From Escherichia coli O127:H6 str. E2348/69 (GTDB lineage: Bacteria; Pseudomonadota; Gammaproteobacteria; Enterobacterales; Enterobacteriaceae): a stretch of DNA of 64,000 nucleotides. Numbering within the stretch: position 1 is the first letter of the stretch; every line of letters begins with the position of its first letter. Shown here one piece after another: positions 1 through 64,000 of this stretch. The position numbers and the translations under genes were made by a program. The stretch lies in NCBI RefSeq assembly GCF_000026545.1, contig NC_011601.1; one strand, 5' to 3'. The notes below the pieces were generated by a model. That model made no database searches. It was given only the letters and a program-made list of their open reading frames with translations, and had not been told where the DNA came from.

Positions 1-1
1 G

Positions 2-556
2 ACCATGGAAATCCACCACACCAAACACCATCAGACTTACGTCAACAACGCCAACGCGGCGCTGGAAAGCCTGCCAGAATTTGCCAACCTGCCGGTTGAA
101 GAGCTGATCACCAAACTGGACCAGCTGCCAGCAGACAAGAAAACCGTACTGCGCAACAACGCTGGCGGTCACGCTAACCACAGCCTGTTCTGGAAAGGTC
201 TGAAAAAAGGCACCACCCTGCAGGGTGACCTGAAAGCGGCTATCGAACGTGACTTCGGCTCCGTTGATAACTTCAAAGCAGAATTTGAGAAAGCGGCAGC
301 TTCCCGCTTTGGTTCCGGCTGGGCATGGCTGGTGCAAAAAGGCGATAAACTGGCGGTGGTTTCTACTGCTAACCAGGACTCTCCGCTGATGGGCGAAGCC
401 ATTTCTGGCGCTTCCGGCTTCCCGATTCTGGGCCTGGATGTGTGGGAACATGCTTACTATCTGAAATTCCAGAACCGCCGTCCGGACTACATTAAAGAGT
501 TCTGGAACGTGGTGAACTGGGACGAAGCAGCGGCACGTTTCGCGGCGAAAAAATAA
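2..556 (+). CDS. sodA: Manganese superoxide dismutase, 5'-truncated by window edge
   Basis: ORF 5..556; translation ([24 protein letters not shown]...FAAKK) matches SodA from residue ~24 as recalled; reading frame is open to the window start. Confidence 0.95.
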
Positions 557-613
557 TCATTTGCCGCCTGCTGCAATGAGGCGTTTACGCCGCATTGCAG
601 CTTAAAAAATGAA

Positions 614-640
614 CCATCGCCAACGGCGGTGGTTTTTTTG
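614..640 (+). terminator. Rho-independent terminator downstream of sodA
   Basis: GC-rich inverted repeat CCATCGCC-AAC-GGCGGTGG followed by TTTTTTT; preceded by a second REP-like hairpin. Confidence 0.7.
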
Positions 641-815
641 TGATCAATTTCAAAATAAAAACAATGATCCGATAAAAATAAAACAGCGTTTCAATTGGTG
701 TGGTTTTGATCACTTTTATTGATCAAATGAATGTCTATCTTCGTTTCCATCAACACTGATGCTCCGTTGAGGAATGACGCATCAGCCCTTAAAAATATGC
801 CGACAGGTGATGGAA

Positions 816-1799
816 ATGCAGATAAAACGCTCGATTGAGAAAATCCCGGGGGGGATGATGCTCGTCCCGCTATTCCTTGGCGCACTGTGCCACACCTTCT
901 CGCCGGGGGCGGGGAAATATTTTGGATCATTCACCAACGGGATGATTACCGGTACGGTGCCCATTCTGGCGGTGTGGTTTTTTTGCATGGGGGCGTCAAT
1001 AAAATTAAGCGCGACGGGAACGGTACTGCGTAAATCCGGTACGCTGGTGGTAACTAAAATTGCCGTCGCGTGGGTGGTTGCGGCAATTGCCTCGCGCATT
1101 ATTCCGGAACATGGTGTTGAAGTTGGATTTTTTGCCGGACTTTCAACGTTGGCGCTGGTGGCGGCGATGGATATGACCAACGGCGGACTTTACGCTTCCA
1201 TCATGCAGCAGTACGGCACAAAAGAAGAAGCTGGGGCATTTGTGTTGATGTCGTTGGAGTCCGGGCCGCTCATGACGATGATTATTCTGGGCACTGCCGG
1301 GATTGCCTCGTTTGAACCGCATGTTTTCGTCGGCGCAGTATTGCCGTTCCTGGTGGGCTTTGCCCTGGGGAACCTTGACCCTGAGTTACGAGAATTTTTT
1401 AGCAAAGCGGTGCAGACGCTGATTCCATTCTTTGCCTTCGCATTGGGCAATACCATTGATTTGACTGTAATTGCCCAGACAGGTTTGCTGGGGATCCTGT
1501 TGGGTGTGGCAGTAATTATCGTGACCGGTATTCCGTTGATTATCGCCGATAAATTGATTGGCGGTGGCGATGGCACTGCCGGAATTGCCGCTTCCAGTTC
1601 CGCAGGGGCCGCGGTAGCGACACCTGTGCTGATTGCAGAAATGGTGCCTGCGTTTAAACCTATGGCTCCGGCAGCAACTTCGCTGGTCGCGACGGCGGTC
1701 ATTGTGACTTCGATTCTGGTGCCAATTCTTACCTCTATCTGGTCACGTAAAGTCAAAGCCAGAGCGGCGAAAATCGAAATTTTAGGTACGGTGAAATAA
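816..1799 (+). CDS. kdgT: 2-keto-3-deoxygluconate permease
   Basis: ORF 774..1799; canonical start [13 protein letters not shown] at internal Met gives 327 aa, matching KdgT as recalled; multi-pass hydrophobic protein. Confidence 0.9.
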
Positions 1800-1947
1800 A
1801 CCAACTTCCTTAATCCCCACAGCCGGATGAACTAACGTTCGTCTGGTTTTCAATTGCGTTTCTGCCTGGATACTTACCGCGAAAACAGCACGCCTGACAT
1901 AAAATAAATATGGTCTAATGGGGAAATTTCTCGTGGAGAGGGAACAG

Positions 1948-2622
1948 ATGCGATATCCGGTTGATGTATACACAGGCAAGATTCAGGCTTATCCCGAAGG
2001 CAAACCCAGCGCAATTGCCAAAATCCAGGTTGATGGTGAGTTGATGCTGACGGACCTGGGGCTGGAAGGTGACGAACAGGCGGAGAAAAAGATCCACGGC
2101 GGGCCAGACAGAGCGCTGTGTCATTATCCTCGTGAGCATTATCTCTACTGGGCGCGGGAATTTCCGGAACAGGCGGAGCTGTTTGTTGCGCCTGCGCTTG
2201 GCGAAAATCTCTCAACCGACGGTCTGACGGAAAGTAATGTTTATATTGGTGATATTTTCCGCTGGGGAGAGGCATTAATTCAGGTCAGCCAGCCACGCTC
2301 ACCTTGCTATAAACTCAATTACCATTTTGATATCAGCGATATAGCGCAGTTGATGCAAAACACGGGTAAAGTGGGGTGGTTGTATAGCGTAATTGCACCA
2401 GGGTTGGTATCTGCTGATGCGCCACTGGAGTTGGTTTCCCGTGTCAGCGATGTGACCGTGCAGGAGGCTGCCGCCATCGCATGGCATATGCCGTTTGATG
2501 ACGATCAGTATCACCGTTTACTCTCCGCCGCAGGGTTATCGAAAAGCTGGACGCGAACGATGCAAAAGCGCCGACTGAGCGGCAAGATCGAAGATTTTTC
2601 CCGCCGGTTGTGGGGAAAATAA
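1948..2622 (+). CDS. yiiM: MOSC-domain protein YiiM
   Basis: ORF 1918..2622; internal start MRYPVDVYTGKIQAYPEG gives 224 aa, matching YiiM as recalled. Confidence 0.9.
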   Translation: MRYPVDVYTGKIQAYPEGKPSAIAKIQVDGELMLTDLGLEGDEQAEKKIHGGPDRALCHYPREHYLYWAREFPEQAELFVAPALGENLSTDGLTESNVYIGDIFRWGEALIQVSQPRSPCYKLNYHFDISDIAQLMQNTGKVGWLYSVIAPGLVSADAPLELVSRVSDVTVQEAAAIAWHMPFDDDQYHRLLSAAGLSKSWTRTMQKRRLSGKIEDFSRRLWGK

Positions 2623-2631
2623 CCCCCGGAG

Positions 2632-2720
2632 TGTAGGCCTGATAAGACGCTATCAGCGTCGCATCAGGCATCCTGCTCAAATGCCGGATGCGGCGTAAAC
2701 GCCTTATCCTGCCTACAAAT
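2632..2720. repeat. REP/BIME palindromic repeat cluster between yiiM and cpxA
   Basis: Tandem REP-type sequences (TAGGCCTGATAAGACGC...GCATCAGGC; GCCGGATGCGGCGTAAACGCCTTATC). Confidence 0.75.
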
Positions 2721-2727
2721 GCGGAGT

Positions 2728-4101
2728 TTAACTCCGCTTATACAGCGGCAACCAAATCACCAGCCGTAAACCGCCCAGCGGGCTGTCTTCTGCCTTCACC
2801 CAGCCACGATGCTGCTGAATGGCGGTTTCTACAATCGCCAGCCCCAAACCTGTACCGCCAGATTCACGATCGCGTGCTTCATCGGTCCGATAGAATGGAC
2901 GGAAAATCTGTTCGCGATCTTCCGGGCTAACGCCAGGACCATCGTCGTCCACCGTAATGGTGATACCGTCTTTATCTACCGCAAAGCCCACTTCAATCTT
3001 CGTATGGGAATAACGCAGAGCATTACGAACAATGTTTTCCAGCGCACTTTCCAGGGCGTTCGGGTTGCCGTACAGCGGCCACGGCCCAGGTGGGAAGTTA
3101 ACCGTCAACGACTTGCCCATTTGCTCGGCTTCGAACGCCGCGTTATCCAGCACTTCACTCCACAACTGGTTGGCTTTGATGGTCTCGCTAACCAGCGCAT
3201 TTTTCTGCTGATTACGTGACATCACCAACAGATCGTTGATCATGCTGTCCAGACGTTGCGCTTCGGTTTCAATACGCTCCAGTTCCTTGCTTTCACCGCT
3301 ACGACGGCGCAGTAACGCCGTACCCAGTTGCAGACGCGTCAGCGGGGTGCGCAGTTCGTGAGAGATATCAGAAAGTAGACGCTGCTGAGAGGTCATCATG
3401 CGCTCCAGCGCGGTGACCATCTGGTTAAAACTGGCACCGGCGGCAAGGAATTCCTGTGGCCCCGCTTCCAGTTCCGGGTGCTGGCGTAAGTTTCCCTGGG
3501 CAACTTCATCGGCAGCGTTTTTCAGCTTACGCGCCGGTTTTGCCAGACTCCAGGCCAACCACAACAGCAGCGGCGTACTGACCAGCATGGTGACAATCAG
3601 CAGTAATAGCGGGCGGTCAAACAGTAAGTTGATGAAATCGGATTGAGAACTGCTGGCCGGACGAATCAGATAAAGTTGGTAATTATCTTCGCCATCACGC
3701 ACGGAGAACGGACCGACCAGTTCCACGCGGCCATACTTTTTCTTCTGCGGATGATCGGCGTTATCGGCCTGACCAATAAAGTTACGAATGATCTGCATTT
3801 CGCTGCGTTCAGCGCCGATCACGCGGCCTTCGGTGGTCACCAGTAACAAACGCTGTCCTGGCGGTGCCCACTTATCAATCGCCCGGAACAGACGCCGCCA
3901 CCACATTAAATCGTTGGGCGGATCGTTCGCCAGCTCCGCTTCGACATGCTGCTCAATCATCAGACCCTGACGCTGTTCGCTATCCAGAAGCTCGGTCATC
4001 TGGCGTGAATCGAGCTTGGGTAACATCAAAACCAACATCAACACCAGCGCCAGCGTCAGCCAGAAGATGGCGAAGATGCGCGCGGTTAAGCTGCCTATCA
4101 T
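2728..4101 (-). CDS. cpxA: Envelope-stress sensor histidine kinase CpxA
   Basis: 457-aa ORF; two TM segments, HAMP, H-box (SHELRTPLTRL) and ATPase motifs; overlaps cpxR stop by 4 bp. Confidence 0.95.
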   Translation of the reverse strand: MIGSLTARIFAIFWLTLALVLMLVLMLPKLDSRQMTELLDSEQRQGLMIEQHVEAELANDPPNDLMWWRRLFRAIDKWAPPGQRLLLVTTEGRVIGAERSEMQIIRNFIGQADNADHPQKKKYGRVELVGPFSVRDGEDNYQLYLIRPASSSQSDFINLLFDRPLLLLIVTMLVSTPLLLWLAWSLAKPARKLKNAADEVAQGNLRQHPELEAGPQEFLAAGASFNQMVTALERMMTSQQRLLSDISHELRTPLTRLQLGTALLRRRSGESKELERIETEAQRLDSMINDLLVMSRNQQKNALVSETIKANQLWSEVLDNAAFEAEQMGKSLTVNFPPGPWPLYGNPNALESALENIVRNALRYSHTKIEVGFAVDKDGITITVDDDGPGVSPEDREQIFRPFYRTDEARDRESGGTGLGLAIVETAIQQHRGWVKAEDSPLGGLRLVIWLPLYKRS

Positions 4102-4796
4102 GAAGCAGAAACCATCAGATAGCCGCGACCACGCAGGGTTTTAAACCACGGGTGACCATCTTTACGATCCGGCAGTTTACGACGCAGGTTGGAAATGTGC
4201 ATATCGATAGCGCGGTCGAAAGGCGTCAGGCGCTTGCCCAGCACTTCCTGGCTTAAATGCTCACGGGAAACCACCTGACCCAGATGCTGTGCCAGCAAAT
4301 AGAGCAGGGTAAACTCAGTACCGGTTAACTCCAGTGTTTGCCCGTCGAAGCTGGCTTCCTGGCGACCAGGATTGAGACTTAAGGCATCAACTTCCAGTGT
4401 CGGTGAACCGTTGTCGTTGTTTTGCTGTTGTTCGCTCCAGTGCGAACGGCGCAGGATCGCGCGAATACGTGCCACCAGCTCACGATCATTAAACGGTTTT
4501 GGGAGATAGTCATCTGCGCCCAGCTCAAGCCCGAGAACGCGATCAAGTTCACTGCCGCGCGCCGTCAACATAATGACAGGCGTCTGGTGTGTCTGGCGAA
4601 GTGCTTTTAATGTGTCGATACCATTTTTCTTCGGCATCATTACATCAAGCAAAAGTAAATCAATGCTGTCGTCCAGAAGATCAAGCGCCTGTTCCCCATC
4701 GTGGGCAACAATCACGTTGAAGCCTTCCATCTCGAGCAGCTCCTTTAATAGGGAAGTCAGCTCTCGGTCATCATCAACTAACAGGATTTTATTCAT
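4098..4796 (-). CDS. cpxR: OmpR-family response regulator CpxR
   Basis: 232-aa ORF beginning MNKILLVDDDRELTSLLKELL; receiver plus winged-helix output domain. Confidence 0.95.
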   Translation of the reverse strand: MNKILLVDDDRELTSLLKELLEMEGFNVIVAHDGEQALDLLDDSIDLLLLDVMMPKKNGIDTLKALRQTHQTPVIMLTARGSELDRVLGLELGADDYLPKPFNDRELVARIRAILRRSHWSEQQQNNDNGSPTLEVDALSLNPGRQEASFDGQTLELTGTEFTLLYLLAQHLGQVVSREHLSQEVLGKRLTPFDRAIDMHISNLRRKLPDRKDGHPWFKTLRGRGYLMVSAS

Positions 4797-4851
4797 TGTT
4801 TAAATACCTCCGAGGCAGAAATTACGTCATCAGACGTCGCTAATCCATGAC

Positions 4852-4866
4852 TTTACGTTGTTTTAC
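4852..4866. promoter_or_regulatory. CpxR-P binding box in the divergent cpxP / cpxRA promoter region
   Basis: Plus strand TTTAC-GTTGT-TTTAC is the reverse complement of the CpxR consensus GTAAA-N5-GTAAA. Confidence 0.75.
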
Positions 4867-4945
4867 ACCCCCTGACGCATGTTTGCAGCCTGAATCGTAA
4901 ACTCTCTATCGTTGAATCGCGACAGAAAGATTTTGGGAGCAAATG

Positions 4946-5446
4946 ATGCGCATAGTTACCGCTGCCGTCATGGCCTCAACGCTGGCAGTCAGTTCATTAA
5001 GCCACGCTGCTGAAGTCGGTTCAGGCGATAACTGGCATCCGGGTGAAGAACTTACGCAGCGCAGTACGCAGAGCCATATGTTCGACGGCATAAGTTTAAC
5101 CGAACATCAGCGTCAGCAGATGCGAGATCTTATGCAACAGGCCCGGCACGAACAGCCTCCTGTTAATGTTAGCGAACTGGAGACAATGCATCGCCTTGTC
5201 ACCGCAGAAAATTTTGATGAAAACGCTGTGCGTGCACAGGCAGAAAAAATGGCGAACGAGCAAATAGCTCGTCAGGTTGAGATGGCAAAAGTCCGCAACC
5301 AAATGTATCGCCTGTTAACGCCGGAGCAGCAAGCGGTTTTAAACGAGAAACATCAACAACGAATGGAGCAGTTGCGCGACGTGACGCAATGGCAAAAAAG
5401 TTCATCGTTGAAGCTATTGAGTAGTAGCAACTCACGTTCCCAGTAG
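4946..5446 (+). CDS. cpxP: Periplasmic Cpx pathway inhibitor/adaptor CpxP
   Basis: ORF 4943..5446; start [21 protein letters not shown] (signal peptide) gives 166 aa; divergent from cpxRA with a CpxR box in the intergenic region. Confidence 0.93.
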
Positions 5447-5486
5447 TAAACCCTGTTTTCCTTGCCATAGACACCATCCCTGTCTT

Positions 5487-5513
5487 CCCCCACATGATGT
5501 GGGGGTTTTTTTA
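5487..5513 (+). terminator. Rho-independent terminator downstream of cpxP
   Basis: CCCCCACAT-G-ATGTGGGGG stem followed by TTTTTTT. Confidence 0.8.
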
Positions 5514-5593
5514 TCCTCAATTTGCCTGCTGCTTAATGCATTGCAGATGATTTGCTTCCGTTATACTACCGTCAGTTGATAGCGGGAGTATTT

Positions 5594-6496
5594 ATGAATC
5601 AATCTTATGGACGGCTGGTCAGTCGGGCGGCGATTGCTGCGACGGCGATGGCTTCGCTGCTATTGCTGATTAAAATTTTTGCATGGTGGTATACCGGGTC
5701 GGTGAGTATTCTCGCCGCGCTGGTGGATTCGCTGGTGGATATCGGCGCGTCGTTGACGAATTTACTGGTGGTGCGATATTCCCTGCAACCTGCCGACGAT
5801 AATCACTCGTTTGGTCACGGTAAAGCTGAGTCTCTCGCGGCGCTGGCGCAAAGTATGTTTATCTCCGGTTCGGCACTATTCCTGTTTTTGACGGGTATTC
5901 AACATCTGGTATCTCCAACACCGATGACAGATCCAGGCGTCGGGGTTATCGTGACAATTGTGGCGCTAATTTGTACGATTATCCTTGTCTCGTTTCAGCG
6001 TTGGGTGGTGCGCCGGACGCAAAGCCAGGCGGTGCGGGCTGATATGCTACATTACCAGTCTGATGTTATGATGAACGGCGCAATTCTGCTGGCGCTGGGG
6101 TTGTCCTGGTACGGCTGGCATCGCGCCGATGCTCTGTTTGCATTGGGGATCGGCATCTATATTTTATATAGCGCGTTACGCATGGGATATGAGGCGGTAC
6201 AGTCATTACTGGATCGCGCATTGCCTGATGAGGAACGGCAAGAAATTATTGATATCGTGGCTTCCTGGCCGGGTGTTAGCGGCGCTCACGATCTTCGCAC
6301 GCGGCAGTCAGGGCCGACCCGCTTTATTCAGATTCATTTGGAAATGGAAGACTCTCTGCCTTTGGTTCAGGCACATATGGTGGCGGATCAGGTAGAGCAG
6401 GCTATTTTACGGCGTTTTCCGGGATCGGATGTGATTATCCATCAGGACCCCTGTTCCGTCGTACCCAGGGAGGGTAAACGGTCTATGCTTTCATAA
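5594..6496 (+). CDS. fieF: Cation-diffusion-facilitator Fe/Zn efflux transporter FieF (YiiP)
   Basis: ORF 5552..6496; internal start [24 protein letters not shown] gives 300 aa, matching FieF as recalled. Confidence 0.93.
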
Positions 6497-6676
6497 TCAG
6501 TATAAAAGAGAGCCAGACCCGCATTTTGTGTATAAAATACCGCCATTTGGCCTGACCTGAATCAATTCAGCAGGAAGTGATTGTTATACTATTTGCACAT
6601 TCGTTGGATCACTTCGATGTGCAAGAAGACTTCCGGCAACAGATTTCATTTTGCATTCCAAAGTTCAGAGGTAGTC

Positions 6677-7639
6677 ATGATTAAGAAAATCGGTGTGTTG
6701 ACAAGCGGCGGTGATGCGCCAGGCATGAACGCCGCAATTCGCGGGGTTGTTCGTTCTGCGCTGACAGAAGGTCTGGAAGTAATGGGCATTTATGACGGCT
6801 ATCTGGGTCTGTATGAAGACCGTATGGTACAGCTAGACCGTTACAGCGTTTCTGACATGATCAACCGTGGTGGTACGTTCCTCGGTTCTGCGCGTTTCCC
6901 GGAATTCCGCGACGAGAACATCCGCGCCGTGGCTATCGAAAACCTGAAAAAACGTGGGATCGACGCGCTGGTGGTTATCGGCGGTGACGGCTCCTACATG
7001 GGGGCAATGCGTCTGACCGAAATGGGCTTCCCGTGCATCGGCCTGCCGGGCACTATTGACAACGACATCAAAGGCACTGACTACACGATCGGTTTCTTCA
7101 CTGCGCTGAGCACCGTTGTAGAAGCGATCGACCGTCTGCGTGACACCTCTTCTTCTCACCAGCGTATTTCCGTGGTGGAAGTGATGGGCCGTTATTGTGG
7201 CGATCTGACGTTGGCTGCGGCCATTGCCGGTGGCTGTGAATTCGTTGTGGTTCCGGAAGTTGAATTCAGCCGTGAAGACCTGGTAAACGAAATCAAAGCG
7301 GGTATCGCGAAAGGTAAAAAACACGCGATCGTGGCGATTACCGAACATATGTGTGATGTTGACGAACTGGCGCATTTCATCGAGAAAGAAACCGGCCGTG
7401 AAACCCGCGCAACTGTGCTGGGCCACATCCAGCGCGGTGGTTCTCCGGTGCCTTACGACCGTATTCTGGCTTCCCGTATGGGCGCTTACGCTATCGAGCT
7501 GCTGCTGGCAGGTTACGGTGGTCGTTGCGTAGGTATCCAGAACGAACAGCTGGTTCACCACGACATCATCGACGCTATCGAAAACATGAAGCGTCCGTTC
7601 AAAGGCGACTGGCTGGACTGCGCGAAAAAACTGTATTAA
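6677..7639 (+). CDS. pfkA: 6-phosphofructokinase I
   Basis: ORF 6581..7639; start [23 protein letters not shown] gives 320 aa; classic PFK GGDG motifs. Confidence 0.96.
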
Positions 7640-7693
7640 TGATTTCGGAAAAAGGCAGATTCCTTTAGCCTGAAACCGATGACAGAAGCAAAA

Positions 7694-7793
7694 AGGCCTG
7701 ATGCGCTTCGCTTATCAGGCCTACATGAATTCTGTAATCTATTGAATTTGCAAACTTTTGTAGGCCGGATAAGGCGTTTGTGCCGCATCCGGC
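7694..7793. repeat. REP/BIME repeat cluster downstream of pfkA
   Basis: AGGCCTGATGCGCTTCGCTTATCAGGCCTAC and TGTAGGCCGGATAAGGCGTTTGTGCCGCATCCGGCA REP units in inverted orientation. Confidence 0.75.
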
Positions 7794-7958
7794 ATGGACA
7801 AAGCGCACTTTGTCAGCAATATGAGGCGGATTTCTTCCGCCTTTTTAATCCCCCAACATATACTCGCAAGTTATAGCCAATCTTTTTTTATTCTTTAATG
7901 TTTGGTCAACCTTCTGGCACGCTTTGCTCATCACAACACAACATAAGAGAGTCGGGCG

Positions 7959-8948
7959 ATGAAAAAGTGGGGCGTAGGGTTAACATTTTTGCTGGCGGCA
8001 ACCAGCGTTATGGCAAAGGATATTCAGCTTCTTAACGTTTCATATGATCCAACGCGCGAATTGTACGAACAGTACAACAAGGCATTCAGCGCCCACTGGA
8101 AACAGCAAACTGGCGATAACGTGGTGATTCGTCAGTCACACGGTGGTTCAGGCAAACAAGCGACGTCGGTAATCAACGGTATTGAAGCTGATGTTGTCAC
8201 GCTGGCTCTGGCCTATGACGTGGACGCGATTGCTGAACGCGGGCGGATTGATAAAGAGTGGATCAAACGTCTGCCGGATAACTCCGCACCGTACACTTCC
8301 ACCATTGTTTTCCTGGTACGTAAGGGTAATCCGAAGCAGATCCATGACTGGAACGATCTGATTAAACCGGGTGTTTCGGTGATCACGCCTAATCCGAAAA
8401 GCTCTGGTGGCGCGCGCTGGAATTACCTGGCAGCCTGGGGCTACGCGCTGCATCACAACAACAACGATCAGGCAAAAGCACAGGATTTTGTTCGTGCACT
8501 GTATAAAAACGTCGAAGTTCTGGATTCTGGCGCGCGCGGATCCACTAACACTTTTGTCGAGCGCGGAATTGGCGATGTACTGATTGCCTGGGAAAATGAA
8601 GCTCTGCTGGCAGCGAATGAACTGGGGAAAGATAAATTCGAAATCGTTACGCCGAGTGAGTCTATCCTCGCAGAGCCAACCGTGTCGGTGGTCGATAAAG
8701 TGGTCGAGAAAAAAGGCACCAAAGAGGTGGCGGAAGCCTACCTGAAATATCTCTACTCGCCAGAAGGTCAGGAAATTGCAGCGAAAAACTACTACCGTCC
8801 GCGCGACGCTGAGGTAGCGAAAAAGTACGAAAATGCGTTTCCAAAATTGAAGTTATTCACCATTGATGAAGAGTTCGGCGGCTGGACGAAAGCGCAAAAA
8901 GAGCATTTTGCTAACGGCGGTACGTTCGATCAGATCAGCAAACGCTGA
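7959..8948 (+). CDS. sbp: Periplasmic sulfate-binding protein
   Basis: 329-aa ORF with signal peptide [19 protein letters not shown]; matches Sbp as recalled. Confidence 0.93.
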
Positions 8949-9054
8949 TTTCCCCAGGATAATTATCAAGCCCGGTGGTTTCTCGCGACTGGGTTTTTTA
9001 TTTGTCACGATTTTGCGTTACCCTTGCATCTCTTTGAGGTACAGGGAAAAAAAG

Positions 9055-9810
9055 ATGAAAAAAGCGGGTCTTCTTTTTTTGGTGATGATAGTTATCGCCG
9101 TTGTGGCTGCCGGTATTGGTTACTGGAAATTAACCGGTGAAGAGTCAGACACGTTACGTAAGATTGTTCTTGAGCAATGTTTGCCCAACCAGCAGGAAAA
9201 CCAAAACCCGTCGCCATGTGCGGAAGTCAAACCCAACGCCGGATACGTGGTTTTAAAAGATCGTCATGGCCCACTGCAATATCTGTTGATGCCAACGTAC
9301 CGTATTAACGGTACTGAAAGCCCATTGTTGACCGATCCGTCAACGCCTAATTTTTTCTGGTTAGCCTGGCAGGCGCGTGATTTTATGAGCCAAAAATACG
9401 GCCAGCCTGTTCCCGATCGCGCGGTATCTCTGGCGATCAACTCCCGGACCGGGCGTACGCAAAACCATTTTCATATTCATATTTCTTGTATTCGTCCTGA
9501 TGTGCGCGAACAACTGGATAACAATCTGGCGAACATCAGTAGCCGCTGGTTGCCACTGCCAGGTGGTTTGCGTGGGCATGAGTACCTGGCGCGTCGGGTA
9601 ACGGAAAGCGAACTGGTACAACGCAGCCCATTTATGATGCTGGCGGAAGAAGTGCCTGAGGCGCGGGAACATATGGGAAGCTACGGGCTGGCGATGGTAC
9701 GGCAGAGTGATAACTCATTTGTATTGCTGGCGACACAACGAAATCTACTGACGCTGAACCGTGCTTCAGCCGAGGAAATCCAGGATCATCAGTGTGAGAT
9801 TTTGCGTTAA
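9055..9810 (+). CDS. cdh: CDP-diacylglycerol pyrophosphatase
   Basis: ORF 8863..9810; start [20 protein letters not shown] gives 251 aa, matching Cdh as recalled. Confidence 0.9.
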
Positions 9811-9864
9811 GGCGAGGAGTTTAGGAAAGTAAGTGCCGGATATGAAATCCGGCACCTGTCAGAC

Positions 9865-10632
9865 TTAAGCCTGTTTAGCCGCTTCTGCAGCTTTAACGAT
9901 CACGGCGAAAGCGTCAGCTTTCAGAGAAGCACCGCCAACCAGCGCGCCGTCGATGTCTGGCTGAGCAAACAGTTCTGCAGCGTTAGACGCGTTTACAGAG
10001 CCGCCGTACTGAATGATCACTTGTTCAGCGATGTTAGCGTCAACTTTAGCAATGTGGTCACGGATGAATTTGTGAACAGCCTGTGCCTTAGCCGGAGTTG
10101 CAGATTTGCCAGTACCGATTGCCCATACAGGTTCGTAAGCGATAACCGCACCTTCGAATGCCGCAGCACCCTGAGTTTTCAGTACCGCGTCGATCTGACG
10201 TGCACAAACTTCTTCAGTTTTGCCCGCTTCGTTTTCCGCTTCGGTTTCACCGATGCACAGAACCGGAGTCAGTCCCTGCTCTTTCAGCACCGCGAATTTT
10301 TTCGCGATCAGTTCGTCAGATTCTTTGTGGTAAGTACGACGTTCAGAGTGGCCGATGATGATGTACTGTGCGCCGATGTCTTTCAGCATAGCAGCAGAGG
10401 TTTCACCGGTGAATGCGCCGGACAGGTTCAGGTCCACGTTTTGCGCACCCAGCATGATGTGGCTGCCTTCAGCTTCACGCTTCGCCATATCGATGTACAT
10501 TTCCGGTGGTGCGATTGCAACCGCACAGCCAGCAACACCTGCCAGCTCTTTACGCAGGTTAGATACCAGCTCGTGAACCATGTGGCGGCTGCCGTTCAGT
10601 TTCCAGTTACCCATCACTAAAGGATGTCGCAT
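9865..10632 (-). CDS. tpiA: Triosephosphate isomerase
   Basis: 255-aa ORF; [14 protein letters not shown]... with TIM active-site motifs ([11 protein letters not shown]). Confidence 0.96.
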
Positions 10633-10739
10633 TTTAATTCTCCACGCTTATAAGCGAATAAAGGAAGATGGCCGCCCCGCAGGGCAGCAGGTCTGTGAAA
10701 CAGTATAGAGATTCATCGGCACAAAGGCTTTGCTTTTTG

Positions 10740-11339
10740 TCATTTATTCAAACCTTCAAGCGATTCAGATAGCGCCAGCTTAATCGGTTCAACAGCGAAG
10801 GTCAGCCCCTTTTCGCCGTTGTCCGCGACAACATAACGCAGTGCACCTTCTGTCTCGGTGTAATAACGTTTGTTTTTCCCCGCCGTTAGTAGCGACTGCA
10901 GTTTTTTCTGGCTTTGAGTTTTGGTCATTAATGGGGTGAGTGTGCGGATCACCGCTGCCATGTATGCCTGAGCTTTCGTTTTCGCGGCTTTTTGCTCTGG
11001 CCCCTGGATGGGTAGCCAGGTTATTTGAATGCTTTTGATTTTTAAGGTACCGCGCTCCAGTGCAGTAGAAGCATACAAGTTCTCGTTAATTTTACTTGCT
11101 GCACGAGTGAGATTGGCTTTGTCGGGACTGCTGTCGATGGCACGAAATTCGTTCAGTGGCAGGCTGGGATTCTGGCTGTTAAAGTCTTCTCGAAACTGGC
11201 TGATGGAGAGATCGAAAGTAGGGGCTCCAGCCAGCAGATAAGGCGCGGTCGTTGCCGTATCTGGTGTTTGTGCATGCGCCGTTGTTGTAACGGTTAATGC
11301 AGAACATAAGAGAAAAAACAGCGTACACCCTGGCTTCAT
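10740..11339 (-). CDS. yiiQ: Conserved secreted protein YiiQ (DUF1454)
   Basis: 199-aa ORF with signal peptide; position and sequence match yiiQ as recalled. Confidence 0.85.
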   Translation of the reverse strand: MKPGCTLFFLLCSALTVTTTAHAQTPDTATTAPYLLAGAPTFDLSISQFREDFNSQNPSLPLNEFRAIDSSPDKANLTRAASKINENLYASTALERGTLKIKSIQITWLPIQGPEQKAAKTKAQAYMAAVIRTLTPLMTKTQSQKKLQSLLTAGKNKRYYTETEGALRYVVADNGEKGLTFAVEPIKLALSESLEGLNK

Positions 11340-11439
11340 TGACAGTACCTTTTGTTATGACTGGCTCCGATTAAAACGATATCTGTCGCCCTTGTCAAAA
11401 GGGTAGAATCCTGGAAAAGACAACCATCAAGGAACTTAC

Positions 11440-11880
11440 ATGACCATACAGCAATGGTTATTCTCATTTAAAGGGCGTATTGGACGCCGTGATTTCTGGA
11501 TTTGGATAGGCCTGTGGTTCGCAGGCATGCTGGTGCTTTTCTCACTGGCGGGTAAAAATTTACTTGATATTCAGACCGCGGCGTTTTGCCTTGTGTGCTT
11601 GCTTTGGCCAACAGCGGCAGTAACCGTTAAGCGCTTGCATGATCGCGGGCGTTCCGGCGCATGGGCATTTCTGATGATTGTGGCGTGGATGCTGCTGGCG
11701 GGTAACTGGGCAATTTTACCGGGTGTCTGGCAATGGGCGGTGGGGCGTTTTATCCCGACATTGATTCTGGTGATGATGCTTATCGATCTTGGTGCGTTTG
11801 TTGGCACACAAGGCGAAAATAAATATGGTAAAGATACCCAGGATGTGAAGTATAAAGCCGACAATAAATCAAGTAATTAA
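11440..11880 (+). CDS. yiiR: Inner-membrane protein YiiR (DUF805)
   Basis: 146-aa hydrophobic ORF; synteny with K-12 yiiR. Confidence 0.85.
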   Translation: MTIQQWLFSFKGRIGRRDFWIWIGLWFAGMLVLFSLAGKNLLDIQTAAFCLVCLLWPTAAVTVKRLHDRGRSGAWAFLMIVAWMLLAGNWAILPGVWQWAVGRFIPTLILVMMLIDLGAFVGTQGENKYGKDTQDVKYKADNKSSN

Positions 11881-12091
11881 CCTTTAATATATCTCTTACT
11901 GCTATTTTTTTCCGGGATTGTTATTTCCACGATGCAAGTGACAATGCCCGGAAAATCCTTCTGAACTCTTCACCTTAAGCAATATCAAAAAAAATGGTAA
12001 TCCATAAGATCATTACTTGTTTGTTCTTCCTTTAACGGCGCATTATTCTTAAGTCGTAATCGACAGAGAGGCGAATATACAGAGGTGCCCT

Positions 12092-12391
12092 ATGAAAGAT
12101 GTCGTAGATAAATGCAGTACTAAAGGATGTGCGATTGATATCGGTACGGTGATTGATAACGACAACTGTACCAGTAAGTTTTCGCGCTTTTTTGCCACCC
12201 GCGAAGAAGCTGAGTCCTTTATGACCAAACTGAAAGAGCTTGCCACCGCTGCATCCTCTGCGGATGAAGGGGCCAGCGTGGCCTATAAGATTAAGGATCT
12301 GGAGGGGCAAGTTGAGCTTGATGCGGCCTTCACCTTCTCATGCCAGGCCGAGATGATTATTTTTGAGTTATCACTGCGTTCGTTAGCTTGA
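12092..12391 (+). CDS. yiiS: Conserved protein YiiS
   Basis: 99-aa ORF immediately upstream of uspD; synteny with K-12. Confidence 0.8.
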
Positions 12392-12417
12392 TGGAGTTGC
12401 TTTAGAAGGAGTTAAAT

Positions 12418-12846
12418 ATGGCTTATAAACACATTGGCGTGGCAATTTCCGGGAATGAAGAAGATGCCTTACTGGTGAATAAAGCCCTGGAGCTCGCCAG
12501 ACATAATGACGCTCACCTGACGTTAATTCATATTGATGATGGCTTAAGCGAGTTGTATCCGGGTATCTACTTCCCTGCAACAGAAGATATTCTTCAATTG
12601 TTGAAGAATAAGTCGGATAACAAGCTGTATAAACTGACGAAAAATATTCAATGGCCGAAGACAAAACTGCGTATTGAACGCGGAGAAATGCCGGAAACAC
12701 TGCTGGAAATTATGCAAAAAGAGCAGTGCGACCTCCTTGTCTGTGGTCATCACCACTCATTTATCAACCGTTTGATGCCGGCATATCGCGGGATGATCAA
12801 TAAGTTGAGTGCGGATCTCTTGATCGTGCCGTTTATCGACAAGTAA
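12418..12846 (+). CDS. uspD: Universal stress protein D
   Basis: 142-aa [30 protein letters not shown]; Usp fold. Confidence 0.88.
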
Positions 12847-12850
12847 CCGC

Positions 12851-13597
12851 TTACCAGTAATGCTCCGCTGTCATATGGCCCGGTCGGCGACGTAAATGTT
12901 TCGTCATCTGCCGGGTCTCCTTCAGCAACTGTTGTGTATCGCGCACCATCTGTGGATTGCCGCACAGCATCACATGGCTGGTTTCTTTATTCATCGGCAG
13001 GCCAACCGCGCTTTCCAGTTCACCACTTTCAATTAACGCCGGTAATCGCCCAGTGAGCGAACCCGCAGCCGTTTCCCGACTGACCACCGTCTGAATGCGC
13101 AGTTTCCCCTCGTAGCGTTTTTCCAGTTCCTGCATCAGAGGTAGATAGCTTAAGTCGGCGGCATATCGTGCGGCGTGAACCAGCACCATGTTTTTGAAGC
13201 GTTCTAAATCTTTGCCCAATTGCAGAATCGATAAATAAGGGCCAATCGCTGTACCGGTTGCCAGCATCCATAGCGTTTCGCAATCTGGTACTTCATCCAG
13301 CACAAAGAAGCCAGCGGCTTCGCTAACCACCTGCACTTCATCGCCCGGTTTCAGTGCCGCCAGTCGCGGGCTTAATTTGCCATCGGGGACGGTGACCAGG
13401 TAAAACTCCAGATCCGGATTATCGGGCGAGTTAACATAGGAGTAGGCGCGCTGAACGCGTTCGCCTTCAATTTCAAGGCCAAGTTTGGTGAATTGCCCGG
13501 CGGTAAACGGAAGCACGGGAGCGTGAACGGTGAGACTAAACAGGGCGTCGGTCCAGTTCTGCACTTTAGTGACTTTGCCTGTTACCCAATCAGCCAT
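12851..13597 (-). CDS. fpr: Ferredoxin/flavodoxin-NADP+ reductase
   Basis: 248-aa ORF MADWVTGKVTKVQNWTDALFSL...; matches Fpr as recalled. Confidence 0.93.
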   Translation of the reverse strand: MADWVTGKVTKVQNWTDALFSLTVHAPVLPFTAGQFTKLGLEIEGERVQRAYSYVNSPDNPDLEFYLVTVPDGKLSPRLAALKPGDEVQVVSEAAGFFVLDEVPDCETLWMLATGTAIGPYLSILQLGKDLERFKNMVLVHAARYAADLSYLPLMQELEKRYEGKLRIQTVVSRETAAGSLTGRLPALIESGELESAVGLPMNKETSHVMLCGNPQMVRDTQQLLKETRQMTKHLRRRPGHMTAEHYW

Positions 13598-13693
13598 GTT
13601 TTTCTCCTGTTTTGATTGACTTGCCTTATCTTCGTTCTCCGAACAAAAAAATTCCAGTCCCGAAGGACTGGAAGGCTCAATCGATCAAATCAC

Positions 13694-14704
13694 TCAGAGA
13701 ATGTGCACCTGCATTTCCGGGTCTTTACGATCCAGATAGTGGATGGACTGAATGCGACGAATGGTGCGTGATTTACCACGGATCAGCAGCGTTTCGGTAG
13801 TCGCGATATTGCCTTTGCGGCTAATGCCTTCCAGCAGATCACCTTTGGTGATGCCGGTGGCAGAAAAGATGACGTTGTCGCTGCGCGCCATATCGCCCAA
13901 ACGCAATACTTTACCGGCTTCGATGCCCATCGCTTTGCAGCGTGCCAGCTCCTGCTCGCCAATGCGACGATTCTCTTCGTTGTCGCCTTTGACGTCATGA
14001 CGTGCCAGCAGACGACCATTCATGTCGCCATCTAATGCGCGGATCACCGCCGCAGAAACCACGCCTTCCGGCGCGCCGCCAATGCCGTACAGTACATCGA
14101 CTTCACTGTCCGGCATACAGGTGAGAATTGAGGCCGCCACATCGCCATCCGGAATAGCAAATACGCGTACGCCGAGTTGTTGCATTTCTGCGATAACGGC
14201 ATCGTGGCGCGGTTTTGCCAGAATCGTTACCGTCAGTTCGCTCAACGGTTTGCCGAGCGCCGCCGCAACATTGCGCAGGTTATCCGCCAGCGGCAGGTTC
14301 AGATCAATGGTGCCTTTGGCTCCCGGTCCGACGATCAGCTTCTCCATATACATATCTGGCGCGTTGAGGAAACAGCCTTTATCGCCTACTGCCAGCACCG
14401 CCAACGCGTTAGCCTGGCCCATCGCCGTCATGCGCGTGCCTTCAATCGGATCAACAGCAATATCTACCGCGTCGCCGCGACCAGTACCGACTTTTTCACC
14501 AATGTAGAGCATCGGTGCTTCGTCGATTTCACCTTCACCAATGACGATGGTGCCGTCAATGTTGACCTGGTTGAGCATAATACGCATGGCGTTTACCGCC
14601 GCGCCGTCCGCGGTGTTTTTATCGCCGCGTCCTAACCATTTGTAGCCAGCCAGCGCCGCTGATTCGGTGACGCGGGAAAATTCGATGGCAAGTTCTCGTC
14701 TCAT
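13694..14704 (-). CDS. glpX: Fructose-1,6-bisphosphatase class II
   Basis: 336-aa ORF MRRELAIEFSRVTESAALAGYKWLGRGDKN; last gene of the glpFKX operon. Confidence 0.95.
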   Translation of the reverse strand: MRRELAIEFSRVTESAALAGYKWLGRGDKNTADGAAVNAMRIMLNQVNIDGTIVIGEGEIDEAPMLYIGEKVGTGRGDAVDIAVDPIEGTRMTAMGQANALAVLAVGDKGCFLNAPDMYMEKLIVGPGAKGTIDLNLPLADNLRNVAAALGKPLSELTVTILAKPRHDAVIAEMQQLGVRVFAIPDGDVAASILTCMPDSEVDVLYGIGGAPEGVVSAAVIRALDGDMNGRLLARHDVKGDNEENRRIGEQELARCKAMGIEAGKVLRLGDMARSDNVIFSATGITKGDLLEGISRKGNIATTETLLIRGKSRTIRRIQSIHYLDRKDPEMQVHIL

Positions 14705-14809
14705 AGCAAACTCTAAGCAGTAAGGAATGGCGCGAAGTGTAGCACAGGGGAAGGGCGGGATTATTGATGTGTGCGGGGTTGCCCCCGCACGGTTTCAGAG
14801 TCTGCGTGA

Positions 14810-14870
14810 TGCCGGATGTGTATCCGACTCGTAGGCCTGATAAGACGCGCAAGCGTCGTATCAGGCAATC
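14810..14870. repeat. REP element between glpK and glpX
   Basis: GATGCCGGATG...GTAGGCCTGATAAGACGCGCAAGCGTCGTATCAGGC. Confidence 0.7.
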
Positions 14871-14874
14871 ATTA

Positions 14875-17251
<2,377 letters not shown>

Positions 17252-17470
17252 AATCGGATCCTGAAGAGTTAATGTTTGTTGTATGCGTGAAAGTCACGGA
17301 CCTCCACGATGCTTGTAGGCATGCTGTAAACTTATCGTTAACGAGCAAAAACGAGAAATATCGAACTTAAAATGTGTGTGCTTCGTCATAAAATGAGCGT
17401 TATCGCGCCATTTGTTCCATCTGATTGTACATGATGCATGTCTGTTAGATCATTCGCGCAACAAATTTAT
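17252..17470 (-). promoter_or_regulatory. glpFKX promoter/operator region (expected GlpR operators and CRP sites)
   Basis: AT-rich ~400-bp non-coding region upstream of glpF; assignment based on the known organisation of the glpFK control region, individual sites not resolved by eye. Confidence 0.4.
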
Positions 17471-17627
17471 TAACATTTTCGATTGGTGTGGATTATGTCA
17501 CCAGGAGAAGGATGAAAAGTGTAGCAAACCGTAATCTGCAAGGCGTGCCGCTGGACAGCGATGGCGCGGCTTCATACAATCGGAGCTAACTAAAGTGCGC
17601 TCGTATTTATTAAGGCGTCACCGGTAA

Positions 17628-17921
<294 letters not shown>

Positions 17922-18005
17922 TTACACTTCATCTTTCGCGTAATTTCTTTACTGTGTAGGCCAACAGGTAACGCAGAAAAAAGGCACCTTGCGGTGCCTT
18001 TTCTA

Positions 18006-18491
18006 TCATTCAATATCCAGCGGATCTTCTGAAAGAATAATCCCGGTATTGTCGGCATAAAGATGGTCGCCGGAGAAGAAGGTGACACCGCCAAAATTGA
18101 CGCGGACATCGCTTTCGCCAATGCCTTCGCCAGCGGCACCAACCGGAATTGCCGCCATCGCCTGGATGCCGATATCCAACTCTTCCAGGTCATCTACCTG
18201 ACGCACCGCGCCGTAAATGACCAGACCTTCCCATTCATTTTGTACTGCCAGACGCGCCAGTTCAGCATCGACCAGTGCGCGACGAACAGAACCTCCGCCA
18301 TCGACGACAAGAACACGACCACGGCCATTCTGTTCGAGCAGATCGTACAGCAACCCGTTGTCCTCGAAACATTTTACCGTGATTATTTGTCCGCCAAACG
18401 ACGCCCGTCCGCCAAAGTTGGAGAACAGCGGTTCCACGACGTTAACATCTTCTTGATAGATGTCACAAAGCTCGGAAGTATCGTATTTCAT
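18006..18491 (-). CDS. rraA: RNase E regulator RraA
   Basis: 161-aa [31 protein letters not shown]; matches RraA as recalled. Confidence 0.92.
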
Positions 18492-18583
18492 AGGCTTAAC
18501 ATTCAGTTGCTGCGAGAATTTTCAGTATATCGCGCTATGTGGGCTGTTGGCAAAATCATCAATTGTTAATTGATATTTGTCAG

Positions 18584-19510
18584 TTATGCTGCCCACTGGC
18601 TTAGGAATATCCCTAAAACAAACAGCAGGTTAGTCAGTAACGCTCCTTTGACAGTGCGTTCCAGCATTGGTCGCATCGCCACCGGGTCCATTTCGCGCAT
18701 CACATAACGAGCTTGCTTCACCAGCAACGGTGCCGCCAGCAGGAACAGCCAGCCCCACAGGCTATGCAGCGAAAAGAGATTAAACAGCGCCAGACACACC
18801 AGAGAGCCCATCAGCAGGCAGGCATGATAACGACGTGCGTTTACTGCGCCTAAGCGCACCACCAGCGTGTTTTTGCCGTTTTCGCGGTCGCTATTGATAT
18901 CACGCAGGTTATTAATGTTCAGTACTGCCGTTGCCAGCAGGCCGCATGCGGTTGCCGGAAGGATCAGTGCCGGAATCAATGTATGAGCCTGTAAATACCA
19001 GCTCCCCATGACGCTCAACCAGCCAAAGAAAACCAGTACGGAAATATCACCCAAACCGATATAACCATAAGGACGATTGCCCACGGTGTAGGTGATAGCG
19101 GCAATGATCGACAACCCACCAAGAATCAGGAAACCGACAAAATCGGCCAGCGTATGGCACGCCACTGCAACCAGTGCCAGCCCGGAAAGACAGATGAGCA
19201 CAACGGTAATAATGAGCGCCCGTTTCATCTCTTGCTGGGTAATGACCCCTTTTTGCATGCCGCGTAGCGGCCCAATGCGGTCAGGTTTATCGCTGCCTTT
19301 TACCGCATCGCCGTAATCATTGGCGAGGTTAGAAAGGATCTGTAATAGCCCGGCGGTAATCAATGCCAGCAGGGCGACCAGTGGATCGAAGTGACCTTGC
19401 CACCATGCCAGCGCCGTCCCGACGATAATTGCAGCAAAGGCGAGGGGGAGGGTTTTAGGTCGTAAACTTTCCAGCCACGCCTGAGTTCGGCTAATTTGTT
19501 GTTCAGTCAT
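18584..19510 (-). CDS. menA: 1,4-dihydroxy-2-naphthoate octaprenyltransferase
   Basis: ORF 18584..19522; start MTEQQISRTQAWLESLRPKT gives 308 aa; polytopic UbiA-family prenyltransferase. Confidence 0.92.
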   Translation of the reverse strand: MTEQQISRTQAWLESLRPKTLPLAFAAIIVGTALAWWQGHFDPLVALLALITAGLLQILSNLANDYGDAVKGSDKPDRIGPLRGMQKGVITQQEMKRALIITVVLICLSGLALVAVACHTLADFVGFLILGGLSIIAAITYTVGNRPYGYIGLGDISVLVFFGWLSVMGSWYLQAHTLIPALILPATACGLLATAVLNINNLRDINSDRENGKNTLVVRLGAVNARRYHACLLMGSLVCLALFNLFSLHSLWGWLFLLAAPLLVKQARYVMREMDPVAMRPMLERTVKGALLTNLLFVLGIFLSQWAA

Positions 19511-19576
19511 AATACGCGCCAATAAAAATGGGGCCTTTCAGCCCCATCAAACAATGATGAAAATGATTGAACGCGA

Positions 19577-20908
19577 TTATAGGATAAAACGGCTCAGATC
19601 TTCATCTGCCACCAACGCATCCAGATGTTTGCTCACATAATCTGCGTCAATAGTGATAGTTTGACCGCTTAAATCGCTGGCGTCGTAGGAAATCTCTTCC
19701 ATTAAACGCTCCAGAACGGTATGTAAACGACGAGCACCGATGTTTTCGGTAGATTCGTTCACCTGCCATGCCGCTTCCGCGATGCGCTTAATACCGGAGT
19801 CGGTAAACTCGATATTTACGCCTTCAGTCGCCATCAGTGCTTTGTACTGCACGGTAATAGAGGCATTCGGCTCGGTCAGAATACGCTCGAAGTCGCTGGT
19901 GGTCAGTGCCTGCAGCTCAACGCGGATTGGCAGACGACCTTGCAGTTCCGGGATCAGGTCAGACGGTTTCGCAATCTGGAACGCGCCAGAAGCGATAAAC
20001 AGAATGTGGTCAGTTTTGACCATCCCGTGTTTGGTGGAAACAGTGCAACCTTCTACCAGCGGCAGCAGGTCACGCTGAACGCCTTCACGAGAAACATCCG
20101 GACCGGAAGACTCGCCGCGCTTACAGATTTTGTCGATTTCGTCGATAAACACGATCCCGTGCTGCTCAACAGCGTCGATAGCATCTTGCTTCAGCTCTTC
20201 CGGGTTCACCAGTTTCGCCGCTTCTTCTTCAATCAGCAGCTTCATGGCGTCTTTGATTTTCAGCTTACGCGCTTTTTGCTTCTGACCGCCCAGGTTCTGG
20301 AACATGGACTGCAGCTGGCTGGTCATCTCTTCCATGCCCGGAGGAGCCATAATTTCAACGCCCATCGGTGCTGCGGCAAGATCGATCTCGATTTCTTTGT
20401 CATCAAGCTGGCCTTCACGCAGTTTTTTGCGGAATGCCTGACGAGCAGCGGACGGTTCCTGCTGCTGTTCGGTCTGTCCCCAGTTGTTTTTAGCAGGTGG
20501 GATCAGCACGTCGAGAATACGTTCTTCTGCCAGTTCTTCAGCGCGATAACGGTTTTTCTCGATAGCCTGGACGCGTACCATTTTCACGGCGGCATCGGTC
20601 AGATCGCGAATAATAGAATCCACTTCCTTACCGACATAGCCCACTTCGGTGAATTTGGTCGCTTCAACTTTGATGAACGGCGCATTCGCCAGCTTAGCCA
20701 GACGACGGGCGATTTCAGTTTTACCGACACCGGTCGGGCCGATCATCAGGATATTTTTCGGGGTCACTTCATGGCGCAGCTCTTCGTTGAGCTGCATGCG
20801 ACGCCAGCGGTTACGCAGAGCAATCGCCACGGAACGCTTGGCGTTGTCCTGGCCGATGATGTGCTTATCCAGTTCGCTGACGATTTCGCGTGGGGTCATT
20901 TCAGACAT
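19577..20908 (-). CDS. hslU: ATP-dependent protease ATPase subunit HslU
   Basis: 443-aa [23 protein letters not shown] with Walker A GPTGVGKT. Confidence 0.96.
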
Positions 20909-20917
20909 GGGAGATCC

Positions 20918-21448
20918 TTACGCTTTGTAGCTTAATTCTTCGATGGTGTGGAAATGGTTGGTATAGATGCAAATGTCGCCTGCAATATCCAACGCCTTTT
21001 CAGCAATTTCACGGGCGCTAAGTTCAGTGTTTTCTAACAGCGCGCGCGCCGCAGCCTGGGCGTAAGGGCCGCCAGAGCCGATAGCAATAAGATCGTTTTC
21101 TGGCTGCACCACGTCACCGTTACCGGTGATGATAAGCGATGCAGTTTCATCCGCGACTGCCAGCAGTGCTTCAAGTTTGCGCAGCATGCGATCGGTACGC
21201 CAGTCTTTCGCCAGCTCAACGGCGGCTTTGACCAGATGGCCCTGATGCATTTCCAGTTTACGTTCAAACAGTTCGAACAGCGTAAAAGCATCCGCAGTAC
21301 CGCCCGCAAAGCCCGCGATGACTTTGTCGTTGTACAGACGGCGGACCTTTTTCACGTTGCCTTTCATTACGGTATTGCCCAACGTGGCCTGACCATCACC
21401 AGCGATGACCACATGGCCGTTACGGCGTACGCTTACTATAGTTGTCAC
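20918..21448 (-). CDS. hslV: ATP-dependent protease peptidase subunit HslV
   Basis: 176-aa [23 protein letters not shown] (N-terminal Thr nucleophile after Met). Confidence 0.96.
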
Positions 21449-21540
21449 GAGCTGACCCCTTGGTTACGAATACAGAGTACAAACCCCGTACAAAAGTACG
21501 GGGCATAATGCAATTATAGATGGGGGGGATTTTGAGGGTT

Positions 21541-22425
21541 TCAACCCCCGGCGGCGAGCCGAATGCAGTTTGTATGACCCGCCATCTTCAAGCGATTGAG
21601 GGTGCTGTCTGCGTTCTCTTTGCCTTTCACCGGGCCAATCACCACACGATTCCAGCCATTGTTGGTGGTAATTTTTGAGTCAAAGCCTTCGAACGCCAGC
21701 TGAGCACGTACCGTCTCTGCCTGTTCCGCGCCTCTGAACGAACCGCACTGCACCATCCAGCGGCGTTCGTCTTTTTTCTCCGCCGTCGGTTTTGGCGCGT
21801 CAGCGGCACGAGCAACCGGCGCAGCTTGCTGCGGCTTCGACTGCGCGGTCGTGTGCGCAGGGGTTTGCAGCAGATCCTGGTACGGCTGCTGAGTAGAAGC
21901 CGGTTTAGACTGGCGCGGTTGCGCCTGTACCGGCGCGGCTTGCGACGTACGCGTCTGCTGCTGCCAGCTTTGTTCAGTCGTACGCGACTGCTGAGCCAGG
22001 CGTTGCTGCTCCGCTAATTGCTGCGCCTGACGCTGGCGCATATCAGCCTGCATTTGCTCAAGAAGCTGGCGTTGTTCTGGTGTCAGTTGCTCCGGCGTTT
22101 TCACTTCACCACCGGCAGAAGGTTCTGTAGGCGCACGCACACCCGGCTGGCGACTTTCCAGCTCTTTGATGTAGCGCCAGCGTTCTTCTGGTTTTGGTGG
22201 TAGTCCGTTTCCGGTCACTTTCTGGCTTTGCAGCGTCTCGGACTCTTCTTTCTTGTGATGCGTAATGAAGTACAGACCACCGATAAAGGTCACAAGAACG
22301 GCGGCAGCAATAGCGACCATAGCGGGAGAAACCGCAGGCAGATTTCGTTGCTTTTTCCGTGAGGTGCTCTTTTTTCGCCGCGAAGGTGCCGGTTGGCTGC
22401 GGCGTACATAATCTCGTTGTGCCAC
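21541..22425 (-). CDS. ftsN: Cell-division protein FtsN (294 aa; apparently 25 aa shorter than the K-12 protein)
   Basis: ORF MAQRDYVRRSQPAPSRRKK...SPOR domain at the C-terminus; Gln-rich linker appears to lack a block present in K-12 FtsN (319 aa) as I recall it. Confidence 0.9.
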   Translation of the reverse strand: MAQRDYVRRSQPAPSRRKKSTSRKKQRNLPAVSPAMVAIAAAVLVTFIGGLYFITHHKKEESETLQSQKVTGNGLPPKPEERWRYIKELESRQPGVRAPTEPSAGGEVKTPEQLTPEQRQLLEQMQADMRQRQAQQLAEQQRLAQQSRTTEQSWQQQTRTSQAAPVQAQPRQSKPASTQQPYQDLLQTPAHTTAQSKPQQAAPVARAADAPKPTAEKKDERRWMVQCGSFRGAEQAETVRAQLAFEGFDSKITTNNGWNRVVIGPVKGKENADSTLNRLKMAGHTNCIRLAAGG

Positions 22426-22516
22426 TATCGTTTCGCTGTATTTATTCGTTCGTCAGCCCGCCATGTTACTTAAGCGGCGGGCCTTTGACCAGTCACGGCA
22501 GTCTTAAAGGTTTACT

Positions 22517-23542
22517 TTAAGGTAACGCGCGTGTTGATCCCCGGATGATAAGTTCGCAGTCCATTAAACGAGAGCCACTGCCAACGTGTTGCCCCTGCAT
22601 TTGATCAAGCAATAACAGCATAGCTTCCCGACCGATTTCGTAACGCGGCTGCGCGATGGTTGTCAGCGGCGGATCACAAAATTGCGTCAGGTCGATGTTA
22701 TCAAAACCGATTATGGAAAGGTCTTCCGGTACTTTCAGCCCCTGGCGTTTTGCCTGCGAAAGTGCGCCGAGCGCCATCACATCGCTATGGCAGAAGACAG
22801 CAGTAGGCGGTTGTGGAAGATCAAGCAGCTGTTGCATTGCTTTGCTTCCGGCTTCGAAGGTGAAGTCGCCACGGGCGATGTATTGCGGATCAACCATAAT
22901 GCCGCAGCGACGCAGCGCCTGAACGTAGCCTTGCAGGCGGTAGTGACACAGCGGCATCTCTTCGGGACCGGCTATACAGCCAATCCGTTTATGCCCTTGC
23001 TCATATAAATAATTTACTGCATCAAATGCGGCGGTCAGATTGTCGATATGAACTGTAGGCAGCTCCAGTTCCGGTGCAAATTCGTTCGCCATCACCATCG
23101 GCGGCAGATTACGCTGTTCCTCAATGCTGGCATCAAACGGCAGCCTTGAACCCAGCAGCAACATGCCATCAATTTGCTTGGTGATGATCAAATCGATAAA
23201 GGTTTTTTCCTGCTGATTTTGATGCGCACAGTCGCCAATCAGCACCAGATATCCGTGATTTGCCGCCGTAACTTCGATACCGCGAATAATTTCGCTAAAG
23301 AAAGGGTCGCAGATATCCGGGACAATCACCAGAATAGTGCGGGATTCATTACGCTTGACGTTGCGCCCCATAGGCTGTGGTAAATAACCCACTTCCCGGG
23401 CCGCTTTTTCAACCCGATTACGAGTGGTCTGGGAGACTTTATCGGGATTCATTAATGCTCGGGAGACGGTCGCTGTAGAGACTTTTGCCTTGAGGGCAAC
23501 GTCTTTCATGGTCGCGGCAGTTTCCTGCTTCTTCGCTTTCAC
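22517..23542 (-). CDS. cytR: LacI-family nucleoside regulon repressor CytR
   Basis: ORF 22517..23548; the canonical 341-aa protein MKAKKQETAATMKDVALKAKVSTATVSRAL would start at the third ORF codon, recalled as a GTG start in K-12. Confidence 0.93.
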   Translation of the reverse strand: MKAKKQETAATMKDVALKAKVSTATVSRALMNPDKVSQTTRNRVEKAAREVGYLPQPMGRNVKRNESRTILVIVPDICDPFFSEIIRGIEVTAANHGYLVLIGDCAHQNQQEKTFIDLIITKQIDGMLLLGSRLPFDASIEEQRNLPPMVMANEFAPELELPTVHIDNLTAAFDAVNYLYEQGHKRIGCIAGPEEMPLCHYRLQGYVQALRRCGIMVDPQYIARGDFTFEAGSKAMQQLLDLPQPPTAVFCHSDVMALGALSQAKRQGLKVPEDLSIIGFDNIDLTQFCDPPLTTIAQPRYEIGREAMLLLLDQMQGQHVGSGSRLMDCELIIRGSTRALP

Positions 23543-23697
23543 ACTCACTCCTCGCCTGGCACGTCAGGCGTACTACATCCATGTTTACTTCACATCGGCA
23601 ACATTTTTAGCAGATAGCGCGTGAAAACGGTTACAGAATTTTCATGAAAAGTGTGATGAATATTGAATTTTTCGATCCGCCTCGCATCGTGAGCGGT

Positions 23698-26055
<2,358 letters not shown>

Positions 26056-26059
26056 TTAG

Positions 26060-26311
<252 letters not shown>

Positions 26312-26326
26312 GACCGGATTTCCGAA

Positions 26327-26352
26327 AAAAGCGCCGCACGGCGCTTTTTTTG
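26327..26352 (+). terminator. Rho-independent terminator downstream of rpmE
   Basis: AAAAGCGCCG-CAC-GGCGCTTTTTTT. Confidence 0.85.
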
Positions 26353-26371
26353 TGCCTGAATTTTGGTCGTA

Positions 26372-26980
26372 TTACCAGGAAAACAGCGGCCATTCTTTGG
26401 CGACCGTGGTGAGTTGTGGCGCGTCGAAAACGGCTTGTGGTGAAACTACCGTTTCCTCAAGCGGAATATTTTTGCCGTAGCGTTCTTTGAGCTTTGCCTG
26501 AACCAGCGGGTTACTAAGATCGAACTCTTTCAGCTTCTGCTGCTCGCCCACACGCATTCCCAGCGCATTCTGGTAGACCTTCCACACCACTTCCGAACAG
26601 TACTGGCGATCGTCGCTCCATGAGAAGCTGAAGTCATACGATTTACCGAGATAACGTTTTGCCGTTTGCGCCAGTTTTTGCTGTTGTTCAACACTCAGTC
26701 CGCCTTCAACGCGGCGAACAACGTATTTGCCCTTTTCACCATGGGCGATCCACTGCTTGAGTGGGGTGTATTTCACCGGGCCGACCGCTTCAAAAACGTA
26801 GGGCTTTTTGTTACGCATCACCAGCATACCGGTGTGGCTGTAATCGGAATGGGTCGCCAGTTGGATCGCTTTACTTTGCGATGAGCGAGAGATTTGAAAG
26901 ATGATGTCGCCAGTTTGCGGCTGCCAGGCAAAGGCAGGCACAGAAACCAGCAGGCTGAGGATCAGTAGCCTGATTTTCAT
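26372..26980 (-). CDS. yiiX: Secreted conserved protein YiiX
   Basis: 202-aa ORF with signal peptide MKIRLLILSLLVSVPAFA; synteny with K-12. Confidence 0.85.
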   Translation of the reverse strand: MKIRLLILSLLVSVPAFAWQPQTGDIIFQISRSSQSKAIQLATHSDYSHTGMLVMRNKKPYVFEAVGPVKYTPLKQWIAHGEKGKYVVRRVEGGLSVEQQQKLAQTAKRYLGKSYDFSFSWSDDRQYCSEVVWKVYQNALGMRVGEQQKLKEFDLSNPLVQAKLKERYGKNIPLEETVVSPQAVFDAPQLTTVAKEWPLFSW

Positions 26981-27039
26981 CGTTAAACGTCCATGTATGA
27001 AAAAAGCGGCTGGTTAACTCCGCGCCGCTCTTTTCCGCT

Positions 27040-27357
27040 TTAGTATTCCCACGTCTCCGGGTTAATCCCCATCTCACGCATGATCTCTTTTGCCGCTTCC
27101 GGGATTTCGTCGCTGCGCTCTTTACGCAGGTCGGCATCATCCGGCAAAGGTTGCCCGGTAAAGGCATGCAGAAACGCTTCGCACAGCAGCTCGCTGTTGG
27201 TCGCGTGACGCAGGTTGTTCACCTGACGACGCGTGCGTTCATCGGTGAGGATTTTTAACACCTTAAGAGGAATGGAAACCGTAATTTTTTTGACTTGTTC
27301 ACTCTTCTTGCCGTGCTCAGCGTATGGGCTGATATATTCGCCGCTCCATTCAGCCAT
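27040..27357 (-). CDS. metJ: Methionine repressor MetJ
   Basis: ORF 27040..27495; canonical start [45 protein letters not shown] gives 105 aa. Confidence 0.95.
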
Positions 27358-27544
27358 GAGATACTTAATCCTCTTCGTCAATAAATTGAGGCCAGACCAC
27401 ACAATTAATATGGGTACTGACCGTAAACCCGCATAGTTTACCGTACAGGCGTTACCGTGACATCGTGTAATGCACCTGTCGGCGTGATAATGCATATAAT
27501 TTTAACGGCTATTTGAGATTTGCTCAATCTATACGCAAAGAAGT

Positions 27545-27572
27545 TTAGATGTCCAGATGTATTGACGTCCAT
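27545..27572. promoter_or_regulatory. MetJ operator (tandem met boxes) in the metJ / metBL divergent promoter region
   Basis: Tandem 8-bp repeats AGATGTCC-AGATGTAT-TGACGTCC resembling the AGACGTCT met-box consensus, ~70 bp upstream of the metB start. Confidence 0.7.
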
Positions 27573-27633
27573 TAACACAATGTTTACTCTGGTGCCTGAC
27601 ATTTCACCGACCAAGCCCAGGGAACTTCATCAC

Positions 27634-28794
27634 ATGACGCGTAAACAGGCCACCATCGCAGTGCGTAGCGGGTTAAATGACGACGAACAGTATGGTTGCG
27701 TTGTCCCTCCCATCCATCTTTCCAGTACCTATAACTTTACCGGATTTAATGAACCGCGCGCGCATGATTACTCGCGGCGCGGCAACCCAACGCGCGATGT
27801 GGTTCAGCGAGCGCTGGCAGAACTGGAAGGCGGTGCTGGTGCAGTACTTACTAATACCGGCATGTCCGCGATTCACCTGGTAACGACCGTCTTTTTGAAA
27901 CCTGGCGATCTGCTGGTTGCGCCGCACGACTGCTACGGCGGTAGCTATCGCCTGTTCGACAGCCTGGCGAAACGCGGTTGCTATCGCGTGTTGTTTGTTG
28001 ATCAAAGCGATGAACAGGCATTACGGGCAGCGCTGGCAGAAAACCCCAAACTGGTACTGGTAGAAAGCCCAAGTAATCCATTGTTACGCGTCGTGGATAT
28101 TGCGAAAATCTGCCATCTGGCAAGGGAAGTCGGGGCGGTGAGCGTGGTGGATAACACCTTCTTAAGCCCGGCATTACAAAATCCACTGGCATTAGGTGCC
28201 GATCTGGTGTTGCATTCATGCACGAAATATCTGAACGGTCACTCTGACGTGGTGGCAGGCGTAGTGATTGCTAAAGACCCGGACGTTGTCACTGAACTTG
28301 CCTGGTGGGCAAACAATATTGGCGTGACGGGCGGCGCGTTTGACAGCTATCTGCTGCTGCGCGGGTTGCGAACGCTGGTGCCGCGAATGGAGCTGGCACA
28401 GCGCAACGCGCAGGCGATTGTGAAATATCTGCAAACCCAGCCGTTGGTGAAAAAACTGTATCACCCGTCGCTGCCGGAAAATCAGGGGCATGAAATTGCC
28501 GCGCGCCAGCAAAAAGGCTTTGGCGCAATGTTGAGTTTTGAACTGGATGGCGATGAGCAGACGCTGCGTCGTTTCCTGGGCGGGCTGTCGTTGTTTACGC
28601 TGGCGGAATCATTAGGGGGAGTGGAAAGTTTAATCTCTCACGCCGCAACCATGACACATGCAGGCATGGCGCCAGAAGCGCGTGCTGCCGCCGGGATCTC
28701 CGAGACGCTGCTGCGTATCTCCACCGGTATTGAAGATGGCGAAGATTTAATTGCCGACCTGGAAAATGGCTTCCGGGCTGCAAACAAGGGGTAA
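27634..28794 (+). CDS. metB: Cystathionine gamma-synthase
   Basis: ORF 27520..28794; canonical start MTRKQATIAVRSGLNDDEQ gives 386 aa; PLP-dependent enzyme. Confidence 0.95.
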   Translation: MTRKQATIAVRSGLNDDEQYGCVVPPIHLSSTYNFTGFNEPRAHDYSRRGNPTRDVVQRALAELEGGAGAVLTNTGMSAIHLVTTVFLKPGDLLVAPHDCYGGSYRLFDSLAKRGCYRVLFVDQSDEQALRAALAENPKLVLVESPSNPLLRVVDIAKICHLAREVGAVSVVDNTFLSPALQNPLALGADLVLHSCTKYLNGHSDVVAGVVIAKDPDVVTELAWWANNIGVTGGAFDSYLLLRGLRTLVPRMELAQRNAQAIVKYLQTQPLVKKLYHPSLPENQGHEIAARQQKGFGAMLSFELDGDEQTLRRFLGGLSLFTLAESLGGVESLISHAATMTHAGMAPEARAAAGISETLLRISTGIEDGEDLIADLENGFRAANKG

Positions 28795-28796
28795 AA

Positions 28797-31229
28797 ATGA
28801 GTGTGATTGCGCAGGCAGGGGCGAAAGGTCGTCAACTGCATAAATTTGGTGGCAGTAGTCTGGCTGATGTGAAGTGTTATTTGCGTGTCGCGGGCATTAT
28901 GGCGGAGTACTCTCAGCCTGACGATATGATGGTGGTTTCCGCCGCCGGTAGCACCACTAACCAGTTGATTAACTGGTTGAAACTAAGCCAGACCGATCGT
29001 CTCTCTGCGCATCAGGTTCAACAAACATTACGTCGTTATCAGTGCGATCTGATTAGCGGCCTGCTACCCGCCGAAGAAGCCGATAACCTCATTAGCGCTT
29101 TTGTCAGCGATCTTGAGCGCCTGGCGGCGTTGCTCGACAGCGGTATTAACGATGCGGTGTATGCGGAAGTGGTGGGCCACGGTGAAGTGTGGTCGGCGCG
29201 CCTGATGTCTGCGGTGCTTAATCAACAAGGGCTGCCATCGGCCTGGCTTGATGCCCGCGAGTTTTTACGCGCTGAACGCGCTGCGCAACCGCAGGTTGAT
29301 GAAGGGCTTTCGTACCCGTTGCTGCAACAGCTACTGGTACAACATCCGGGCAAACGTCTGGTGGTGACCGGGTTTATCAGCCGTAACAACGCCGGTGAAA
29401 CGGTGCTGCTTGGGCGTAACGGTTCCGACTATTCCGCGACACAAATCGGTGCGCTGGCGGGTGTTTCTCGCGTAACCATCTGGAGTGACGTCGCCGGGGT
29501 ATATAGCGCCGACCCGCGTAAAGTGAAAGATGCCTGCCTGCTGCCGTTGCTGCGTCTGGATGAAGCCAGCGAACTGGCGCGTCTGGCGGCTCCCGTTCTT
29601 CATGCCCGTACTTTACAGCCCGTTTCTGGCAGCGAAATCGACCTGCAACTGCGCTGTAGCTACACGCCGGATCAAGGTTCCACGCGCATTGAACGCGTGC
29701 TGGCCTCCGGTACTGGTGCGCGTATTGTCACCAGCCATGATGATGTCTGCTTGATTGAGTTTCAGGTGCCCGCCAGCCAGGATTTCAAACTGGCGCATAA
29801 AGAGATCGACCAGATCCTGAAACGTGCTCAGGTGCGCCCACTGGCGGTTGGCGTGCATAACGATCGCCAGTTGCTGCAATTTTGCTACACCTCAGAAGTG
29901 GCCGACAGTGCGCTGAAAATCCTCGACGAAGCGGGATTACCTGGCGAACTGCGCCTGCGTCAGGGGCTGGCGCTGGTGGCGATGGTTGGGGCGGGCGTCA
30001 CCCGTAACCCGCTGCATTGCCACCGCTTCTGGCAGCAACTGAAAGGCCAGCCGGTCGAGTTTACCTGGCAGTCTGATGATGGCATCAGCCTGGTGGCAGT
30101 ACTGCGCACCGGCCCGACCGAAAGCCTGATTCAGGGGCTGCATCAGTCCGTCTTCCGCGCGGAAAAACGCATCGGCCTGGTATTGTTCGGTAAGGGCAAT
30201 ATCGGTTCCCGCTGGCTGGAACTGTTCGCCCGTGAGCAGAGTACGCTTTCGGCACGTACCGGCTTTGAATTTGTGCTGGCAGGCGTGGTGGACAGCCGCC
30301 GCAGCCTGTTGAGCTATGACGGGCTGGACGCCAGCCGCGCGTTAGCCTTCTTCAACGATGAAGCGGTCGAGCAGGATGAAGAGTCGCTGTTCCTGTGGAT
30401 GCGCGCCCACCCGTATGATGATTTAGTGGTGCTGGACGTTACCGCCAGCCAGCAGCTCGCTGACCAGTATCTTGATTTCGCCAGCCACGGTTTCCACGTC
30501 ATCAGTGCCAACAAACTGGCAGGAGCGAGCGACAGCAATAAATATCGCCAGATCCACGACGCCTTCGAAAAAACCGGGCGTCACTGGCTGTACAATGCCA
30601 CTGTCGGTGCGGGTTTGCCGATCAACCATACCGTGCGCGATCTGATCGACAGCGGCGATACCATTTTGTCGATCAGTGGGATCTTCTCTGGCACGCTCTC
30701 CTGGCTGTTCCTGCAATTCGACGGTAGCGTGCCGTTTACCGAACTGGTGGATCAGGCGTGGCAGCAGGGCTTAACCGAGCCTGACCCGCGTGATGACCTT
30801 TCCGGCAAAGACGTGATGCGCAAGCTGGTGATTCTGGCGCGTGAAGCGGGTTACAACATTGAACCGGACCAGGTACGTGTTGAATCACTGGTACCTGCCC
30901 ATTGCGAAGGCGGCAGCATCGACCATTTCTTTGAAAATGGCGATGAACTTAACGAGCAGATGGTGCAACGACTGGAAGCGGCCCGCGAAATGGGGCTGGT
31001 GCTGCGCTACGTGGCGCGTTTCGATGCCAATGGCAAAGCGCGTGTGGGCGTGGAAGCGGTGCGTGAAGACCATCCGCTGGCATCACTACTGCCATGCGAT
31101 AACGTCTTTGCCATCGAAAGCCGCTGGTATCGCGACAACCCGCTGGTGATCCGCGGGCCAGGTGCAGGGCGCGACGTCACCGCCGGGGCGATTCAGTCGG
31201 ATATCAACCGGCTGGCGCAGTTGTTGTAG
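28797..31229 (+). CDS. metL: Bifunctional aspartokinase II / homoserine dehydrogenase II
   Basis: 810-aa ORF starting 3 bp after the metB stop; MSVIAQAGAKGRQLHKFGGSSLADVKCYLRVAG. Confidence 0.95.
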   Translation: MSVIAQAGAKGRQLHKFGGSSLADVKCYLRVAGIMAEYSQPDDMMVVSAAGSTTNQLINWLKLSQTDRLSAHQVQQTLRRYQCDLISGLLPAEEADNLISAFVSDLERLAALLDSGINDAVYAEVVGHGEVWSARLMSAVLNQQGLPSAWLDAREFLRAERAAQPQVDEGLSYPLLQQLLVQHPGKRLVVTGFISRNNAGETVLLGRNGSDYSATQIGALAGVSRVTIWSDVAGVYSADPRKVKDACLLPLLRLDEASELARLAAPVLHARTLQPVSGSEIDLQLRCSYTPDQGSTRIERVLASGTGARIVTSHDDVCLIEFQVPASQDFKLAHKEIDQILKRAQVRPLAVGVHNDRQLLQFCYTSEVADSALKILDEAGLPGELRLRQGLALVAMVGAGVTRNPLHCHRFWQQLKGQPVEFTWQSDDGISLVAVLRTGPTESLIQGLHQSVFRAEKRIGLVLFGKGNIGSRWLELFAREQSTLSARTGFEFVLAGVVDSRRSLLSYDGLDASRALAFFNDEAVEQDEESLFLWMRAHPYDDLVVLDVTASQQLADQYLDFASHGFHVISANKLAGASDSNKYRQIHDAFEKTGRHWLYNATVGAGLPINHTVRDLIDSGDTILSISGIFSGTLSWLFLQFDGSVPFTELVDQAWQQGLTEPDPRDDLSGKDVMRKLVILAREAGYNIEPDQVRVESLVPAHCEGGSIDHFFENGDELNEQMVQRLEAAREMGLVLRYVARFDANGKARVGVEAVREDHPLASLLPCDNVFAIESRWYRDNPLVIRGPGAGRDVTAGAIQSDINRLAQLL

Positions 31230-31241
31230 TGATTATTGAAC

Positions 31242-31269
31242 AAAAGCTGGCAGTTGCCAGCTTTTGTTG
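31242..31269 (+). terminator. Rho-independent terminator downstream of metL
   Basis: AAAAGCTGGCA-GT-TGCCAGCTTTTGTTG. Confidence 0.8.
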
Positions 31270-31329
31270 TCACCCCTAAACCTCTTCCTGGGGAAGTGGT
31301 GATTGATTGTCATTTTGCCTTTGGTCAGT

Positions 31330-31353
31330 GCCCCCGGTAATAAGGGGGCTTTT
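31330..31353 (+). terminator. Second hairpin plus T-run at the left edge of the metL-metF accessory region
   Basis: GCCCCC-GGTAATAA-GGGGGC followed by TTTTG. Confidence 0.4.
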
Positions 31354-31446
31354 GTGTTGAGCGATGAAGTAACAGAGTGAATGGTGAAGTTATTAATGAC
31401 AATTACAAAATGACATTAAGTAACAATATCTAAAATGTCACCTAAT

Positions 31447-32307
31447 TTAAAATTGATAACCAATAGTAGTATAGGTTCCCCATCCTGTATTTTTTAATTC
31501 AAATGGACCATCTCCGAAGTTAACCTTCTCTCCCGCATTCCATTGTCCACCGTTGTGAAAATAACGTAGTGTAAATGCAAATTTCCAGTGTTCATATAGA
31601 AGGGAAAGGATATGGCTTGAAGCAATAGCATTACTGGTTCGTTTATTATTGTGTGACTTGTCCGCAAGATCGGAGCCAAAATCAAAGTTAGTAAAACTAT
31701 TGTATACCAATCGTCCTCCGAATAAATTTGTAAGAGGGATGCTATATTTTATTTTGAATCGATATCCGTCCCATTCATTTTCATTAGCGGCACCATAGTT
31801 TTGCCACTGATACTTGGCGTATATATTGGCAGAAAGCTTAATTGGTAGACCCGTGTCGATATCTGTACCAAGCCCCATATACCATGTACTTTGCCGGGAT
31901 GACTGGTTGTCACCCATATCATAGACATAGTTGTTTGCAATGAACCATTCTTTAAATGGGCCGAACGCAAGATTTAATCCGGTCAATTTGTCAATGGAAA
32001 ACCGAGGTTCTATTTCCGTAAATAGTGGTGAGCCCTCATCCCAGATCCCAACATCATAGTGACTGCCGACGCCAAAGAATTTCGGTAGATCAACATAACC
32101 ATAAAAATCAAACCAGTCTTTTCTTCCTGCTACAGTATATTCAGGGTAGAGGTCGTTAGTCAGTCTTGGGCCAAAGCGAGAGTCTGTGCGACCAATGACA
32201 TTCAAGCTTTGATGTAACCAGCTTTCATCAATTTTAATTTCCTGAGCGTTTCCAATGCAAGGTATTAATAGAATGGATAAAGCTATCCAGTGCTTTTTTA
32301 TATACAT
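31447..32307 (-). CDS. Tsx/OmpK-family outer-membrane nucleoside-specific channel (accessory paralog)
   Basis: 286-aa ORF; N-terminal signal peptide ([21 protein letters not shown]|QE), aromatic-rich beta-barrel-like sequence, C-terminal ...GYQF ending in Phe as in Tsx; last gene of a minus-strand three-gene cluster. Confidence 0.6.
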
Positions 32308-32383
32308 AAATATATCTCTTATATATTGTTGATTTAGAGAGAAATAATGTCATCCAGTGAATGAATGGTATTATAAGTTTTTG

Positions 32384-34009
32384 TTATTTGCTTACTTCTA
32401 CCCGCATTTCATTTACCTGTGCAGGAGTAATCTTGTGGCCTTTCTTAAAATAATCGATTACGACATTGGACATGTTATTTCCGGCGCGGACCTGGACATT
32501 TTTCCCTTCTTTGAATGCCAGAAAACCATCGCCCCCAAGTGCAAGGAAAGTCGTAGTCGCAACATGGTAAATATTCGTATCAACGATCTCTTCACCATTA
32601 ATTTTAAAAGATACAATGCGCTGACCTACTGGTTTCTGCAGGGTATAGCGCATTTCTGCGCCTTTTGACATTTGCAGGATGCCATTGGTAAGCGATGCCC
32701 CGTGCTCCAGTAGGTTACGCAGATCCTTACCGCTGAGATCCATTTCAGTAAGTTCATTCTTGAAGGGGAATGTACTGGTAATGTCACCAAAGGTAATCGT
32801 GCCTGCATTTATATCAGCACGTAAACTGCCGGAGTTTATCAACGCAATTTGTGCAGTCGGTGCAGCGACAAGCATTGCATCGGTAAACAGGTTGCCAAGT
32901 TGCGATGACTCACCGTAGGCACGAGTTAATGCAATCGATGATTCACCGACTGGTTGGCGTACAATATCCGCCAGTTTTTTATTCCAGCCATTGATAACTT
33001 TTTGTGTGGTTGGATCGGGTATCCATTCATCGGCATAAACCGTTTTCAGCTCAAAGCTCTTCACTTTATGAGTACGAGCTGTAGGGTTGACATCAAGGAT
33101 TAATTTACCAATATCGATACCGCCACTGTCAGTCGAAAGGATTAAGGTGTTGCCGACTTTGATTGGTTCTGGCGTTCCGACGTGGGCATGCCCGGTAATC
33201 AGAATATCCAATCCTTTCACCTTGCTTGCGGTTTGAATATCTTTATCCAGCGCACGTCTAACATCTGTATTGCCAATGCTGGACTGACGCGCCGGTACGC
33301 CTTCATGAACCAGCGCCACGGTGAGGTCAACCTTATCACGTAACTCGTCGATATAATGCTGCAAATACTTCACTTCATCACGTGCTTCAATCCCCTGATT
33401 CTTGAGGGTCGCGGAAGATTTATCAAATCGGTTATTATTGTCATTATCGAGTCCCTGGAGAGAGAGCTCCGAGACCGTGTCATTAAATGCAAATACGCCG
33501 TGTAGCCCAACAATACCAATCTTGATGCCATCTTTTTCCAGGATGGTGTAGGGCTTGTTCCAGAAGGGTTTCTCACTCTCTTTATGATAAACATTGCCTA
33601 ATAAAACAGGGAAATTCGCTTTGCTTAATTGTCGGAGGGCATTATCCCAGCCATGGTCAAACTCATGATTACCGATTGATACTGCGTCAAAAGGCATGGT
33701 ATTCATAATATCAATTATTGCTTCGCCCTTTGTCAGGCTACTGATATATGGCCCGGTGAAATAGTCTCCAGCATCAAAATAAAAGGTGGCTTTATTTTTG
33801 GCTTTCTCTTGTTTTACTAACGTGGATATATTGGCAAAGCCACCAATGTCGCGTTTTCCGTCTGCGACATACGGTACTTTATAGGAATCCACATGAGCGT
33901 GAAGATCATTGGTATAAATAATCGTGACATCCTGCGCCATGACTGAGGTCGAAAAAATAGTCAGCAATGTTGCGGCAAGTAAAGTACGCTGCGCTGTTTT
34001 CATTCGCAT
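32384..34009 (-). CDS. Secreted UshA-like bifunctional metallophosphatase/5'-nucleotidase, paralog 1
   Basis: 541-aa ORF; signal peptide ...SVMA|QDV; calcineurin-like motifs [26 protein letters not shown]; C-terminal 5'-nucleotidase domain (GNLFTDAM, FPFKNEL). Confidence 0.8.
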   Translation of the reverse strand: MRMKTAQRTLLAATLLTIFSTSVMAQDVTIIYTNDLHAHVDSYKVPYVADGKRDIGGFANISTLVKQEKAKNKATFYFDAGDYFTGPYISSLTKGEAIIDIMNTMPFDAVSIGNHEFDHGWDNALRQLSKANFPVLLGNVYHKESEKPFWNKPYTILEKDGIKIGIVGLHGVFAFNDTVSELSLQGLDNDNNNRFDKSSATLKNQGIEARDEVKYLQHYIDELRDKVDLTVALVHEGVPARQSSIGNTDVRRALDKDIQTASKVKGLDILITGHAHVGTPEPIKVGNTLILSTDSGGIDIGKLILDVNPTARTHKVKSFELKTVYADEWIPDPTTQKVINGWNKKLADIVRQPVGESSIALTRAYGESSQLGNLFTDAMLVAAPTAQIALINSGSLRADINAGTITFGDITSTFPFKNELTEMDLSGKDLRNLLEHGASLTNGILQMSKGAEMRYTLQKPVGQRIVSFKINGEEIVDTNIYHVATTTFLALGGDGFLAFKEGKNVQVRAGNNMSNVVIDYFKKGHKITPAQVNEMRVEVSK

Positions 34010-34043
34010 TCCTTGTTAAATAAATTGACTGATAAATGAGATT

Positions 34044-35597
34044 TTATTTGGCGACGTCCATGACTCGTTTAGTTAAGTCTGGGGTGACAGGTTTATGATT
34101 TTTGAAATAATCGATGATAGATTCCGCCGAGGTTGTTCCCGGTATCGTCTTCACATTTTTTCCATTCAAAAATGCTTCAAAACCGTCACCACCACTGGCA
34201 CAAAAGGAGTGCGTGGCAATACGATATGTTTGATTATCTTCCACGGGTTTGCCGTTAATGGTGAAAGAGATTAACCGTTGGTTGAGTGGTTTTTTGCTGT
34301 CATAGACAACCGCAACGCTTTTTGAAACCTGTAACACACCGTTAGTTAGATTGGTTGCATGCGTCATCAATGATTTGAGATCGCGGCCCGTCAAATCCAT
34401 CTCGATGAGGTCATTATTAAAGGGGAATGTGCTAATAACATCTCCCAGTGTGATATCGCCTTTAGGAAAATCAGCTCGCATCCCACCGCTATTTTGAAAT
34501 CCGGCAACGGCATCAGGTGTTTTTTCCATCATTGCATCAAGAATAAGGTTGCCGGTAGAAGAGGAACTACCATACTCACGTGTTAAAACTATGGGAGAAT
34601 GGCCGACAACTTCCTGTGTTATTTTGTTAAGCTGTGCACTCCATTTATCAATAGTATTTTGAACGATGGTGTCAGGTTTAAATTGATCTGCAAAGATGGT
34701 GATTAACTCACCATTATAACTATCAATTTTCTTCGTTTTCGGATTGTAATCAAGCACAAGTTTTCCGATGTTGGTGCCGTATGCATCGGTAGATACAATT
34801 AATGTGTTATTAACTTTTATTGGTTGCGGTGTTCCGACATGTGCGTGACCGGTAATTAAGACATCAACACCATTCACTTTTTTAGCTGTCTCAATATCTG
34901 CCTGTAGTAGCCGCTCCACATCTTTACTACCAAAGCTTGATTGACGCGCCGGGACACCTTCGTGAATTAGCAAAACGGTAATGTCGACTTTACCTTTTAA
35001 TTCTGCAAGTGCTTTATTTAAAAATTTAATTTCGTCTCTGGCTTCTACGCCTTCACGTGCTTTTGCCGCGACAGTATCATAGAAAGCGAATGCGCCATGC
35101 AATCCAATCACACCAATCTTTAAACCATCTTTTTCGATAATGGTCCACGGATGATCCCAAACTGGTTTATTCGTATCGGTGTAGTAGATATTTCCCAGCA
35201 GAATGGGGAATTTTGCTTTTGATAACTGAGACACCATATTGGGCACACCGTGATCGAACTCGTGATTACCAACAGACACCGCATCAAAGGGCATAGTGTT
35301 CATGATATCAATAATAGCTTCACCTTTGGTCAGTGTGCTGATATACGGCCCGGTAAAATAGTCGCCTGCATCAAAGAAAAACACATCTTTGCTTTTTTTC
35401 TTCGCTTCATTAACGATGCCTGCAATATTAGCCATACCACCTATAAGTCTGTTCTTATCAACAGCGATGATTTTTGCCGGATTGACATGTGCGTGAATGT
35501 CATTCGTATAATAAATAGTAACGTCCTGAGCTAGAACACTGTGAGAAAATATCACGCCGAATATGACTGATAATGTTGTAAATACAGTTTTCATCAT
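34044..35597 (-). CDS. Secreted UshA-like bifunctional metallophosphatase/5'-nucleotidase, paralog 2
   Basis: 517-aa ORF; signal peptide ...SVLA|QDV; motifs [33 protein letters not shown]; more divergent from paralogs 1 and 3. Confidence 0.8.
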   Translation of the reverse strand: MMKTVFTTLSVIFGVIFSHSVLAQDVTIYYTNDIHAHVNPAKIIAVDKNRLIGGMANIAGIVNEAKKKSKDVFFFDAGDYFTGPYISTLTKGEAIIDIMNTMPFDAVSVGNHEFDHGVPNMVSQLSKAKFPILLGNIYYTDTNKPVWDHPWTIIEKDGLKIGVIGLHGAFAFYDTVAAKAREGVEARDEIKFLNKALAELKGKVDITVLLIHEGVPARQSSFGSKDVERLLQADIETAKKVNGVDVLITGHAHVGTPQPIKVNNTLIVSTDAYGTNIGKLVLDYNPKTKKIDSYNGELITIFADQFKPDTIVQNTIDKWSAQLNKITQEVVGHSPIVLTREYGSSSSTGNLILDAMMEKTPDAVAGFQNSGGMRADFPKGDITLGDVISTFPFNNDLIEMDLTGRDLKSLMTHATNLTNGVLQVSKSVAVVYDSKKPLNQRLISFTINGKPVEDNQTYRIATHSFCASGGDGFEAFLNGKNVKTIPGTTSAESIIDYFKNHKPVTPDLTKRVMDVAK

Positions 35598-35642
35598 CCC
35601 TCCTAGATAGGGGGTGTTACATTTGTTGAATTATTTAAATAA

Positions 35643-35659
35643 AAGACACATCGTGTCTT
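35643..35659. promoter_or_regulatory. Perfect 7-3-7 palindrome AAGACAC-ATC-GTGTCTT between the Cys-rich gene and nucleotidase paralog 2 (candidate operator or weak terminator)
   Basis: Exact inverted repeat read directly from the sequence, ~50 bp upstream of the paralog-2 start codon and ~170 bp downstream of the Cys-rich gene stop. Confidence 0.45.
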
Positions 35660-35691
35660 ATTTTATGTAAGCATAGTTCAGAAAAGTATTG

Positions 35692-35707
35692 TGTGATCTT
35701 AGTAACA
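35692..35707. promoter_or_regulatory. CRP-like site upstream of the nucleotidase-2 / nucleotidase-1 / tsx-like cluster
   Basis: TGTGA-TCTTAG-TAACA: one perfect half-site and one half-site with a single mismatch to TGTGA-N6-TCACA. Confidence 0.45.
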
Positions 35708-35826
35708 AATAATGTTATTAATTAAACATTGACCATGATTATATTTCACGGTCATACATTTATATATTTAATTAAATGAAAGGTAGTGATCTCTCTTAAT
35801 TTATGGTCGTTTGTCGAGTGTATTGA

Positions 35827-36951
35827 CTAACAAGATGGAGTGAGCGATTCATTGTATTTTAACGCCAGTGAGGTCAGCATTTGCGTTACGCGACCTGCGG
35901 ATAATAACGCGCTTTGGGTAAAGTCGTGTTGGTCTGTCAGCCATGTGATAAAACAACGACTGGTTGCCAGAGAAACATTTGCGCCCCTTTCTAAGCAGGC
36001 TCCCGTGAGTAGGCAGACCATCTTGCAGTTATTCCCCTGCTCCCAGCGCTGCCACTGATTTTGCCACCAACCATGGTATGTCGTTCCCTTAAAATGCCAG
36101 GGCGTATCAGCGTTACTGTCACTGATTTCTTCTTCTACGAACCAAAGTTCACCTTGTTGTTGGCGGAACTGATCTGCCCAGGCTGTAATAATTGCGCCTC
36201 TTAGAAAACATTCGTGTGAAATAATATGCGTTTTGACATCTGGATAGCGGATTTTCAGTATTCTGAAATGCCCGTGTGCCTTGATAACCGGGCGTAGTAT
36301 GGCTCCCTTACCGTTGCGCTTGAGTACAGCACTGCCATACTGAATTTCATCGAACTGGCTCCGGCGCAAGAATTGCGCTTCACGCATATCTACCTTCTGC
36401 ACGATATCGCGATGGTGCATAGTTGGTTCTGTGTTGCCCTTGTAACTGTACCGCAGACTGTCTCCTGTCTGATGTTGCGTATAATTCGTGGAGAGATGAA
36501 GAATGTTGCCACGAGTGGCGTCAAGACTGACTAAAACATACAGTTTTTGTACTGCGCTGGCCCCTTGAAAGGGTATGAACAGTTGAACGGTTTCAATGGC
36601 CTGGGGATGCGTAATTTCTTTCTGATATTTTTTAGGCGTCCAGACTTTTTTGCAGTTACGGCATTGAATGCGTTGCGAACCCTGTGGATTGTGACCATAA
36701 CAAATCATGTCTGTGCCATAACATACCGGGCAGAAATGGCCTTTCTCAATTGCATAAGTAGACAAGTGAACTGACAACCAGTCACGAAATTGTTGCTCGT
36801 CAAACAACGGCGGGTAACTGCCACATGCCCGACAGTGCAGTGCCGGATAACCCAGTTTATAGTCTGGCCAACTGTAATCTTCCGATGAGGCCAATCCCAA
36901 ATTTCGGCAACCGAACGTTTTACAGGCATTAATCGTAAACAGAGTCGACAT
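35827..36951 (-). CDS. Hypothetical cysteine-rich protein with two putative N-terminal zinc ribbons and a Trp-rich C-terminal domain
   Basis: 374-aa ORF; Cys clusters C-x4-C...C-x2-C and C-x2-C-x17-C-x2-C (HFCPVCYG...IQCRNCKK); no signal peptide; not recognised as any K-12 protein; AT-rich flanking intergenic regions. Confidence 0.6.
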   Translation of the reverse strand: MSTLFTINACKTFGCRNLGLASSEDYSWPDYKLGYPALHCRACGSYPPLFDEQQFRDWLSVHLSTYAIEKGHFCPVCYGTDMICYGHNPQGSQRIQCRNCKKVWTPKKYQKEITHPQAIETVQLFIPFQGASAVQKLYVLVSLDATRGNILHLSTNYTQHQTGDSLRYSYKGNTEPTMHHRDIVQKVDMREAQFLRRSQFDEIQYGSAVLKRNGKGAILRPVIKAHGHFRILKIRYPDVKTHIISHECFLRGAIITAWADQFRQQQGELWFVEEEISDSNADTPWHFKGTTYHGWWQNQWQRWEQGNNCKMVCLLTGACLERGANVSLATSRCFITWLTDQHDFTQSALLSAGRVTQMLTSLALKYNESLTPSC

Positions 36952-37008
36952 ATATCACCAACGATTTCACAAGGTCGTTGATTTTGTCCGGCAACTATCC
37001 CCTGCGGA

Positions 37009-37024
37009 TGTGATTACTCTCACA
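37009..37024. promoter_or_regulatory. Consensus CRP binding site in the divergent promoter between the Cys-rich gene and nucleotidase paralog 3
   Basis: TGTGA-TTACTC-TCACA, a perfect match to both CRP half-sites with 6-bp spacer, ~55-70 bp from both divergent start codons. Confidence 0.6.
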
Positions 37025-37077
37025 TAAATAAGTCTTTCAGAACGTAATGTAGCAATCCTTTATCTCACTGAAAGGGA

Positions 37078-38637
37078 TTGTTTATGAAAATTAAAATACT
37101 TGCTGCGGGTATCGCATTAACACTGCCGTTCTGGGCTTGCGCTAAAGATGTCACTATTATTTATACCAACGACCTCCATGCGCATGTAGAACCTTATAAA
37201 GTGCCGTGGATCGCTGACGGTAAACGGGATATTGGCGGCTGGGCAAATATCACTACGCTGGTTAAGCAAGAAAAAGCAAAAAATAAAGCGACATGGTTTT
37301 TTGATGCGGGCGACTATTTTACCGGGCCATATATCAGCAGCCTGACCAAAGGTAAGGCTATTATCGATATTATGAATACTATGCCGTTTGATGCCGTCAC
37401 AATAGGCAACCATGAATTTGACCACGGCTGGGACAACACATTATTACAGTTGAGCCAGGCAAAATTCCCTATTGTGCAGGGCAATATTTTTTATCAGAAC
37501 AGCAGTAAATCATTCTGGGATAAGCCCTATACCATCATCGAAAAAGACGGCGTGAAAATTGGCGTTATAGGTTTGCACGGAGTATTTGCCTTCAATGATA
37601 CGGTATCTGCTGCCACGCGCGTGGGTATTGAAGCGCGCGATGAAATTAAATGGCTACAACGTTATATCGATGAACTCAAAGGCAAGGTTGATTTGACCGT
37701 CGCCCTGATCCACGAAGGTGTTCCAGCCCGCCAGTCCAGTATGGGAGGCACAGATGTGCGTCGCGCGTTGGATAAAGATATTCAGACGGCAAGTCAGGTG
37801 AAAGGGCTGGATATTTTGATCACCGGACATGCACATGTGGGTACGCCGGAACCGATTAAAGTCGGCAATACGCTCATCCTCTCCACTGACAGCGGCGGGA
37901 TTGATGTGGGCAAACTGGTTCTCGACTACAAAGAGAAGCCGCATAATTTTACGGTGAAAAACTTCGAGCTTAAAACCATTTACGCTGACGAGTGGAAGCC
38001 CGATCTGCAAACGAAACAGGTGATCGACGGCTGGAATAAAAAGCTTGATGAAGTGGTGCAACAAACGGTGGCGCAATCGCCGGTTGAATTAAAACGTGCC
38101 TATGGTGAATCGGCTTCCCTCGGGAACCTGGCGGCTGACGCCTTACTGGCAGCAGCGGGTAAAAATACCCAACTGGCTTTAACAAACTCTGGTGGTATCC
38201 GCAATGAGATCCCCGCAGGGGCGATCACGATGGGCGGCGTCATCAGTACCTTCCCGTTCCCCAACGAACTGGTGACGATGGAACTCACGGGTAAACAATT
38301 ACGCAGTCTGATGGAACACGGCGCAAGTTTAAGCAATGGCGTTTTACAGGTATCGAAAGGCCTGGAAATGAAGTACGACAGCAGCAAGCCGGTTGGTCAG
38401 CGGGTAATCACACTGACTCTGAATGGCAAACCCATTGAAGATGCGACGGTTTATCACATTGCTACTCAGAGTTTCCTTGCTGATGGTGGAGATGGTTTTA
38501 CCGCCTTTACCGAAGGGAAAGCGCGTAACACAACGGGCGGTTATTACGTTTATCACGCGGTGGTTGATTACTTCAAAGCGGGCAACACCATTACGGATGA
38601 ACAGCTCAACGGTATGCGCGTGAAGGATATCAAATAA
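37078..38637 (+). CDS. Secreted UshA-like bifunctional metallophosphatase/5'-nucleotidase, paralog 3
   Basis: 519-aa ORF; signal peptide ...FWACA|KDV; motifs [33 protein letters not shown]; closest to paralog 1. Confidence 0.8.
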
Positions 38638-38947
38638 AAGTGCGCACTGAATTGACTCAACCGTTTGTTACCCGTTGATTGCGCAGATCCTGTATTCGGC
38701 CTACGCGAGGGCGCAGGCCGAATCAGATGCCTTAGCATCACCATCCGGTGGCAGGACGTTGTTTTTAGAATTAGCCCAGGTGTCGCTGTGTTGTCAGAAT
38801 ATGAGTCAAAACGTGCGAGGTGGATTGCGCTATAGAGAAATCTTTTATCGCCTCTAATTAAGATGAGTTTTTTTCATCTTCCCTGATTTTTCCTCACCAT
38901 CATTGGTTATTTTTCGGTTGACGCCCTTCGGCTTTTCCTTCATCTTT

Positions 38948-38978
38948 ACATCTGGACGTCTAAACGGATAGATGTGCA
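38948..38978. promoter_or_regulatory. MetJ operator (met boxes) upstream of metF
   Basis: ACATCTGGACGTCTAAACGGATAGATGTGCAC contains tandem met-box-like octamers including GACGTCT. Confidence 0.7.
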
Positions 38979-39015
38979 CAACACAACATATAACGATAAG
39001 CGATTGATGAGGTAA

Positions 39016-39909
<894 letters not shown>

Positions 39910-40183
39910 ATAGTGTGCCTTTTGTGAAAATCACACAGTGTTCACAAATTTTAAACAGAGCACAAAATGCTGCCTCGAAATGAGGGCGGGAAAATAAGGT
40001 TATCAGCCTTGTTTTCGCCTTCATTACTTGAAGGGTACCAGGCTAAAACCTTTTCTTATAAAGCATTCTGCCGAAATCAGACATACTCATAAAGGCTTAA
40101 TTACGATCAATTTGATCTACATCTCTTTAACCAACAATATGTAAGATCTCAACTATCGCATCCGTGGATTAATTCAATTATAA

Positions 40184-42418
<2,235 letters not shown>

Positions 42419-42511
42419 TCTGACCTTCTTCAGCGACTGCCTTGCATGCAGTCGCTGAAGTTTCTTTACCGGCGTATAGTGTCCACAGGAAAACTACACA
42501 CTGGATCTCTC

Positions 42512-43417
42512 ATGTCTGCCGCAGGAAAGAGCAACCCACTGGCAATCAGTGGCCTGGTTGTGCTCACACTTATCTGGAGTTATAGCTGGATTTTCATGAA
42601 GCAAGTCACCAGCTACATCGGTGCCTTCGACTTCACCGCCTTACGCTGCATTTTCGGTGCTCTCGTTTTATTCATCGTCCTTTTATTACGTGGTCGCGGA
42701 ATGCGCCCGACGCCGTTTAAATACACCTTAGCCATTGCCCTGTTACAAACCTGCGGGATGGTTGGCCTGGCACAGTGGGCGCTGGTCAGCGGCGGAGCGG
42801 GGAAGGTGGCAATCCTGAGCTATACCATGCCGTTCTGGGTGGTAATTTTCGCCGCGTTGTTTCTCGGTGAACGCCTGCGACGTGGGCAATATTTCGCGAT
42901 ACTGATTGCCGCTTTCGGCTTATTTTTGGTGTTGCAGCCGTGGCAACTCGATTTCTCTTCGATGAAAAGTGCCATGCTGGCAATCCTCTCCGGTGTGAGT
43001 TGGGGGGCGAGCGCGATTGTTGCTAAACGTCTGTATGCCCGCCATCCGCGCGTGGATTTATTGTCGCTAACATCCTGGCAGATGCTGTATGCGGCGCTGG
43101 TGATGAGCGTGGTCGCTTTACTGGTGCCGCAACGTGAAATTGACTGGCAACCCACCGTGTTCTGGGCGCTGGCCTACAGTGCGATTCTGGCGACAGCGCT
43201 GGCCTGGAGCTTATGGTTGTTTGTATTGAAAAACTTGCCTGCCAGTATTGCCAGCTTAAGCACACTGGCCGTTCCCGTTTGCGGCGTACTCTTTTCCTGG
43301 TGGCTGCTCGGTGAGAATCCGGGGGCAGTTGAAGGTAGCGGTATTGTGCTGATTGTACTGGCACTGGCGCTGGTGAGCCGTAAGAAAAAAGAAGCCGTCA
43401 GTGTAAAAAGGATCTGA
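42512..43417 (+). CDS. yijE: EamA-family (DMT) inner-membrane transporter YijE
   Basis: ORF 42446..43417; internal start [26 protein letters not shown] gives 301 aa; ten predicted TM helices. Confidence 0.88.
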
Positions 43418-43443
43418 ATTTTTTCTTCATGTGGGGCGATCGC

Positions 43444-44061
43444 TTATTTAGCAAAATACCGATAGTGCCCCACCATCCGCCAGCTAAACAGTACATCTTC
43501 TTCCTGCGCGCCTGCGCCAATGTTATGTATCACCAGCGGCGTACCGTCGCGGGCGAAGCCATCTGACACCACCCCAATATGTGCCAGCCCGTTATCTAAT
43601 CGCCAGGAGACAATATCGCCCGCTTGATAGTCACCGGGGGTCTTGCTGGTGGGGCGTGTTTTATCGTGGCGGGTAAACCAGGTTTCCAGATTAGGCACCC
43701 GACGGTGATCGATGTTGCTGTCCGGGCGCTTTAACTGCCATTTTTGCGGGTACTCAGCAAAATTCTTCGCCATATCTTCGTGAACCAGTTTCTGCAAATC
43801 GACCTTCTGGCTGCGCAATGCTCGGATCACCACATCAGAACAAACACCGCGTTCTTGCGGGACATCACCGCCAGGATAGGTAAGCCGCACATACGCCGGA
43901 TCGTAAAATAGCGTGCTGCCGATTTGCTGTCTGGCACCGTCCGCGATGGCAAGGTTGGTGTTGGCCTGGATTTGTACCACGGTTGGTTGAATGGCGGGAG
44001 ATTTTAAGGAGTAACTGGTAAATACCGTCAGAAGACTGAACAACGCCAGTGAAGCTTTCAT
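43444..44061 (-). CDS. yijF: Secreted DUF1287-family protein YijF
   Basis: ORF 43444..44160; internal start MKASLALFSLLTVFTSYSLKSPA (signal peptide) gives 205 aa. Confidence 0.85.
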   Translation of the reverse strand: MKASLALFSLLTVFTSYSLKSPAIQPTVVQIQANTNLAIADGARQQIGSTLFYDPAYVRLTYPGGDVPQERGVCSDVVIRALRSQKVDLQKLVHEDMAKNFAEYPQKWQLKRPDSNIDHRRVPNLETWFTRHDKTRPTSKTPGDYQAGDIVSWRLDNGLAHIGVVSDGFARDGTPLVIHNIGAGAQEEDVLFSWRMVGHYRYFAK

Positions 44062-44248
44062 CTGTTTCGTCCGTGAAAAAATATTCACAGATTCGACCTT
44101 CAGGGCTAACGATTGTTCTGTGGAGAAAATGTCCAGAAGCGGATAAAAAAAACCGAACAAGGTGGAAGTTTCAGATTACTGGCACAGCGTGCCGGATACG
44201 GCGTGATGAACTGCACCCCAAATGTTGGACATAATCTGACATCTGAAG

Positions 44249-44779
44249 GTGCAGTTTATGAAACATTCATTTGAAGTAAAACTTGCCGCTGTAAATCATT
44301 ACCTGGCTGGTCATGCAGGCATCATTTCTACGGCAAAACTCTTTCAACTTTCTCACACCAGCCTCTCACACTGGATTAATCTTTTTCTTCTTCACGGTCC
44401 TCGGGCACTGGATTGCAGACACAAGCGTAGCTATTCTCCTGAAGATAAACTTTGCGTGGTTCTTTATGCTCTCGGGCATTCTGAGTCTCTACCCCGGGTA
44501 GCTGCCCGGTTTAACATTCCCAGCCACAACACGGTTAAAAACTGGATAAAAGGCTACCGCAAATCTGGTAATGAGGCCTTTATCAGGTGCAGGAAGGAGA
44601 AAAGCATGACCCGTTCTGATGATACCCATGAAAACGAGGCAAACATGACGCCGGAAGAGATGAAGAATGAGCTGCGTTATCTTCGCGCAGAAAATGCATA
44701 TCTGAAAGCCATGCAGGAGCATCTTCTGGAAAAAAAGCGCCAGGAGCTGGAGAAAAAACGAAAGTCATCCAGAGCCTGA
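44249..44779 (+). CDS. IS3-family transposase OrfA (HTH DNA-binding subunit)
   Basis: 176-aa ORF with N-terminal HTH and C-terminal leucine-zipper-like region (NELRYLRAENAYLKAMQEHL); architecture resembles IS150 InsJ. Confidence 0.8.
   Translation: MQFMKHSFEVKLAAVNHYLAGHAGIISTAKLFQLSHTSLSHWINLFLLHGPRALDCRHKRSYSPEDKLCVVLYALGHSESLPRVAARFNIPSHNTVKNWIKGYRKSGNEAFIRCRKEKSMTRSDDTHENEANMTPEEMKNELRYLRAENAYLKAMQEHLLEKKRQELEKKRKSSRA
44729..44735 (+). promoter_or_regulatory. Programmed -1 ribosomal frameshift heptamer A AAA AAG of the IS3-family element
   Basis: Heptamer lies in the orfA frame ~45 nt before the orfA stop; the -1 frame is open from here into the OrfB-like sequence. Confidence 0.65.
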
Positions 44780-45321
44780 GGTACGGACACTGCCAGTCTG
44801 ACCTGTTAAAGGCCGCAGGGCTGGCCAGAAGCACGCTGTACTACCAGCTGTCACTGCAGAAGGCTAAGGACAAGTATGCTGATGTGAAACAGCTCATAGC
44901 CTCCATCTTCCATGAACACCGGGGATGTTATGGGTACCGGCGGATCCATTGTGAGCTTCAGAAAAGAGGTCTTAAGTTCAGTGGCAAAACGGTGCGAAAA
45001 CTGATGCAACAGCTCGGCCTGAAGTCTCCTGTGCGCCTGAAGAAATACCGGTCTTACCGGGGAAATATGGGACTCGCTGCAGAAAATATCCTTCAGCGAC
45101 AGTTCAAAGCGGAAGCTCCCTGTGAGAAATGGGTGACAGATATCACCGAATTCAGGGCTGGCGGACAAAAACTGTACCTGTCCCCGATACTTGATTTGTT
45201 TAACGGGGAAATCGTGGCGTGGGAAACGGCCTGCAGGCCTACAGAGGAGCTGGTGAAGCGGATGTTAAATAAGGGGCTGGAAAGCCTTGCTGAAGGGGAG
45301 AAACCGCTGCTCCACAGTGAT
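44729..45321 (+). pseudogene. IS3-family transposase OrfB (DDE integrase core), N-terminal segment interrupted by an IS110-family insertion
   Basis: -1 frame is open from the A AAA AAG slippery site; translation ...YGYRRIHCELQKRG...KWVTDITEF...PLLHSD resembles IS150 InsK and then abruptly diverges at residue D. Confidence 0.75.
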
Positions 45322-46696
45322 AGTAATAATGCCGGTATCAGTTTTTATCATCACTCTGTTTGCTGTTTAACCAGACTGGTGTGATTACTGATGCAGTGAA
45401 GACCTTCCCGCATCCTGACTCACACAGCGATCGACCCTTTGTGTCCTGCCCTGGACCTGTCGGTTGCCGGAAGCGCCTTCATGCGAGGCGTCTCCTCACC
45501 GATGCGCGTGACTCAAGAAGGGCCTGACGGTTTGTCTCGTTACTGTCCTGTCCGGGTTATCTGTCTGGAGATTCAACTCTGTTTCCTCACAGGAGCTCTG
45601 TTATGGCAGGTAAAGTTACGGAAACCGCTGTTGTGGGTGGCGTGGATACACATAAAAATCTGCACGTTGCCGCTGTCGTAGATCAGAACAATAAAGTTCT
45701 GGGGACCCAGTTTTTCTCCACAACACGGCAAGGTTACCGGCAGATGCTGGCATGGATGACTTCGTTTGGGGCATTAAAGCGAATTGGTGTTGAGTGTACA
45801 GGCACCTATGGATCAGGTCTGCTTCGCTATTTACAGAATGCCGGGTTAGACGTTCTTGAGGTGACTGCGCCAGATCGGATGGAGCGACGCAAACGGGGTA
45901 AAAGTGACACGATTGATGCTGAATGTGCCGCTCACGCCGCATTCTCCGGAATAAGAACCGTCACACCCAAAACGCGCAATGGCATGATTGAGTCTCTGCG
46001 GGTATTAAAAACTTGCCGAAAAACAGCAATATCAGCCCGCAGAGTCGCTCTCCAGATTATCCATTCCAATATTATCTCTGCCCCGGATGAATTACGTGAA
46101 CAGCTCAGAAATATGACGCGTATGCAGCTCATCAGGACTCTGGGATCCTGGCGGCCTGATGCCAGTGAATACCGCAATGTTACCAACGTTTATCGTATTT
46201 CATTAAAGTCCCTTGCCCGACGCTATCTCGAGTTACATGACGAAATCGCTGATTTGGATGTCATGATTGCGGCAATTGTCGATGAGCTGGCGCCTGAACT
46301 GATTAAACGTAATGCTATTGGATACGAAAGCGCTTCGCAGTTGCTGATCACGGCAGGAGACAATCCCCAACGATTAAGATCAGAATCAGGTTTTGCGGCA
46401 CTGTGTGGTGTCAGCCCTGTTCCCGTATCTTCAGGAAAAACGAATCGTTATCGACTTAACCGGGGTGGAGATCGTGCTGCAAATAGTGCACTTCACATCA
46501 TTGCCATCGGACGTTTGCGAACTGACGATAAAACGAAGGAATATGTCGCCAGACGAGTAGCGGAAGGGCATACAAAAATGGAAGCAATACGCTGCCTGAA
46601 GCGCTATATCTCACGCGAAGTTTATACATTACTGCGTAATCAAAACAGGCAGATCAACAGCATCCCGATAACGGCTTGACTCTTAGAAGGGCGTCC
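45322..46696 (+). mobile_element. IS110-family insertion sequence (about 1.37 kb) nested inside the IS3-family orfB
   Basis: Boundaries inferred from the exact interruption of the IS3 OrfB reading frame (PLLHSD | QGWHYR); contains a ~280-bp non-coding left end and a single transposase gene; no terminal inverted repeats evident, as is typical for IS110 family. Confidence 0.7.
45603..46679 (+). CDS. IS110-family transposase (DEDD/RuvC-like N-terminal domain plus C-terminal transposase domain)
   Basis: 358-aa ORF MAGKVTETAVVGGVDTHKNLHVAAVVDQNNKVLG...GVECTGTYGSGL...; the VGIDxxK / ECTG motif pattern typical of IS110/IS621-type transposases. Confidence 0.85.
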   Translation: MAGKVTETAVVGGVDTHKNLHVAAVVDQNNKVLGTQFFSTTRQGYRQMLAWMTSFGALKRIGVECTGTYGSGLLRYLQNAGLDVLEVTAPDRMERRKRGKSDTIDAECAAHAAFSGIRTVTPKTRNGMIESLRVLKTCRKTAISARRVALQIIHSNIISAPDELREQLRNMTRMQLIRTLGSWRPDASEYRNVTNVYRISLKSLARRYLELHDEIADLDVMIAAIVDELAPELIKRNAIGYESASQLLITAGDNPQRLRSESGFAALCGVSPVPVSSGKTNRYRLNRGGDRAANSALHIIAIGRLRTDDKTKEYVARRVAEGHTKMEAIRCLKRYISREVYTLLRNQNRQINSIPITA

Positions 46697-47012
<316 letters not shown>

Positions 47013-47100
47013 GTGAACGCCTTATCCGGCCTACAAAAGTACGTAAATTTACTATATTGCAGAGATTGCGTAGGCCTGATAAGCGTAGCGCATCAGGCAA
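47013..47100. repeat. REP/BIME repeat cluster immediately right of the IS insertion (yijF-gldA intergenic)
   Basis: GTGAACGCCTTATCCGGCCTAC...TGCGTAGGCCTGATAAGCGTAGCGCATCAGGCA. Confidence 0.75.
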
Positions 47101-47143
47101 TTTTGCGTTCAAACTCCCGGACAAGCCGGGAGTTTGGAGTAGG

Positions 47144-48247
47144 TTATTCCCACTCTTGCAGGAAACGCTGACCATACTGGTCGGCTACCAGCAGTGCGGC
47201 GTAAACCTGATCTGGTGTCGCGCCGCCAGGCATGTTGTGGATGGTTTCACCTTCTGCACATGCCGCTTCTGCCACAATTCGCATTTTCGCCGGGACATCT
47301 TCTTTAATATCCAGTTGAGCGAGAGTTATTGGCAAACCTACCGCATGGCTAAGCGCAGCTACGGTTTCGATTTCCTCCACCGGCGCGTTTTCCAGAACCA
47401 GCTGCGTCAGCGTACCGAATGCCACTTTTTCACCATGATAATAGTGATGCGCGTCCGGGATAGCGGTCAGGCCGTTATGCACTGCGTGCGCCGCCGCCAG
47501 CCCGCCGCTTTCAAAACCAACACCGCTCAAATAGGTGTTCGCTTCAATCACGCGTTCCAGCGCCGGAGTCACTACATGCTGTTCGGCGGCAAGCATCGCT
47601 TTTTCGCCTTCTTCCAGCAGCGTGTTGTAGCACAGTTCTGCCAGTGCCAGCGCCGCCTGGGTGCACTTGCCGCCCGCCATGGTGGTCGCGCCGCTACGAG
47701 AGCAAGCACGCGCTTCAAACCAGGTTGCCAGCGCATCGCCGATACCCGCCGCTAACAGACGTGCAGGTGCGCCAGCGACGATTTTGGTGTCGACAATGAC
47801 CATATTCGGGTTATTTGGCAACAGCAGATAGCGGTCAAACTCACCATCATCGGTGTAGATAACAGACAATGCGCTGCATGGTGCATCGGTAGAGGCGATA
47901 GTCGGTGCGATCGCTACCGGAACACCCATGAAATGTGCCAGTGCTTTGGCAGTATCGAGGGTTTTTCCGCCACCGATACCGAGAATTGCGCCACACTGCG
48001 CAGTCTCCGCGATGCCACGCAGACGGTCGATCTCATTTTGCGAACATTCACCGCCAAACGGCGCAATTTCTACTACCAGTCCAGCATCTTTAAAACTTTT
48101 CTCGACAGTGGATTGAGCAAAACCTAAAACAAATTTGTCACCCACCACTAACCAGCGTTCTGCCAGCGGCTTCAGGTATTCGCCCAGACGATTAATCACA
48201 TCAGCGCCCTGGATGTATTTACCCGGTGATTGAATAATGCGGTCCAT
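47144..48247 (-). CDS. gldA: Glycerol dehydrogenase
   Basis: ORF 47144..48286; canonical start [24 protein letters not shown] gives 367 aa ending ...RFLQEWE. Confidence 0.93.
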
Positions 48248-48257
48248 AATTGCTCCT

Positions 48258-48920
48258 TTAGAGATGAGTAGTGCCAAATGCGGCATTCCAGTCGTGTTCG
48301 AACTTCTCTATAGCTGACTCTACCGCAGGGGTGTTGAGCATTTGTTGCGCTACATCTAAGGGCAGGGTGATGGATTCACATCCTGCCAGTAAACAGTCCA
48401 GCGCCTGACGCGGCGTTTTAAAGCTGGCCGCCAGCACCATGCTTTCTGGTGCGTGCATTTCTAACAGCGCTTGCAGCTCCTGAACCGTACGAATGCCGTC
48501 ACCGCCCTGGGCGTCGACGCGGTTAACATACGGAGCAACGTATTTTGCCCCTGCCAGTGCGGCTAATAACCCTTGTGCGGCGCTATATACAGCGGTGCCA
48601 AGTGTAGTAATACCCTCTTTTTTCAGCATTTTAATGGCGGCAAGACCTTCGGAAGTTACCGGGATTTTCACCACAATGCCCGGAATGGCGTCGCGCAGGC
48701 GCTTCGCTTCTTCCACCATACCCTGCGCGTCACGACTCATGGTCTGAGCAAACAAAATACCCTCATCACCAATCGCTTTTTGCAAACGCGGCAGCACTTC
48801 CCAGATGGACTCCTTGCTGGCCGCGATAATGCTCGGGTTAGTTGTCACCCCGGCAATCGGGAATATGCGTGCCAGACGTTCGACTTCTGCGACGTTAGCG
48901 GTGTCCAGATACAGTTCCAT
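48258..48920 (-). CDS. fsaB: Fructose-6-phosphate aldolase 2
   Basis: 220-aa [34 protein letters not shown]; transaldolase-like fold. Confidence 0.93.
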
Positions 48921-48931
48921 GATGTTTCCTT

Positions 48932-51433
48932 TTACAGTTCCAGTTCATGTTGCAGCAGGCTGGCGATAGCGTCGGCAGAGGCGGCGTTAACCAGCGCGTT
49001 ACGGAATTCTTCGTGCATGATGCGACGAGCGAGGCGCGAGAAAATGCGCATGTGCTGATCGCCCGCAGCATGTTTGTTCAGGGTTAACATAATGATGAAT
49101 TGCGCTTCATCATCGCCCCAGCGCACTGGCGCTTGCAGACGCGCTACGCTGATGGTGGATTGCTCAATGTGTTCCGATTTACTGTGGGGAATGGCGAAAC
49201 TAAAGCCCAGTCCGGTAGAGAAAACGGCCTCGCGCGCCCACAAGTCGGCTTCCAGTTTACGCGGATAGCGGCAGCGGCCCGCCAGCAGCAGGTTATCGGT
49301 CATGCCTTTGAGCACTTCTTCTTTGCTGCGCCAGTCGCTTTCCAGTGTGATGCACTCGGCGGTGACCAGCGGTGCGTCCTGTTGGGTCATGCGGAATTGC
49401 GCCAGCAGGTGTTCCACTTCCAGCGAAGTACGGCAGGCCATTGCCTGGTTGAGCAACTGGCGGCACTCACGGCTATCAAGTTGCGCCATCCGCGCTTTCG
49501 CCGCCGGAATTGATGGTGCGCTCATGCTGAGTTCATCCAGCCCTAAACCGACCAGCAACGGCAGCACGGAACCTTTCGCTCCCAGTTCACCGCACAGACC
49601 AATCCATTTGCCCTGGCGATGCACCGCCTGCACGGCGTAATCGAGCGCCCGCAAGAATGCTGGATTCAGGCTGTTATAGTGACGAGTAACCTTAGCGTTA
49701 TCGCGATCCACTGCCAGCAGATATTGCGTCAGGTCATTACTACCGATACTAAAGAAATCAATCTCTTCGCAGCATTGATCGATGATGAACATCACCGACG
49801 GCACTTCCAGCATAATGCCGAGCTGGATCTTCTCATCAAACGGAATGTGTTCGTTACGTAGTTGCTGTTTGGCTTCTGCCAGTTTTTCTTTTACCCATAA
49901 GATCTCTTCCATTGAGGAGATCATCGGGATCATGATTTTCAGGCTGCCGTGAGCGGAGGCACGGAGAATCGACCGTAGTTGTGTGGTAAATAACGACGCG
50001 TACTCTTCATAAATACGCACGGCGCGATAACCGAGGAACGGGTTAGCTTCTGCGGGAATGTTCAGATAATCAACGGGTTTGTCACCGCCAATATCCATAG
50101 TGCGCACAATAATGCTGCGTCCGTTGGCGGACTCCAGCGCCTGACAAAAAATGTTGTACAGCTCGCTTTCGCCCGGTGCACTGGTGCGATCCATATAGAG
50201 CATTTCAGTGCGGAATAAACCAACGCCTTCCGCACCATTGCCGAATGCGGCCTGCGCTTCCACGGAGTGAGCGATGTTAGCAGCAATTTCAATGCGGATA
50301 CCGTCAGCAGTACGGGCTTGTTGGGTCAGCCAGACACGCTGTTGCTCACGCAGGGCGTCCTGTACGCGGGCTTCCTGCTGATAATAACGAGCTACGGCTT
50401 CCCCTGGCTCAACCACAATCGCCCCAGCGTTGCCGTCGATATAAATCGTTTGATGCTGCCACGGAGTGAGGGCATCAATATCCACACCAACCAGCGTCGG
50501 AATGTTGAACGAACGGGCAAGGATCACCGTATGTGAGGTGGTGCCGCCGCTTTTGAGCAACAATCCTTTGAGGTGATTTTTATCCAGTTCGAGGAACTGG
50601 CTGGGGGTCAGTTCATCAGCCATACAAATGGCGGGCTGCGTCAGTTTGCCCGGTGCCGGGAAGCGTTGCTCACCGTAGATTTGCTGGAGTAACTGGAAGC
50701 AGACGTCGCGTACGTCCAGCGCACGTTCTTGCAGGTAGCTGCTGCTGGAACGGGCGAACTCTTCGCAAAAGTGATTCGCACTGGCGACAATTGCTTCGGC
50801 GCAGCTTAATCCGGCGCTGACGCCTGCCAGTAAATGTTCGCGCAGGGAAGTATCGCCAGCCAGGGATCGGTGCGCTTCCAGAATCGCGCTGGTAGCACCG
50901 TCGCTATCCAGCAGACGAAACTCAATGTTTTTCAGTACCAGCGTCAGGCCGTTTTCCAGCGCGGATTGCTCGGCGTCAACGCCTTTGGCAGCGGGAAGAT
51001 TACCCAGCGCATTGAGATCTAAAGAAGAGATCGGCGTCAGAATGCCGCCTGCGCTACCGCTGCACACGGTGCGGGCACGGATAATTTGCGGATTCAGATT
51101 GGTCAGTGAAACCGGCAGTGGTTCCAGTTCGTCAGATTTTACTTCCGCCAGCGGTGCGTCGCAGTGGGGGAATTCATCGCGCAGCCATTGGCTTAAACGC
51201 TGGTGCGCTTCCTGTTCGTCGGCCCCGGAAATCAGTAACTGGCAGTTATCGCCCACCAGCGTATCGGTGCCAATCAGCGCAAGGGCGCTTTTGGCGTTGC
51301 CCTTGCGGTCAGTGCGCAGGTTATGCCACTCAATTTGTGATGAAAAAGTATTACACAGCGTTTCAACGTGGCTTGCCGGACGCGCATGGACGCCGTTAGG
51401 TAGCTCACAAATAAATTCCACAATCAGGGCCAT
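48932..51433 (-). CDS. ptsA: Multiphosphoryl transfer protein PtsA (fused EI / HPr / EIIA of the Frw PTS)
   Basis: 833-aa ORF; N-terminal HPr-like region, central Enzyme I domain, C-terminal EIIA-like region. Confidence 0.92.
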
Positions 51434-51741
51434 TGCCTTTCTCCCGGTACGGTTTTCTGTTTACAGGATAAGAGCGCACGGCAACGGCCTACCATGTGAC
51501 AAATCTGCCAAAAGCTGGACAAATGTAATGTAACCGTCAATTTGCGACGCGTCTCACAAGACGCCGTTTTGCGGTGTACTTCCGGATTATCGCAAGTTAT
51601 GAGGCGGATCGCATTTTTGTACTGATATTACAAAAGTCCAGTAAATGGCCTTTTTATCCACTGTTTGCTCCGCCTGCGATTGCCTATTGTTTCTTCCATC
51701 AAAAATATGGACATGGGCTTTCGCAAGCCCGGGAGCAGCTT

Positions 51742-52821
51742 ATGAATGAGTTGGTGCAGATCCTGAAAAATACCCGTCAGCATTTAATGACGGGCGTTTC
51801 ACACATGATTCCCTTCGTGGTATCGGGCGGTATTTTGCTGGCGGTTTCCGTCATGTTGTATGGCAAAGGCGCAGTGCCGGATGCCGTTGCCGATCCGAAT
51901 CTGAAAAAACTGTTTGATATCGGCGTTGCAGGTTTGACGCTGATGGTGCCTTTCCTCGCCGCTTACATCGGTTATTCCATTGCAGAACGTTCTGCGCTGG
52001 CTCCATGCGCTATCGGTGCCTGGGTTGGTAACAGCTTTGGTGCGGGCTTCTTTGGTGCACTGATCGCCGGGATTATCGGGGGCATCGTGGTGCATTACCT
52101 GAAGAAAATTCCGGTGCATAAAGTTCTGCGCTCGGTGATGCCTATCTTCATCATTCCTATCGTCGGCACACTGATTACCGCAGGCATCATGATGTGGGGC
52201 TTGGGCGAGCCTGTAGGGGCGTTGACCAACAGCCTGACTCAGTGGCTTCAGGGGATGCAGCAGGGCAGCATTGTTATGCTGGCGGTGATCATGGGTCTGA
52301 TGCTGGCGTTCGATATGGGCGGTCCGGTTAACAAAGTGGCCTATGCCTTCATGCTGATTTGCGTTGCTCAGGGTGTTTATACCGTGGTGGCCATTGCTGC
52401 CGTGGGGATTTGTGTTCCGCCGCTGGGGATGGGGCTGGCGACGCTGATTGGTCGTAAAAATTTCTCCGCAGAAGAGCGCGAAACCGGTAAAGCGGCGCTG
52501 GTGATGGGGTGCGTTGGCGTTACTGAAGGGGCGATTCCTTTCGCCGCTGCCGATCCGCTGCGTGTTATTCCTTCCATCATGATCGGTTCAGTTTGTGGTG
52601 CAGTAACTGCGGCGCTGGTCGGTGCGCAGTGCTATGCAGGCTGGGGTGGTCTGATTGTGCTGCCGGTGGTTGAAGGCAAGCTGGGTTATATCGCAGCAGT
52701 GGCTGTCGGAGCAGTGGTGACGGCTGTTTGTGTGAACGTGCTGAAAAGTCTGGCGCGTAAAAATGGGTCTTCGACTGATGAAAAAGAAGACGACCTGGAT
52801 TTGGATTTTGAAATTAATTAA
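51742..52821 (+). CDS. frwC: Fructose-like PTS permease EIIC component
   Basis: ORF 51574..52821; internal start MNELVQILKNTRQHLMTGVSHMIPFVV gives 359 aa. Confidence 0.9.
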   Translation: MNELVQILKNTRQHLMTGVSHMIPFVVSGGILLAVSVMLYGKGAVPDAVADPNLKKLFDIGVAGLTLMVPFLAAYIGYSIAERSALAPCAIGAWVGNSFGAGFFGALIAGIIGGIVVHYLKKIPVHKVLRSVMPIFIIPIVGTLITAGIMMWGLGEPVGALTNSLTQWLQGMQQGSIVMLAVIMGLMLAFDMGGPVNKVAYAFMLICVAQGVYTVVAIAAVGICVPPLGMGLATLIGRKNFSAEERETGKAALVMGCVGVTEGAIPFAAADPLRVIPSIMIGSVCGAVTAALVGAQCYAGWGGLIVLPVVEGKLGYIAAVAVGAVVTAVCVNVLKSLARKNGSSTDEKEDDLDLDFEIN

Positions 52822-52835
52822 TTGAGGAACGAGCC

Positions 52836-53156
52836 ATGACGAAAATTATTGCAGTAACCGCGTGTCCATCTGGTGTTGCCCATACCTATATGGCGGCAGA
52901 GGCGCTGGAAAGTGCCGCGAAAGCGAAAGGCTGGGAAGTGAAAGTAGAAACCCAGGGCTCGATTGGTCTGGAAAATGAACTGACTGCGGAAGACGTGGCG
53001 AGCGCCGATATGGTGATTCTGACCAAAGATATCGGCATCAAGTTTGAAGAGCGTTTTGCTGGCAAGACCATCGTGCGCGTCAACATCAGCGACGCGGTAA
53101 AACGCGCTGATGCCATTATGAGCAAAATTGAAGCTCACCTGGCACAAACTGCTTAA
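52836..53156 (+). CDS. frwB: Fructose-like PTS EIIB component
   Basis: 106-aa ORF MTKIIAVTACPSGVAHTYMAAEALE (phosphorylatable Cys). Confidence 0.9.
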   Translation: MTKIIAVTACPSGVAHTYMAAEALESAAKAKGWEVKVETQGSIGLENELTAEDVASADMVILTKDIGIKFEERFAGKTIVRVNISDAVKRADAIMSKIEAHLAQTA

Positions 53157-53164
53157 GTTCTTAT

Positions 53165-53190
53165 CCCGCCCGTAAGGGCGGGTTCGCTTT
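53165..53190 (+). terminator. Hairpin downstream of frwB (candidate intra-operon attenuator/terminator)
   Basis: CCCGCCC-GTAA-GGGCGGG followed by a T-poor tail (TTCGCTTTCCC); weak terminator at best. Confidence 0.35.
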
Positions 53191-53206
53191 CCCACAGGAG
53201 TTCCTC

Positions 53207-55504
53207 ATGACGAATCGTATCTCTCGCCTCAAAACTGCACTGTTTGCCAATACCCGTGAAATCTCGCTGGAGCGGGCGTTGCTTTATACCGCCAGCCATC
53301 GGCAAACCGAAGGGGAGCCGGTGATAATGCGTCGGGCGAAAGCAACAGCGTATATCCTTGAACACGTTGAAATTTCGATTCGTGATGAAGAACTGATTGC
53401 CGGTAACCGCACCGTAAAACCACGCGCCGGGATTATGTCGCCGGAAATGGACCCTTACTGGCTGCTGAAAGAGCTGGATCAATTCCCGACGCGTCCGCAG
53501 GACCGCTTTGCTATCAGCGAAGAAGATAAACGTATCTACCGCGAAGAGTTGTTCCCGTACTGGGAAAAACGTTCGATGAAAGATTTCATCAACGGGCAGA
53601 TGACGGATGAAGTAAAAGCCGCGACCAGCACGCAGATTTTCAGCATCAACCAGACGGATAAAGGCCAGGGGCACATTATTATTGATTACCCGCGCCTGCT
53701 GAATCACGGGCTGGGGGAGCTGGTGGCACAGATGCAGCAACATTGTCAGCAACAGCCGGAGAATCACTTTTATCAGGCAGCGCTGTTACTGCTGGAAGCC
53801 TCGCAGAAACATATTTTGCGTTACGCCGAACTGGCGGAAACGATGGCGGCAAGCTGCACTGATGGCCCGCGTCGCGAAGAACTGCTGACCATTGCGGAGA
53901 TCTCCCGCCATAACGCCGAACATAAGCCGCAGACGTTCTGGCAGGCGTGCCAGTTATTCTGGTACATGAACATCATTCTGCAATACGAATCCAACGCCAG
54001 TTCGCTATCGTTGGGGCGCTTCGACCAGTATATGTTGCCGTTCTATCAGGCATCATTAACCCAGGGCGAAGATCCGGCATTCCTGAAAGAACTGCTCGAA
54101 TCTTTATGGGTGAAATGCAACGACATCGTGCTGTTGCGCTCCACCAGTAGCGCGCGTTATTTCGCAGGTTTCCCTACCGGCTATACCGCACTGCTCGGCG
54201 GGTTAACCGAGAACGGACGTAGCGCGGTGAACGTGCTTTCGTTCCTTTGCCTTGACGCTTATCAAAGCGTGCAATTACCGCAACCGAACCTCGGCGTGCG
54301 CACTAACGCCTTGATCGACACGCCGTTCCTGATGAAAACCGCAGAAACCATTCGCCTCGGCACCGGTATTCCGCAAATCTTTAACGATGAAGTGGTGGTG
54401 CCAGCGTTCCTCAACCGTGGCGTTTCGCTGGAAGATGCGCGCGACTATTCCGTAGTGGGCTGTGTGGAATTATCTATTCCCGGCAGAACCTACGGCTTGC
54501 ATGACATCGCGATGTTTAATCTGCTGAAAGTGATGGAAATCTGCCTGCATGAAAATGAAGGCAATGCTGCGCTGACTTATGAAGGTTTACTGGAGCAGAT
54601 CCGCGCCAAGATCAGCCACTACATCACCCTGATGGTTGAGGGCAGCAATATTTGCGATATCGGTCACCGTGACTGGGCACCTGTACCGCTGCTCTCATCG
54701 TTTATCAGCGATTGTCTGGAAAAAGGCCGCGATATTACCGATGGCGGTGCGCGTTATAACTTCTCCGGCGTACAGGGGATCGGTATCGCCAACCTGAGCG
54801 ATTCTCTCCATGCGTTGAAAGGTATGGTTTTTGAGCAACAGCGTTTAAGTTTTGACGAATTGCTGTCGGTATTAAAAGCCAACTTCGCAACGCCAGAAGG
54901 CGAAAAAGTCCGTGCTCGCTTAATTAACCGCTTCGAGAAATACGGTAACGATATCGACGAGGTGGATAACATCAGCGCCGAACTGTTACGCCACTACTGC
55001 AAAGAAGTGGAAAAATACCAGAACCCGCGCGGCGGCTACTTCACGCCGGGATCGTATACCGTTTCTGCTCACGTCCCGTTGGGATCGGTGGTTGGCGCGA
55101 CGCCAGACGGTCGTTTTGCCGGAGAACAGCTGGCAGACGGCGGCTTGTCACCCATGCTGGGCCAGGACGCACAAGGGCCAACAGCGGTACTGAAGTCAGT
55201 CAGTAAGCTCGATAATACGCTGCTGTCTAACGGTACGTTGCTGAACGTGAAATTCACTCCGGCGACCCTGGAAGGTGAAGCGGGATTACGCAAACTGGCC
55301 GACTTCTTACGGGCGTTTACCCAGCTTAAGTTGCAGCATATTCAGTTTAACGTGGTGAACGCCGACACGTTGCGGGAAGCGCAACAGCGCCCACAAGATT
55401 ATGCCGGGCTGGTGGTGCGCGTTGCCGGATACAGCGCCTTCTTTGTCGAATTGTCGAAGGAGATCCAGGATGACATCATCCGCCGGACAGCGCATCAGCT
55501 GTAA
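53207..55504 (+). CDS. pflD: Glycyl-radical enzyme, pyruvate formate-lyase-like (formate acetyltransferase 2)
   Basis: 765-aa ORF ending with the glycyl-radical motif region (RVAGYSAFFVELSKEIQDDIIRR). Confidence 0.93.
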   Translation: MTNRISRLKTALFANTREISLERALLYTASHRQTEGEPVIMRRAKATAYILEHVEISIRDEELIAGNRTVKPRAGIMSPEMDPYWLLKELDQFPTRPQDRFAISEEDKRIYREELFPYWEKRSMKDFINGQMTDEVKAATSTQIFSINQTDKGQGHIIIDYPRLLNHGLGELVAQMQQHCQQQPENHFYQAALLLLEASQKHILRYAELAETMAASCTDGPRREELLTIAEISRHNAEHKPQTFWQACQLFWYMNIILQYESNASSLSLGRFDQYMLPFYQASLTQGEDPAFLKELLESLWVKCNDIVLLRSTSSARYFAGFPTGYTALLGGLTENGRSAVNVLSFLCLDAYQSVQLPQPNLGVRTNALIDTPFLMKTAETIRLGTGIPQIFNDEVVVPAFLNRGVSLEDARDYSVVGCVELSIPGRTYGLHDIAMFNLLKVMEICLHENEGNAALTYEGLLEQIRAKISHYITLMVEGSNICDIGHRDWAPVPLLSSFISDCLEKGRDITDGGARYNFSGVQGIGIANLSDSLHALKGMVFEQQRLSFDELLSVLKANFATPEGEKVRARLINRFEKYGNDIDEVDNISAELLRHYCKEVEKYQNPRGGYFTPGSYTVSAHVPLGSVVGATPDGRFAGEQLADGGLSPMLGQDAQGPTAVLKSVSKLDNTLLSNGTLLNVKFTPATLEGEAGLRKLADFLRAFTQLKLQHIQFNVVNADTLREAQQRPQDYAGLVVRVAGYSAFFVELSKEIQDDIIRRTAHQL

Positions 55505-56348
55505 CGTTGTGGAAACGCGCCGCAATGATGTGGCGCGCATTTTCAACATTCAGCGTTATTCACTGAATGACGGCGAGGGCATTCGTACGGTGGTCTTTTT
55601 TAAAGGCTGTCCACATCTTTGCCCGTGGTGTGCTAATCCGGAGTCGATCTCCGGCAAAATCCAGACTGTACGCAGAGAGGCGAAATGTCTGCACTGTGCG
55701 AAATGTTTGCGTGATGCGGATGAATGCCCCTCCGGTGCGTTTGAACGGATTGGTCGCGATATCAGCCTTGACGCTCTGGAACGGGAAGTGATGAAAGATG
55801 ACATTTTCTTTCGCACGTCCGGCGGCGGCGTCACGCTTTCTGGCGGCGAAGTGTTAATGCAGGCGGAGTTTGCTACTCTTTTTTTACAGCGGCTGCGGTT
55901 GTGGGGTGTGTCATGCGCCATCGAAACTGCCGGAGACGCGCCAGCCAGCAAGCTGTTACCGCTGGCGAAATTGTGCGATGAAGTGTTGTTCGATTTAAAA
56001 ATTATGGACGCGACTCAGGCGCGGGATGTGGTGAAGATGAACCTGCCACGCGTGCTGGAGAATCTGCGTTTGCTGGTGAGTGAGGGTGTCAACGTGATCC
56101 CGCGTTTACCGCTGATCCCCGGTTTCACGCTCAGTCGGGAGAATATGCAGCAGGCTCTGGACGTGCTGCTCCCGCTGAATATCAGGCAGATCCATCTGTT
56201 ACCGTTTCATCAGTACGGCGAACCGAAATACCGCCTGCTGGGGAAAACATGGTCGATGAAAGAGGTGCCTGCGCCGTCGTCAGCTGATGTGGCAACGATG
56301 CGCGAAATGGCAGAACGGGCCGGATTTCAGGTTACCGTGGGAGGTTAA
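55470..56348 (+). CDS. pflC: Glycyl-radical-enzyme activating enzyme (radical SAM)
   Basis: ORF 55401..56348; internal start MTSSAGQRISCNVVETRR gives 292 aa; CPHLCPWC radical-SAM cluster motif; overlaps the pflD 3' end. Confidence 0.9.
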   Translation: MTSSAGQRISCNVVETRRNDVARIFNIQRYSLNDGEGIRTVVFFKGCPHLCPWCANPESISGKIQTVRREAKCLHCAKCLRDADECPSGAFERIGRDISLDALEREVMKDDIFFRTSGGGVTLSGGEVLMQAEFATLFLQRLRLWGVSCAIETAGDAPASKLLPLAKLCDEVLFDLKIMDATQARDVVKMNLPRVLENLRLLVSEGVNVIPRLPLIPGFTLSRENMQQALDVLLPLNIRQIHLLPFHQYGEPKYRLLGKTWSMKEVPAPSSADVATMREMAERAGFQVTVGG

Positions 56349-56349
56349 A

Positions 56350-56691
56350 ATGGCATACCTGGTGGCAGTAACCGCCTGCGTCAGTGGCGTGGCGCATACT
56401 TATATGGCGGCGGAACGGCTGGAAAAGTTGTGCCTGTTAGAGAAGTGGGGCGTCAGCATTGAAACTCAGGGCGCGCTGGGAACGGAGAATCGTTTAGCGG
56501 ACGAGGATATCCGTCGGGCGGATGTTGCTCTGTTGATTACGGATATCGAGCTTGCCGGTGCCGAGCGATTTGAACATTGCCGCTACGTGCAATGCAGCAT
56601 CTACGCTTTCCTGCGTGAGCCGCAGCGGGTGATGAGCGCGGTACGCAAAGTGCTTTCTGCGCCGCAGCAAACCCATCTCATTCTGGAGTAG
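56350..56691 (+). CDS. frwD: Fructose-like PTS EIIB component 2
   Basis: ORF 56287..56691; internal start MAYLVAVTACVSGVAHTYMAAERLE gives 113 aa. Confidence 0.9.
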   Translation: MAYLVAVTACVSGVAHTYMAAERLEKLCLLEKWGVSIETQGALGTENRLADEDIRRADVALLITDIELAGAERFEHCRYVQCSIYAFLREPQRVMSAVRKVLSAPQQTHLILE

Positions 56692-57529
56692 TCGGTTTTT
56701 CTGTCAGTTGGCTGTGGTACTGCCGACGATATTCCGACGGCGAGCGTTCGGTATTTTTACGAAACAGACGGCAGAAGTAGTTGCTGTCGACAAAGCCGCA
56801 GGCGTGCGCCACTTCTTTTACCTTCAGGTCATAGCCTTTCAATAATGTCTTAGCGTGCTCCAGTCGCGTGTGATTCAGGTATTCGTTAAAACCAATGGCC
56901 CCCGTTTTTTGAAACAGGTGCGAGAGGTAATTTGGCGAAATATAGAACGCCTGTGCGACAGATTCGCGGGTAAGTGCGGAGGCATAGCGTTCGTCGATAT
57001 AATCACGAATAGCTTCGAATAGAGCCTGGCTGCGTGAGGCGGTCTGTATTTGGCTGCCGAGCAAATCGCGGCAGTGGCTAAGCAGGCTGGTGACGATAAG
57101 TCTGGCCGTTTGCTGCTCCTGCGACTGCATTTGCATTTCATTGAGCGTTTGTAGCAGAAAAGAACCAATGCGCGGGCCGCGTCGGGCGACGTGTTGCTTC
57201 GCCAGATTTTGATATTGTTTGCCATCCCATTGCACAACGCTGAAGCCGAGTTGCTGTTTGCCAAACAGCACGCTAAAGGTGGTGGCGGGGGCTTGCCATT
57301 GTGGAAAATTCCAGCCACCAGCAGGGACGTACAGCACATCGCCGGGAACTAACGCTGCTCCAGCGCCGGTATCAATAAACTCACCTTCCAGCACAATTTC
57401 CAGCCGTGGAAAATCGACCTGATACGCAAGATCGGGCACCGGGCCGTTGCTGCTGGCAAAGTAAATCTGGCGCAGGGACAGCGGGCCGTTGATCAGGCGG
57501 GAGAGCAGATAGCTGACGTCGTGATACAT
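56678..57529 (-). CDS. yijO: AraC-family transcriptional regulator YijO
   Basis: 283-aa ORF with C-terminal AraC-type HTH region. Confidence 0.88.
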   Translation of the reverse strand: MYHDVSYLLSRLINGPLSLRQIYFASSNGPVPDLAYQVDFPRLEIVLEGEFIDTGAGAALVPGDVLYVPAGGWNFPQWQAPATTFSVLFGKQQLGFSVVQWDGKQYQNLAKQHVARRGPRIGSFLLQTLNEMQMQSQEQQTARLIVTSLLSHCRDLLGSQIQTASRSQALFEAIRDYIDERYASALTRESVAQAFYISPNYLSHLFQKTGAIGFNEYLNHTRLEHAKTLLKGYDLKVKEVAHACGFVDSNYFCRLFRKNTERSPSEYRRQYHSQLTEKPTTPE

Positions 57530-57639
57530 GTTATTCCCTTAGGTATGTAGACGGGAAAACAGTAACTGGCATTATGAAAAAAGGCCACCTGAAAAGTGTG
57601 GCCTGATGGGAGTGAGATGTAAACATTGCGGCAGTTTCA

Positions 57640-57740
<101 letters not shown>

Positions 57741-57754
57741 CATCTGGCTGATAA

Positions 57755-59488
57755 TTACTGATTACCCACCTGATCGCCATACGGCAGAGTGTCGTAATCG
57801 ATCAGTGCGTTTTTCTTATACGGGTTACCAATCCAGCGGGTAGTTTCTTTGAACTGCGGATTCACCACTGAACGGGTTGGATCGTAACCGTCGTAAGATA
57901 AGCCCGCCAAATCTGACCAGGTGTGGATCAGTTCCGCCAGGCTGTATTTACGATCAACATCCTGTGAGAAATCACGCGGATGAGTCGCTTGCCATTTTTC
58001 TGACGTCCACAGCAGGAACGGAATGGTGTACATATGACGCGTCGGGTTGTCTTCATTACGCCCCTGAGTTTTGTGCGGCGGCGTGTCGTAAACCTCTTCA
58101 CCGTGGTCAGAGAAATAAACCAGGAAACCGTTCGGATCGGTCGCTTTAAAGTCTTTAATCAGGCTGGCAACCACGTGATCGTTGTACAGGTTAGCATTGT
58201 CATAATCATTATATGACTCCAGCTCTTCTGCGTTTAATCCCGGTGGAACATGCTCTGTATTACCGTCAAATTTGCCCTGATCTTCCGGATAACGGTACTT
58301 GTACTTGATATGCGTACCCAGCAGATGAACGATGATCAGTTTCTTCGGCGCAGGGTCCTTCAGCACTTCCTGGAACGGCTTCAGCACGTTGGTGTCATAT
58401 TCACGCGCACTCTGCGTACGTTGCTGGTTCATGTAGTACTGCTTGTCGGTCTGGCGCGAAAATACCGTCAGCATGGTATTGCGGGCGGTCATCGTCTGCT
58501 GGTTGGTGATCCAGAAGGTTTTATAACCCGCCTGTTTCATCATGTTCATCAGCGACGGATGCGTCAGATACAGATCCGGGTTCTTTTCATTGGCAAAGGT
58601 CAGCGCCTGTTGCAGGATTTCAATGGTGTACGGACGAGACGTAACCACGTTATTAAACACGGTCAGATTCGGATCGGTTTTATGCAGCGCATCCAGCTCC
58701 GGCGTGGTTTCACGCGGATAACCGTACAGACTCATGCGTCCACGCTGGGTCGATTCGCCAATTACCAGCACTAAGGTGCGCGGTTCGTTACCCGATTCAT
58801 CTTTGAAATTAGCCAGCGGCGGCAAGGCATTATTTTCATTCAGTAGCTTTGTTAGCGAGTTTAGTTGCTGACGATACTGATAATAGCCGGTCAGGAATTG
58901 CCACGGTGCGGCAGGCTCCATACGCGATGCCAGGTTACCCAACGTTTTCTCAAACGGCTTGTTCTTGATAAACGTATTCATGGCGATCGGATGCAGAATC
59001 AAGCCATAAAGCAGGGCAAAAGAGACAACATAACGCCACGGCTTTGGAATATAGACCGGGCGCAGGCGTGTCCACAGCAGAACTGCCACCGCCGTATAGG
59101 CCAGCGCGATAAGCACAATTTTCAGGCTGAAATACTGGCTTAAATACTCGCTGGCTTCGTTGGTGTTGGTTTCGAACATCACAAACAGAACGCTCTGCGA
59201 GAACTCCTGACCGTAGATGACGTAATAGCACAGCGCCGCCAGAGAGGCCGCCCATAGCACCACGCCGATCACTGCGGCAATAATTTTAATCCGCTTCGGA
59301 AAGAGGAATACCGGGATCAACCACAGCGAACTGAATAACAGCGAGTCGCGAATGCCGTTAGTGCCACTATAACCACTGATGTAAATAATGGCCTGTAGCA
59401 GAGTAGAGAAAAACCAAAAGTAGAGCAGTGCCCAACCCAGGGCTTTCCAGCTAAAAAGGGGTTTAGCCTGGACTTCTGTGGAATGCAT
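57755..59488 (-). CDS. eptC: Phosphoethanolamine transferase EptC (LPS core modification)
   Basis: ORF 57755..59533; internal start MHSTEVQAKPLFSWKALGWALLYFWFF gives 577 aa; N-terminal TM region plus sulfatase-like domain. Confidence 0.92.
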   Translation of the reverse strand: MHSTEVQAKPLFSWKALGWALLYFWFFSTLLQAIIYISGYSGTNGIRDSLLFSSLWLIPVFLFPKRIKIIAAVIGVVLWAASLAALCYYVIYGQEFSQSVLFVMFETNTNEASEYLSQYFSLKIVLIALAYTAVAVLLWTRLRPVYIPKPWRYVVSFALLYGLILHPIAMNTFIKNKPFEKTLGNLASRMEPAAPWQFLTGYYQYRQQLNSLTKLLNENNALPPLANFKDESGNEPRTLVLVIGESTQRGRMSLYGYPRETTPELDALHKTDPNLTVFNNVVTSRPYTIEILQQALTFANEKNPDLYLTHPSLMNMMKQAGYKTFWITNQQTMTARNTMLTVFSRQTDKQYYMNQQRTQSAREYDTNVLKPFQEVLKDPAPKKLIIVHLLGTHIKYKYRYPEDQGKFDGNTEHVPPGLNAEELESYNDYDNANLYNDHVVASLIKDFKATDPNGFLVYFSDHGEEVYDTPPHKTQGRNEDNPTRHMYTIPFLLWTSEKWQATHPRDFSQDVDRKYSLAELIHTWSDLAGLSYDGYDPTRSVVNPQFKETTRWIGNPYKKNALIDYDTLPYGDQVGNQ

Positions 59489-59670
59489 AGTAAGAACCTG
59501 TCTTGAAAAAAATATCGCCGAGTGTAACGACAATTCCTTAAGGATATCTGAAGGGATATCCAGATTTTGAATAAAATGCAGACAGAAATATATTGAAAAC
59601 GAGGGTGTTAGAACAGAAGTATTTCAGAAAACCCTCGCGCAAAAGCACGAGGGTTTGCAGGAGAGGAAGA

Positions 59671-62322
59671 TTAGCCGGTATTACGCATACCTGCCGCAAT
59701 CCCGGCAATAGTGACCATTAACGCCTGCTCGACGCGAGGATCCGGTTCCTGGCCTTCTTTTTCTGCCTGGCGGGAGCGGTGCAGCAACTCGGCCTGCAAT
59801 ACGTTCAGCGGGTCGGTGTAAATATTCCGTAGCTGAATAGACTCTGCAATCCACGGCAGATCGGCCATCAGGTGAGAATCGTTGGCAATCGCCAGCACCA
59901 CTTTGATGTCTTCTTCTTGCAGATTGCGTAACTCTTTACCTAACGGCCACAGTGCTTTGTCGACCAGGCGTTGGTCATAGTATTCTGCCAGCCACAGGTC
60001 TGCTTTGGCGAAGACCATCTCCAGCATGCCGAGACGCGTCGAGAAGAATGGCCAATCGCGGCACATGGCTTCCAGCTCGCTCTGTTTACCATCTTCGACC
60101 ACTTTTTGCAGCGCCGTACCTGCACCCAGCCAGGCGGGGAGCATCAGGCGGTTTTGCGTCCAGGCGAAAATCCACGGAATAGCGCGCAGTGACTCGACGC
60201 CGCCGGTTGGGCGACGTTTCGCCGGACGTGAACCCAACGGCAGTTTACCCAATTCTTGTTCCGGCGTAGCGGAGCGGAAGTAAGGCACAAAATCTTTGTT
60301 TTCACGTACGTAGCCGCGGTAGACATCGCAAGAGATAACAGACAGTTCATCCATAATACGACGCCAGCTCTCTTTCGGCTCAGGCGGTGGCAGCAGGTTG
60401 GCTTCCAGAATCGCCCCGGTGTACAGCGACAGGCTGCTGACGGTGATTTCTGGCAGACCATATTTAAAGCGGATCATCTCGCCCTGTTCGGTCACGCGCA
60501 GGCCACCTTTCAGGCTTCCTGGCGGTTGTGACAGCAGCGCCGCATGGGCAGGTGCGCCGCCGCGACCAATGGAACCGCCGCGACCGTGGAACAACGTCAG
60601 CTCAATACCCGCTTTTTCGCAGGTTTTGATTAATGCATCCTGTGCCTGATATTGCGCCCAGGAAGCTGCCATCACGCCCGCATCTTTTGCTGAGTCGGAA
60701 TAGCCAATCATCACCATCTGTTTGCCCTGAATCAGGCCGCGATACCAGTCGATATTCAGCAGCTGGGTCATGACATCGTTGGCGTTGTTCAGGTCATCGA
60801 GGGTTTCAAACAGCGGAGCAACCGGCATCGCAAACCCGATACCCGCTTCTTTCAGCAGCAGGTGGACAGCCAGCACGTCGGACGGCGTTTTCGCCATCGA
60901 GATCACGTAGGCGGCAATGGAGCCTTGCGGCGCTTCGGCAATCACCTGGCAGGTATCGAGCACTTCGCGCGTTTCGGCGCTTGGTTGCCAGTTGCGTGGT
61001 AGCAGCGGACGTTTGGAGTTCAGTTCGCGGATCAGGAATGCCTGTTTGTCGGCCTCTGACCAGCTTTCATAATCGCCGATGCCGAGATAGCGGGTCAGCT
61101 CGCCCAATGCTTCGGTATGGCGGGTGCTCTCCTGACGGATATCAATACGCACCAGCGGTACGCCGAAACATTTCACGCGGCGCAGGGTGTCGAGCAGATC
61201 GCCATTGGCGATAATACCCATGCCACACGCCTGAAGTGACTGGTAGCAAGCGTAGAGCGGTTCCCACAGTTCTTCGTTTTGTGTCAGCAGACCTTCTGGT
61301 TTTGGCAATTCTTCGCCTTTCAGGCGCGCTTCCAGCCATGCCTGTGTCGCCATCAGGCGAGAACGCAGGTTTTTCATCAGATAGCGATACGGTTCTGCGG
61401 CACCCTCTTCGCCAACCAGCGCCAGCAGTTCAGGGGTGGCTTCAACCATCGACAGTTCAGAAACCAGAACCTGAATATCTTTCAGGAACAAATCGGTGGC
61501 TTTCCAGCGGCTGAGTAGCAGGACGTGGCGGGTGATATCGGCAGTGACGTTCGGGTTGCCGTCGCGGTCACCGCCCATCCACGAGGTAAAACGGACCGGA
61601 ACAAATTCGACGGGCAGTTTGTAGCCGAGGTTCTCTTCCAGTTGTTCGTTCAGTTCGCGCAGGTAATTCGGTACGCCTTGCCACAGGCTGTTTTCTACTA
61701 CGGCAAAGCCCCATTTGGCTTCATCTACCGGGCTTGGGCGCAGTTTACGGATTTCATCGGTATGCCATGACTGGGCGATCAACTGGCGCAGGCGGCGCAT
61801 CAGCTGGTTGTGTTCGTAGTCGGCGATATCTTTGTTATCGAGCTGTTTTAAACAGGCGTTCACTTCCACCATTTTGTGGATCAGTGTACGACGGGTAATT
61901 TCGGTTGGGTGAGCCGTGAGGACCAGTTCCAGCGACAGCGATTCCACTGCTTTTTTGATGGTGTCTTCGCTCAGTTCCGGCTGGTTTTTCAGTTTACGCA
62001 GGGTGCGGGCGATCACTTCCGGGTTGCTGGCAGCTTCGCCTTTTGGCGAAATGCTGTGGTATTGCTCGGCGGTGTTGGCCAGGTTCAGAAACTGACTAAA
62101 CGCACGCGCAACGGGCAGCAGCTCGTCGTTCGACAAATTTTGTAAGGTGGTGAGCAACTCCTGGCGGTTAGCATCATTGCCAGCGCGTGAAGATTTGGAC
62201 AACTTACGGATAGTTTCTACGCGTTCAAGAATGTGTTCTCCTAACGCATCCTTGATGGTTTCTCCCAGCACTTTGCCGAGCATACTGACATTACTACGCA
62301 ATGCGGAATATTGTTCGTTCAT
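59671..62322 (-). CDS. ppc: Phosphoenolpyruvate carboxylase
   Basis: 883-aa [46 protein letters not shown]...ending ...MRNTG. Confidence 0.96.
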
Positions 62323-62567
62323 ATTACCCCAGACACCCCATCTTATCGTTTGATAGCCCTGTATCCTTCACGTCGCATTGGCGCGAATATGCTCGGGCTT
62401 TGCTTTTCGTCGTCTTTTATAAAGCCACGTAAAAGCGGTGACGTCAAATGCTGCGAAATCGCTTCAGCAAACGAATAAATAGCAGGAATTTACGCTATTA
62501 AATTCACGACGCTTTAAATAAGCGTAACTTATGGGAATGTTAAAAAATCGCCTCGAGTAACACCAAA

Positions 62568-62621
62568 GGTGTAGGTCGGATAAGATGCGTAAGCATCGCA
62601 TCCGACATTGTTTGGCCTACG
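62568..62621. repeat. REP element between ppc and argE
   Basis: GTAGGTCGGATAAGATGCGTAAGCATCGCATCCGACA...GGCCTAC. Confidence 0.7.
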
Positions 62622-62623
62622 TT

Positions 62624-63775
62624 TTAATGCCAGCAAAAATGGTGAATCACCTGGGTGATCAGTTCGCGGGTGGGCTTGATGAACCTCGTCTCCAGATATT
62701 CATCAGGCTGATGAGCCTGATTAATTGAGCCAGGCCCCAGAACCAGCGTCGGGCATAACGTTTGAATAAACGGCGCTTCGGTACAGTAATTCACCACTTC
62801 GGTCTTTGCTCCGAGCAATTTCTCAACCACTTCAACCAGTTTATGATTCGGTGGGCATTCATAGCCAGGGATCGGCGGATGCAGCTCGTCGACCGTCAGA
62901 CGACCCGGCCAGCGTTCGCTCACTGGAGCCAATGCATCGTTGAGCAAACCGTTAAGTTCATTGAGTGTCATGCCTGGCAGCGGACGAATATCCATATGCA
63001 ACTCACAGCAAGCACAAATACGGTTAGAAGCGTCGCCGCCGTGAATATGCCCGAGGTTGAGCGTAGGGTATGGCACGGTAAACGCGTCGTAGTGATAACG
63101 TTCTTTCAGGTTATCGCGCAATTGCAAAATATGCCCGATGGCGTCGTGCATCAGTTCGATAGCGTTAACTCCGCGTGCTGGATCGCTGGAGTGGCCCGAC
63201 TGGCCCTGAATACGGATGGCGTTAGAGATATGACCTTTATGCGCGCGTACCGGTTGCAGCGACGTTGGCTCGCCAATGATGGCGCAATCCGGGCGCAGGG
63301 CGGTAGTTTCGGCAAAATAACGCGCTCCGGCCATACTGGTTTCTTCATCGGCAGTCGCCAGAATGTAGAGCGGTTTTGCAAGCTTCGTGACGTCGACATC
63401 GCGTAGCGCATCAAGGATAAACGCAAAAAAGCCTTTCATGTCGGCGGTGCCTAAGCCGTAAAGCTTGCCGTCATGCTCCGTCAACGTAAATGGATCGCGC
63501 GTCCAGCGTCCGTCATCAAATGGCACCGTATCGGTATGCCCCGCCAGCAACAAACCGCCAGCCCCCTGTCCGCAACTGGCCAGCATATTAAATTTGTTGC
63601 GAGTTCCTGGCACAGGCTGTACTTCCACATTGAAGCCTAAATCCTTAAACCAGTCCGCCAGCAGAGTGATTAAATCTGCATTGCTTTGATCGAGTGCCTC
63701 TTCCGTGGCGCTTATTGAAGGTGTGGCAATCAGAGCACGGTAAATCTCGATAAATGGCGGTAATTTGTTTTTCAT
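62624..63775 (-). CDS. argE: Acetylornithine deacetylase
   Basis: ORF 62624..63814; internal start [23 protein letters not shown] gives 383 aa. Confidence 0.94.
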
Positions 63776-63928
63776 TGTTGACACACCTCTGGTCATGATA
63801 GTATCAATATTCATGCAGTATTTATGAATAAAAATACACTAACGTTGAGCGTAATAAAACCCACCAGCCGTAAGGTGAATGTTTTACGTTTAACCTGGCA
63901 ACCAGACATAAGAAGGTGAATAGCCCCG

Positions 63929-64000
63929 ATGTTGAATACGCTGATTGTGGGTGCCAGCGGCTACGCTGGCGCAGAGCTAGTGACCTATGTAAATCGCCAT
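63929..64000 (+). CDS. argC: N-acetyl-gamma-glutamyl-phosphate reductase, 3'-truncated by window edge
   Basis: ATG followed by MLNTLIVGASGYAGAELVTYVNRH, divergent from argE; continues past the window end. Confidence 0.85.
   Translation, partial: MLNTLIVGASGYAGAELVTYVNRH

Follow-up and report, generated by a model that had tools for sequence, protein, structure and literature searches.

Whether the cell-division gene ftsN of Escherichia coli O127:H6 strain E2348/69 carries a genuine internal deletion, and how such a deletion would have arisen and been tolerated in an essential gene, is the question raised by one locus in the 64,000-nucleotide stretch of DNA analysed here (the window). An open reading frame on the minus strand at 21541..22425, 885 bp long with its stop codon, encodes 294 aa (WP_000068850.1/CAS11785.1), and the initial annotation had set this length against 319 aa for FtsN of K-12. 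By every testable criterion the ORF is ftsN, an allele of a known gene that is already in public databases. It starts with GTG in the ORF list of the window and has cytR on one side and hslVU on the other, and the order cytR-ftsN-hslV-hslU is conserved, as judged from the window ORFs and from annotated E2348/69 records. The protein matches both NCBIfam FtsN equivalogs, PRK10927 with 624.1 bits (curated cut-off 525), in a match that splits in two at the deletion, and TIGR02223 with 362.1 bits (curated cut-off 107.65). The Pfam SPOR domain (PF05036) is found with E = 6.8e-18, and aa 218–294 are identical to residues 5–81 of PDB chain 1UTA_A, the FtsN SPOR structure; the match covers 78 residues of the shortened protein (217–294), with a single mismatch at its first position. 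It is the single ftsN copy of the strain, at one place per genome. As the sole copy of an essential gene in a viable strain, the shortened FtsN would support division in E2348/69. The longest ORF of the neighbouring cytR (22517..23548, minus strand) is 343 aa from a GTG, and the 341 aa (1,026 bp) given by RefSeq in identical E2348/69 records reflect start-codon choice only.

Both protein and DNA alignments with the ftsN alleles of an MG1655 derivative and of strain SCU-115, each 960 bp and 319 aa, contain one gap of 75 bp (25 aa), which is the sole length difference. The K-12 reference is 319 aa rather than 294, so the length comparison and the 25-aa in-frame deletion that had been proposed are both confirmed. 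Outside the gap, the window allele has no differences from that of SCU-115 and a single substitution relative to K-12, S203T (K-12 numbering; the window has T). The absent residues are K-12 132–156, QPTQLVEVPWNEQTPEQRQQTLQRQ, or equivalently 130–154 owing to a flanking RQ repeat, and this is exactly the block that had been named as missing. K-12 FtsN (319 aa; WP_000068828.1, FTSN_ECOLI) is therefore the same gene with the same neighbours and domains, identical over residues 1–131 and 157–319 save S203T. These two parts are fully identical in the common T203 allele WP_000068834.1, from which the E2348/69 protein, hereafter Δ25, differs only in the missing 132–156. Full-length alleles contain the 8-bp sequence GCGCCAGC at gene nt 387–394 and again at 462–469, 75 bp apart, and nt 395–469 are absent from the window. 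The DNA alignment places the junction at the surviving copy of this repeat, 22032..22039 on the minus strand (gctggcgc on the plus strand), inside the interval 22030–22045 where it had been expected. The junction sequence without the 75 bp in E2348/69 reads GCGCCAGCGT, while CAGCCAACGCAGCTGG would mark the undeleted form.

Among 5,426 complete genomes of E. coli, megablast with a 46-nt probe across the junction, in which a match can be seeded by a true junction alone, found three, and a repeat with blastn at word size 11, as a guard against megablast overlooking junctions with a SNP, returned the same three. They are E2348/69 (CP059840.2), ‘E2348/69 variety 2’ (LT827011.1), and a derived construct (LT903847.1); all annotate an 885-bp ftsN with the product WP_000068850.1, and over 6,885 bp the three records and the window share 100% identity. 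The exact 294-aa protein (CAS11785.1) is present on 18 contigs in a public collection. If 75 bp present in the cells had been collapsed during assembly or sequencing, this Gln/Pro-rich repetitive region would be a plausible place for it, being compositionally biased and holding nine families of short direct repeats. However, three complete assemblies, all of E2348/69 or derivatives and deposited under separate accessions, contain the junction, as do several drafts; no perfect repeat with the 75-bp spacing is longer than 8 bp, which is far under the k-mer or read length of any assembler; and the reading frame is exactly kept. Because three complete assemblies agree and only an 8-bp repeat was available, a collapse is excluded for practical purposes and the probability of an artefact is negligible. 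The deletion is real, as had been supposed. In the same set of genomes, two ftsN matches by megablast were on records labelled as plasmids, and 1 of the 5,426 complete ‘E. coli’ genomes had no ftsN match at megablast sensitivity.

A real deletion could still be a recent one. Every complete genome with the junction is a stock or construct of a single strain, with no other close relative among the complete genomes; the next-best match to the locus is 99.7% identical and full length. These observations would fit a loss of the 75 bp during laboratory passage since 1969, which would not be a trait of wild O127:H6 EPEC. This origin is nevertheless rather unlikely, in that every sequenced version of E2348/69 seen has the deletion, including stocks under different accessions, and the same event in six unrelated isolates means that no special laboratory history is needed. 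Whether the origin was laboratory or natural leaves the deletion mechanism unchanged.

The survey of FtsN linker lengths across E. coli that had been suggested for this locus found that length variation is common and that Δ25 is not unique to E2348/69. Four draft genomes encode the very same 294-aa protein as E2348/69; compared with the window, their flanks carry 55–148 SNPs per 6,885 bp and their ftsN genes 4–11 synonymous SNPs. Two further 294-aa proteins (P0024 and P0025) have extra substitutions and the same junction. Together with E2348/69 these make seven backgrounds, 55–165 SNPs per 6,885 bp apart, with one junction sequence in all. Each background other than E2348/69 is represented by 1–3 contigs: nine in all for the four with the exact protein of the window, two for P0024, and one for P0025. 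After removal of nt 395–469 from a full-length complete genome, each of the six draft loci (L007–L010, L016 and L017) has 0 differences in 6,885 positions from such a genome, the full-length twins being O91 RM7190, ATCC 11775, CFSAN061763, SK1144, Rb-3, and CFSAN061770. Since each of the six loci is a full-length genome of its own lineage minus 75 bp, the same deletion arose independently at least seven times. The identical junction at all seven loci, in a species that recombines, could also be read as a single old allele that spread across E. coli lineages through homologous recombination. Such a spread is highly improbable, however: at every one of the 6,885 positions, within the gene and in its flanks, each of the six loci matches a full-length genome from its own lineage; 3–14 synonymous SNPs within ftsN separate the deletion alleles from one another, some of them 7–19 bp from the junction; and import tracts of a few tens of bases carrying only the deletion would be needed. 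In strain 23779 (NZ_CM190130.1, 4806645–4814857), an IS3-like ISEc52 lies within the priA-cytR-ftsN-hslVU-menA interval, which is 8.2 kb long in this strain compared with 6.96 kb.

Recurrent loss of the same 75 bp is best explained by slipped-strand mispairing (microhomology-mediated illegitimate recombination) between the two copies of GCGCCAGC, 75 bp apart, in which one copy would be lost with the intervening DNA and the other would stay at the junction. This mechanism is read from the arrangement of the repeats. Six of the parental alleles have the 8-bp direct repeat and the seventh has a 7-bp one (CGCCAGC), and the 75 bp lost match the distance between the repeats. In the K-12-type allele the right-hand repeat is imperfect (GCGCCAAC). 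A 51-mer of the K-12 type is present exactly in 2,369 of the 5,426 genomes and the perfect-repeat type in 1,613, and all seven events are on alleles with a 7–8-bp repeat and none on the K-12 type, in a small sample found via protein look-up. Exact protein look-up found no Δ25 on the K-12 S203 allele. The distribution across allele types is consistent with a dependence on repeat length, again in a small sample. Secondary structure joining the repeats was considered and dropped: single-stranded DNA folds of the 103-nt parental region contained no hairpin bridging the two copies, and the fold z-scores (−1.1 for the coding strand and −2.1 for the other) give no clear help.

Among spontaneous deletions in E. 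coli, those by slipped strands between short direct repeats form a classic group. The Δ25 event resembles them in its end repeats, in the retention of one copy, in a length equal to the repeat spacing, and in its recurrence at the same site; it differs in the shortness of the repeat (7–8 bp), in lacking an evident supporting hairpin, and in that its mechanism is deduced from sequence. An 8-bp repeat is short for a mutational hotspot. The reciprocal +25-aa duplication was absent on both allele backgrounds by exact look-up in a collection of 15 billion proteins. A phase-variable contingency locus was also considered and rejected, in that the repeat copies are not in tandem, there is no +25-aa duplication, and the deletion is found in only 3 of 5,426 complete genomes.

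The cytoplasmic tail of FtsN binds FtsA, its E domain activates septal peptidoglycan synthesis, and its SPOR domain binds denuded glycans. The published domain map places the cytoplasmic part at aa 1–33, the transmembrane (TM) helix at 34–53, helices H1, H2, and H3 at 62–67, 80–93, and 117–123, the essential domain EFtsN at 75–93, a Q-rich linker at 129–225, and SPOR at 243–319 (PMC7939390). In the window, the cytoplasmic tail and TM helix (22267..22425, minus strand, by the same limits) are intact and identical to K-12, with an AlphaFold2 helix at 34–56, which preserves the bitopic topology with its short basic tail and single membrane helix. EFtsN (aa 75–93; 22147..22203, minus strand; PMC7939390 limits) is likewise intact and identical to K-12, including W83, Y85, and L89, which are invariant in 27 Enterobacterales FtsN sequences. 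SPOR (aa 218–294, K-12 243–319; 21544..21774, minus strand) is intact by its matches to PF05036 and 1UTA_A. The N-terminal cytoplasmic and TM region and the SPOR domain are therefore as they had been described, both being intact in the alignments.

The position of the lost segment can be refined. It had been placed in the Gln-rich linker between the essential region and SPOR, and this position is right; the segment is the conserved start of the linker and not its low-complexity, variable part. Residues 132–156 are almost invariant in alignments of Escherichia, Salmonella, and Citrobacter, and a block at 114–142, LTxEQRQLLxQxQADMRQxPTxLxEVPxN, is conserved in Enterobacterales FtsN down to 31–59% identity; residues 157–205, unlike this block, are hypervariable in the Enterobacterales alignments. 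Δ25 retains 114–131 of the block and loses 132–142, including PTxLxEVPxN (133–142). The retained half (aa 114–131, LTPEQRQLLEQMQADMRQ), which includes H3 at 117–123, lies at 22033..22086 on the minus strand (alignments A4 and A5; AlphaFold2). It is followed by the remaining Q-rich linker, shortened at its N-terminal end (aa 132–217, K-12 157–242; 21775..22032, minus strand) and hypervariable between genera. AlphaFold2 models of full-length FtsN contain a helix at 116–130, a loop, and a helix at 146–182, and those of Δ25 a single continuous helix at 116–155, all with low overall confidence (pTM 0.28–0.29). Compared with full-length K-12 FtsN, the predicted helix-loop-helix after H3 would thus become one helix.

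The linker has been described as long, largely disordered, and flexible, about 70 nm when extended, and it would, as proposed, allow SPOR to look for denuded glycans with the E domain still engaged on the synthase (bioRxiv 10.1101/2024.05.13.594014). In Δ25 the tether linking the E domain to SPOR is shortened from about 149 to about 124 residues. With 25 of about 149 residues removed, ample reach should remain. E-domain-only and SPOR-less FtsN constructs from the de Boer laboratory reportedly placed the activity in the E domain, with SPOR serving mainly in septal targeting. Such engineered truncations are laboratory constructs and often overexpressed, whereas Δ25 is chromosomal, at the native locus, and keeps SPOR. 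The engineered FtsN 1–130, with activity in the E domain (75–93) and SPOR mainly for septal targeting, likewise fits a tolerated internal deletion of the linker (PMC7939390). Overall, it is very probable that Δ25 is a genuine slippage deletion between the GCGCCAGC copies in which the function-bearing parts were kept, and that the allele is functional and near-neutral or mildly deleterious.

Rare in-frame variants are numerous in this tolerant region, and Δ25 is one of them. A homologue search found E. coli and Shigella FtsN proteins of 270, 281, 285, 289, 292, 294, 301, 308, 311, 330, 341, and 349 aa, in which all length changes fall between helix H3 and SPOR. Natural variants besides Δ25 comprise Δ8, Δ11, Δ18, Δ27, Δ30, Δ34, Δ38, Δ49, +11, +22, and +30, all rare and in frame. 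Several of these are bounded by 7–9-bp direct repeats and, like Δ25, are in frame, rare, and located between H3 and SPOR; Δ25 differs in having its own repeat pair, GCGCCAGC, and in its fixation in a prototype pathogen strain that is widely used. Like Δ18, Δ30, and Δ49, it removes the conserved PTQLVEVPWN segment and not the hypervariable part. Microhomology estimates for Δ30, Δ18, Δ27, Δ38, and Δ11 hang on the register of the protein alignment and are probably too low, and they were not relied on.

The full-length SCU-115 gene (L001, 3001–3960) contains nine families of direct repeats with start-to-start spacings of 24, 33, 75, 102, 105, 108, 111, 114, and 198, the spacing of 75 being that of family D3. 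All nine spacings are divisible by three, so any slippage between ftsN repeats keeps the frame. In nature, exact look-up found only part of the predicted slippage products, namely Δ11 (26 contigs for one allele background and 3 for a second) and Δ8 (4 contigs); Δ35, Δ36, and Δ37 were absent from the same look-up, Δ37, in which the E domain is removed, serving as a negative control. Two further sets of records were rejected as variants of this kind. The 284-aa ‘FtsN’ entries (P0005, on 64 contigs, and P0008) have their start called at M36 with the cytoplasmic tail omitted and are not deletions, and the ftsN of APEC E18005 (L015, 3001–3993; NZ_CP126946.1) is not split but is a gene of 993 bp and 330 aa with a +33-bp duplication of the RTTEQSWQQQT unit. 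Three copies of the RTTEQSWQQQT unit are present in a 341-aa protein (P0021), and a 30-aa TPEQRQ...WNEQ unit is duplicated in a 349-aa protein of Shigella flexneri (P0020).

The consequences of Δ25 can be considered against this background. Because the gene is essential and the strain viable, and because the event recurs in unrelated lineages yet stays rare, the allele would be functional and near-neutral or mildly deleterious, and a strong phenotype is not expected. Some cost or a mild phenotype is nonetheless possible on the alignments and structural models, since the residues removed (132–156) are nearly invariant and part of them belongs to a conserved block. From recurrence alone, a mutational hotspot and positive selection look alike. 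An adaptive reading would hold that a shorter or restructured tether, or the loss of PTxLxEVPxN, alters division timing or the activation of peptidoglycan synthases and has been selected repeatedly. The identical change in seven backgrounds speaks for it, as do the conservation of the lost segment across Enterobacterales, which is probably functional for that reason, and the role proposed for the linker in letting SPOR probe denuded glycans. It is unlikely all the same, as very few genomes have the allele (3 of the 5,426 complete ones, all belonging to one strain), with no clonal expansion visible beyond E2348/69, the many other low-frequency deletions and duplications fit mutation pressure on a tolerant region, and the events are limited to alleles with the longer repeat. 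A stronger version is very unlikely: residues 114–142 would be a second, so far uncharacterised functional module of FtsN, and Δ25, Δ18, Δ30, and Δ49 would be selected modification-of-function variants altering the coupling of the E domain and SPOR, in division timing or synthase activation, and not neutral slippage products. Given how rare Δ25 is and how tip-like its distribution, neither positive selection nor a hidden role for the conserved block is the favoured reading; the allele is real, rare, recurrent, and probably near-neutral.

Many laboratories, and volunteer studies too, have used E2348/69 as the prototype EPEC strain, and it has an FtsN 25 residues shorter than that of K-12. The literature search found no paper pairing FtsN with E2348/69 or treating natural deletions of the FtsN linker. 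The allele calls for caution where cell division, the cell envelope, or FtsN-directed reagents are studied in E2348/69; its practical value is modest, and the current understanding of FtsN is unchallenged by it. It is a clean natural case of a recurrent deletion between 8-bp repeats. The natural variants as a whole amount to a free deletion scan, in which, at the native locus, the entire stretch between H3 and SPOR appears to tolerate length changes between −49 and +30 residues, including loss of a segment conserved in Enterobacterales.

Variation in ftsN also extends beyond length changes within one allele type. A common group of E. coli FtsN proteins of 314–315 aa (P0038 on 339 contigs and P0039 on 532; also P0044) has a linker, corresponding to K-12 157–205, that resembles those of E. 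fergusonii and other Escherichia and not that of K-12, and two other proteins (P0027 and P0031) look mosaic. The 314–315-aa group and the mosaics suggest inter-species or deep-lineage recombination within ftsN.

Follow-up and report, generated by a model that had tools for sequence, protein, structure and literature searches.

The window analysed here is a stretch of 64,000 nucleotides with 100% identity to Escherichia coli E2348/69. Within it metL and a tsx-like gene run towards each other, separated by a gap of 217 bp that carries no annotation in the RefSeq record. The product of the tsx-like gene matches the Pfam family Channel_Tsx (E 1.5e-69), and the gene is the last of a module consisting of tsx and two 5'-nucleotidase genes. 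The features of the region are as follows.

28797-31229, + strand: metL (aspartate kinase / homoserine dehydrogenase II), from the open reading frame list and the RefSeq annotation
31227-31229, + strand: metL stop codon TAG, the last position that this DNA shares with K-12-type and ST131-type E. coli
31239-31268, both strands: hairpin H1, a perfect 14+14 palindrome (inverted-repeat search, folding)
31269-31307, + strand: IS200-group scar, the first 39 nt (left end) of an element (match to intact copies)
31281-31299, + strand: third hairpin, CCTCTTCC-TGG-GGAAGTGG, subterminal within the scar, between H1 and H2
31303-31335, + strand: block conserved with Citrobacter enshiensis, TTGATTGTCATTTTGCCTTTGGTCAGTGCCCCC, 27/33 identical to the spacer between tsx and the extra gene of that species (locus L086; three-way alignment)
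31330-31359, + strand: hairpin H2, GCCCCC-GGTAATAA-GGGGGC (stem-loop 31330-31349) with tail TTTTGTGTTG (terminator scan, folding)
31395-31446, - strand: A+U-rich hairpin (31415-31446) and U-rich stretch GUCAUUUUGUAAUUGUCAUU (folding, inverted-repeat search)
31447-32307, - strand: tsx-like outer-membrane nucleoside channel gene, convergent with metL (RefSeq annotation Tsx)
Right of the tsx-like gene, - strand: two 5'-nucleotidase genes
35827-36951, - strand: 374-aa hypothetical gene
35842-35856, + strand: right edge of the tsx module, where the final ~45 bp of metL recur in degenerate form (GAGCGATTCA, then TTGTA) with a 28-bp internal deletion (ST131-type alignment)
Between the 374-aa hypothetical gene and metF, + strand: third 5'-nucleotidase gene
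38869-39018, + strand: metF promoter region, conserved across Enterobacteriaceae, where K-12 similarity resumes
39019: start of metF

The whole metL/tsx-like spacer folds more stably than shuffled sequences do (z -4.8 for the + strand, -7.2 for the - strand). G+C content falls from 0.59 (31000-31299) to 0.36 (31300-31599), in agreement with the turn to AT-rich sequence described in an earlier note on this DNA. That note had also reported two hairpins with T-runs after metL and short ATGACATT / AATGTCAC repeats beside the tsx-like stop. Both hairpins were recovered, H1 with its coordinates corrected from 31242-31269 to 31239-31268, and the repeats appeared in the inverted-repeat search; the inventory was accurate for H1 and H2 and had missed the third hairpin lying between them. 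An Rfam covariance search of 30900-31800 with E up to 10 matched no family, its sole match being a chance SCARNA7 hit (10.6 bits, E 3.3) within the tsx-like gene. A phage collection returned chance matches only (E 0.2), and no support was obtained for the small open reading frames (25-34 aa) of the spacer.

In K-12 the metL-metF spacer is 348 bp long and metL ends in TAA, as opposed to TAG in E2348/69. The two sequences cease to be similar at the metL stop codon and match again from window position 38869, 150 bp before metF. When 38638-39018 was used as a BLAST query against the K-12 locus (L002) and 80 other species, query positions 232-381 corresponded to K-12 positions 3299-3448 with 98% identity, while megablast matches of about 4,300 genomes that lack the island end at query position 99, which is window position 31228. 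The segment 31230-31446 has no similarity to the K-12 locus, and H1, H2 and the scar are all absent from its spacer, the K-12-specific part of which is 200 bp. The earlier note had placed the left junction of an island at metL unless both hairpins were to be found in K-12; as both are absent there, the boundary stands at the metL stop. Its proposal that one hairpin may belong to an ancestral metL-metF spacer was rejected for the K-12 spacer, to which neither is similar and in which the transcript ends elsewhere. The primary 3' terminus of K-12 metL has been mapped experimentally 181 nt past the stop (PMC10687069, supplement, the 3'-end tables of which hold no E2348C entries). By our own reading this position would fall in the U-tract of a hairpin unrelated to H1 or H2, TCCGGT...ACCGGA-TTTTCTTTTTC (K-12 locus 3251-3284). 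A REP-like hairpin (TTCGGCCTACGCGAGGGCGCAGGCCGAA) is present in the window at 38690-38730, after the + strand 5'-nucleotidase gene and upstream of the conserved metF promoter region.

Three forms of the metL flank cover nearly all of 5,426 complete E. coli genomes.

K-12-type short spacer: 3,579 genomes of 5,426
Hypothetical gene directly abutting metL (ST131 type): 1,183 genomes of 5,426
Full spacer with H1 and H2 (CFT073, 83972, ATCC 25922, E2348/69): 660 genomes of 5,426

The last count refers to genomes with at least 80% of the spacer; a further three contain just a partial match, located elsewhere. The ST131 type has no hairpins, and its hypothetical gene, convergent with metL, shares 37 bp with it (locus L005, 6064-6100). 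The full spacer is found only in linkage with the island, and among the 5,426 genomes H1 never occurs without the rest of it. A repeated element of the REP or MITE kind was ruled out, since the spacer is single-copy in every carrier genome and only a 46-nt part, belonging to the insertion sequence, recurs. Two alleles of the full spacer exist that are 93% identical, and both contain H1 and the scar. The 93% allele is present in 102 genomes; in one of these, WP2-W18-ESBL-08 (L003, 9232-10077), RefSeq annotates the tsx-like gene as an incomplete pseudogene that is missing its C-terminus. A metagenome-assembled "Citrobacter sp." contig (L006, DXKH01000038.1) is 99-100% identical to E. coli at the metL 3' end and the metF upstream region, and is therefore probably E. 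coli DNA.

Hairpins H1 and H2

The two arms of H1, AACAAAAGCTGGCA and TGCCAGCTTTTGTT, occupy 31239-31252 and 31255-31268 and are 100% complementary. In the predicted fold of the palindrome 13 bp enclose a 4-nt loop; the energy is -20.9 kcal/mol (z -5.8) for the + strand and -20.3 kcal/mol (z -6.2) for the - strand, values that 0 of 200 shuffles equalled. The G+C core of H1 is GCUGGC-AGUU-GCCAGC, after which come UUUUGUUGU on the + strand and UUUUGUUCAAU on the - strand; as an A-run flanks the core at one end and a T-run at the other, the same DNA yields a stem and U-tract whichever strand is transcribed. H1 thus has the stable G+C-rich stem-loop and following U-tract by which intrinsic (Rho-independent) terminators are recognised. 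It is missing from the output of the consensus terminator scan because the rule used there runs the stem through the T-run. H1 is identical in the 93% allele, which differs at 7% of spacer positions.

H2 consists of six G-C pairs and an 8-nt loop and is listed by the consensus terminator scan. On the + strand it folds at -14.6 kcal/mol (z -2.4), only moderately better than shuffled sequences, 5 of 200 of which equalled it; the - strand gives -14.0 kcal/mol (z -3.1). A stem-loop with a U-tract, as expected of an intrinsic terminator, is formed on the + strand only, the - strand continuing into ACTGACCAAAGG, which is A-rich. In the 93% allele the 5' arm of H2 carries a 1-nt deletion. H2 is flanked by the two halves of a 19-nt inverted repeat (31299-31317 / 31406-31424), which show 79% complementarity and pair perfectly over a 9-nt core, ATTGTCATT/AATGACAAT; when the - strand is folded, they enclose H2 in an outer stem of 10 bp.

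The origin of H2 can be followed in Citrobacter enshiensis, in which the last ~140 nt before tsx align with 31303-31446, including a hairpin at the position of H2; H2 is therefore island DNA. The 33-nt block at 31303-31335, which reaches into the H2 5' arm, is the best-conserved part of the spacer between the two species and, judging from the alignment, island-native DNA starts at about 31303. The C. enshiensis hairpin has its T-rich tail on the same (+) side and a stem that is partly different. With z -0.6 it is not better than shuffles, and as C. enshiensis is the one outgroup, the apparent structural conservation of H2 rests on two sequences. The earlier suggestion that the two hairpins have separate origins is borne out insofar as H2 belongs to DNA common to C. 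enshiensis and H1 is found only in the E. coli form of the island, but neither is ancestral in the K-12 sense.

An IS200-group scar between the hairpins

Directly after the TTTTGTT of H1 (GCCAGCTTTTGTT followed by GTCACCCC) the spacer continues with a sequence that matches the left end of intact insertion elements at 33 of 39 positions by eye (~85%). Its core was recovered by BLAST against the window as 30/34 identities (88%, E 5e-4). With the whole element as query, nothing beyond IS nt 1-39 was found in the window, neither tnpA nor a right end. The segment 31269-31307 is a scar, not a functional element. A 46-nt stretch of the scar region is matched at 87% in 478 plasmid records and is also matched in three other E. 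coli chromosomes. In one IncX1 plasmid (L088) the match lies ~80 bp upstream of a tnpA gene of the IS200/IS605 family.

Five intact chromosomal copies of the parent element were recovered. It is ~630 bp long and reaches up to 9 copies in strain CUPF09. One intact copy (L091) encodes a 144-aa TnpA that belongs to PF01797 (Y1_Tnp, E 6.8e-41). Subterminal hairpins are found at both ends, CCACCTCC-TAG-GGAGGTGG on the left and CCACCTCC-TCA-GGAGGTGG on the right; together with the Y1 (HUH) TnpA and the absence of terminal inverted repeats and of a target-site duplication, these place the element in the IS200 group. Comparison of an empty (L095) and a filled mdh-degS site puts the insertion after TTTTTTGT(T), without duplication of the target. 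In every copy examined that has kept its left end (five intact at L090-L094, one cut at its right end in L088 and one interrupted by IS2 in L089) this end stands directly 3' of a host hairpin and T-run (TTTTRTT), and the element is oriented like the gene upstream of it. The window scar occupies the same position relative to H1.

The likeness to Salmonella IS200 extends to the subterminal hairpin (nt 13-31 of the IS200-group element), which lies here too at the left end and adjacent to a host terminator. However, only 39 nt are left at this locus, with no tnpA and no right end, and the parent element differs from IS200 in its 144-aa TnpA, its Shine-Dalgarno region and its length (~630 bp versus 707 bp). 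For IS200, whose tnpA transcription is reported to start at about nt 40, the inverted repeat of the left end (nt 12-34) has been described as a bi-directional terminator shielding against impinging transcription (PMC4513863). Insertion sequences have also been reported to have terminator-like sequences just upstream of them, most strongly in the IS200/IS605 family (bioRxiv 10.1101/2025.07.22.666184). The adjacency of scar and terminator seen here agrees with this and with the terminator described for the IS200 left end. The IS200-group elements examined here insert immediately 3' of terminator T-runs; where a left-end scar is found, the hairpin before it may therefore have been terminator-like when the element arrived.

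In E2348/69 the scar hairpin is degenerate, having one mismatch and z -0.7. One of its pairs is compensatory between the alleles, C-G in the 93% allele and T-A in E2348/69.

Two other assignments to the element were rejected. The middle hairpin is not the right end of the IS, as its flanks CCCTAAACC and GGTGATTGAT match the left end only. H2 was also compared with an inner hairpin from the right end of this IS (GCCCCCTTATAGGGGGC within the element, GCCCCCTTATTACCGGGGGC on the window - strand), and the resemblance is a chance one: the match covers no more than 10 nt (E 0.14), it runs opposite to the left-end scar, and the C. enshiensis stem differs.

Another truncated left end of this subtype (GTCACCCC...CCTGGGGAGG) was encountered at L004 4007-4052, a second scar that is cut at about IS nt 45 as compared with nt 39 in the window. 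It lies between a gtr O-antigen-modification cluster and a truncated open reading frame, tailspike-like by eye, and an IS3 element adjoins it. A phage origin was likewise discarded, phage matches being due to chance and the partial match at L004 being this second scar.

The nested island in other genera

The metL C-terminus was used for a species scan with one genome per species, from which 80 loci were kept. A pair formed by the hypothetical gene and a + strand 5'-nucleotidase gene lies beside metL in many genera and is common in the Enterobacteriaceae, often overlapping the metL end; carriers include Citrobacter, Klebsiella, Salmonella arizonae, Kosakonia, Phytobacter, Pseudocitrobacter and Escherichia whittamii (the overlap form is seen at loci L007-L083, around 10740-10860). 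Given this wide occurrence of the pair, the short K-12 spacer may be a derived, deleted state. No tsx gene was detected at the metL locus in the 80 other-species loci. The module of tsx and two 5'-nucleotidase genes appears to be an insertion into the older hypothetical-gene/nucleotidase arrangement, made at the metL overlap. The degenerate metL copy at the right junction falls within the 3'-terminal part of the 374-aa hypothetical gene and represents a segment once shared by two convergent genes.

The nearest relative of the Tsx protein is that of C. enshiensis (86% identity). This species, reached through the Tsx protein, holds the same island between metL and metF and was the only carrier found outside E. 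coli. The same deleted metL copy is present at its right edge, which points to a single insertion event across genera. Its left junction reads metL, a REP-like hairpin, a 327-aa gene on the - strand, a 430-bp spacer and tsx, and contains neither H1 nor the IS scar. The 327-aa gene (L086, 9292-10275) has a sole Pfam hit that is weak and below threshold (Sugar_tr, E 2e-4), and no trace of it was found in E. coli. Either E. coli may have lost this gene, or C. enshiensis may have gained it.

Proposed history and function of the spacer

Taken together, the spacer is probably a composite of three parts, H1, an IS200-group stub and the island-native H2, none of which is ancestral K-12 sequence, brought about by insertion of the IS and a later deletion and having roles in termination. 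Sequence anatomy, homologies and the insertion pattern are observed directly, and from them we infer both terminator activity and the order of events. H1 would have been present after metL as a hairpin and T-run at the outset. An IS200-group element would then have landed behind it, in the same direction as metL and without target duplication; as the element inserts directly 3' of a terminator T-run (TTTTRTT), H1 would predate its arrival. A deletion running from about IS nt 39 into the tsx 3' flank, across TTGAT, would have followed. The bases TTGAT (31303-31307) belong both to the IS sequence and to the C. enshiensis-like one, suggesting that the deletion was joined at a microhomology. It would have taken with it the remainder of the element and the DNA in between, perhaps including the 327-aa gene, and brought H1 to within ~60 bp of H2. 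Both E. coli alleles share the resulting structure, so these events would predate their 7% divergence. The tandem hairpins would thus be explained by IS200-group insertion and later deletion, and are informative on the history of the island; setting its left boundary at the metL stop codon is of value mainly for annotation. All of the parts are of known kinds, namely intrinsic terminators, an IS200-group scar and a nested island at a recombination hot spot, and no new mechanism is implied.

Functionally, H1 reads as a two-way intrinsic terminator, serving metBL on the + strand and the convergent tsx-like operon on the - strand. Transcripts of metBL would most likely be ended by it, 12 nt past the stop. 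On the - strand H1 is predicted to be the only strong stem and U-tract open to the tsx-like operon, and would act as a strong final stop for its tsx-like / 5'-nucleotidase transcripts. In its G+C-rich stem, 4-nt loop, 5' A-run and 3' T-run, and in its position between two convergent genes, 12 nt past one of the stops, it is like the bidirectional Rho-independent terminators of E. coli. Unlike these, it lies ~180 nt from the tsx-like stop, and its full 13-bp stem swallows the U-tract, so that termination would need the 6-bp core. The K-12 metL terminator would have the same role as that proposed here, ending metBL before metF, yet its sequence is unrelated to H1 or H2, it lies 181 nt rather than ~40 nt past the stop, and it stands in the 200-bp K-12-type segment with a REP-like element (L002, ~3180-3215).

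H2 would stop + strand transcription that enters the tsx operon antisense, as a backstop behind H1 and the IS hairpin. With its T-run on the + strand only, it could not stop the island's own - strand transcripts. The earlier note's idea that the pair of hairpins insulates metBL from convergent island transcription would therefore fit the symmetric H1, and possibly the IS hairpin, but not H2.

In an alternative reading H2 is no terminator but acts on the - strand, either as a stem-loop that stabilises the 3' end of the tsx-like mRNA or as a site of its processing; in C. enshiensis it would be intercistronic. That the hairpin is equally stable on the - strand would be expected in this case, as would the location of its C. 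enshiensis counterpart between two co-oriented - strand genes (tsx and the extra gene) and the long-range inverted repeat of 10-19 nt that encloses it in the - strand fold. In both species, however, the T-rich run lies on the + side and the A-rich run on the - side, an asymmetry for which a stabiliser would have no need, and we regard this reading as unlikely.

If H1, the IS stub and H2 were instead neutral leftovers, with termination carried out by Rho or only incidentally by the hairpins, their absence from the 1,183 ST131-type genomes would not be unexpected; the direct overlap of genes in those genomes suggests that the structures are not needed at the locus. The IS stub is, moreover, visibly decaying in E2348/69. 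Against such neutrality, H1 is a perfect 28-nt palindrome preserved without change in two alleles that otherwise diverge, and one pair of substitutions in the IS hairpin is compensatory. Absence of any present function is accordingly held to be very unlikely.

A hairpin with a U-tail is the usual 3' end of Hfq-type small RNAs, and H2 could in principle be the terminator of a short + strand RNA (~45-50 nt) that starts in or just after the IS scar and carries UUUUGCCUUUGGUCAG as a possible pairing region. The strong conservation of the 33-nt block 5' of H2 and the IS200 tnpA start near nt 40 (PMC4513863) are in keeping with such an RNA, but the region matched no Rfam family, nothing promoter-like came up in the scan on the + strand of the spacer, a promoter could not be common to both species when C. 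enshiensis lacks the scar, and the portion of the EPEC RIL-seq supplement tables available holds no entry for E2348C_4243-4246, so that this reading ranks as even less probable. Least probable of all is its narrower version, in which the IS200 stub, equivalent to the region just upstream of the tnpA start in IS200, and H2 would form an orphan unit making a ~50-nt + strand RNA with UUUUGCCUUUGGUCAG; were it true, an IS scar and a borrowed terminator would by chance have given rise to a small RNA in ~12% of E. coli, among them CFT073, ATCC 25922 and E2348/69.

Returning to the composite with terminator roles, two further structures may bear on the end of the tsx-like operon. The IS hairpin is a weak candidate for a terminator of this operon. 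The A+U-rich hairpin at 31415-31446 adjoins the tsx-like stop and is made of the ATGACATT / AATGTCAC repeats; at -10.1 kcal/mol (z -1.9, equalled by 5 of 200 shuffles) its candidacy as the first terminator behind the tsx-like gene is weak.

Follow-up and report, generated by a model that had tools for sequence, protein, structure and literature searches.

The metL-metF interval of Escherichia coli E2348/69 as a probable two-layer locus for nucleotide scavenging with a candidate transposase-derived regulator

In E. coli K-12 MG1655 metL and metF are 348 bp apart, whereas in E2348/69 they are separated by 7.6 kb with five genes, which raises the question of where these genes came from and what they might do together. 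We analysed a 64,000-nt stretch (the window) that matches the E. coli E2348/69 chromosome at 100% identity; metL ends at 31229, metF starts at 39019 and the five ORFs in between are all intact and agree with the RefSeq CDSs (Table 1). The short K-12 gap given in the original prediction is thus correct, the five genes being absent from MG1655, and the ORFs are not pseudogenes. The insert is also AT-richer, as had been claimed, with a windowed GC of 0.36-0.48 compared to 0.54-0.60 in metL and katG; by gene, GC is 0.39-0.48 for the insert (0.39 for the tsx-like gene), 0.58 for metL and 0.52 for metF. The variable segment is real, and the span first proposed for it (31270-38650) was slightly too narrow: it covers ~31230-38865, and K-12 homology upstream of metF picks up again at ~38866. 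Its left edge is an inverted repeat that reads as the (bidirectional) metL terminator, and the sequence following the metL stop in E2348/69 is unlike both K-12 and ST131. Its right edge is the metF promoter and met-box region.

Table 1. Features of the metL-metF interval, with positions in the window.
Feature	Position	Strand	Remarks
Perfect 14-bp inverted repeat	31239-31268	.	directly after metL stop; arms 100% complementary
tsx-like outer-membrane nucleoside channel paralog, 286 aa	31447-32307	-	NCBIfam Tsx
NtA, secreted 5'-nucleotidase-family metallophosphatase, 539 aa	32384-34003	-	68% identity to NtC
NtB, secreted 5'-nucleotidase-family metallophosphatase, 516 aa	34044-35594	-	56% identity to NtC
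Putative NtB-NtA-tsx promoter elements	35676-35707	-	sequence reading
Terminator-like hairpin	35730-35754	-	downstream of the Cys-rich gene, between it and the NtB promoter
Cys-rich "cytoplasmic protein", 374 aa	35827-36951	-	zinc ribbons and RNase-H-like fold
Recombination breakpoint zone inside the Cys-rich gene	36630-36930	.	identity shift between E2348/69 and ST131
Palindrome CAACGA-N10-TCGTTG	36959-36980	.	8 nt upstream of the Cys-gene start codon
CRP consensus site TGTGATTACTCTCACA, perfect TGTGA-N6-TCACA	37009-37024	.	between divergent Cys-gene and NtC promoters
Conserved block CTTTCAGAACG	37033-37050	+	between the CRP site and the putative NtC -10 element TAATGT (37045-37050)
NtC, secreted 5'-nucleotidase-family metallophosphatase, 517 aa	37084-38637	+	solved structure PDB 3IVD/3IVE
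metF promoter and met-box region, common to K-12	38866-39018	+	identity restarts at GTTTTTTTCATCTTCCC

The original prediction did not recognise the genes as a described operon, but the locus is not undescribed: it is listed as "GR 31 (metL..metF)" of APEC BEN2908 (PMC12928451, PLoS One 2026), and NtC corresponds to PDB 3IVD/3IVE. The passages on GR 31 report it as common to the compared B2 model strains and propose coordinated nucleotide/nucleoside processing and transport. They describe the same locus with the same four annotated, domain-bearing ORFs and the same functional proposal as ours, and make no mention of the CRP arrangement, the Cys-rich gene, its internal breakpoint or an ancestral pair with later loss.

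The insert was first read as a single acquired island of ~7.4 kb, inserted whole into an ancestrally short metL-metF spacer. Its low GC and the lack of its genes in K-12 and about two thirds of E. coli genomes agree with such an event, which we nevertheless consider most improbable. Many genera have the right-hand third, made up of NtC, the control region and the 5' part of the Cys gene, in synteny between metL and metF: the Cys and NtC pair was found there in about 25 species representatives of at least 9 genera, among them Citrobacter, Klebsiella, Kosakonia, Kluyvera, Salmonella arizonae and other Escherichia. NtC identity across genera (87-92%, up to 99%) is similar to that of MetL (90-95%), so that this third diverges in parallel with the flanking core genes, and in ST131 and several genera the 3' end of the Cys gene overlaps that of metL tail-to-tail. 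Since the pair occupies this position across Enterobacteriaceae, the K-12 state is a deletion, and partially deleted remnants of the locus also occur in E. coli. NtC is thus the ancestral member of the locus. Of 5,426 complete E. coli genomes 1,843 carry NtC and at least 1,744 the Cys gene, while the three-gene extension (tsx-like, NtA, NtB) occurs in 658 (12%); the five-gene form is exemplified by E2348/69, strain 536, APEC O2:K1 and UPEC isolates. To the right of the breakpoint E2348/69 and ST131 are ~99-100% identical, whereas leftward identity falls to 72-75% and then to ~50%; dS between the two E. coli alleles reaches ~1.8 in the C-terminal domain of the Cys protein, and one locus (L004) carries a mosaic Cys-gene allele. 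The segment has neither an integrase nor a tRNA gene, and no inverted or direct repeats flank it. Horizontal acquisition holds only for the left ~5.5 kb, the foreign part, which takes in the tsx-like gene, NtA, NtB and two thirds of the Cys gene at its 3' end; it does not hold for the 5' part of the Cys gene and NtC.

The prediction of three secreted nucleotidase paralogs was confirmed. NtA, NtB and NtC all match 5'-nucleotidase-superfamily models (NCBIfam), NtC carries the Pfam domains Metallophos and 5_nucleotid_C, which are also present in NtB's cluster, and all three begin with a hydrophobic segment ending in A-x-A, followed by a conserved (Q/K)DVTI motif; they appear to be exported to the periplasm. 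The motifs NDxHAH, DAGD, GNHEFD, HEG and GHAH, and in the C-terminal part R...NSGxxR, FPF and F..GGDGF, are invariant across the paralogs, and we take them to be the metal ligands, His-Asp dyad and base-stacking Phe residues established for UshA and CD73 structures. Mature NtC is identical to PDB 3IVD/3IVE in 497 of 499 residues, and NtB matches these entries with E = 2.6e-187. They are presumably structural-genomics entries for c4898 of E. coli CFT073, with cytidine bound in 3IVE; the literature yielded the structure and no published biochemical characterisation, nor any experiment on one of the five genes. NtA has an insertion of ~20 aa within the N-terminal domain. NtB is the most diverged paralog, its nearest relatives outside E. 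coli being merely 72-75% identical.

UshA, a periplasmic 5'-nucleotidase and UDP-sugar hydrolase, forms with CpdB and AphA the core set of periplasmic nucleotide-scavenging enzymes. The three paralogs share with UshA the calcineurin-type metallophosphatase and 5'-nucleotidase C-terminal architecture, the catalytic motifs and the signal peptide, and with all three core enzymes the presumed physiological logic. In contrast, they are only ~25-30% identical to UshA, their cluster also contains a porin gene and one derived from a transposase, and their locus is variably present and has a dedicated CRP site. PMC12928451 reports no BLAST identity to K-12 UshA. Because none of the three enzymes comes near any curated equivalog cut-off (152-165 bits against 600 for UshA, 120-132 against 436 for NadN, 84-103 against 486 for CpdB), their substrates are given here as candidates. 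The spread of sub-threshold NCBIfam similarity over YfkN, UshA, NadN and CpdB, a weak match to NadN_nucleosid_C and one distant relative of the Cys-rich protein that adjoins a class II cNMP phosphodiesterase and an AphA-like phosphatase would fit non-canonical substrates (NAD/NMN, UDP-sugars, 2',3'-cyclic or 3'-nucleotides, cyclic dinucleotides) and thus a vitamin- or signal-processing module. We hold this to be rather unlikely, as the C-terminal nucleotide-binding motifs are of the 5'-nucleotidase type, the top structural relatives are 5'-nucleotidases and PADLOC shows no link to defence signalling. Non-canonical substrates would overlap with nucleotide scavenging. The suggested role in degrading phage or host signalling nucleotides was not upheld: none of the five proteins had a PADLOC hit, and the enzymes appear periplasmic.

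Tsx is a nucleoside-specific outer-membrane channel and the receptor of phage T6 and colicin K. The assignment of the fourth envelope protein to this family was borne out by a score of 492.8 bits in NCBIfam, where the Tsx model has its cut-off at 311, and by an end-to-end alignment with PDB 1TLW (E = 7e-115). As a further paralog it shares about two thirds of its residues with Tsx (67% identity to Salmonella Tsx according to PMC12928451), from which it differs by a 5-residue loop deletion, a divergent N-terminus and a gene position away from the tsx locus, in an operon-like arrangement with the nucleotidases; its channel role is assigned by homology. The gene would be the last of a putative NtB-NtA-tsx operon. 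A Tsx channel is not required for nucleosides generated in the periplasm, which counts against a self-evident role in the module.

CRP sites in the promoters, as originally predicted, are present. The perfect site is the sole zero-mismatch site in the 64 kb and lies in the 132-bp intergenic control region that the Cys gene and NtC have in common; together with the promoter architecture upstream of the NtC ortholog it is conserved in 31 fetched loci, across genera. Its centre is ~41.5 nt from both transcription start sites as inferred from conserved -10 elements (CAAAAT, 36987 to 36982 on the minus strand, and TAAnnT at 37045-37050). The adjacent CTTTCAGAACG block is a candidate second protein-binding site. 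The palindrome is a candidate operator: in an alignment of 24 loci its arms are kept across genera with a variable spacer, it is the only zero-mismatch copy in the window, and as an RNA hairpin it is unexceptional (z = -0.9). Upstream of NtB a CRP-like site with one mismatch, TGTGATCTTAGTAACA (35692-35707), is followed by TTTCTGAAC (35684 to 35676, minus strand), a sequence that by eye looks like the TTTCAGAAC block in the NtC promoter.

Gram-positive AdsA/Nt5e and host CD73 generate immunomodulatory nucleosides such as adenosine. The nucleotidases have the same 5'-nucleotidase fold as CD73 and Nt5e, and with the five-gene form found in E2348/69 and the other pathogens named above they might turn host ATP, ADP, AMP or NAD into such products, favouring B2 pathogens (EPEC, UPEC, APEC). 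This host-interaction role seems very unlikely, given that genera of environmental and plant-associated bacteria, for instance Kosakonia, Phytobacter, Kluyvera and Superficieibacter, have the ancestral enzyme and clusters of several paralogs, that the enzymes appear periplasmic without surface anchoring, and that no virulence data were found in the literature; putative CRP control and the deo/nupC association of the Cys-rich family point instead to nutrition.

The claim that all recognisable products are envelope-located and nucleotide-related stood for four of them and failed for the Cys-rich protein, which is cytoplasmic and transposase-derived. Of its two zinc ribbons with four Cys each (C10/15/40/43 and C74/77/97/100), the second resembles that of IS1 InsA (hhalign probability 96.6%), and in the AF2 model (pLDDT 93.7) the C-terminal part of the protein adopts an RNase-H-like DDE transposase/integrase fold. 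In contrast to IS1 InsAB'/InsA, it has an extra N-terminal zinc ribbon, is 374 aa long instead of 232 aa and has no Pfam match to DDE_Tnp_IS1 or HTH_Tnp_IS1; unlike IS1, its gene has no frameshift or inverted repeats. We infer that it is a domesticated transposase acting as locus regulator. These IS1-like features could also belong to an active or recently dead IS1-like transposase, or to an RNase-H-fold nuclease or other enzyme of nucleic-acid or nucleotide turnover. At the candidate DDE positions acidic residues are mostly kept (D144 76%, D201 87%, E247 100% D/E), R197, H228 and H246/E247 are invariant, and one distant homolog has a co-directional, operon-like arrangement. Furthermore, the InsA-type helix-turn-helix of ~50-60 aa is kept in distant members and lost in the enterobacterial form, which weakens the argument for DNA binding. 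A non-regulatory protein of either kind is a tentative alternative that we find doubtful. A transposase is at odds with one copy per genome in a syntenic position that stays the same from genus to genus, with the lack of terminal inverted or direct repeats or other mobility signs at the gene, with purifying selection (dN/dS 0.07-0.17) and with the undetected DDE_Tnp_IS1 domain. Against a nuclease, R/K220-P221 seems to stand where the second Asp would canonically follow beta-4, judged by modelled secondary structure only, and the gene is almost always divergent from the neighbouring operon, a classic regulator layout.

The neighbourhoods of distant relatives (21-40% identity) favour the locus regulator. 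In all eight informative contexts these adjoin genes of nucleoside or nucleotide uptake or catabolism (nupC-PNP, deoD-talA-deoB-nupC, nupC-deoC-deoA-deoB, deoB-PNP-nupG, porin-AphA-like-PDEase_II and three with 5'-nucleotidase genes), transcribed divergently in seven, the eighth being a co-directional 5'-nucleotidase gene. No common operator motif was found across the distant homologs. The predicted CRP-dependent layout resembles the CytR/DeoR/CRP control of deo, udp, cdd, nupC, nupG and tsx, and a divergent position beside deo/nupC operons is the place expected of a dedicated repressor. In contrast to CytR and DeoR, the candidate lies outside known transcription-factor families such as LacI and DeoR, and no CytR- or DeoR-type operator was recognisable by eye in the control region between the Cys gene and NtC.

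Taken together, the metL-metF interval is probably a locus of two layers that serves to scavenge extracellular nucleotides under cAMP-CRP control, with the Cys-rich protein as probable regulator. The first layer, ancestral to Enterobacteriaceae, would consist of NtC and the divergent gene for the IS1-derived zinc-ribbon/RNase-H-fold protein, controlled from one central CRP site at about -41.5 from both starts and a palindrome at the start of the Cys transcript; about a third of E. coli genomes have kept it, with deletion in K-12-like strains. The second would be a laterally exchanged segment of ~5.5 kb that took the place of the Cys-rich gene's 3' two-thirds and brought a further promoter region, with its own CRP-like site, driving NtB, NtA and the Tsx-like channel. 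Dephosphorylation followed by nucleoside uptake, as originally predicted, seems the most economical reading of the gene content, and the same idea was put forward independently in the GR 31 passages. Under glucose scarcity CRP would turn the locus genes on, the three enzymes would dephosphorylate periplasmic nucleotides, presumably with differing substrate preferences, and the extra Tsx-like pore may raise the flux of nucleosides, possibly also nucleotides, through the outer membrane. The Cys-rich protein would most likely serve as locus-specific regulator or sensor with InsA-type DNA recognition retained, and the core NupC/NupG transporters with the deo/udp/cdd enzymes would complete the use of the nucleosides.

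The window matches the chromosome of E. coli E2348/69 without a difference; between the end of metL (31229) and the start of metF (39019) it carries five intact open reading frames, each corresponding to a RefSeq coding sequence: a tsx-like gene, a gene for a cysteine-rich protein (the Cys gene) and three paralogs, here called NtA, NtB and NtC, annotated as "bifunctional metallophosphatase/5'-nucleotidase". In K-12 MG1655 the metL-metF spacer measures 348 bp. The original prediction of a five-gene, AT-richer insert was thus confirmed, with a windowed GC content of 0.36-0.48 against 0.54-0.60 in metL and katG (flanking genes: metL 0.58, metF 0.52). About 195 bp of the K-12 spacer is filler unrelated to the E2348/69 sequence, and homology picks up again near 38866, where the promoter and met-box of metF lie. 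This filler (1731-1925 in coordinates of the K-12 locus record), which may mark a deletion scar, holds a hypothetical ORF annotated with 44 codons as well as a REP-like hairpin (aggccggattaagcg...gaatccggc). An Rfam search of the island returned no family even at E ≤ 1; elsewhere in the window it located four known elements. An IS3-family element with an IS1397 transposase and a programmed frameshift lies between gldA and yijF, a position at which it is missing in strain 2017-02-2CC.

Features of the metL-metF interval and other elements of the window (window coordinates)
Feature	Position	Strand	GC	Remark
naRNA4	2636-2713			REP-derived sRNA (Rfam)
ES036	7717-7758			Rfam
ClpQY promoter element	21446-21503			Rfam
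L31 leader	26040-26092			upstream of rpmE (Rfam)
tsx-like gene	31447-32307	-	0.39	
NtA	32384-34003	-	0.44	
NtB	34044-35594	-	0.41	
CRP-like site, one mismatch	35692-35707			upstream of NtB; followed by TTTCTGAAC, which resembles the NtC block CTTTCAGAACG
Terminator-like hairpin	35730-35754			downstream of the Cys gene
Cys gene	35827-36951	-	0.47	374 codons
Palindrome CAACGA-N10-TCGTTG	36959-36980			8 nt upstream of the Cys start codon; sole perfect copy in the window
Putative Cys-gene -10, CAAAAT	36987 to 36982	-		
Perfect CRP consensus site TGTGATTACTCTCACA	37009-37024			only zero-mismatch site in 64 kb
Conserved block CTTTCAGAACG	37033-37043			candidate protein-binding block
Putative NtC -10, TAAnnT	37045-37050	+		
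NtC	37084-38637	+	0.48	
IS3-family element	44258-45603			IS1397 transposase

The proposed nucleotide-related theme was judged a correct guess. Four of the predicted products fall into the 5'-nucleotidase superfamily and the Tsx family. NtC matches PF00149 (Metallophos, calcineurin-like metallophosphatase; 4.8e-12) in its N-terminal and PF02872 (5_nucleotid_C; 2.6e-39) in its C-terminal part, both domains also appear in the precomputed annotation of NtB's cluster, and all three paralogs match NCBIfam at the level of the superfamily. NtA and NtB are 68% and 56% identical to NtC. The dimetal-site and His-Asp motifs (DxH, GD, GNHE-D, H, GHxH) and the C-terminal Arg/Phe clamp, whose roles are known from UshA and CD73 structures, were sought in a three-way alignment. 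The metal-ligand and catalytic motifs NDxHAH, DAGD, GNHEFD, HEG and GHAH were invariant, as were the substrate-clamp motifs R...NSGxxR, FPF and F..GGDGF. By domains and motifs all three thus belong to the 5'-nucleotidase superfamily, as anticipated, and none looks like a pseudogene. Each begins with a hydrophobic N-terminal signal ending in A-x-A directly before a conserved (Q/K)DVTI, from which export to the periplasm is predicted. Mature NtC is identical at 497 of 499 residues to PDB entries 3IVD/3IVE ("Nucleotidase"), and the PDB construct starts at about the predicted cleavage site. We take these entries to be a structural-genomics target, CFT073 c4898, with cytidine bound in one of the two.

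The paralogs share superfamily domains and motifs with UshA, yet score only 152-165 bits on the NCBIfam UshA equivalog, whose cut-off is 600. Their scores also stay far below the cut-offs of NadN (120-132 against 436), CpdB (84-103 against 486), SoxB (143-156 against 550) and YfkN (186-195 against 1646), and their substrates are therefore not readable from homology. Action on non-canonical substrates, for example NAD or cyclic nucleotides, is a rival reading that we hold to be rather unlikely. The Tsx-like protein reaches 492.8 bits on the curated NCBIfam Tsx model (cut-off 311) and its entire mature part (residues 29-286) can be aligned with 1TLW, the E. coli Tsx barrel of known structure (E = 7e-115); Tsx itself is a nucleoside-specific channel and the receptor of phage T6 and colicin K. 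PADLOC models matched none of the five proteins, which leaves the suggested breakdown of host or phage-related signalling nucleotides without support.

The locus had been taken for an undescribed operon, a view that does not hold. In the avian pathogenic strain BEN2908 it is listed as "GR 31, metL..metF", reported as complete in the compared model strains and noted for a Tsx-like ORF and three UshA-domain ORFs, while the description given there of GR 31 comprises these four ORFs and leaves out the Cys gene (PMC12928451, PLoS One 2026). The structure of NtC had been solved as well. Searches of the literature by CFT073 locus tags, PDB code and topic returned no experimental work on any of the five genes. 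With enzymes and a channel of well-known families at a catalogued locus, the finding is modest as a "new island"; the novelty lies in the identity and the genomic behaviour of the cysteine-rich protein.

Our comparisons indicate that the locus is an ancestral enterobacterial pair, the Cys gene and NtC, that was lost by K-12 and, in some B2 strains, enlarged through lateral exchange of a segment. Among 5,426 complete E. coli genomes (RefSeq), 658 carry all five genes, as E2348/69 does, about 1,185 have the Cys gene and NtC only (1,843 with NtC minus the 658), as in the lineage ST131, and the remaining 66% or so are empty like K-12. The Cys gene occurs in at least 1,744 E. coli genomes and co-occurs with NtC; for NtC (1,843 copies) and for the Cys gene, two copies each lie on plasmid records. 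An alignment of the cysteine-rich protein, scanned against one genome per prokaryotic species, yielded 37 loci, whose neighbours were mapped by tblastn. The divergent pair was found between metL and metF in several Citrobacter species, Klebsiella pneumoniae, K. oxytoca, K. spallanzanii, Kosakonia, Phytobacter, Superficieibacter, Kluyvera, Pseudocitrobacter, Salmonella enterica subsp. arizonae, Escherichia whittamii and another Escherichia lineage. Identity of NtC between genera (87-92%) is similar to that of MetL (90-95%). Moreover, the Cys gene and metL overlap tail to tail at their 3' ends in ST131, Klebsiella, Kosakonia, Phytobacter, Pseudocitrobacter and E. whittamii, and re-creation of this overlap by independent insertions in several genera is very unlikely. 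The parsimonious reading of these comparisons is that the pair is ancestral at metL-metF and that K-12-like strains lost it. In E. coli 2018-05-2CC (NZ_AP027877.1, about 4384612-4385279) some 175 bp from the 3' end of the Cys gene is joined directly to the final 495 bp or so of NtC, a fused remnant that implies internal deletion of both 5' halves together with the control region, and an intermediate toward the empty K-12 state. In S. arizonae the tblastn match to the cysteine-rich protein covers residues 126-367 only (10001-10726), next to an intact NtC of 92% identity, and the gene may be decaying in Salmonella; the AlphaFold database (AFDB) holds several fragmentary Salmonella cysteine-rich proteins of 204-260 aa. 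The NtC-metF junction is variable too, with a LysR regulator and a carboxymuconolactone-decarboxylase-family gene in Pseudocitrobacter cyperus (5880-7252) and 1.6-5.6 kb of extra DNA at four loci in other lineages.

The left part of the interval has a different history. When E2348/69 was aligned to ST131 over the genes common to both, identity was about 99-100% from about 36,900 rightwards, through the Cys-gene 5' end, control region, NtC and metF, and to the left of this fell within the Cys gene to 82-94% (36,630-36,930), 72-75% (36,030-36,630) and about 50% at its 3' end. The two Cys proteins are 77% identical, with a dS of about 1.8 between the alleles for the C-terminal domain, and a metagenome-assembled relative carries a mosaic allele. 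This drop inside a gene points to recombination that replaced the 3' two-thirds of the Cys gene and introduced the tsx-like gene together with NtA and NtB. The exchanged segment (about 31230-36700) has a GC content of 0.418 against 0.474 for the rest and is restricted to the 658 five-gene genomes. Hence the original prediction of a single acquired island of about 7.4 kb does not hold as a whole: it fits this segment, which is foreign by GC content, distribution and breakpoint, and fails for the part from about 36700 to 38865, where synteny across genera argues against genomic-island status. Neither an integrase, a tRNA nor flanking inverted or direct repeats were found around the segment, in which the only repeats were paralog similarities. 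No close match to a donor emerged, the nearest relatives of NtB outside E. coli being 72-75% identical. Clusters with several paralogs, ordered Cys / NtC-NtB-Tsx-NtA, occur in Enterobacter, a Citrobacter and one atypical Escherichia; as donors they were rejected, given another gene order, more distant Tsx and NtB, and their presence in none of the 5,426 E. coli genomes. In the atypical Escherichia (SCPM-O-B-8794, 'Escherichia coli' in GTDB) the cluster lies at 2260-11131 between chaA and kdsA-sirB1-prmC-prfA-hemA. It comprises a Cys-rich gene and, across from it, NtC-like, two NtB-like, Tsx-like and NtA-like genes, with a radical-SAM maturase-like gene on the chaA side, and the same genome also has the pair at metL-metF. 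A second site for the three genes in two-gene genomes was likewise discarded; matches of 60-80%, where inspected, were cross-matches to NtC.

The 132-bp region between the Cys gene and NtC is conserved in blocks across genera. A TGTGA-N6-T[C/A][A/G]C[A/G] site was present at fixed spacing in all 31 fetched loci having an NtC ortholog, and the arms of the palindrome were conserved across genera with a variable spacer. The predicted CRP sites were recovered as sequence matches, one perfect in this region and one with a single mismatch ahead of NtB. If the putative -10 elements are right, transcription of both genes would start some 41.5 nt from the centre of the CRP site (near 36975 on the minus and 37058 on the plus strand), from which we infer a class II geometry in which one site would serve both directions. 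Class II geometry is established CRP biology. With gaps of 40 and 76 bp, NtB, NtA and the tsx-like gene probably form one operon. An RNA-level explanation of the conserved blocks found no support in Rfam or in folding of the palindrome and NtC leader against shuffled sequences; a fold of -13.6 kcal/mol (z = -2.3) was set aside because it depends on sequence upstream of the inferred start site.

The cysteine-rich protein has no signal peptide. Its eight cysteines form two CxxC...CxxC-type ribbons, invariant in close enterobacterial homologs and kept in 44-55 of 55 sequences family-wide. The family comprises 124 representative clusters among 1.84 billion proteins, which databases label "cytoplasmic protein" or, in the case of its distant members, "IS1 family transposase". 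Single-sequence searches gave weak matches to InsA, IS1 and IS1595 zinc ribbons, all under cut-off (NF050000, 23.2 bits against 28; PF03811, i-E 0.007), PF03811 reached E ≤ 0.001 in 8/55 family members, and the NCBIfam IS1 model covers positions 1-62 only. In an hhalign profile comparison, the InsA zinc ribbon and helix-turn-helix of IS1 InsAB' were matched with 96.6% probability (E = 5.5e-10). This helix-turn-helix (HTH_Tnp_IS1) is absent from the 374-aa enterobacterial protein, which has lost a segment of about 50-60 residues; distant members of 400-570 aa keep it, as a linker region of 78-124 aa. Eukaryotic C2H2 zinc-finger arrays, the only hits of a PDB profile search (best E = 1.6e-10), were dismissed as periodic Cys pairs and not homology. 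AlphaFold on the 55-sequence alignment, in which distant homologs from an exhaustive search raised the confidence, reached a pLDDT of 93.7 and a pTM of 0.93, as compared with an unusable 35.5 from 15 close homologs only. The modelled fold resembles DDE/RNase-H domains; several matches were equally good, IS1 models being among them. PF03400 (DDE_Tnp_IS1) matched neither the query nor any of the 55 members, and a search for relatives of IS1 transposase, meant to supply an InsB profile, returned almost only near-identical IS1 copies. Candidate acidic positions are mostly kept (D144 in 76%, D201 in 87%, E247 in 100% as D/E), and R197 and H228 are invariant. We conclude that the protein is a derivative of an IS1-type transposase. 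Two further 'cytoplasmic proteins' in AFDB, Q8Z9N7 (S. Typhi, 327 aa) and A0A828N132 (E. coli, 299 aa), share the fold at about 25% identity, which suggests additional paralogous members at other loci.

Like IS1 transposase the protein has an InsA-type N-terminal zinc ribbon, whereas the IS1 hallmarks of terminal repeats, target duplications, multiple copies and variable location are lacking. With one copy per genome, a fixed position across genera, no inverted or direct terminal repeats around the gene and a dN/dS of 0.07-0.17, the gene is not mobile. Genuine IS1 elements were met at the locus in two strains, IS1A interrupting the Cys gene in AVS0456 and IS1B splitting NtB into two pseudogene fragments in DA61218 (locus 3098-5425), where a real IS1 thus landed within a locus already encoding an IS1-derived protein.

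InsA is a DNA-binding repressor. The genomic surroundings of ten distant relatives within the family (21-40% identity) were inspected, and in all eight informative cases the immediate neighbours were nucleoside or nucleotide genes. Divergent neighbours were nupC-PNP; deoD-talA-deoB-nupC, with add downstream; nupC-deoC-deoA-deoB; deoB-PNP-nupG; a porin, an AphA-like phosphatase and a class II cNMP phosphodiesterase; and, for two members, 5'-nucleotidase genes. In the last case a 5'-nucleotidase gene was co-directional. The Cys gene thus combines the marks of domestication, being immobile, under purifying selection and in conserved partnership with nucleoside or nucleotide genes. The near-constant divergence from these neighbours, the control region common with NtC, the palindrome at its own start and the descent from InsA suggest a regulator, and we put at close to even the chance that a transposase has here been domesticated into a transcription factor specific to the locus, whose former catalytic domain possibly senses nucleosides. 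Against a regulator speak the loss of the helix-turn-helix in the enterobacterial form and the retained candidate acidic residues; the latter would suit an enzymatic or selfish protein, an alternative that we consider rather unlikely. Intergenic regions of distant homologs revealed no common palindrome. Extended to the whole family, the regulatory reading is slightly more doubtful than not: these would be undescribed IS1-derived domesticated transposases of Gammaproteobacteria, acting as transcription factors devoted to the operons that scavenge nucleosides and nucleotides (deo, nupC/nupG, periplasmic nucleotidases and phosphodiesterases), with double zinc ribbons, sometimes an InsA-type helix-turn-helix, and an RNase-H/DDE domain reused for ligand sensing or as effector.

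In the mechanism that we propose, carbon limitation would lead cAMP-CRP to switch on the NtB-NtA-tsx operon as well as the two diverging core promoters. The paralogs, once exported and perhaps with substrate specialisation among them, would remove phosphate from nucleotides in the periplasm, the extra Tsx-type pore would let more nucleosides, or possibly more of the substrates, across the outer membrane, and core transporters together with deo/udp/cdd enzymes would consume the nucleosides. The superfamily placement of the enzymes would also accommodate production of host adenosine by the locus; beside their predicted periplasmic location and CRP-linked control, we regard this as very unlikely.

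K-12 represents the derived state, which has lost a nucleotidase and partner widely conserved in Enterobacteriaceae, and the reference strain thus under-represents enterobacterial periplasmic nucleotide metabolism. One third of E. coli genomes, including ST131 and other B2 strains, among them E2348/69 and 536, have one to three additional CRP-linked, predicted periplasmic nucleotidases, which could influence how the strains grow on nucleotides of host or microbiota origin, on NAD or on breakdown products of extracellular DNA. Their partner is a conserved, immobile IS1-like gene whose neighbours are nucleoside genes in organisms ranging from Vibrio-like ones to Escherichia. Should it encode a regulator, it would be a rare and testable transposase domestication in bacteria and a missing regulator for nucleoside-catabolism regulons; if the family-wide reading is true, this would be a bacterial transposase-to-regulator exaptation tied to one metabolic theme.

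Follow-up and report, generated by a model that had tools for sequence, protein, structure and literature searches.

Three similar nucleotidase-like genes lie close together in the window analysed here, a 64,000-nucleotide stretch of Escherichia coli O127:H6 str. E2348/69 (NC_011601.1), and the locus raises the question of whether they are recent duplicates or older genes, and of what their products may do. All three were found to be present and full-length, as a preliminary description of this DNA had claimed, within a 7.64 kb accessory island (31230..38868) in the metL-metF interval, with a GC content of 0.39-0.48 compared to 0.51 for the whole window. This low-GC island contains a tsx paralog (31447..32307, minus strand), three genes with Metallophos and 5_nucleotid_C Pfam domains, designated P1 (32384-34003, minus strand, 539 aa, with a predicted signal peptide ending SVMA/QD), P2 (34044-35594, minus strand, 516 aa) and P3 (37084-38637, plus strand, 517 aa, the orthologue of CFT073 c4898, PDB 3IVD/3IVE), and an unannotated 374-aa gene, orf374. 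P1, P2 and P3 are predicted periplasmic proteins of the 5'-nucleotidase family, and their RefSeq starts, used throughout, are slightly inside the maximal open reading frames.

When the window was compared with K-12, homology ended at 31228 and restarted at 38869, the K-12 metL-metF interval having ~199 bp with REP-like sequence instead of the island. Of 5426 complete E. coli genomes, 658 carried the full island and 1840 carried P3. The region is a known, strain-variable E. coli island, catalogued as GR31 in the avian pathogenic strain BEN2908 and in B2 ExPEC/AIEC strains, with the same four genes called, missing from MG1655, and proposed in silico to encode a coordinated system that processes and transports nucleosides (PMC12928451, PLoS One 2026). 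The passages of that article on GR31 do not mention the relationships between the paralogs, the P1 insertion, a two-layer origin, a CRP site or the orf374 family, and in the literature on the island genes we found biochemical or expression data for none of them. The observation of three nucleotidases is correct and largely ordinary, the transposase-like orf374 being the more unusual item.

We consider it likely that in E. coli of the phylogroup B2 type the locus is a strain-variable nucleotide- and nucleoside-scavenging island that was assembled in two layers and combines three enzymes with Tsx. Nucleotides or related phosphoesters reaching the periplasm would be dephosphorylated by P1, P2 and P3, which may have diverged in substrate preference; the nucleosides produced would pass to nucleoside transporters of the inner membrane, the additional Tsx channel would raise nucleoside flux across the outer membrane, and cAMP-CRP would tie expression to carbon limitation.

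Family, catalytic residues and candidate control sites

The fold of the island paralogs matched those of 3IVD, CD73 and UshA, and at this superfamily level, as in their Pfam domains, the three genes were rightly called UshA-like. As orthology the label failed, with none of the three reaching the NCBIfam cut-offs for UshA, CpdB, NadN or SoxB; because no cut-off was reached, we assign P1, P2 and P3 on their profile scores to a separate subfamily in the UshA/CD73 superfamily, non-orthologous to UshA. Invariant among the three (541-aa numbering) were the motif residues D35, H37, D79/D82, N114-H115-D118, H235, H274/H276, R363, N392, R397, F414/F416, D494 and F496. These metal-binding and substrate motifs, described earlier as kept in all three copies, were also invariant in 51 homologues. 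With strong purifying selection (dN/dS against orthologues of 0.03-0.08 for P3 and 0.05-0.06 for P1), and with all catalytic residues intact, the three proteins are probably enzymatically active rather than decaying, as had been suggested. All three are predicted to be exported to the periplasm.

The three proteins scored alike against the UshA, SoxB, NadN and CpdB models, all far under cut-off, and the best NCBIfam match for each was the multifunctional cyclic-nucleotide phosphodiesterase/3'-/5'-nucleotidase subfamily. Both observations favour a reading that we regard as possible but doubtful, in which one or more of the three have a main activity other than that of a 5'-mononucleotidase and the paralogs partition chemically different phosphoester or pyrophosphate substrates, not just bases. 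Within the superfamily, UshA, CpdB, NadN, SoxB and YfkN cover 2',3'-cyclic and 3'-nucleotide, NAD, UDP-sugar and cyclic or linear dinucleotide chemistries, and substrates of P1-P3 could include 3'-nucleotides, cyclic nucleotides, NAD, UDP-sugars or dinucleotides. Against this reading, the P3 crystals (3IVD/3IVE; ~99.6% identity to P3 over residues 19-517) had plain nucleoside products, uridine and cytidine, bound. The C-terminal Phe-Phe base clamp of 5'-NMP-specific enzymes is also present, as are their Arg/Asn ligands for phosphate and ribose.

Upstream of P3, a perfect CRP consensus (TGTGATTACTCTCACA, 37009..37024), centred 68 nt before the ATG, was the sole zero-mismatch CRP site in the 64-kb window. 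In 20 loci representing at least 8 genera, its half-sites keep a near-constant spacing to the ATG, with a variable N6 spacer. This pattern suggests that P3 expression is under cAMP-CRP control. A second CRP-like site (TGTGATCTTAGTAACA, 35692..35707), with one mismatch and ~105 nt before the start codon of P2, is weak on its own because window-wide counts of such sites were only marginally above chance. The orf374/P3 divergent promoter region also contains a palindrome, CAACGA-N10-TCGTTG (36959..36980), a candidate operator whose arms were kept in P3-type intergenic alignments from many genera; enrichment of the palindrome elsewhere in the window was sought and not seen.

The insertion in P1

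A ~25-aa insertion unique to P1 had been reported, and its 25 residues are real (ELSLQGLDNDNNNRFDKSSATLKNQ, 33395..33469, minus strand; residues 179-203 of the 539-aa protein), but they replace five residues (AATRV in P3, AKARE in P2), giving a net gain of 20. The insertion is likewise unique among the three paralogs but not strain-specific, because it defines the whole P1 clade of several genera, being found also in the Citrobacter, Enterobacter and E. albertii members. Nor is it the low-complexity linker it was first taken for, because it is selectively conserved: against orthologues with near-saturated synonymous sites (dS 1.4-2.4), of the changes in its codons, 10-11 were synonymous and only 3-4 non-synonymous (dN/dS 0.02-0.05, no higher than for the rest of P1), and its length was invariant. 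Judged by these substitution patterns, the P1 clade has fixed the insertion and maintains it under strong purifying selection across genera.

The AlphaFold model of P1 (pLDDT 86.8) superposed on 3IVD with a target-normalised TM-score of 0.95, but residues 179-202 were below a pLDDT of 50, the insertion scoring 33-36, and coil-like, without secondary structure; because of this low pLDDT, the position of the insertion relative to the active site is taken from the alignment to CD73, not from coordinates. There, the insertion loop, which belongs to the N-lobe, aligned to the CD73 loop at ~177-190, in which Leu184, Ser185 and Asn186 line the N6 cleft and which closes over the nucleobase edge (PMC8677862, PMC8403083). 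By analogy, the most likely role of the insertion is to reshape the pocket for the base or the leaving group and so to change substrate specificity. That it is instead a disordered, low-complexity loop on the surface, functionally neutral and uninvolved in catalysis or specificity, we think improbable. Such a loop would fit the Asn/Asp-rich composition, the low pLDDT, the interruption of HMM alignments to CD73, UshA and 2Z1A at this segment, whose length varies most across the family, and a naturally occurring P3 allele that gained the insertion through gene conversion with its reading frame intact. In a neutral loop, however, both sequence and length would have drifted, and in these 25 codons they have not.

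Origins of the island and of its paralogs

The island probably has a two-layer history, indicated by the synteny of orf374 and P3, a step in identity at ~36,680, a GC3 gradient and the 1840 versus 658 genomes carrying P3 and the full island. Synteny of the orf374/P3 pair at metL-metF extended to at least 8 genera, including Citrobacter, Kluyvera, Phytobacter, Kosakonia, Pseudocitrobacter and Superficieibacter, and to E. whittamii. When identity was scored per 100 nt against the short-form E. coli locus, which is without P2-P1-tsx, the sequence was 62-82% identical left of ~36,680 and 87-100% to its right, mostly 97-100% from 36,980 on, placing a recombination breakpoint at 36580..36780, inside orf374 (35827..36951, minus strand, divergent from P3), with acquired DNA to the left and resident DNA to the right; P3 and the orf374 5' end were 97-100% identical to the short form. 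GC3 was 0.519 in P3, 0.437 in P1 and 0.380 in P2, compared to 0.58-0.65 in the flanking core genes. These data bore out the earlier impressions that P3 is the less AT-rich gene and that the paralogs have different acquisition histories; neither loss of catalytic residues nor equal GC, which the preliminary description had named as refuting it, was found.

The resident, ancestral layer would be the divergent orf374/P3 pair between metL and metF, and the later layer a P2-P1-tsx cassette, a putative operon with the tsx-like gene last, brought in by homologous recombination within orf374 together with a foreign orf374 3' part. A donor with the exact P2-P1-tsx order was not found among the genera compared, where the order was P3-P2-(P2')-tsx'-P1. 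The cassettes of Enterobacter, Citrobacter and E. albertii encode yet another paralog, tsx', which shares just 57-58% identity with the island tsx. Alternatively, the long and short forms may be old co-existing alleles instead of the result of a dated acquisition.

It is unlikely that the long island is ancestral and that the short form (orf374 and P3) and the empty K-12 form arose by successive deletions, without P1, P2 and tsx having been acquired separately. K-12 clearly has none of the region, and P1/P2/tsx cassettes are old in the family, because E. albertii, Enterobacter and Citrobacter have multi-nucleotidase clusters with P1-, P2- and tsx-like genes. However, deletion cannot explain why the retained 3' 800 nt of orf374 are only 62-82% identical between the forms when everything to their right is 97-100% identical, at least 8 other genera show synteny at metL-metF with the short form rather than the long one, GC3 of P1, P2 and tsx is below that of P3, and the cassette order and tsx allele are unlike those of other genera.

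P1 and P3, described as highly similar over long stretches, are so only as proteins (67% identity); their DNA was 66.5% identical, with a longest exact match of 17 nt. P2 was the most divergent, as noted before (56% to each), and the most AT-rich of the three. Synonymous sites were saturated throughout (pS 0.65-1.0 in every 60-codon window of all pairs) and each paralog clade contained orthologues of other genera, so the paralogs are ancient, not recent. The P1 clade (bootstrap 100%) included Citrobacter, Enterobacter and second-locus E. coli orthologues, and P2 fell in a separate superclade (98%) with Siccibacter, Salmonella arizonae and 'b' genes from other clusters, all enterobacterial sequences being monophyletic relative to outgroups (bootstrap 79-100). 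P3 dS followed species distance, from 0.05 within E. coli to 0.24 to E. whittamii and ~2 to Citrobacter. On this phylogeny, the three genes are paralogs of ancient origin within a single enterobacterial subfamily of predicted two-domain, dinuclear-metal 5'-nucleotidases. Recent lineage-specific tandem or inverted duplication, with divergence or decay at unequal rates, is very improbable and effectively refuted by saturation and phylogeny: although the three genes are adjacent, equal in length and share long near-identical protein stretches, and P1 and P3 form inverted repeats of 461-508 nt (arms interrupted exactly at the P1 insertion, 75 nt vs 15 nt), all pairs are saturated over their whole length at only 58-67% nucleotide identity with longest exact matches of 17-20 nt, the paralogs cluster with other-genus orthologues and not with their neighbours, and catalytic residues are intact with dN/dS of ~0.03-0.08.

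Comparison with known systems

The product of orf374, annotated only as a 'cytoplasmic protein', has a DDE-transposase-like fold, with an RNase-H-like (DDE transposase/integrase) core preceded by two Zn ribbons at the N terminus, and in 6 of 6 contexts examined its distant relatives adjoined nucleoside-salvage genes. It differs from IS1/IS1595-type and Mutator-type DDE transposases in being single-copy and syntenic across genera, in its constant location next to genes for nucleoside or nucleotide salvage, in scoring far under transposase cut-offs and in belonging to a family without a conserved first catalytic Asp; terminal inverted repeats were looked for around orf374 and none found.

The tsx-like gene encodes a 286-aa protein that passed the curated cut-off for the outer-membrane nucleoside-specific channel (492.8 bits to NCBIfam NF011686; cut-off 311) and aligned over its full length, the whole barrel included, with E. 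coli Tsx (PDB 1TLW/1TLY), with a reported identity of about 67% (PMC12928451); it differs from tsx in being a second, island-encoded copy.

P3 is the same protein as the 'Putative 5'-nucleotidase (c4898)' of E. coli CFT073, a two-domain structure from structural genomics in 2009 (3IVD/3IVE), for which we found no publication, kinetics or physiological role in the literature; that protein is 66-67% identical to P1 and is without the P1 insertion. UshA (PDB 1USH, 1HP1) is periplasmic, as predicted for the island proteins, and shares with them the Metallophos N-domain with DxH, GD, GNHE, H and GHxH/Q dinuclear motifs, the 5_nucleotid_C domain, the Phe clamp and the hinge-bending mechanism, the last predicted for the island proteins. 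The identity is only ~20%, however, the island genes score 152-165 bits against a cut-off of 600 (NF007109), their last metal motif is GHAH where UshA has GHSQ, and ushA is a core gene whereas they are accessory. Human CD73 is a GPI-anchored eukaryotic dimer with 24-25% identity, upon whose closed state the P1 model superposed best (TM ~0.75), and its catalytic residues, N390/R395-type ligands and F417/F500 clamp have equivalents in the island paralogs. At the site of the insertion, the loop is 14 residues long in CD73, 17 in P3 and 37 in P1.

The accessory island between metL and metF

The three nucleotidase paralogs, P1, P2 and P3, were found to belong to a five-gene accessory island of 7.64 kb (31230-38868) in E2348/69, an EPEC strain of phylogroup B2, with the core genes metL (28797-31229) and metF (39019-39909) as its left and right flanks. 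Reading from metL, the island holds a Tsx paralog, referred to here as the tsx-like gene (31447-32307, minus strand), P1 (539 aa; 32384-34003, minus strand), P2 (516 aa; 34044-35594, minus strand), orf374, a 374-aa 'hypothetical/cytoplasmic protein' gene (35827-36951, minus strand), and P3 (517 aa; 37084-38637, plus strand). These RefSeq gene starts lie 2-3 codons inside the maximal open reading frames, which supplied the coordinates of the preliminary description. The GC content of the island was 0.39-0.48, compared to 0.51 for the whole window; a repeat search found no direct or inverted repeats at the island boundaries, and Rfam matched no RNA family within it. E. coli K-12 is without the island and has in its place ~199 bp that include a palindromic REP-like element (comparison locus L003, 2802-3000); an annotated 44-aa hypothetical open reading frame also lies at this empty site. 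P3 was present in 1840 of 5426 complete E. coli genomes, and the entire island in 658 of the 5426.

The tsx-like gene belongs to the Tsx family, as its product scored 492.8 bits against model NF011686 (cut-off 311) over residues 2-286 and aligned along the full barrel of PDB 1TLW (E 7e-115). Possession of a second Tsx paralog could change susceptibility to Tsx-dependent phages (e.g. T6) and to colicin K, or could provide a decoy.

In the 2026 BEN2908 paper this island is named GR31, is reported from all compared B2 ExPEC/AIEC strains and not from MG1655, and is given a role in nucleoside processing and transport proposed in silico (PMC12928451). This in-silico description was the single one of the island that we found in the literature, and searches with the CFT073 locus tags c4894-c4898 and with PDB codes found nothing relevant. 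The island is an annotated and catalogued one, its enzymes belong to a well-known superfamily, and one member, P3, has a crystal structure; the points added here are incremental, being the ancient origin of the paralogs, the two-layer build of the island with a mapped breakpoint, a selected, clade-defining insertion in P1, and the conservation of a predicted CRP site. Their significance is modest and concerns how a B2 lineage (EPEC E2348/69, UPEC, NMEC, APEC, AIEC) built a triple periplasmic nucleotidase set with a second Tsx; plausibly, fitness is gained by taking up nucleotides freed in the urinary tract, in the gut during inflammation or in host-cell lysates. The putative nucleotidases could also influence mucosal extracellular ATP, AMP and adenosine signalling, which would be relevant to EPEC.

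Age of the paralogs and assembly of the island

The preliminary description had singled out P2 as the more divergent paralog, and this was borne out by protein identities of 56% for both P1-P2 and P2-P3, compared to 67% for P1-P3. The long stretches of high similarity that it had noted between P1 and P3 were found at the protein level, but not at the DNA level, where identity was 66.5% and the longest exact match was 17 nt. In every 60-codon window of all three paralog pairs pS was 0.65-1.0, which is synonymous saturation, while pN in the catalytic N-domain was low (0.03-0.08 for P1-P3), so that the long similar protein stretches reflect constraint. On the same saturation we rejected recent duplication, and likewise conversion within this strain, as the source of these stretches, and the window-by-window comparison of pS and pN detected no conversion among P1, P2 and P3 of the window.

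In a rooted neighbour-joining tree (510 columns, 200 bootstraps) the enterobacterial sequences were monophyletic relative to homologues from Cetobacterium, Bacteroidota, SAR86, Acidobacteriota and Paenibacillus, which ruled out three independent acquisitions from distant phyla. Within them, P3 formed one clade (bootstrap 100), P1 formed another (100) that was sister (95) to an insertion-free Atlantibacter/Citrobacter clade, and the P2 superclade was separate (98). This indicated that the duplications are old and took place inside the enterobacterial lineage, and that the P1 insertion goes back to a single gain on the stem leading to the P1 clade. Relative to orthologues, P3 had a dN/dS of 0.03-0.08 and P1 one of about 0.06; for P2, which has no close orthologue outside E. 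coli, a pN/pS of ~0.23 was measured at saturation. All three genes appear, from these substitution rates, to be under purifying selection.

Patchy conversion does occur elsewhere in this family, as judged from two observations. At the P3 position of E. coli GCA_001520995.1 (locus L091, 3398-5011) we found a mosaic gene in which nucleotides about 300-700 (~400 nt) matched P1 at 96-100% identity and took in the 60-nt insertion, with the remainder being P3; the L091 contig stops just past P2, about where P1 would start. The pattern is that of inter-paralog gene conversion, presumably between inverted copies of P1 and P3. Secondly, the P1 orthologues of other genera have a P3-type signal peptide, and P1 of the window has the ...AQD type common to P2 and the Atlantibacter clade.

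Paralog 3 had also been described as less AT-rich by eye, with a hint at differing histories of acquisition. Equal GC was ruled out, with GC3 values of 0.437 for P1, 0.380 for P2 and 0.519 for P3 (tsx-like gene, 0.35; flanking core genes, 0.58-0.65), and these differences are real given a binomial standard error of ~0.02 at ~520 codons per gene. Stronger evidence for different histories than GC alone came from synteny, from a step in DNA identity and from the dS of P3. Searching 80 loci from one-genome-per-species contigs with the window proteins by tblastn, we found the divergent arrangement of orf374 (minus) and P3 (plus) at metL-metF in Citrobacter youngae, C. braakii, C. werkmanii and C. 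portucalensis, in Kluyvera, Phytobacter, Kosakonia, Pseudocitrobacter and Superficieibacter, and in E. whittamii and those E. coli with orf374 and P3 only at this site (the short form). This shared position across genera identifies orf374/P3 as the ancestral syntenic pair. Vertical descent of P3 is consistent with its dS, which rises with species distance from 0.05 within E. coli to 0.24 to E. whittamii and ~2 to Citrobacter.

Genes of the P1, P2 and tsx-like types were found elsewhere in Enterobacter asburiae, E. albertii, Citrobacter and the second locus of one E. coli strain, in the order orf374 (leftward), then P3, P2 (in places followed by P2'), tsx' and P1, all rightward (loci L004-L007); in the window, the cassette P2-P1-tsx lies on the opposite side of orf374. 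The tsx' genes of these other clusters were 57-58% identical to the tsx-like gene of the window and represent a third type of Tsx. Each of these clusters (in Citrobacter, Enterobacter asburiae, E. coli SCPM-O-B-8794 and E. albertii) had up to four nucleotidases, with P1 of E. albertii appearing truncated. The SCPM-O-B-8794 genome (loci L006 and L012) has five nucleotidases, having the short form at metL-metF and a second, unlinked locus with four more paralogs and tsx'.

Comparing the window base by base with one short-form E. coli, we found that identity was 87-100% per 100 nt, and mostly 97-100%, from ~36,680 rightwards, a region that takes in 270 nt at the 5' end of orf374 as well as the promoter region, P3 and metF. 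Between 35,864 and ~36,680, the 3' 800 nt of orf374, it fell to 62-82%, and left of 35,864 there was no homology to the short form, which continues directly into the metL stop codon. A step as sharp as this is characteristic of homologous recombination, here with its breakpoint within orf374, and by this comparison P2, P1 and the tsx-like gene would have come in together with a foreign orf374 3' end in one recombination event. A metagenome-assembled contig labelled Citrobacter sp. HRGM_Genome_0066 (L011) had P3 99% and orf374 88% identical to the window; it represents E. coli sequence that was mis-binned or else another orf374 mosaic allele.

The orf374 family and predicted control of the nucleotidase genes

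The most unusual element of the island is orf374. It has no Pfam domain, and its close homologues, restricted to Enterobacteriaceae, carry the name 'cytoplasmic protein' only. Its predicted fold is RNase-H-like and resembles that of DDE transposases, with two Zn ribbons, and PHROGs gave weak Zn-ribbon and transposase matches. Against an active insertion sequence of the IS1/IS1595 type, scores were below the cut-offs (transpos_IS1, 22.5 vs 100 bits; Zn-domain model, 23.2 vs 28), a repeat search found no terminal or flanking inverted repeats at orf374, and the gene is single-copy and fixed in location, the orf374/nucleotidase pair being syntenic at metL-metF in at least 8 genera. Its partner, P3, was at a single site in each of the P3-carrying E. 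coli genomes. A profile search of 1.84 billion representatives returned 426 relatives, many of them of 400-530 aa, in which the second Zn ribbon is followed by an additional HTH-like segment. Across the family the position of the first DDE Asp (D144) varies (D, E, S, G, N, C), and only C10, C15, Y26, C40, C43, C97, C100, R197, H228, W300 and the initiator Met are invariant. With no conserved first Asp, no terminal repeats and a single-copy, syntenic location, orf374 looks like a domesticated transposase.

The genomic company of distant family members pointed to nucleoside metabolism (orf374-related loci L081-L090, L008-L010 and L039). In all six of the informative contigs, a seventh being too short to show neighbours, the gene lies beside nucleoside or nucleotide salvage genes: three directly follow a nucleotidase of the same two-domain (Metallophos and 5_nucleotid_C) architecture, one adjoins a DeoB-like enzyme, PNP_UDP and a NupG-type symporter, one a NupC-type transporter and PNP_UDP, and one a NupC-type transporter, adenosine deaminase and PNP_UDP. 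Enterobacterial orf374 pairs with both P3-type and Atlantibacter-type nucleotidases. We tentatively propose that the family comprises undescribed, domesticated DDE-transposase derivatives which, in Gammaproteobacteria and beyond, might have been recruited to the scavenging genes for nucleosides and nucleotides, either as their dedicated regulator or as some other obligatory partner in the cytoplasm. For orf374 itself the most economical reading is that of a regulator dedicated to nucleoside scavenging, held here with less than even confidence; if true, it would provide a clear bacterial example of transposase domestication. The wider value of the locus lies in this transposase-fold family that is consistently tied to nucleoside-salvage genes.

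The 126-bp intergenic region between orf374 and P3 contains TGTGATTACTCTCACA (37009-37024), a perfect CRP consensus centred 68 nt before the P3 ATG and the only perfect site in the 64-kb window; it gives P3 the TGTGA-N6-TCACA pattern of a predicted Class I/II CRP promoter. CRP half-sites were conserved in 20 loci belonging to more than 8 genera, at 68-70 nt from the nucleotidase ATG in 18 of them and with an N6 spacer that varies freely, and such half-sites also precede the distant Atlantibacter-type nucleotidase genes. Conservation of the half-sites around a free spacer indicates selection on the predicted CRP site and hence probable catabolite control. Catabolite control is known for tsx, for cpdB and for the deo, udp, cdd and nup genes.

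Adjoining the CRP site is a palindrome, CAACGA-N10-TCGTTG (36959-36980), which is conserved in P3-type loci. Under the tentative regulator reading, enterobacterial orf374 would act at this palindrome, jointly with cAMP-CRP, to control the divergent nucleotidase gene. The palindrome did not recur elsewhere in the island, including upstream of P2 or tsx, which leaves a shared operator for both operons unsupported. P2 is preceded, at ~105 nt, by a CRP-like site with one mismatch, and the window as a whole had five CRP-like sites against 1.9 expected, a number reached in 5 of 100 shuffles; with the mismatch and this marginal enrichment, the P2 site is weak evidence. The gaps between P2, P1 and the tsx-like gene are short (34 and 76 bp), which suggests an operon of the three. 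A generic promoter and terminator scan performed no better than on shuffled sequence; a GC-rich hairpin after metL (31330-31349) could terminate transcription bidirectionally, from metL and from the tsx-like gene.

Enzyme family, the P1 insertion and comparison with CD73

The paralogs had been called UshA-like, which holds for the superfamily but not for orthology. P1 has the two-domain architecture of PF00149 (E 1e-10) and PF02872 (E 2e-36), and precomputed Pfam matches gave the same two domains for the homologue clusters of P1, P2 and P3. All three fell below the UshA equivalog cut-off of NF007109 (600 bits), at 156 bits for P1, 165 for P2 and 152 for P3, and below those for CpdB (486-883 bits), NadN (436) and SoxB (550), with scores of 80-156 bits; identity to UshA structures was ~20%. 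P1, P2 and P3 are a separate subfamily within the UshA/CD73 superfamily. The fold agreed with this placement, as the AlphaFold model of P1 (pLDDT 86.8, pTM 0.85) superposed on PDB 3IVD with a target-normalised TM-score of 0.95 (Foldseek E 2e-86); for CD73 in its closed state the query-normalised TM-score was ~0.75, the model matching both CD73 and UshA with Foldseek E about 1e-43. The entries 3IVD and 3IVE, solved in 2009 as 'Putative 5'-nucleotidase (c4898) from Escherichia coli', are ~99.6% identical to P3 and hold bound uridine and cytidine, indirect evidence for the predicted phosphoesterase activity towards nucleotides; a literature search found no paper on them. Typical Sec signal peptides at the N-termini (...SVMA/QD, ...SVLA/QD, ...WACA/KD), together with a 3IVD construct that begins at the cleavage point, place the three enzymes, by prediction, in the periplasm.

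Metal-binding and substrate motifs, previously noted as kept in all three paralogs, were retained in our alignment with no loss of a catalytic residue: DxH, DxxGD, GNHE(F)D, H and GHxH/Q/N were invariant in P1, P2, P3 and 51 homologues, R361, N390, R395 and F414 of the C-domain (539-aa numbering) were invariant in the 51, and F494 was kept in at least 90% of them. The P1-only insertion was likewise real, at residues 179-203, with a net size of 20 aa and not the ~25 first given. P1 has the 25 residues ELSLQGLDNDNNNRFDKSSATLKNQ, encoded at 33395-33469, vs five in P3 (AATRV) and P2 (AKARE), and the arms of the P1/P3 DNA inverted repeat break exactly there (75 nt in P1, 15 nt in P3). The preliminary description was accurate in its finding and sound in its interpretation.

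The insertion was present in all proteins of the P1 clade (E. coli, Citrobacter, Enterobacter and E. albertii; 81-99% overall identity), with an invariant length and a nearly invariant sequence, ELS[LI][QK]GLDN[DN][NKE][NS][NH]RF[DS]KS[SAG][AE][TAS]LKNQ. Relative to four orthologues, its 25 codons had 10-11 synonymous and 3-4 non-synonymous changes, giving a dN/dS of 0.02-0.05, compared to 0.05-0.06 in the remainder of P1, with dS at 1.4-2.4. So few non-synonymous changes at high dS show that the insertion is selectively maintained, and a drifting low-complexity linker, a reading in keeping with the low-confidence coil (pLDDT 33-36) modelled there by AlphaFold, was ruled out by the low dN/dS. 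The repeat search found no repeat origin for it. The island offers a natural experiment on how paralogs specialise, with three enzymes, of which one has a solved structure and another bears a selected insertion in the loop placed by alignment at the base-recognition cleft.

HMM alignments to CD73, venom 5'-NT, UshA and 2Z1A all broke at the insertion loop, and the anchors ..GIVGY and LEFxDE.. set it opposite TSKETPFLSNPGTN of CD73, about residues 177-190. In the closed state of CD73 the Leu184 carbonyl touches adenine N6, and N6-substituted inhibitors exploit a pocket made up of the N-lobe residues Ser185 and Asn186 (PMC8677862, PMC8403083). By analogy, we infer that the insertion would enlarge or cap the nucleobase/leaving-group side of the active-site cleft, tuning specificity; as a secondary reading, a capped nucleobase cleft might allow the P1 clade to take a substrate class closed to other 5'-nucleotidases. 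In the C-domain, N390, R395, F417 and F500 of CD73 correspond by alignment to N390, R395, F414 and F494 of P1.

Follow-up and report, generated by a model that had tools for sequence, protein, structure and literature searches.

The 374-residue protein encoded on the minus strand at positions 35827-36951 of the window (the whole analysed stretch of 64,000 nucleotides from Escherichia coli E2348/69), here called ZnRH for short, is most likely a dedicated regulator of the neighbouring nucleotide-scavenging genes, as judged from comparative analysis. It appears to have lost the DNA-cutting residues of transposases, it occurs in single copy and its linkage to scavenging genes is conserved; a dedicated regulator is therefore the explanation we favour. 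Whether ZnRH is, more specifically, a domesticated IS1-type transposase acting as local regulator of nucleotide scavenging is a proposal that we regard as about evenly balanced.

The open reading frame exists as originally predicted and is identical to the RefSeq CDS WP_000105533.1, labelled 'hypothetical protein' in this strain. It starts with ATG, ends with the stop codon at 35827-35829 and encodes no signal peptide. Since 248 homologues of comparable length were found and dN/dS ranges from 0.09 to 0.32, ZnRH is a genuine, conserved gene and more than a chance reading frame; the same ratios indicate purifying selection. The family is gammaproteobacterial, with some 124 clusters when grouped at 50% identity, and its hosts include many bacteria of gut and marine habitats. 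Scans against PADLOC, PHROGs, Pfam and NCBIfam returned sub-threshold zinc-ribbon matches only, with no defence-system match, and a literature search (by accession and for IS1-derived regulators) found no study of the protein. The earlier statement that the protein matches nothing thus holds for plain Pfam and NCBIfam thresholds, but not for profile-profile and fold comparison. These methods do classify a protein that had been called unclassifiable: it combines an InsA-type zinc ribbon with a DDE-transposase fold (AF2 model with pLDDT 94.5), and the suggested alternative of a new enzyme finds no support.

Both cysteine clusters noticed in the N-terminal part are present, C10-x4-C15 ... C40-x2-C43 and C74-x2-C77-x19-C97-x2-C100, the spacing within the second being x19 and not x17 as first given; C84, inside this second cluster, is unconserved. 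The first cluster lies in a family-specific zinc module (residues 1-50; 36802..36951, minus strand), supported by conservation and by AF2 pLDDT above 90 and covered by no Pfam or NCBIfam match. In an alignment of 57 family sequences, from which all our residue counts are taken, C10, C15, C40 and C43 are kept wherever the segment exists (53-54 of 57), and N8, K11, Y26, L33 and G34 are nearly invariant as well. The best structural matches of this module are Dof-DNA and NrdR. Matches to C2H2 zinc fingers, obtained in a profile search against PDB sequences, were rejected as spurious and driven by the Cys/His pattern.

The second cluster forms an IS1 InsA-type zinc ribbon (residues 71-106, with C74, C77, C97 and C100 accompanied by G86 and R94; 36634..36741, minus strand). 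All 57 sequences have C97 and C100, 55 have C77 and 46 have C74. Scores of the single sequence are sub-threshold (NF050000, 23.2 bits vs 28; PF03811, i-E 0.007). When the family profile was compared with E. coli IS1 InsA by hhalign, residues 71-112 were aligned with a probability of 96.8% and an E value of 2.3e-10, and in distant relatives positions 1-130 of the 199-position NCBIfam profile for IS1 transposases are matched. The InsA-type helix-turn-helix is kept in distant family members and deleted in the ZnRH clade: its columns are gaps in the alignment of ZnRH with InsA, and the AF2 model contains no helix at residues 100-118. Due to this loss, the DNA-binding capacity of the ZnRH clade is less certain than that of the wider family.

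The strongest evidence on the role of ZnRH comes from gene context. Gene order is as originally described: ZnRH is transcribed divergently from nucleotidase paralog 3, annotated as a bifunctional metallophosphatase/5'-nucleotidase (37084..38637, plus strand), and lies upstream of nucleotidase paralog 2 (34044-35594), nucleotidase paralog 1 (32384-34003) and a tsx-like gene (31447-32307), all on the minus strand and annotated as such in RefSeq. Together they occupy an island (31230-38868, delimited relative to K-12) that is missing from the one K-12 genome examined. Among 5426 E. coli genomes, ZnRH is found in 1841 and paralog 3 in 1843. Across 12 sampled clades reaching down to approximately 22% identity, the gene adjoins or lies near genes for 5'-nucleotidase, NupC, nucleoside phosphorylase, DeoB, Tsx or adenosine deaminase in 11. 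The proposed co-occurrence with UshA-like genes proved strongly positive: in eight genera (Escherichia, Citrobacter, Klebsiella, Enterobacter, Pluralibacter, Atlantibacter, Vibrio and Enterovibrio), belonging to ZnRH's own clade and to clades P0123, P0144 and P0132, the gene is transcribed away from a Metallophos/5_nucleotid_C gene. In P0168 and P0163 it is located directly 3' of a NadN-like nucleotidase gene, in P0141 it adjoins NupC and PNP, in P0226 PNP, and in P0156 it stands beside PNP-TAL-DeoB-NupC and Tsx-Add. The P0160 gene is found within a sulfatase operon, and no nucleoside-related neighbour was seen in P0148. Linkage to genes for nucleotide and nucleoside scavenging spans both Enterobacteriaceae and Vibrionaceae. 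The divergent pairing with a nucleotidase holds at differing chromosomal sites, and ZnRH together with its intergenic region constitutes a cassette that moves with different nucleotidase paralogs (L017 vs L003).

Such close pairing might also be expected if ZnRH were a cytoplasmic inhibitor or holdase, keeping the precursor of the neighbouring nucleotidase inactive before export in the manner of the intracellular inhibitor of E. coli UshA. UshA is inhibited by one or more specific cytoplasmic proteins, which may protect cytoplasmic nucleotides prior to secretion of the enzyme, according to a review (PMC8475336) that does not name the gene for this activity and cites a work titled 'cytoplasmic localisation of 5'-nucleotidase is conditionally lethal'. 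The lack of a signal peptide, the one-to-one association with Metallophos/5_nucleotid_C genes in the nearest clades and the lost helix-turn-helix of the ZnRH clade would all fit this role, and if it were true, the family would be the first candidate gene class for the UshA-inhibitor activity described in 1967. We nevertheless consider it unlikely. The nucleotidase paralogs paired with the cassette are just 54% identical while ZnRH is 86% identical, several clades carry the gene beside NupC, PNP or DeoB with no nucleotidase nearby, and most of the family retains the InsA-type zinc and helix-turn-helix DNA-binding module. Moreover, the inhibitor was described for E. coli generally, whereas the island is missing from the K-12 genome mentioned above.

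The remainder of the protein (residues 113-374; 35830..36615, minus strand) is an RNase H-like domain of the DDE transposase/integrase type, in which an intact DDE triad is absent. Fold comparison places it among DDE-transposase RNase H-like folds; residues 268-314 form an inserted, Trp-rich beta structure of four strands, and the C-terminal part is a helical bundle. The previously noted Trp-rich stretch WQNQWQRWEQ is indeed present, at residues 296-305, with W296 and W300 kept in 56 of the 57 sequences. No similarity to IS1 InsB was found by hhalign (probability 0.2%), so that the assignment of this domain concerns fold class only and not IS1-specific homology. We mapped the DDE positions by secondary-structure topology, not by superposition; in this mapping a conserved acidic residue is absent on beta1 (119-129; T121/S123) and after beta4 (R/K220-P221), the places of D1 and D2 in DDE enzymes, and E247 is the sole conserved acidic residue. 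According to this model-based assignment, ZnRH is devoid of two of the three DDE carboxylates.

It is conceivable that the domain still works as a nuclease or recombinase with a non-canonical site, such as D144/D201/E247 or H228/H246/E247. The RNase H-like fold is predicted with confidence, and positions 144, 201 and 247 are acidic in 77%, 88% and 100% of the 57 sequences, respectively, with H228 invariant and H246 kept in 53. We find an active enzyme rather improbable, though, given the missing D1 and D2 residues. D144 sits within the beta2-beta3 turn, a structural position that is common, no signs of mobility or rearrangement were seen, and there is no obvious tie between a cytoplasmic nuclease and periplasmic scavenging.

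ZnRH and paralog 3 are separated by 132 bp (36952..37083). The spacer between these two divergent genes shows blockwise conservation across genera: in ten aligned sequences, columns are on average 76% identical and long blocks do not vary at all, even though the flanking genes are saturated at synonymous sites. It contains a perfect CRP-type site, TGTGATTACTCTCACA (37009..37024), the sole perfect TGTGA-N6-TCACA within the 64 kb. Its TCACA half is invariant in all orthologous regions; three of the ten have a single substitution in the TGTGA half. To either side of it, a candidate -10 box would follow at a distance of about 41 bp; read from sequence alone, both the site and its spacing agree with a cAMP-CRP-dependent promoter. 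Directly upstream of the ZnRH start codon there is an inverted repeat, CAACGA-N10-TCGTTG (36959..36980), whose right arm AAATCGTTGGT is invariant in all ten sequences; it is a candidate auto-operator or 5'-UTR hairpin. Another inverted repeat, CTTTCAG-N27-CTGAAAG (37034..37074), brackets the predicted -10 box and 5' UTR of paralog 3, and its right arm overlaps the Shine-Dalgarno sequence of that gene. This repeat is unique in the window (none expected by chance), its arms are conserved and its RNA fold z-score is -2.5. On the other side of ZnRH, a terminator-like hairpin roughly 75 nt downstream of the stop codon (35730..35754, minus strand) suggests a monocistronic unit, and a second CRP-like site with one mismatch is located upstream of paralog 2 (35692..35707). 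It is adjoined by the box GTTCAGAAAAG (35677-35687), which resembles the box beside the paralog 3 site. A search for a common operator motif in the spacers between genes of the P0156 nucleoside cluster gave nothing convincing.

The conserved blocks could instead be promoter, ribosome-binding or RNA elements. RNA elements would suit a post-transcriptional regulator, with the zinc ribbons and the RNase H-like domain binding hairpin 5' leaders of ZnRH's own and of the nucleotidase mRNA. RNA binding is frequent among zinc ribbons and RNase H-like domains, and the conserved repeats do lie in or near predicted 5' UTRs, one of them overlapping the nucleotidase Shine-Dalgarno sequence. Still, we judge such a mechanism quite improbable: RNAalifold detected no covariation in the nucleotidase leader (compensatory changes in none of the predicted pairs), an Rfam scan of both intergenic regions yielded no match, and the helix-turn-helix of ZnRH's relatives is of DNA type. 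As the start sites are predicted ones, the repeats may not even be transcribed.

The behaviour of the gene in genomes is not that of a mobile element. ZnRH occupies exactly one place in every E. coli genome possessing it and is intact and full length in 1840 of the 1841. A scan of 100,044 species, made with a narrower alignment and reaching mostly Enterobacteriaceae and Vibrionaceae, revealed no genome with more than two paralogs, and these are divergent. No terminal inverted repeats were found around the gene or across the island, where the only repeats derive from the paralogs. Thus neither of the two findings that the original prediction had set against itself, a confident transposase match with flanking inverted repeats or an unconserved reading frame, was encountered in this single-copy gene under apparent purifying selection. 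The rapid divergence of the ZnRH protein was considered as a sign of positive selection and this was rejected; it results partly from allelic replacement (dS 1.12 for ZnRH, vs 0.17 for the adjacent gene), and omega is well below 1.

Family models point in the same direction. ZnRH scores 22.5 bits against the NCBIfam IS1 profile NF033558 (curated cutoff 100). No Pfam or NCBIfam match to an IS1595-type DDE domain (DDE_Tnp_IS1595) appeared at E <= 10, the common zinc-domain model NF050000 being the only IS1595-related one matched, below its cutoff. As for the IS1249 subgroup of IS256/Mutator, a Mutator-type DDE domain plus IS256_N_4Cys above cutoff was not found. The earlier alternative of a degenerate IS1- or IS1595-like transposase was therefore right as to transposase descent, visible in the InsA zinc ribbon and the DDE fold, and wrong as to an insertion sequence. 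It is extremely doubtful, and already largely refuted, that ZnRH is a decaying or still-mobile IS1/IS1595-like gene without host function, a reading suggested by weak matches to IS1/IS1595/IS256 zinc-domain models and by the label 'IS1 family transposase' on some relatives in public databases, and contradicted by intact single copies, dN/dS well below 1, synteny of orthologues across genera, missing terminal repeats, scores all under curated cutoffs and no similarity to InsB.

We return to the dedicated regulator. ZnRH would be a descendant of an IS1-type element, no longer mobile, that regulates the divergent gene for a periplasmic 5'-nucleotidase and, in E2348/69, probably also the paralog-2/paralog-1/tsx unit. 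The conserved repeats, located over the predicted transcription starts of the two divergent promoters, would be the DNA sites bound by its zinc modules, and the single cAMP-CRP site would activate both promoters. The catalytically dead RNase H-like domain might serve for oligomerisation and for sensing of a nucleoside or nucleotide effector, in a putative pocket formed by the conserved residues R197, D201, Y205, H228, H246, E247, R251, W295, W296 and W300. Expression of scavenging genes would in this way be coupled to carbon starvation and to substrate availability. More tentatively, and with some reservation, we extend this proposal to the whole gammaproteobacterial family, which may descend from an IS1-type transposase and have been exapted into transcription factors that respond to a ligand and control the scavenging of nucleotides and nucleosides, the former DDE active-site region having become the sensing pocket for a nucleoside or nucleotide. 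Among the targets across the family would be periplasmic 5'-nucleotidases, Tsx, NupC, nucleoside phosphorylases, DeoB and adenosine deaminase. The Escherichia/Citrobacter/Klebsiella clade would have come to recognise DNA through the zinc modules in place of the InsA helix-turn-helix.

With IS1, ZnRH shares a four-Cys zinc ribbon homologous to that of InsA, and its wider family shares also the helix-turn-helix and the IS1 profile match. Unlike InsAB', ZnRH has an extra N-terminal zinc module and a deleted helix-turn-helix, and it is some 140 residues longer (InsA and InsB reading frames have 91 and 167 aa); it has neither frameshift architecture nor inverted repeats, and it is single-copy in a fixed genomic context. 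InsA itself is a repressor that binds IS1 ends. The IS256/Mutator element ISCth4 (PDB 6XG8) and the IS1249 subgroup, with its N-terminal four-Cys domain, are distant from ZnRH (11% identity; scores of 16-30 bits vs 300 for IS1249), which lacks their DDE triad and signs of mobility. NrdR, the zinc-ribbon and ATP-cone repressor of ribonucleotide reductase genes, resembles ZnRH weakly and in the generic zinc ribbon only; ZnRH has no ATP-cone, its presumed sensor being the transposase-type RNase H-like domain. NrdR and Dof are nonetheless precedents for DNA binding by zinc ribbons alone. The nucleoside catabolism regulon of E. coli under CytR/CRP and DeoR (tsx, deo, udp, cdd, nupC, nupG) comprises target genes of the same functional class (Tsx, nucleoside transport and catabolism, nucleotide scavenging), and the ZnRH promoter region likewise contains a CRP-type site, but CytR (LacI-family) and DeoR (helix-turn-helix) are unrelated to ZnRH in sequence and fold, and no CytR operator was identified at the ZnRH locus.

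Domesticated transposases are well known as regulators in eukaryotes. Transposon-derived transcription factors include FHY3/FAR1 of plants, originating from Mutator-like elements, and the bacterial TldR repressors, originating from TnpB. They resemble ZnRH in that a DNA-binding protein of a transposon, its catalytic centre disabled, became fixed at a host locus; they differ from it in that ZnRH has an IS1-type DDE parent, gammaproteobacterial hosts and metabolic targets, its regulatory role being one that we infer. To our knowledge, bacterial regulators derived from domesticated transposases are barely documented beyond those descending from TnpB, and in our literature search no bacterial DDE transposase turned up that had been described as domesticated into a metabolic regulator. 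If our explanation is true, the ZnRH family would provide a clean bacterial case originating from a classical DDE (IS1-type) transposase, with traceable parent domains, lost catalytic residues and a consistent genomic association with one pathway. In ZnRH-carrying E. coli, which include EPEC, ExPEC, APEC, AIEC and Nissle 1917, the accessory nucleotide-scavenging island corresponds to GR31 (PMC12928451), and a function would be assigned to a gene present in about one third of complete E. coli genomes.

The 374-aa gene lies at 35827-36951 on the minus strand, as originally predicted, and matches WP_000105533.1, annotated as 'hypothetical protein'. Window positions 35600-37077 are 100% identical to the E. 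coli E2348/69 (EPEC O127:H6) chromosome. The gene is part of an accessory island flanked by metL and metF, in the order metL, a tsx-like gene (-), nucleotidase paralog 1 (-, 32384-34003), paralog 2 (-, 34044-35594), the 374-aa gene (-), paralog 3 (+, 37084-38637) and metF. This island (about 31230-38868) takes the place of ~200 bp between metL and metF in K-12 (L048 368-566), and comparison of the two intervals revealed neither terminal repeats nor target duplication at the island ends. The replaced K-12 stretch contains a REP-like palindrome. In a two-gene variant of the island, the 3´ ends of a 376-aa gene and metL overlap by 37 nt (L004 9095-9131). Since a terminator-like hairpin (35754-35730) is located 3´ of the 374-aa gene, this gene seems to form a monocistronic unit. 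An unrelated copy of the IS3-family element IS1397, which has a programmed frameshift, separates yijF from gldA (about 44258-45603).

All three island nucleotidases (32384-38637) are annotated as 'bifunctional metallophosphatase/5'-nucleotidase'. A 2026 genome paper describes the island as 'GR 31, metL..metF', with Tsx and three UshA-like ORFs, and leaves the 374-aa gene unmentioned in this description; the nucleotidases are reported there to share only about 27-28% identity with B. subtilis YfkN and none with K-12 UshA (PMC12928451). Our literature searches found no study of the 374-aa protein or its family.

Both predicted cysteine clusters are present, C10-x4-C15...C40-x2-C43 and C74-x2-C77-x19-C97-x2-C100, the second with a central spacing of 19 residues, not 17 as first read. 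In an alignment of 57 family sequences, the most distant at about 20% identity, C97 and C100 occur in all 57 sequences, C77 in 55 and C74 in 46, while C10, C15, C40 and C43 are found in every sequence having that segment. Residues 1-50 of the protein form a family-specific zinc module, 52-70 a helix and 71-106 an InsA-type zinc ribbon; an RNase H-like domain with a Trp-rich four-strand insertion (268-314) and helical C-terminus follows. The Trp-rich stretch itself spans residues 296-305, W296 and W300 being retained in 56/57 sequences. No Pfam or NCBIfam model matched the C-terminal domain.

Single-sequence scans gave sub-threshold matches to NCBIfam IS1_IS1595_Zn (23.2 bits, cutoff 28), NCBIfam IS1 transposase (22.5 bits, cutoff 100) and Pfam Zn_ribbon_InsA (i-E 0.007). 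The family profile, aligned by hhalign to InsA of E. coli K-12 IS1, reached a probability of 96.8% (E 2.3e-10) over the zinc ribbon and helix-turn-helix (HTH) of InsA. The window protein contributes only the ribbon part (residues 71-112), its HTH columns being gaps. Distant family members retain an HTH-like insert of roughly 60 aa and match positions 1-130 of 199 in the NCBIfam IS1 transposase profile, also below cutoff. Likeness to the IS1 transposase is confined to the homologous zinc ribbon and the fold class. The 374-aa protein differs in lacking the HTH, DDE triad, InsB similarity and inverted repeats, in copy number, and in scoring below curated cutoffs. With these defining features of the IS1 family missing, we rejected its assignment as an IS1, IS1595 or IS256 transposase.

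Every test indeed says that the protein is no longer a transposase. Of 5426 complete E. coli genomes, 1841 carry the gene, each at a single place, and 1840 of these copies are full length; a scan of one genome for each of 100,044 species found at most two family members per genome, these being divergent paralogs. Terminal inverted repeats, named beforehand together with a transposase match as a refuting sign, flank neither the gene nor the island; the only long inverted repeats in the region stem from oppositely oriented nucleotidase paralogs. In the structure model, beta1 comprises residues 118-128, beta4 217-219 and beta5 241-245, and DDE positions were inferred from this strand topology, without coordinate superposition. 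So mapped, beta1 lacks a conserved acidic residue in the 57-sequence alignment, T121 and S123 predominating. Beta4 is followed by R/K220-P221 (P221 in 55/57), and E247, acidic in 100% of sequences, is the sole conserved acidic residue near third-residue spacing. Of the other acidic positions that are fairly conserved, D144 (77%) lies in the turn between beta2 and beta3, structurally a common place, and D201 (88%) in the alpha1-beta4 loop.

A word-indexed search yielded 248 homologues, 370-400 aa long, from Escherichia, Citrobacter, Klebsiella, Enterobacter, Pluralibacter, Pseudocitrobacter and Kluyvera; for most, 'cytoplasmic protein' is the only name given. Exhaustive search of 1.84 billion cluster representatives gave 124 clusters, among them many proteins of 400-520 aa with 21-43% identity. 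Pairwise dN/dS of the 374-aa gene is 0.09-0.17 (0.32 for the closest pair), against 0.02-0.05 for the neighbouring nucleotidase; at equal dS (0.23 vs 0.24) the 374-aa protein has accumulated ~3.5x more replacements. The gene is constrained, not decaying. Compared with the commoner E. coli allele (35827-38637 vs L004 6315-9131), E2348/69 shows a dS of 1.12 in the 374-aa gene and 0.17 in adjacent paralog 3, which places a recombination breakpoint between the genes, in or near the 132-bp spacer (36952-37083); allelic replacement therefore accounts for part of the '76% identity'. The E2348/69-type allele accompanies the extra paralog-2/paralog-1/tsx segment. In E. coli SCPM-O-B-8794 two family members, 77% and 68% identical to the window protein, occupy different loci, the second linked to three nucleotidase genes (L019 921-7131); the nearest of these, a 484-aa ORF, seems N-terminally disrupted, and at this second locus the CTTTCAG/CTGAAAG repeat has degenerated.

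Gene neighbourhood, sampled in twelve clades, provides the main functional evidence. In the window-protein clade the gene and a Metallophos/5_nucleotid_C gene are without exception divergently oriented, and where both starts are readable the spacer measures 132-138 bp; this applies to E. coli, E. whittamii, Citrobacter, Klebsiella, Enterobacter, Pluralibacter and Pseudocitrobacter. Within E. coli, the 374-aa gene is found in 1841 genomes and its partner nucleotidase in 1843; in Klebsiella sp. the divergent pair sits at another chromosomal site, with tsx and a second nucleotidase. Divergence from a nucleotidase gene extends to clades P0123 (37-40% identity; Citrobacter, Atlantibacter), P0144 (24-28%; Vibrio, Enterovibrio) and P0132. 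In P0168 and P0163 the gene is found immediately downstream of a NadN-like nucleotidase, in P0141 it diverges from NupC plus a nucleoside phosphorylase, P0156 is inserted between PNP-transaldolase-phosphopentomutase-NupC and Tsx-adenosine deaminase, and P0226 follows nucleoside phosphorylase. P0160 (Salmonella arizonae, Citrobacter, Klebsiella) belongs to an arylsulfatase/maturase operon whose divergent unit comprises a nucleotidase and a porin-like gene. Only P0148 of the twelve showed no link to nucleotide or nucleoside genes. The interpretation first offered is in part supported: the regulator-like position is strongly conserved, and 'transposase', offered as an alternative, holds for ancestry and not for a still-working enzyme.

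A paralogous clade of about 25% identity (L034 168-9090 of Salmonella enterica subsp. arizonae; also L033, L035, L036, L038) adjoins nhaA-nhaR, after arylsulfatase and anaerobic sulfatase maturase genes and followed by a 580-aa ORF without NCBIfam match; the divergent unit holds a nucleotidase together with a possible porin gene that matches the hypothetical-protein model PRK11528. Directly upstream of PNP_UDP_1, in two unrelated contexts (L042 5624-5794; L044 4692-4862), lies a 56-aa ORF without Pfam match, which may encode a conserved small membrane protein or leader peptide.

The Pluralibacter and Klebsiella sp. copies (L003 vs L017) are 86% identical proteins with the same spacer motifs, joined to nucleotidase paralogs only 54% identical to each other. 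The 374-aa gene therefore behaves as a single cassette together with its upstream region, suggesting that the enzyme gene is exchanged as a module behind what would be a constant regulatory unit. Ten spacer sequences show 76% mean column identity in four blocks, flanking synonymous sites being saturated. TGTGA-N6-TCACA (37009-37024) is the sole perfect CRP-type site in 64 kb. Candidate -10 hexamers, TAATGT for the nucleotidase and CAAAAT for the 374-aa gene, are plausible at ~41 bp from it on either side, so that one CRP dimer could serve two back-to-back class-II-like promoters. Towards paralog 3, the inverted repeat CTTTCAG...TTACGTTCTGAAAG (7-nt arms, 27-nt spacer, 37034-37074) occurs only once in the window, where chance would give none; towards the 374-aa gene, GCAAAATCAACGAcc-N-AAATCGTTGGT forms the inverted repeat CAACGA-N10-TCGTTG (36959-36980), which stops some 10 nt short of the start codon. 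Each repeat would cover the start-site region of its own promoter, the usual place for a repressor. Upstream of paralog 2, a second CRP-like site with one mismatch (TGTGATCTTAGTAACA, 35692-35707) and a neighbouring box GTTCAGAAAAG (within 35677-35707) mirror the layout beside the paralog-3 site, suggesting that the two promoters are paralogous and possibly CRP-dependent.

The 374-aa protein might instead act in the cytoplasm on the nucleotidase precursor, as an inhibitor or holdase. According to a review (PMC8475336), specific cytoplasmic protein(s) inhibit UshA, which may protect cytoplasmic nucleotides before secretion. The tight gene pairing and the HTH loss would fit such a role; clades that have only NupC/PNP neighbours, the InsA-type DNA-binding module kept by most clades and the indifference of the cassette to nucleotidase paralog type speak against it, and we consider it unlikely. 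That the protein is a non-canonical nuclease seems rather improbable. A role as RNA-binding translational regulator would draw on the paralog-3 leader (37030-37098), which can fold a Shine-Dalgarno-sequestering hairpin AAUCCUUU/AAAGGGAUU (MFE -13.6 kcal/mol, z -2.5), located inside the longer conserved inverted repeat; we found no Rfam match in the intergenic region and no covariation in the leader across 12 orthologues, and judge this role very improbable. A selfish or decaying insertion sequence is essentially refuted by single-copy occurrence and constraint.

Transcription factors domesticated from transposases exist in eukaryotes, and the TldR repressors of bacteria derive from TnpB; both offer an evolutionary parallel to the 374-aa protein. 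In proposed mode of action its closest counterparts are zinc-ribbon repressors of the NrdR type and the CRP-dependent nucleoside regulon controlled by CytR and DeoR, none of them related to it. Judged from sequence and gene context, there is about an even chance that the 374-aa protein is a domesticated IS1-type transposase which would act as a local transcription factor of nucleotide-scavenging genes.

Follow-up and report, generated by a model that had tools for sequence, protein, structure and literature searches.

A CRP-dependent regulon for nucleoside and nucleotide scavenging is known in E. coli: CRP ChIP peaks have been mapped at tsx, cdd, udp, deoC, nupC, nupG and aphA, and the most frequent distance from a CRP site to the transcription start downstream of it is about 40.5 bp (PMC4287617). 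The same work showed that H-NS can block high-affinity CRP sites in AT-rich DNA in vivo (Haycocks et al. 2015, PMC4287617). Where CytR acts together with CRP, two CRP sites flank the CytR octamers, 10-40 bp apart edge to edge (PMC3454398). A single CRP site can also lie between two genes that face away from each other: Shimada et al. (2011) list natural divergent promoter pairs of this kind and cite the model study of a shared CRP site by El-Robh and Busby (2002) (PMC3105977).

Here we describe a locus of E. coli O127:H6 E2348/69 in which a gene for a putative periplasmic nucleotidase and a gene for a cysteine-rich protein diverge from a short intergenic region that contains an exact CRP consensus sequence. 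The presence of CRP ChIP peaks at the nucleoside genes listed above makes CRP control of such a locus a good biological fit, and we argue below that the sequence is probably a functional CRP activator site, judging by its score, its conservation and its placement.

Gene content and distribution of the locus

The window (the whole 64-kb stretch of DNA that was analyzed) is 100% identical to the E2348/69 chromosome, and the locus lies between metL and metF. At its core are two divergent genes. The first, on the plus strand, is nucleotidase 3 (nt3; 37084..38637, 517 aa, RefSeq), a UshA/CpdB-type metallophosphatase/5'-nucleotidase with an N-terminal signal-like sequence; its NCBIfam hits all fall below the equivalog cut-offs, and it is 87-99% identical across genera. 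The second, on the minus strand (35827..36951), encodes a 374-aa "hypothetical/cytoplasmic protein" with two 4-Cys zinc ribbons and an RNase-H/DDE-transposase-like core, which we refer to as the Cys-rich protein. Three more genes follow on the minus strand: nucleotidase 2 (nt2; 34044..35594, 516 aa, UshA/CpdB-type), nucleotidase 1 (nt1; 32384..34003, 539 aa, a UshA/CpdB-type metallophosphatase/5'-nucleotidase) and a 286-aa paralog of the Tsx-family nucleoside channels (31447..32307), which matches NCBIfam NF011686 with 493 bits, above the cut-off. Elsewhere in the window, a gene for an IS1397 transposase of the IS3 family, which has a programmed frameshift, is inserted between yijF and gldA (about 44258-45606).

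The Cys-rich/nt3 pair is present in 1844 of 5426 complete E. coli genomes (about 34%), and the long form, which includes nt2, nt1 and tsx, in 658 genomes. In the short form, metL is the immediate neighbor of the Cys-rich gene. This short-form gene (376 aa) shares 37 bp with the 3' end of the convergent metL (positions 1022-1058 in loci L002-L005, L007 and L008), so that in these strains the C-terminus of the Cys-rich protein differs from that of the E2348/69 form. In some genomes (L018, L038 and L041) there is a second copy elsewhere, with nt3-nt2-tsx in tandem.

A species scan found the divergent pair in Escherichia, Citrobacter, Klebsiella, Enterobacter, Kosakonia, Phytobacter, Kluyvera, Pluralibacter, Pseudocitrobacter, Silvania, Superficieibacter and Rahnella, and in degraded form in Salmonella arizonae; in most of these enterobacterial genera the core lies between metL and metF. 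The GC content of the locus is 36-49%, versus 54-60% in the flanks. The first-pass annotation of this DNA, made from the sequence alone, had called the locus an island. It does not look like a recent acquisition, given that the core occupies the metL-metF position in many genera: on sequence grounds, the Cys-rich/nt3 core looks ancestral to the family, with differential loss. We found no literature on CRP control of the locus. The sole paper we found that mentions the region, a comparison of ExPEC genomes in which it appears as "GR 31, metL..metF", suggests a role in nucleoside processing and is silent on regulation.

A CRP consensus site between the divergent genes

Direct reading of positions 37009..37024 (center 37016.5) gives TGTGATTACTCTCACA, that is, TGTGA-TTACTC-TCACA, which we refer to as site 1; it is two-fold symmetric in its TGTGA-N6-TCACA core and is assigned to neither strand. 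The perfect consensus noted in the first pass is thus real. No other exact match to TGTGANNNNNNTCACA occurs on either strand of the 64-kb window, where 0.02 would be expected by chance; dinucleotide-preserving shuffles of the window contained a match in 2 cases out of 100.

The first-pass annotation had proposed scoring the region with a CRP position weight matrix, and this places the same sequence at the top. We used a symmetric 16-bp matrix trained on 107 ChIP-seq CRP sites from ETEC H10407 (PMC4287617), a strain that does not have the metL-metF nucleotidase locus, so the training and test data are independent. At 15.6 bits, site 1 ranks first of the ~64,000 positions in the window, and the runner-up, with 14.7 bits, is a second site in the same locus (site 2, discussed below). 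Site 1 outscores 87 of the 107 bound training sites (rank 20 of 107), and sites 1 and 2 both lie above the training median of 13.0 bits. Few genuine CRP sites match both half-sites exactly, as the first pass had remarked: of the 107 sites bound in vivo in ETEC H10407, only 8 have a perfect core. Two other matrix hits, of 13.8 and 12.5 bits and 60 bp apart, were seen upstream of kdgT in the sodA-kdgT intergenic region (639-654 and 699-714).

How much weight such a score can bear depends on how much sequence is considered. According to the exact score distribution of the matrix, at least 15.6 bits should be reached by chance 0.12 times per 64 kb, ~9 times per 4.9-Mb genome and 2e-4 times per 132-bp region, the length of the intergenic region in question. 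With ~9 such scores and ~5 perfect cores (4^-10 per position) expected in a whole genome, a match without function is conceivable, and a single genome is not decisive; the case therefore rests on conservation. Nevertheless, the small expectation for the intergenic region itself and the presence of a second site 1.3 kb away both speak against a chance match, and the cross-genus conservation described next effectively refutes it, leaving this explanation with a negligible probability.

Conservation of the site across genera

Using the Cys-rich protein as query and one genome per species, we collected 37 loci. A locus from E. coli IH5 (L009, NZ_CP168949.1) was excluded from the analyses as a mosaic of pseudogene fragments; the surroundings of its partial match contain truncated pseudogenes (capsid, casA and acfD fragments), suggesting misassembly or heavy rearrangement. 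In 35 orthologous loci, representing about 14 enterobacterial genera, the position of site 1 is unchanged. Its core is perfect in 26 of the 35 and has one mismatch in another 7, so that 33 have at most one, and the homologous site scores at least 10 bits in 34. It is weaker in a few genera (Rahnella, 6.0 bits; Silvania, 10.1; Pluralibacter, 10.8). Over the 318 kb of orthologous loci, most sites scoring at least 12.5 bits are site 1.

Within the site, conservation is concentrated where a CRP dimer would make contact. In an alignment of 33 sequences, the ten half-site columns are 97% conserved, whereas the spacer and the 16 bp on the left-hand side are each at 61%, and the 6-bp spacer occurs in 19 variants among the 35 loci. 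The same pattern is found within a single species: in eight E. coli alleles the pentamers are invariant, and the spacer is TTACTC, GTATTC or TTGCTC. Conserved pentamers around a drifting spacer are the signature that selection would be expected to leave if a CRP dimer reads the two pentamers.

Affinity for CRP does not by itself imply use in vivo. The site could be coated by H-NS or another nucleoid protein, or CRP could bind it with no regulatory effect; the AT-rich composition of the locus makes masking by H-NS possible, high-affinity CRP sites that stay unoccupied under H-NS have a precedent, and 34% of the ChIP peaks in that study are intragenic and thus of doubtful function (PMC4287617). 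However, a site that is not used would not be expected to keep its pentamers at 97% against 61% for spacer and flank over about 14 genera, and to keep a fixed spacing to the -10-like elements described in the next section as well. We consider this explanation quite unlikely, and favor a site that is both bound and used.

Geometry of the intergenic region and candidate promoters

With the RefSeq ATG of nt3 at 37084, the divergent intergenic region runs from 36952 to 37083 and is 132 bp long. The first-pass annotation had correctly placed site 1 in this region but gave its length as 126 bp, a figure obtained if an in-frame upstream TTG at 37078 is taken as the start; the ATG is conserved in the orthologs, whereas the TTG is not. 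The center of site 1 is 65.5 bp from the ATG of the Cys-rich gene and 67.5 bp from that of nt3. At these distances, CRP in a class I position (-61.5) would leave next to no room for a leader.

A class II position can be accommodated on both sides. For nt3, the candidate -10 element is TAATGT (37045..37050, plus strand), which belongs to a TAAnnT pattern whose T1, A2 and T6 do not vary between genera; it begins 28.5 bp from the center of site 1, and the corresponding CRP position would be about -40.5/-41.5. The candidate for the Cys-rich gene is CAAAAT (36981..36986, minus strand), part of a conserved GATTTTG block, whose variants (CAGAAT, TAACAT) all keep A2 and T6; it is 30.5 bp from the center, for a CRP position of about -41.5/-42.5. 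The alignment has no indels between site 1 and either hexamer in any genus. Both hexamers are weak (3-4 of 6 matches) and were picked with the CRP position in mind, and a generic sigma-70 promoter scan called neither of them. The leaders predicted from them are 24-27 nt long and contain Shine-Dalgarno sequences, and the matching -35 regions are poor. The first-pass suggestion that the distance is compatible with class II activation of nt3 therefore fits, and the same geometry fits the Cys-rich gene too.

Two further conserved elements flank the site. One is an inverted repeat, CAACGA-N10-TCGTTG (36959..36980, no strand assigned), that overlaps the predicted start and leader of the Cys-rich gene; across genera its arms are 94-96% conserved and its center is variable. 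Its role could be that of an operator or of a leader hairpin. A scan had called it a plus-strand terminator, which we rejected since no plus-strand gene reads into it. Repeats in similar positions were seen upstream of distant homologs of the Cys-rich gene: CAACT-N9-AGTTG in L051 and GCGAC...GTCGC in Motilimonas. The other element is a block, CTTTCAGAACGTAA (37032..37047, likewise unstranded), between site 1 and the nt3 -10 candidate, with a mean conservation of 92% across genera. Palindromes of the DeoR, PurR and LacI types were looked for in the conserved blocks by eye, against consensus sequences, and dropped; the best match to any regulator consensus that was tried was 6 of 8 positions of a DeoR half-site-like TGTTAGAA, which is at chance level. 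The intergenic regions gave no Rfam match at E <= 1. A possible hairpin in the nt3 leader (CAATCCTTT/AAGGGATTG, 37053-37080), which would pair the Shine-Dalgarno sequence, was also set aside as weakly supported: RNAalifold predicts no consensus structure, pair counting gives 79% paired versus 76% for shuffled sequences, and half of the sequences cannot form the outer pairs.

The symmetry of the arrangement has a consequence for how it could work. Two polymerases cannot share one dimer at about -41 on both sides simultaneously, so the promoters may compete, or one may be repressed. In the extreme case, CRP would activate nt3 and would repress the Cys-rich gene or leave it unaffected, which could result from promoter competition or from a true Cys-rich promoter that lies elsewhere. 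The presumed steric exclusion of two class II complexes on one dimer agrees with this, as does a -10-like GATAGT at 36999-36994, from which CRP would sit at about -29.5, a repressing position; the conserved inverted repeat at 36959-36980 further suggests a separate, extra control of the Cys-rich gene. However, CAAAAT is the conserved one of the two hexamers, GATAGT being part of the left flank, where conservation is poor (61%); distant homologs of the Cys-rich gene have CRP-like sites 66-80 bp before their own ATG, and in one of these (L051) a TACTAT hexamer is exactly 29.5 bp from the center of the site, which points to activation of the Cys-rich family by CRP. On balance, we regard activation of nt3 alone as unlikely, and continue with activation in both directions, if not at the same moment, as the preferred reading.

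A second site, and CytR

The first-pass annotation had mentioned an imperfect CRP-like site upstream of the other gene cluster. This site 2, TGTGATCTTAGTAACA (35692..35707, no strand assigned), is indeed present upstream of the nt2-nt1-tsx-like cluster, with one mismatch in its core. It lies about 100 bp upstream of nt2, the first gene downstream of it. Five E. coli alleles (92-100% identical) have invariant half-sites and either TCTTAG or TCTTGG as the spacer. The only scan-called promoter would put site 2 at about -76.5. Site 2 is bounded by nt2 on one side and, on the other, by a terminator-like hairpin found by scan after the Cys-rich gene (35730..35754, minus strand), which sets that gene apart from the promoter region of nt2. 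The arrangement is different in Enterobacter and in some Citrobacter loci: there, nt2 and tsx are downstream of nt3 in the same orientation without a strong CRP site of their own, and would thus fall under site 1. In either locus arrangement, then, the whole gene set appears to be tied to a CRP site.

The possibility of co-regulation by CytR, which had also been raised, is not supported at site 1 by a search for flanking repeats: region 1 (Cys-rich/nt3) has no second CRP site, its next-best matrix score being 5.7 bits (5.6 bits in region 2, upstream of nt2), and no pair of GTTGCATT-like CytR octamers, with isolated two-mismatch octamers at chance level. For region 2 there is a weak candidate, the direct octamers GTTACATT-T-GTTGAATT (35616..35632, no strand assigned), just upstream of the nt2 ribosome-binding site and 60 bp from site 2. 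Each octamer has one mismatch to GTTGCATT, and the E. coli alleles differ in the 1-bp spacer but not in the octamers; about 3 octamer pairs of such quality are expected per 64 kb of random sequence. CytR action in the nt2 intergenic region is thus weakly suggested. The cytR gene itself lies inside the window, at 22517-23542. Between site 2 and nt2 there is also a perfect palindrome with 7-bp arms, AAGACAC-GAT-GTGTCTT (35643-35659), which is partly disrupted in the IAI39-type allele.

The Cys-rich neighbor

The Cys-rich protein has eight conserved cysteines, arranged as two CxxC-type pairs of pairs. All its hits to sequence families are below the cut-offs, including sub-threshold hits to the zinc-binding domains of IS1/IS1595, and a sequence-profile search of the PDB returned only generic C2H2 zinc-finger matches, which we judged to be artefacts of the cysteine pattern. 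AlphaFold2 gave a pLDDT of 35 with 14 close homologs; an alignment of 55 sequences was required to reach a pLDDT of 93.7 and a pTM of 0.93. The resulting model has an RNase-H-like catalytic core fold. A D-D-E catalytic triad and signs of mobility were not found in the family: E247 is the only acidic position conserved in at least 90% of sequences, D201 and D144 reach 87% and 76%, and in many genera the gene is present as a single copy in a constant syntenic position. The protein looks like a domesticated and probably inactive transposase derivative.

The genomic neighborhoods of distant homologs (19-30% identity) place this family repeatedly beside nucleoside and nucleotide genes. The Motilimonas homolog is divergent from deoD-tal-deoB and has a tsx-like gene and add downstream; others are divergent from nupC and a nucleoside phosphorylase, from nupC-deoC-deoA, or from genes that encode a porin, a phosphodiesterase and an acid phosphatase of class B; one more is found immediately downstream of a 5'-nucleotidase gene, and for one the context is uninformative. 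In all, 6 of 7 contexts were informative, from a family that comprises 138 clusters at 50% identity. Across the gamma-proteobacteria, the neighborhoods thus include 5'-nucleotidases, tsx, nupC, deoC-deoA, deoD-deoB, acid phosphatase and phosphodiesterase genes. CRP-like sites of 12.5-16.8 bits accompany these homologs (L051, 4923-4938; L058, 3914-3929; L059, 3919-3934; L060, 1259-1274; L045, 3846-3861). Four of them score 16.8, 15.5, 12.8 and 12.5 bits at, respectively, 70.5, 79.5, 66.5 and 74.5 bp from the ATG of the homolog, and the site in L045 (Motilimonas) is about 132 bp upstream of the start. As far as can be told from such matches, the Cys-rich family as a whole therefore seems to be under CRP control, and this strengthens the case for CRP action on the Cys-rich gene as well as on nt3.

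The same association could be read another way: the palindrome might be the operator of a different factor, most plausibly the Cys-rich protein regulating its own gene, and merely resemble a CRP site. A CRP-like palindrome does accompany the Cys-rich gene in all examined lineages but one, at a similar distance from the ATG, and the zinc ribbons of the protein are putatively DNA-binding. The details of the palindrome, however, are those of CRP. It matches the CRP consensus exactly and has the CRP spacing; the variants that it tolerates (TCGCA, GCACA, CGTGA, TCACG) are common among ChIP-bound CRP sites; and it stays unchanged while the Cys-rich protein diverges to 19-30% identity. Furthermore, an equally good site, site 2, is found upstream of nt2, away from any Cys-rich gene promoter, and all identified host taxa are gamma-proteobacteria, in which CRP is conserved. 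We consider an operator for another factor very improbable, and retain CRP as the protein that would bind site 1.

A role for the Cys-rich protein alongside CRP is a separate idea. The CRP site and the Cys-rich protein might form a conserved two-factor switch, with the Cys-rich protein, apparently a domesticated protein of DDE-transposase/integrase fold that has two N-terminal zinc ribbons, as a dedicated local regulator of the adjacent scavenging genes, a functional analog of CytR or DeoR that could act through CAACGA-N10-TCGTTG and CTTTCAGAACGTAA as candidate operators. We put this forward tentatively, as a possibility that we would not ourselves bet on.

Proposed regulation and significance

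In the model that we favor, 37009-37024 would be a genuine high-affinity cAMP-CRP operator at which a single CRP dimer sits about 41 bp upstream of two back-to-back promoters, with predicted transcription starts near 37057 for nt3 and near 36975 for the Cys-rich gene. CRP would overlap the poor -35 regions and recruit RNA polymerase by a class II mechanism, so that in the absence of glucose the periplasmic 5'-nucleotidase-type enzyme and its Cys-rich neighbor would be made. In long-form strains, site 2 would place the nt2-nt1-tsx-like operon under the same CRP signal, and the locus as a whole would join the CRP-dependent regulon for nucleoside and nucleotide scavenging. The cAMP-CRP control predicted in the first pass thus gains support from the matrix score, the evolutionary footprint, the fixed spacing to the -10-like hexamers and the second top-ranked site, all of which are consistent with CRP occupancy and with activation as the direction of the effect.

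If correct, this would make an accessory piece of DNA a target of CRP in about a third of complete E. coli genomes, including EPEC, ExPEC and ST131 strains, and in Klebsiella, Citrobacter and Enterobacter. The prediction is that, once preferred sugars run out, these bacteria would produce a second Tsx channel and as many as three additional periplasmic nucleotidases, which bears on growth using nucleotides from the host or microbiota and extracellular DNA. The intergenic region would also be a small, naturally occurring case in which two class II-type promoters share one CRP dimer set symmetrically between them, and the link of a transposase-derived protein family to nucleoside metabolism becomes testable.

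Comparison with known systems

As in class II CRP promoters of the galP1 and melR type, where CRP lies near -41.5, a consensus 16-bp site is combined here with a poor -35 region, a candidate -10-like hexamer 28.5-30.5 bp from the center and short predicted leaders (24-27 nt) with Shine-Dalgarno sequences; site 1 differs from those promoters in its perfect core and in facing two candidate promoters. In the latter respect it resembles the divergent pairs that share CRP (araBAD-araC, xylAB-xylFGHR and glpEGR-glpD), which likewise have one site in a short intergenic region between genes that are both plausibly controlled by CRP. The position of site 1 is almost exactly central, the start codons being 65.5 bp away on one side and 67.5 bp on the other, and CRP would lie at about -41 for each gene.

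The CRP/CytR promoters (deoP2, cdd, udp, tsx-p2 and nupG) are similar to the locus in their association with scavenging genes, with a Tsx paralog, CRP sites and a cytR gene in the genome here as well, but their architecture is different: in those promoters two CRP sites flank the CytR operator (PMC3454398), whereas the locus has one CRP site per intergenic region. Among proteins, the three nucleotidases of the locus share the enzyme superfamily and the domain layout of UshA and CpdB of E. coli K-12, although they fall far below the equivalog cut-offs, and a CRP ChIP peak is known at aphA, which encodes the periplasmic phosphatase AphA of E. coli K-12. Site 1 is in all probability a CRP site of a well-known kind, and the locus a well-supported, so far undescribed candidate target within the CRP regulon.
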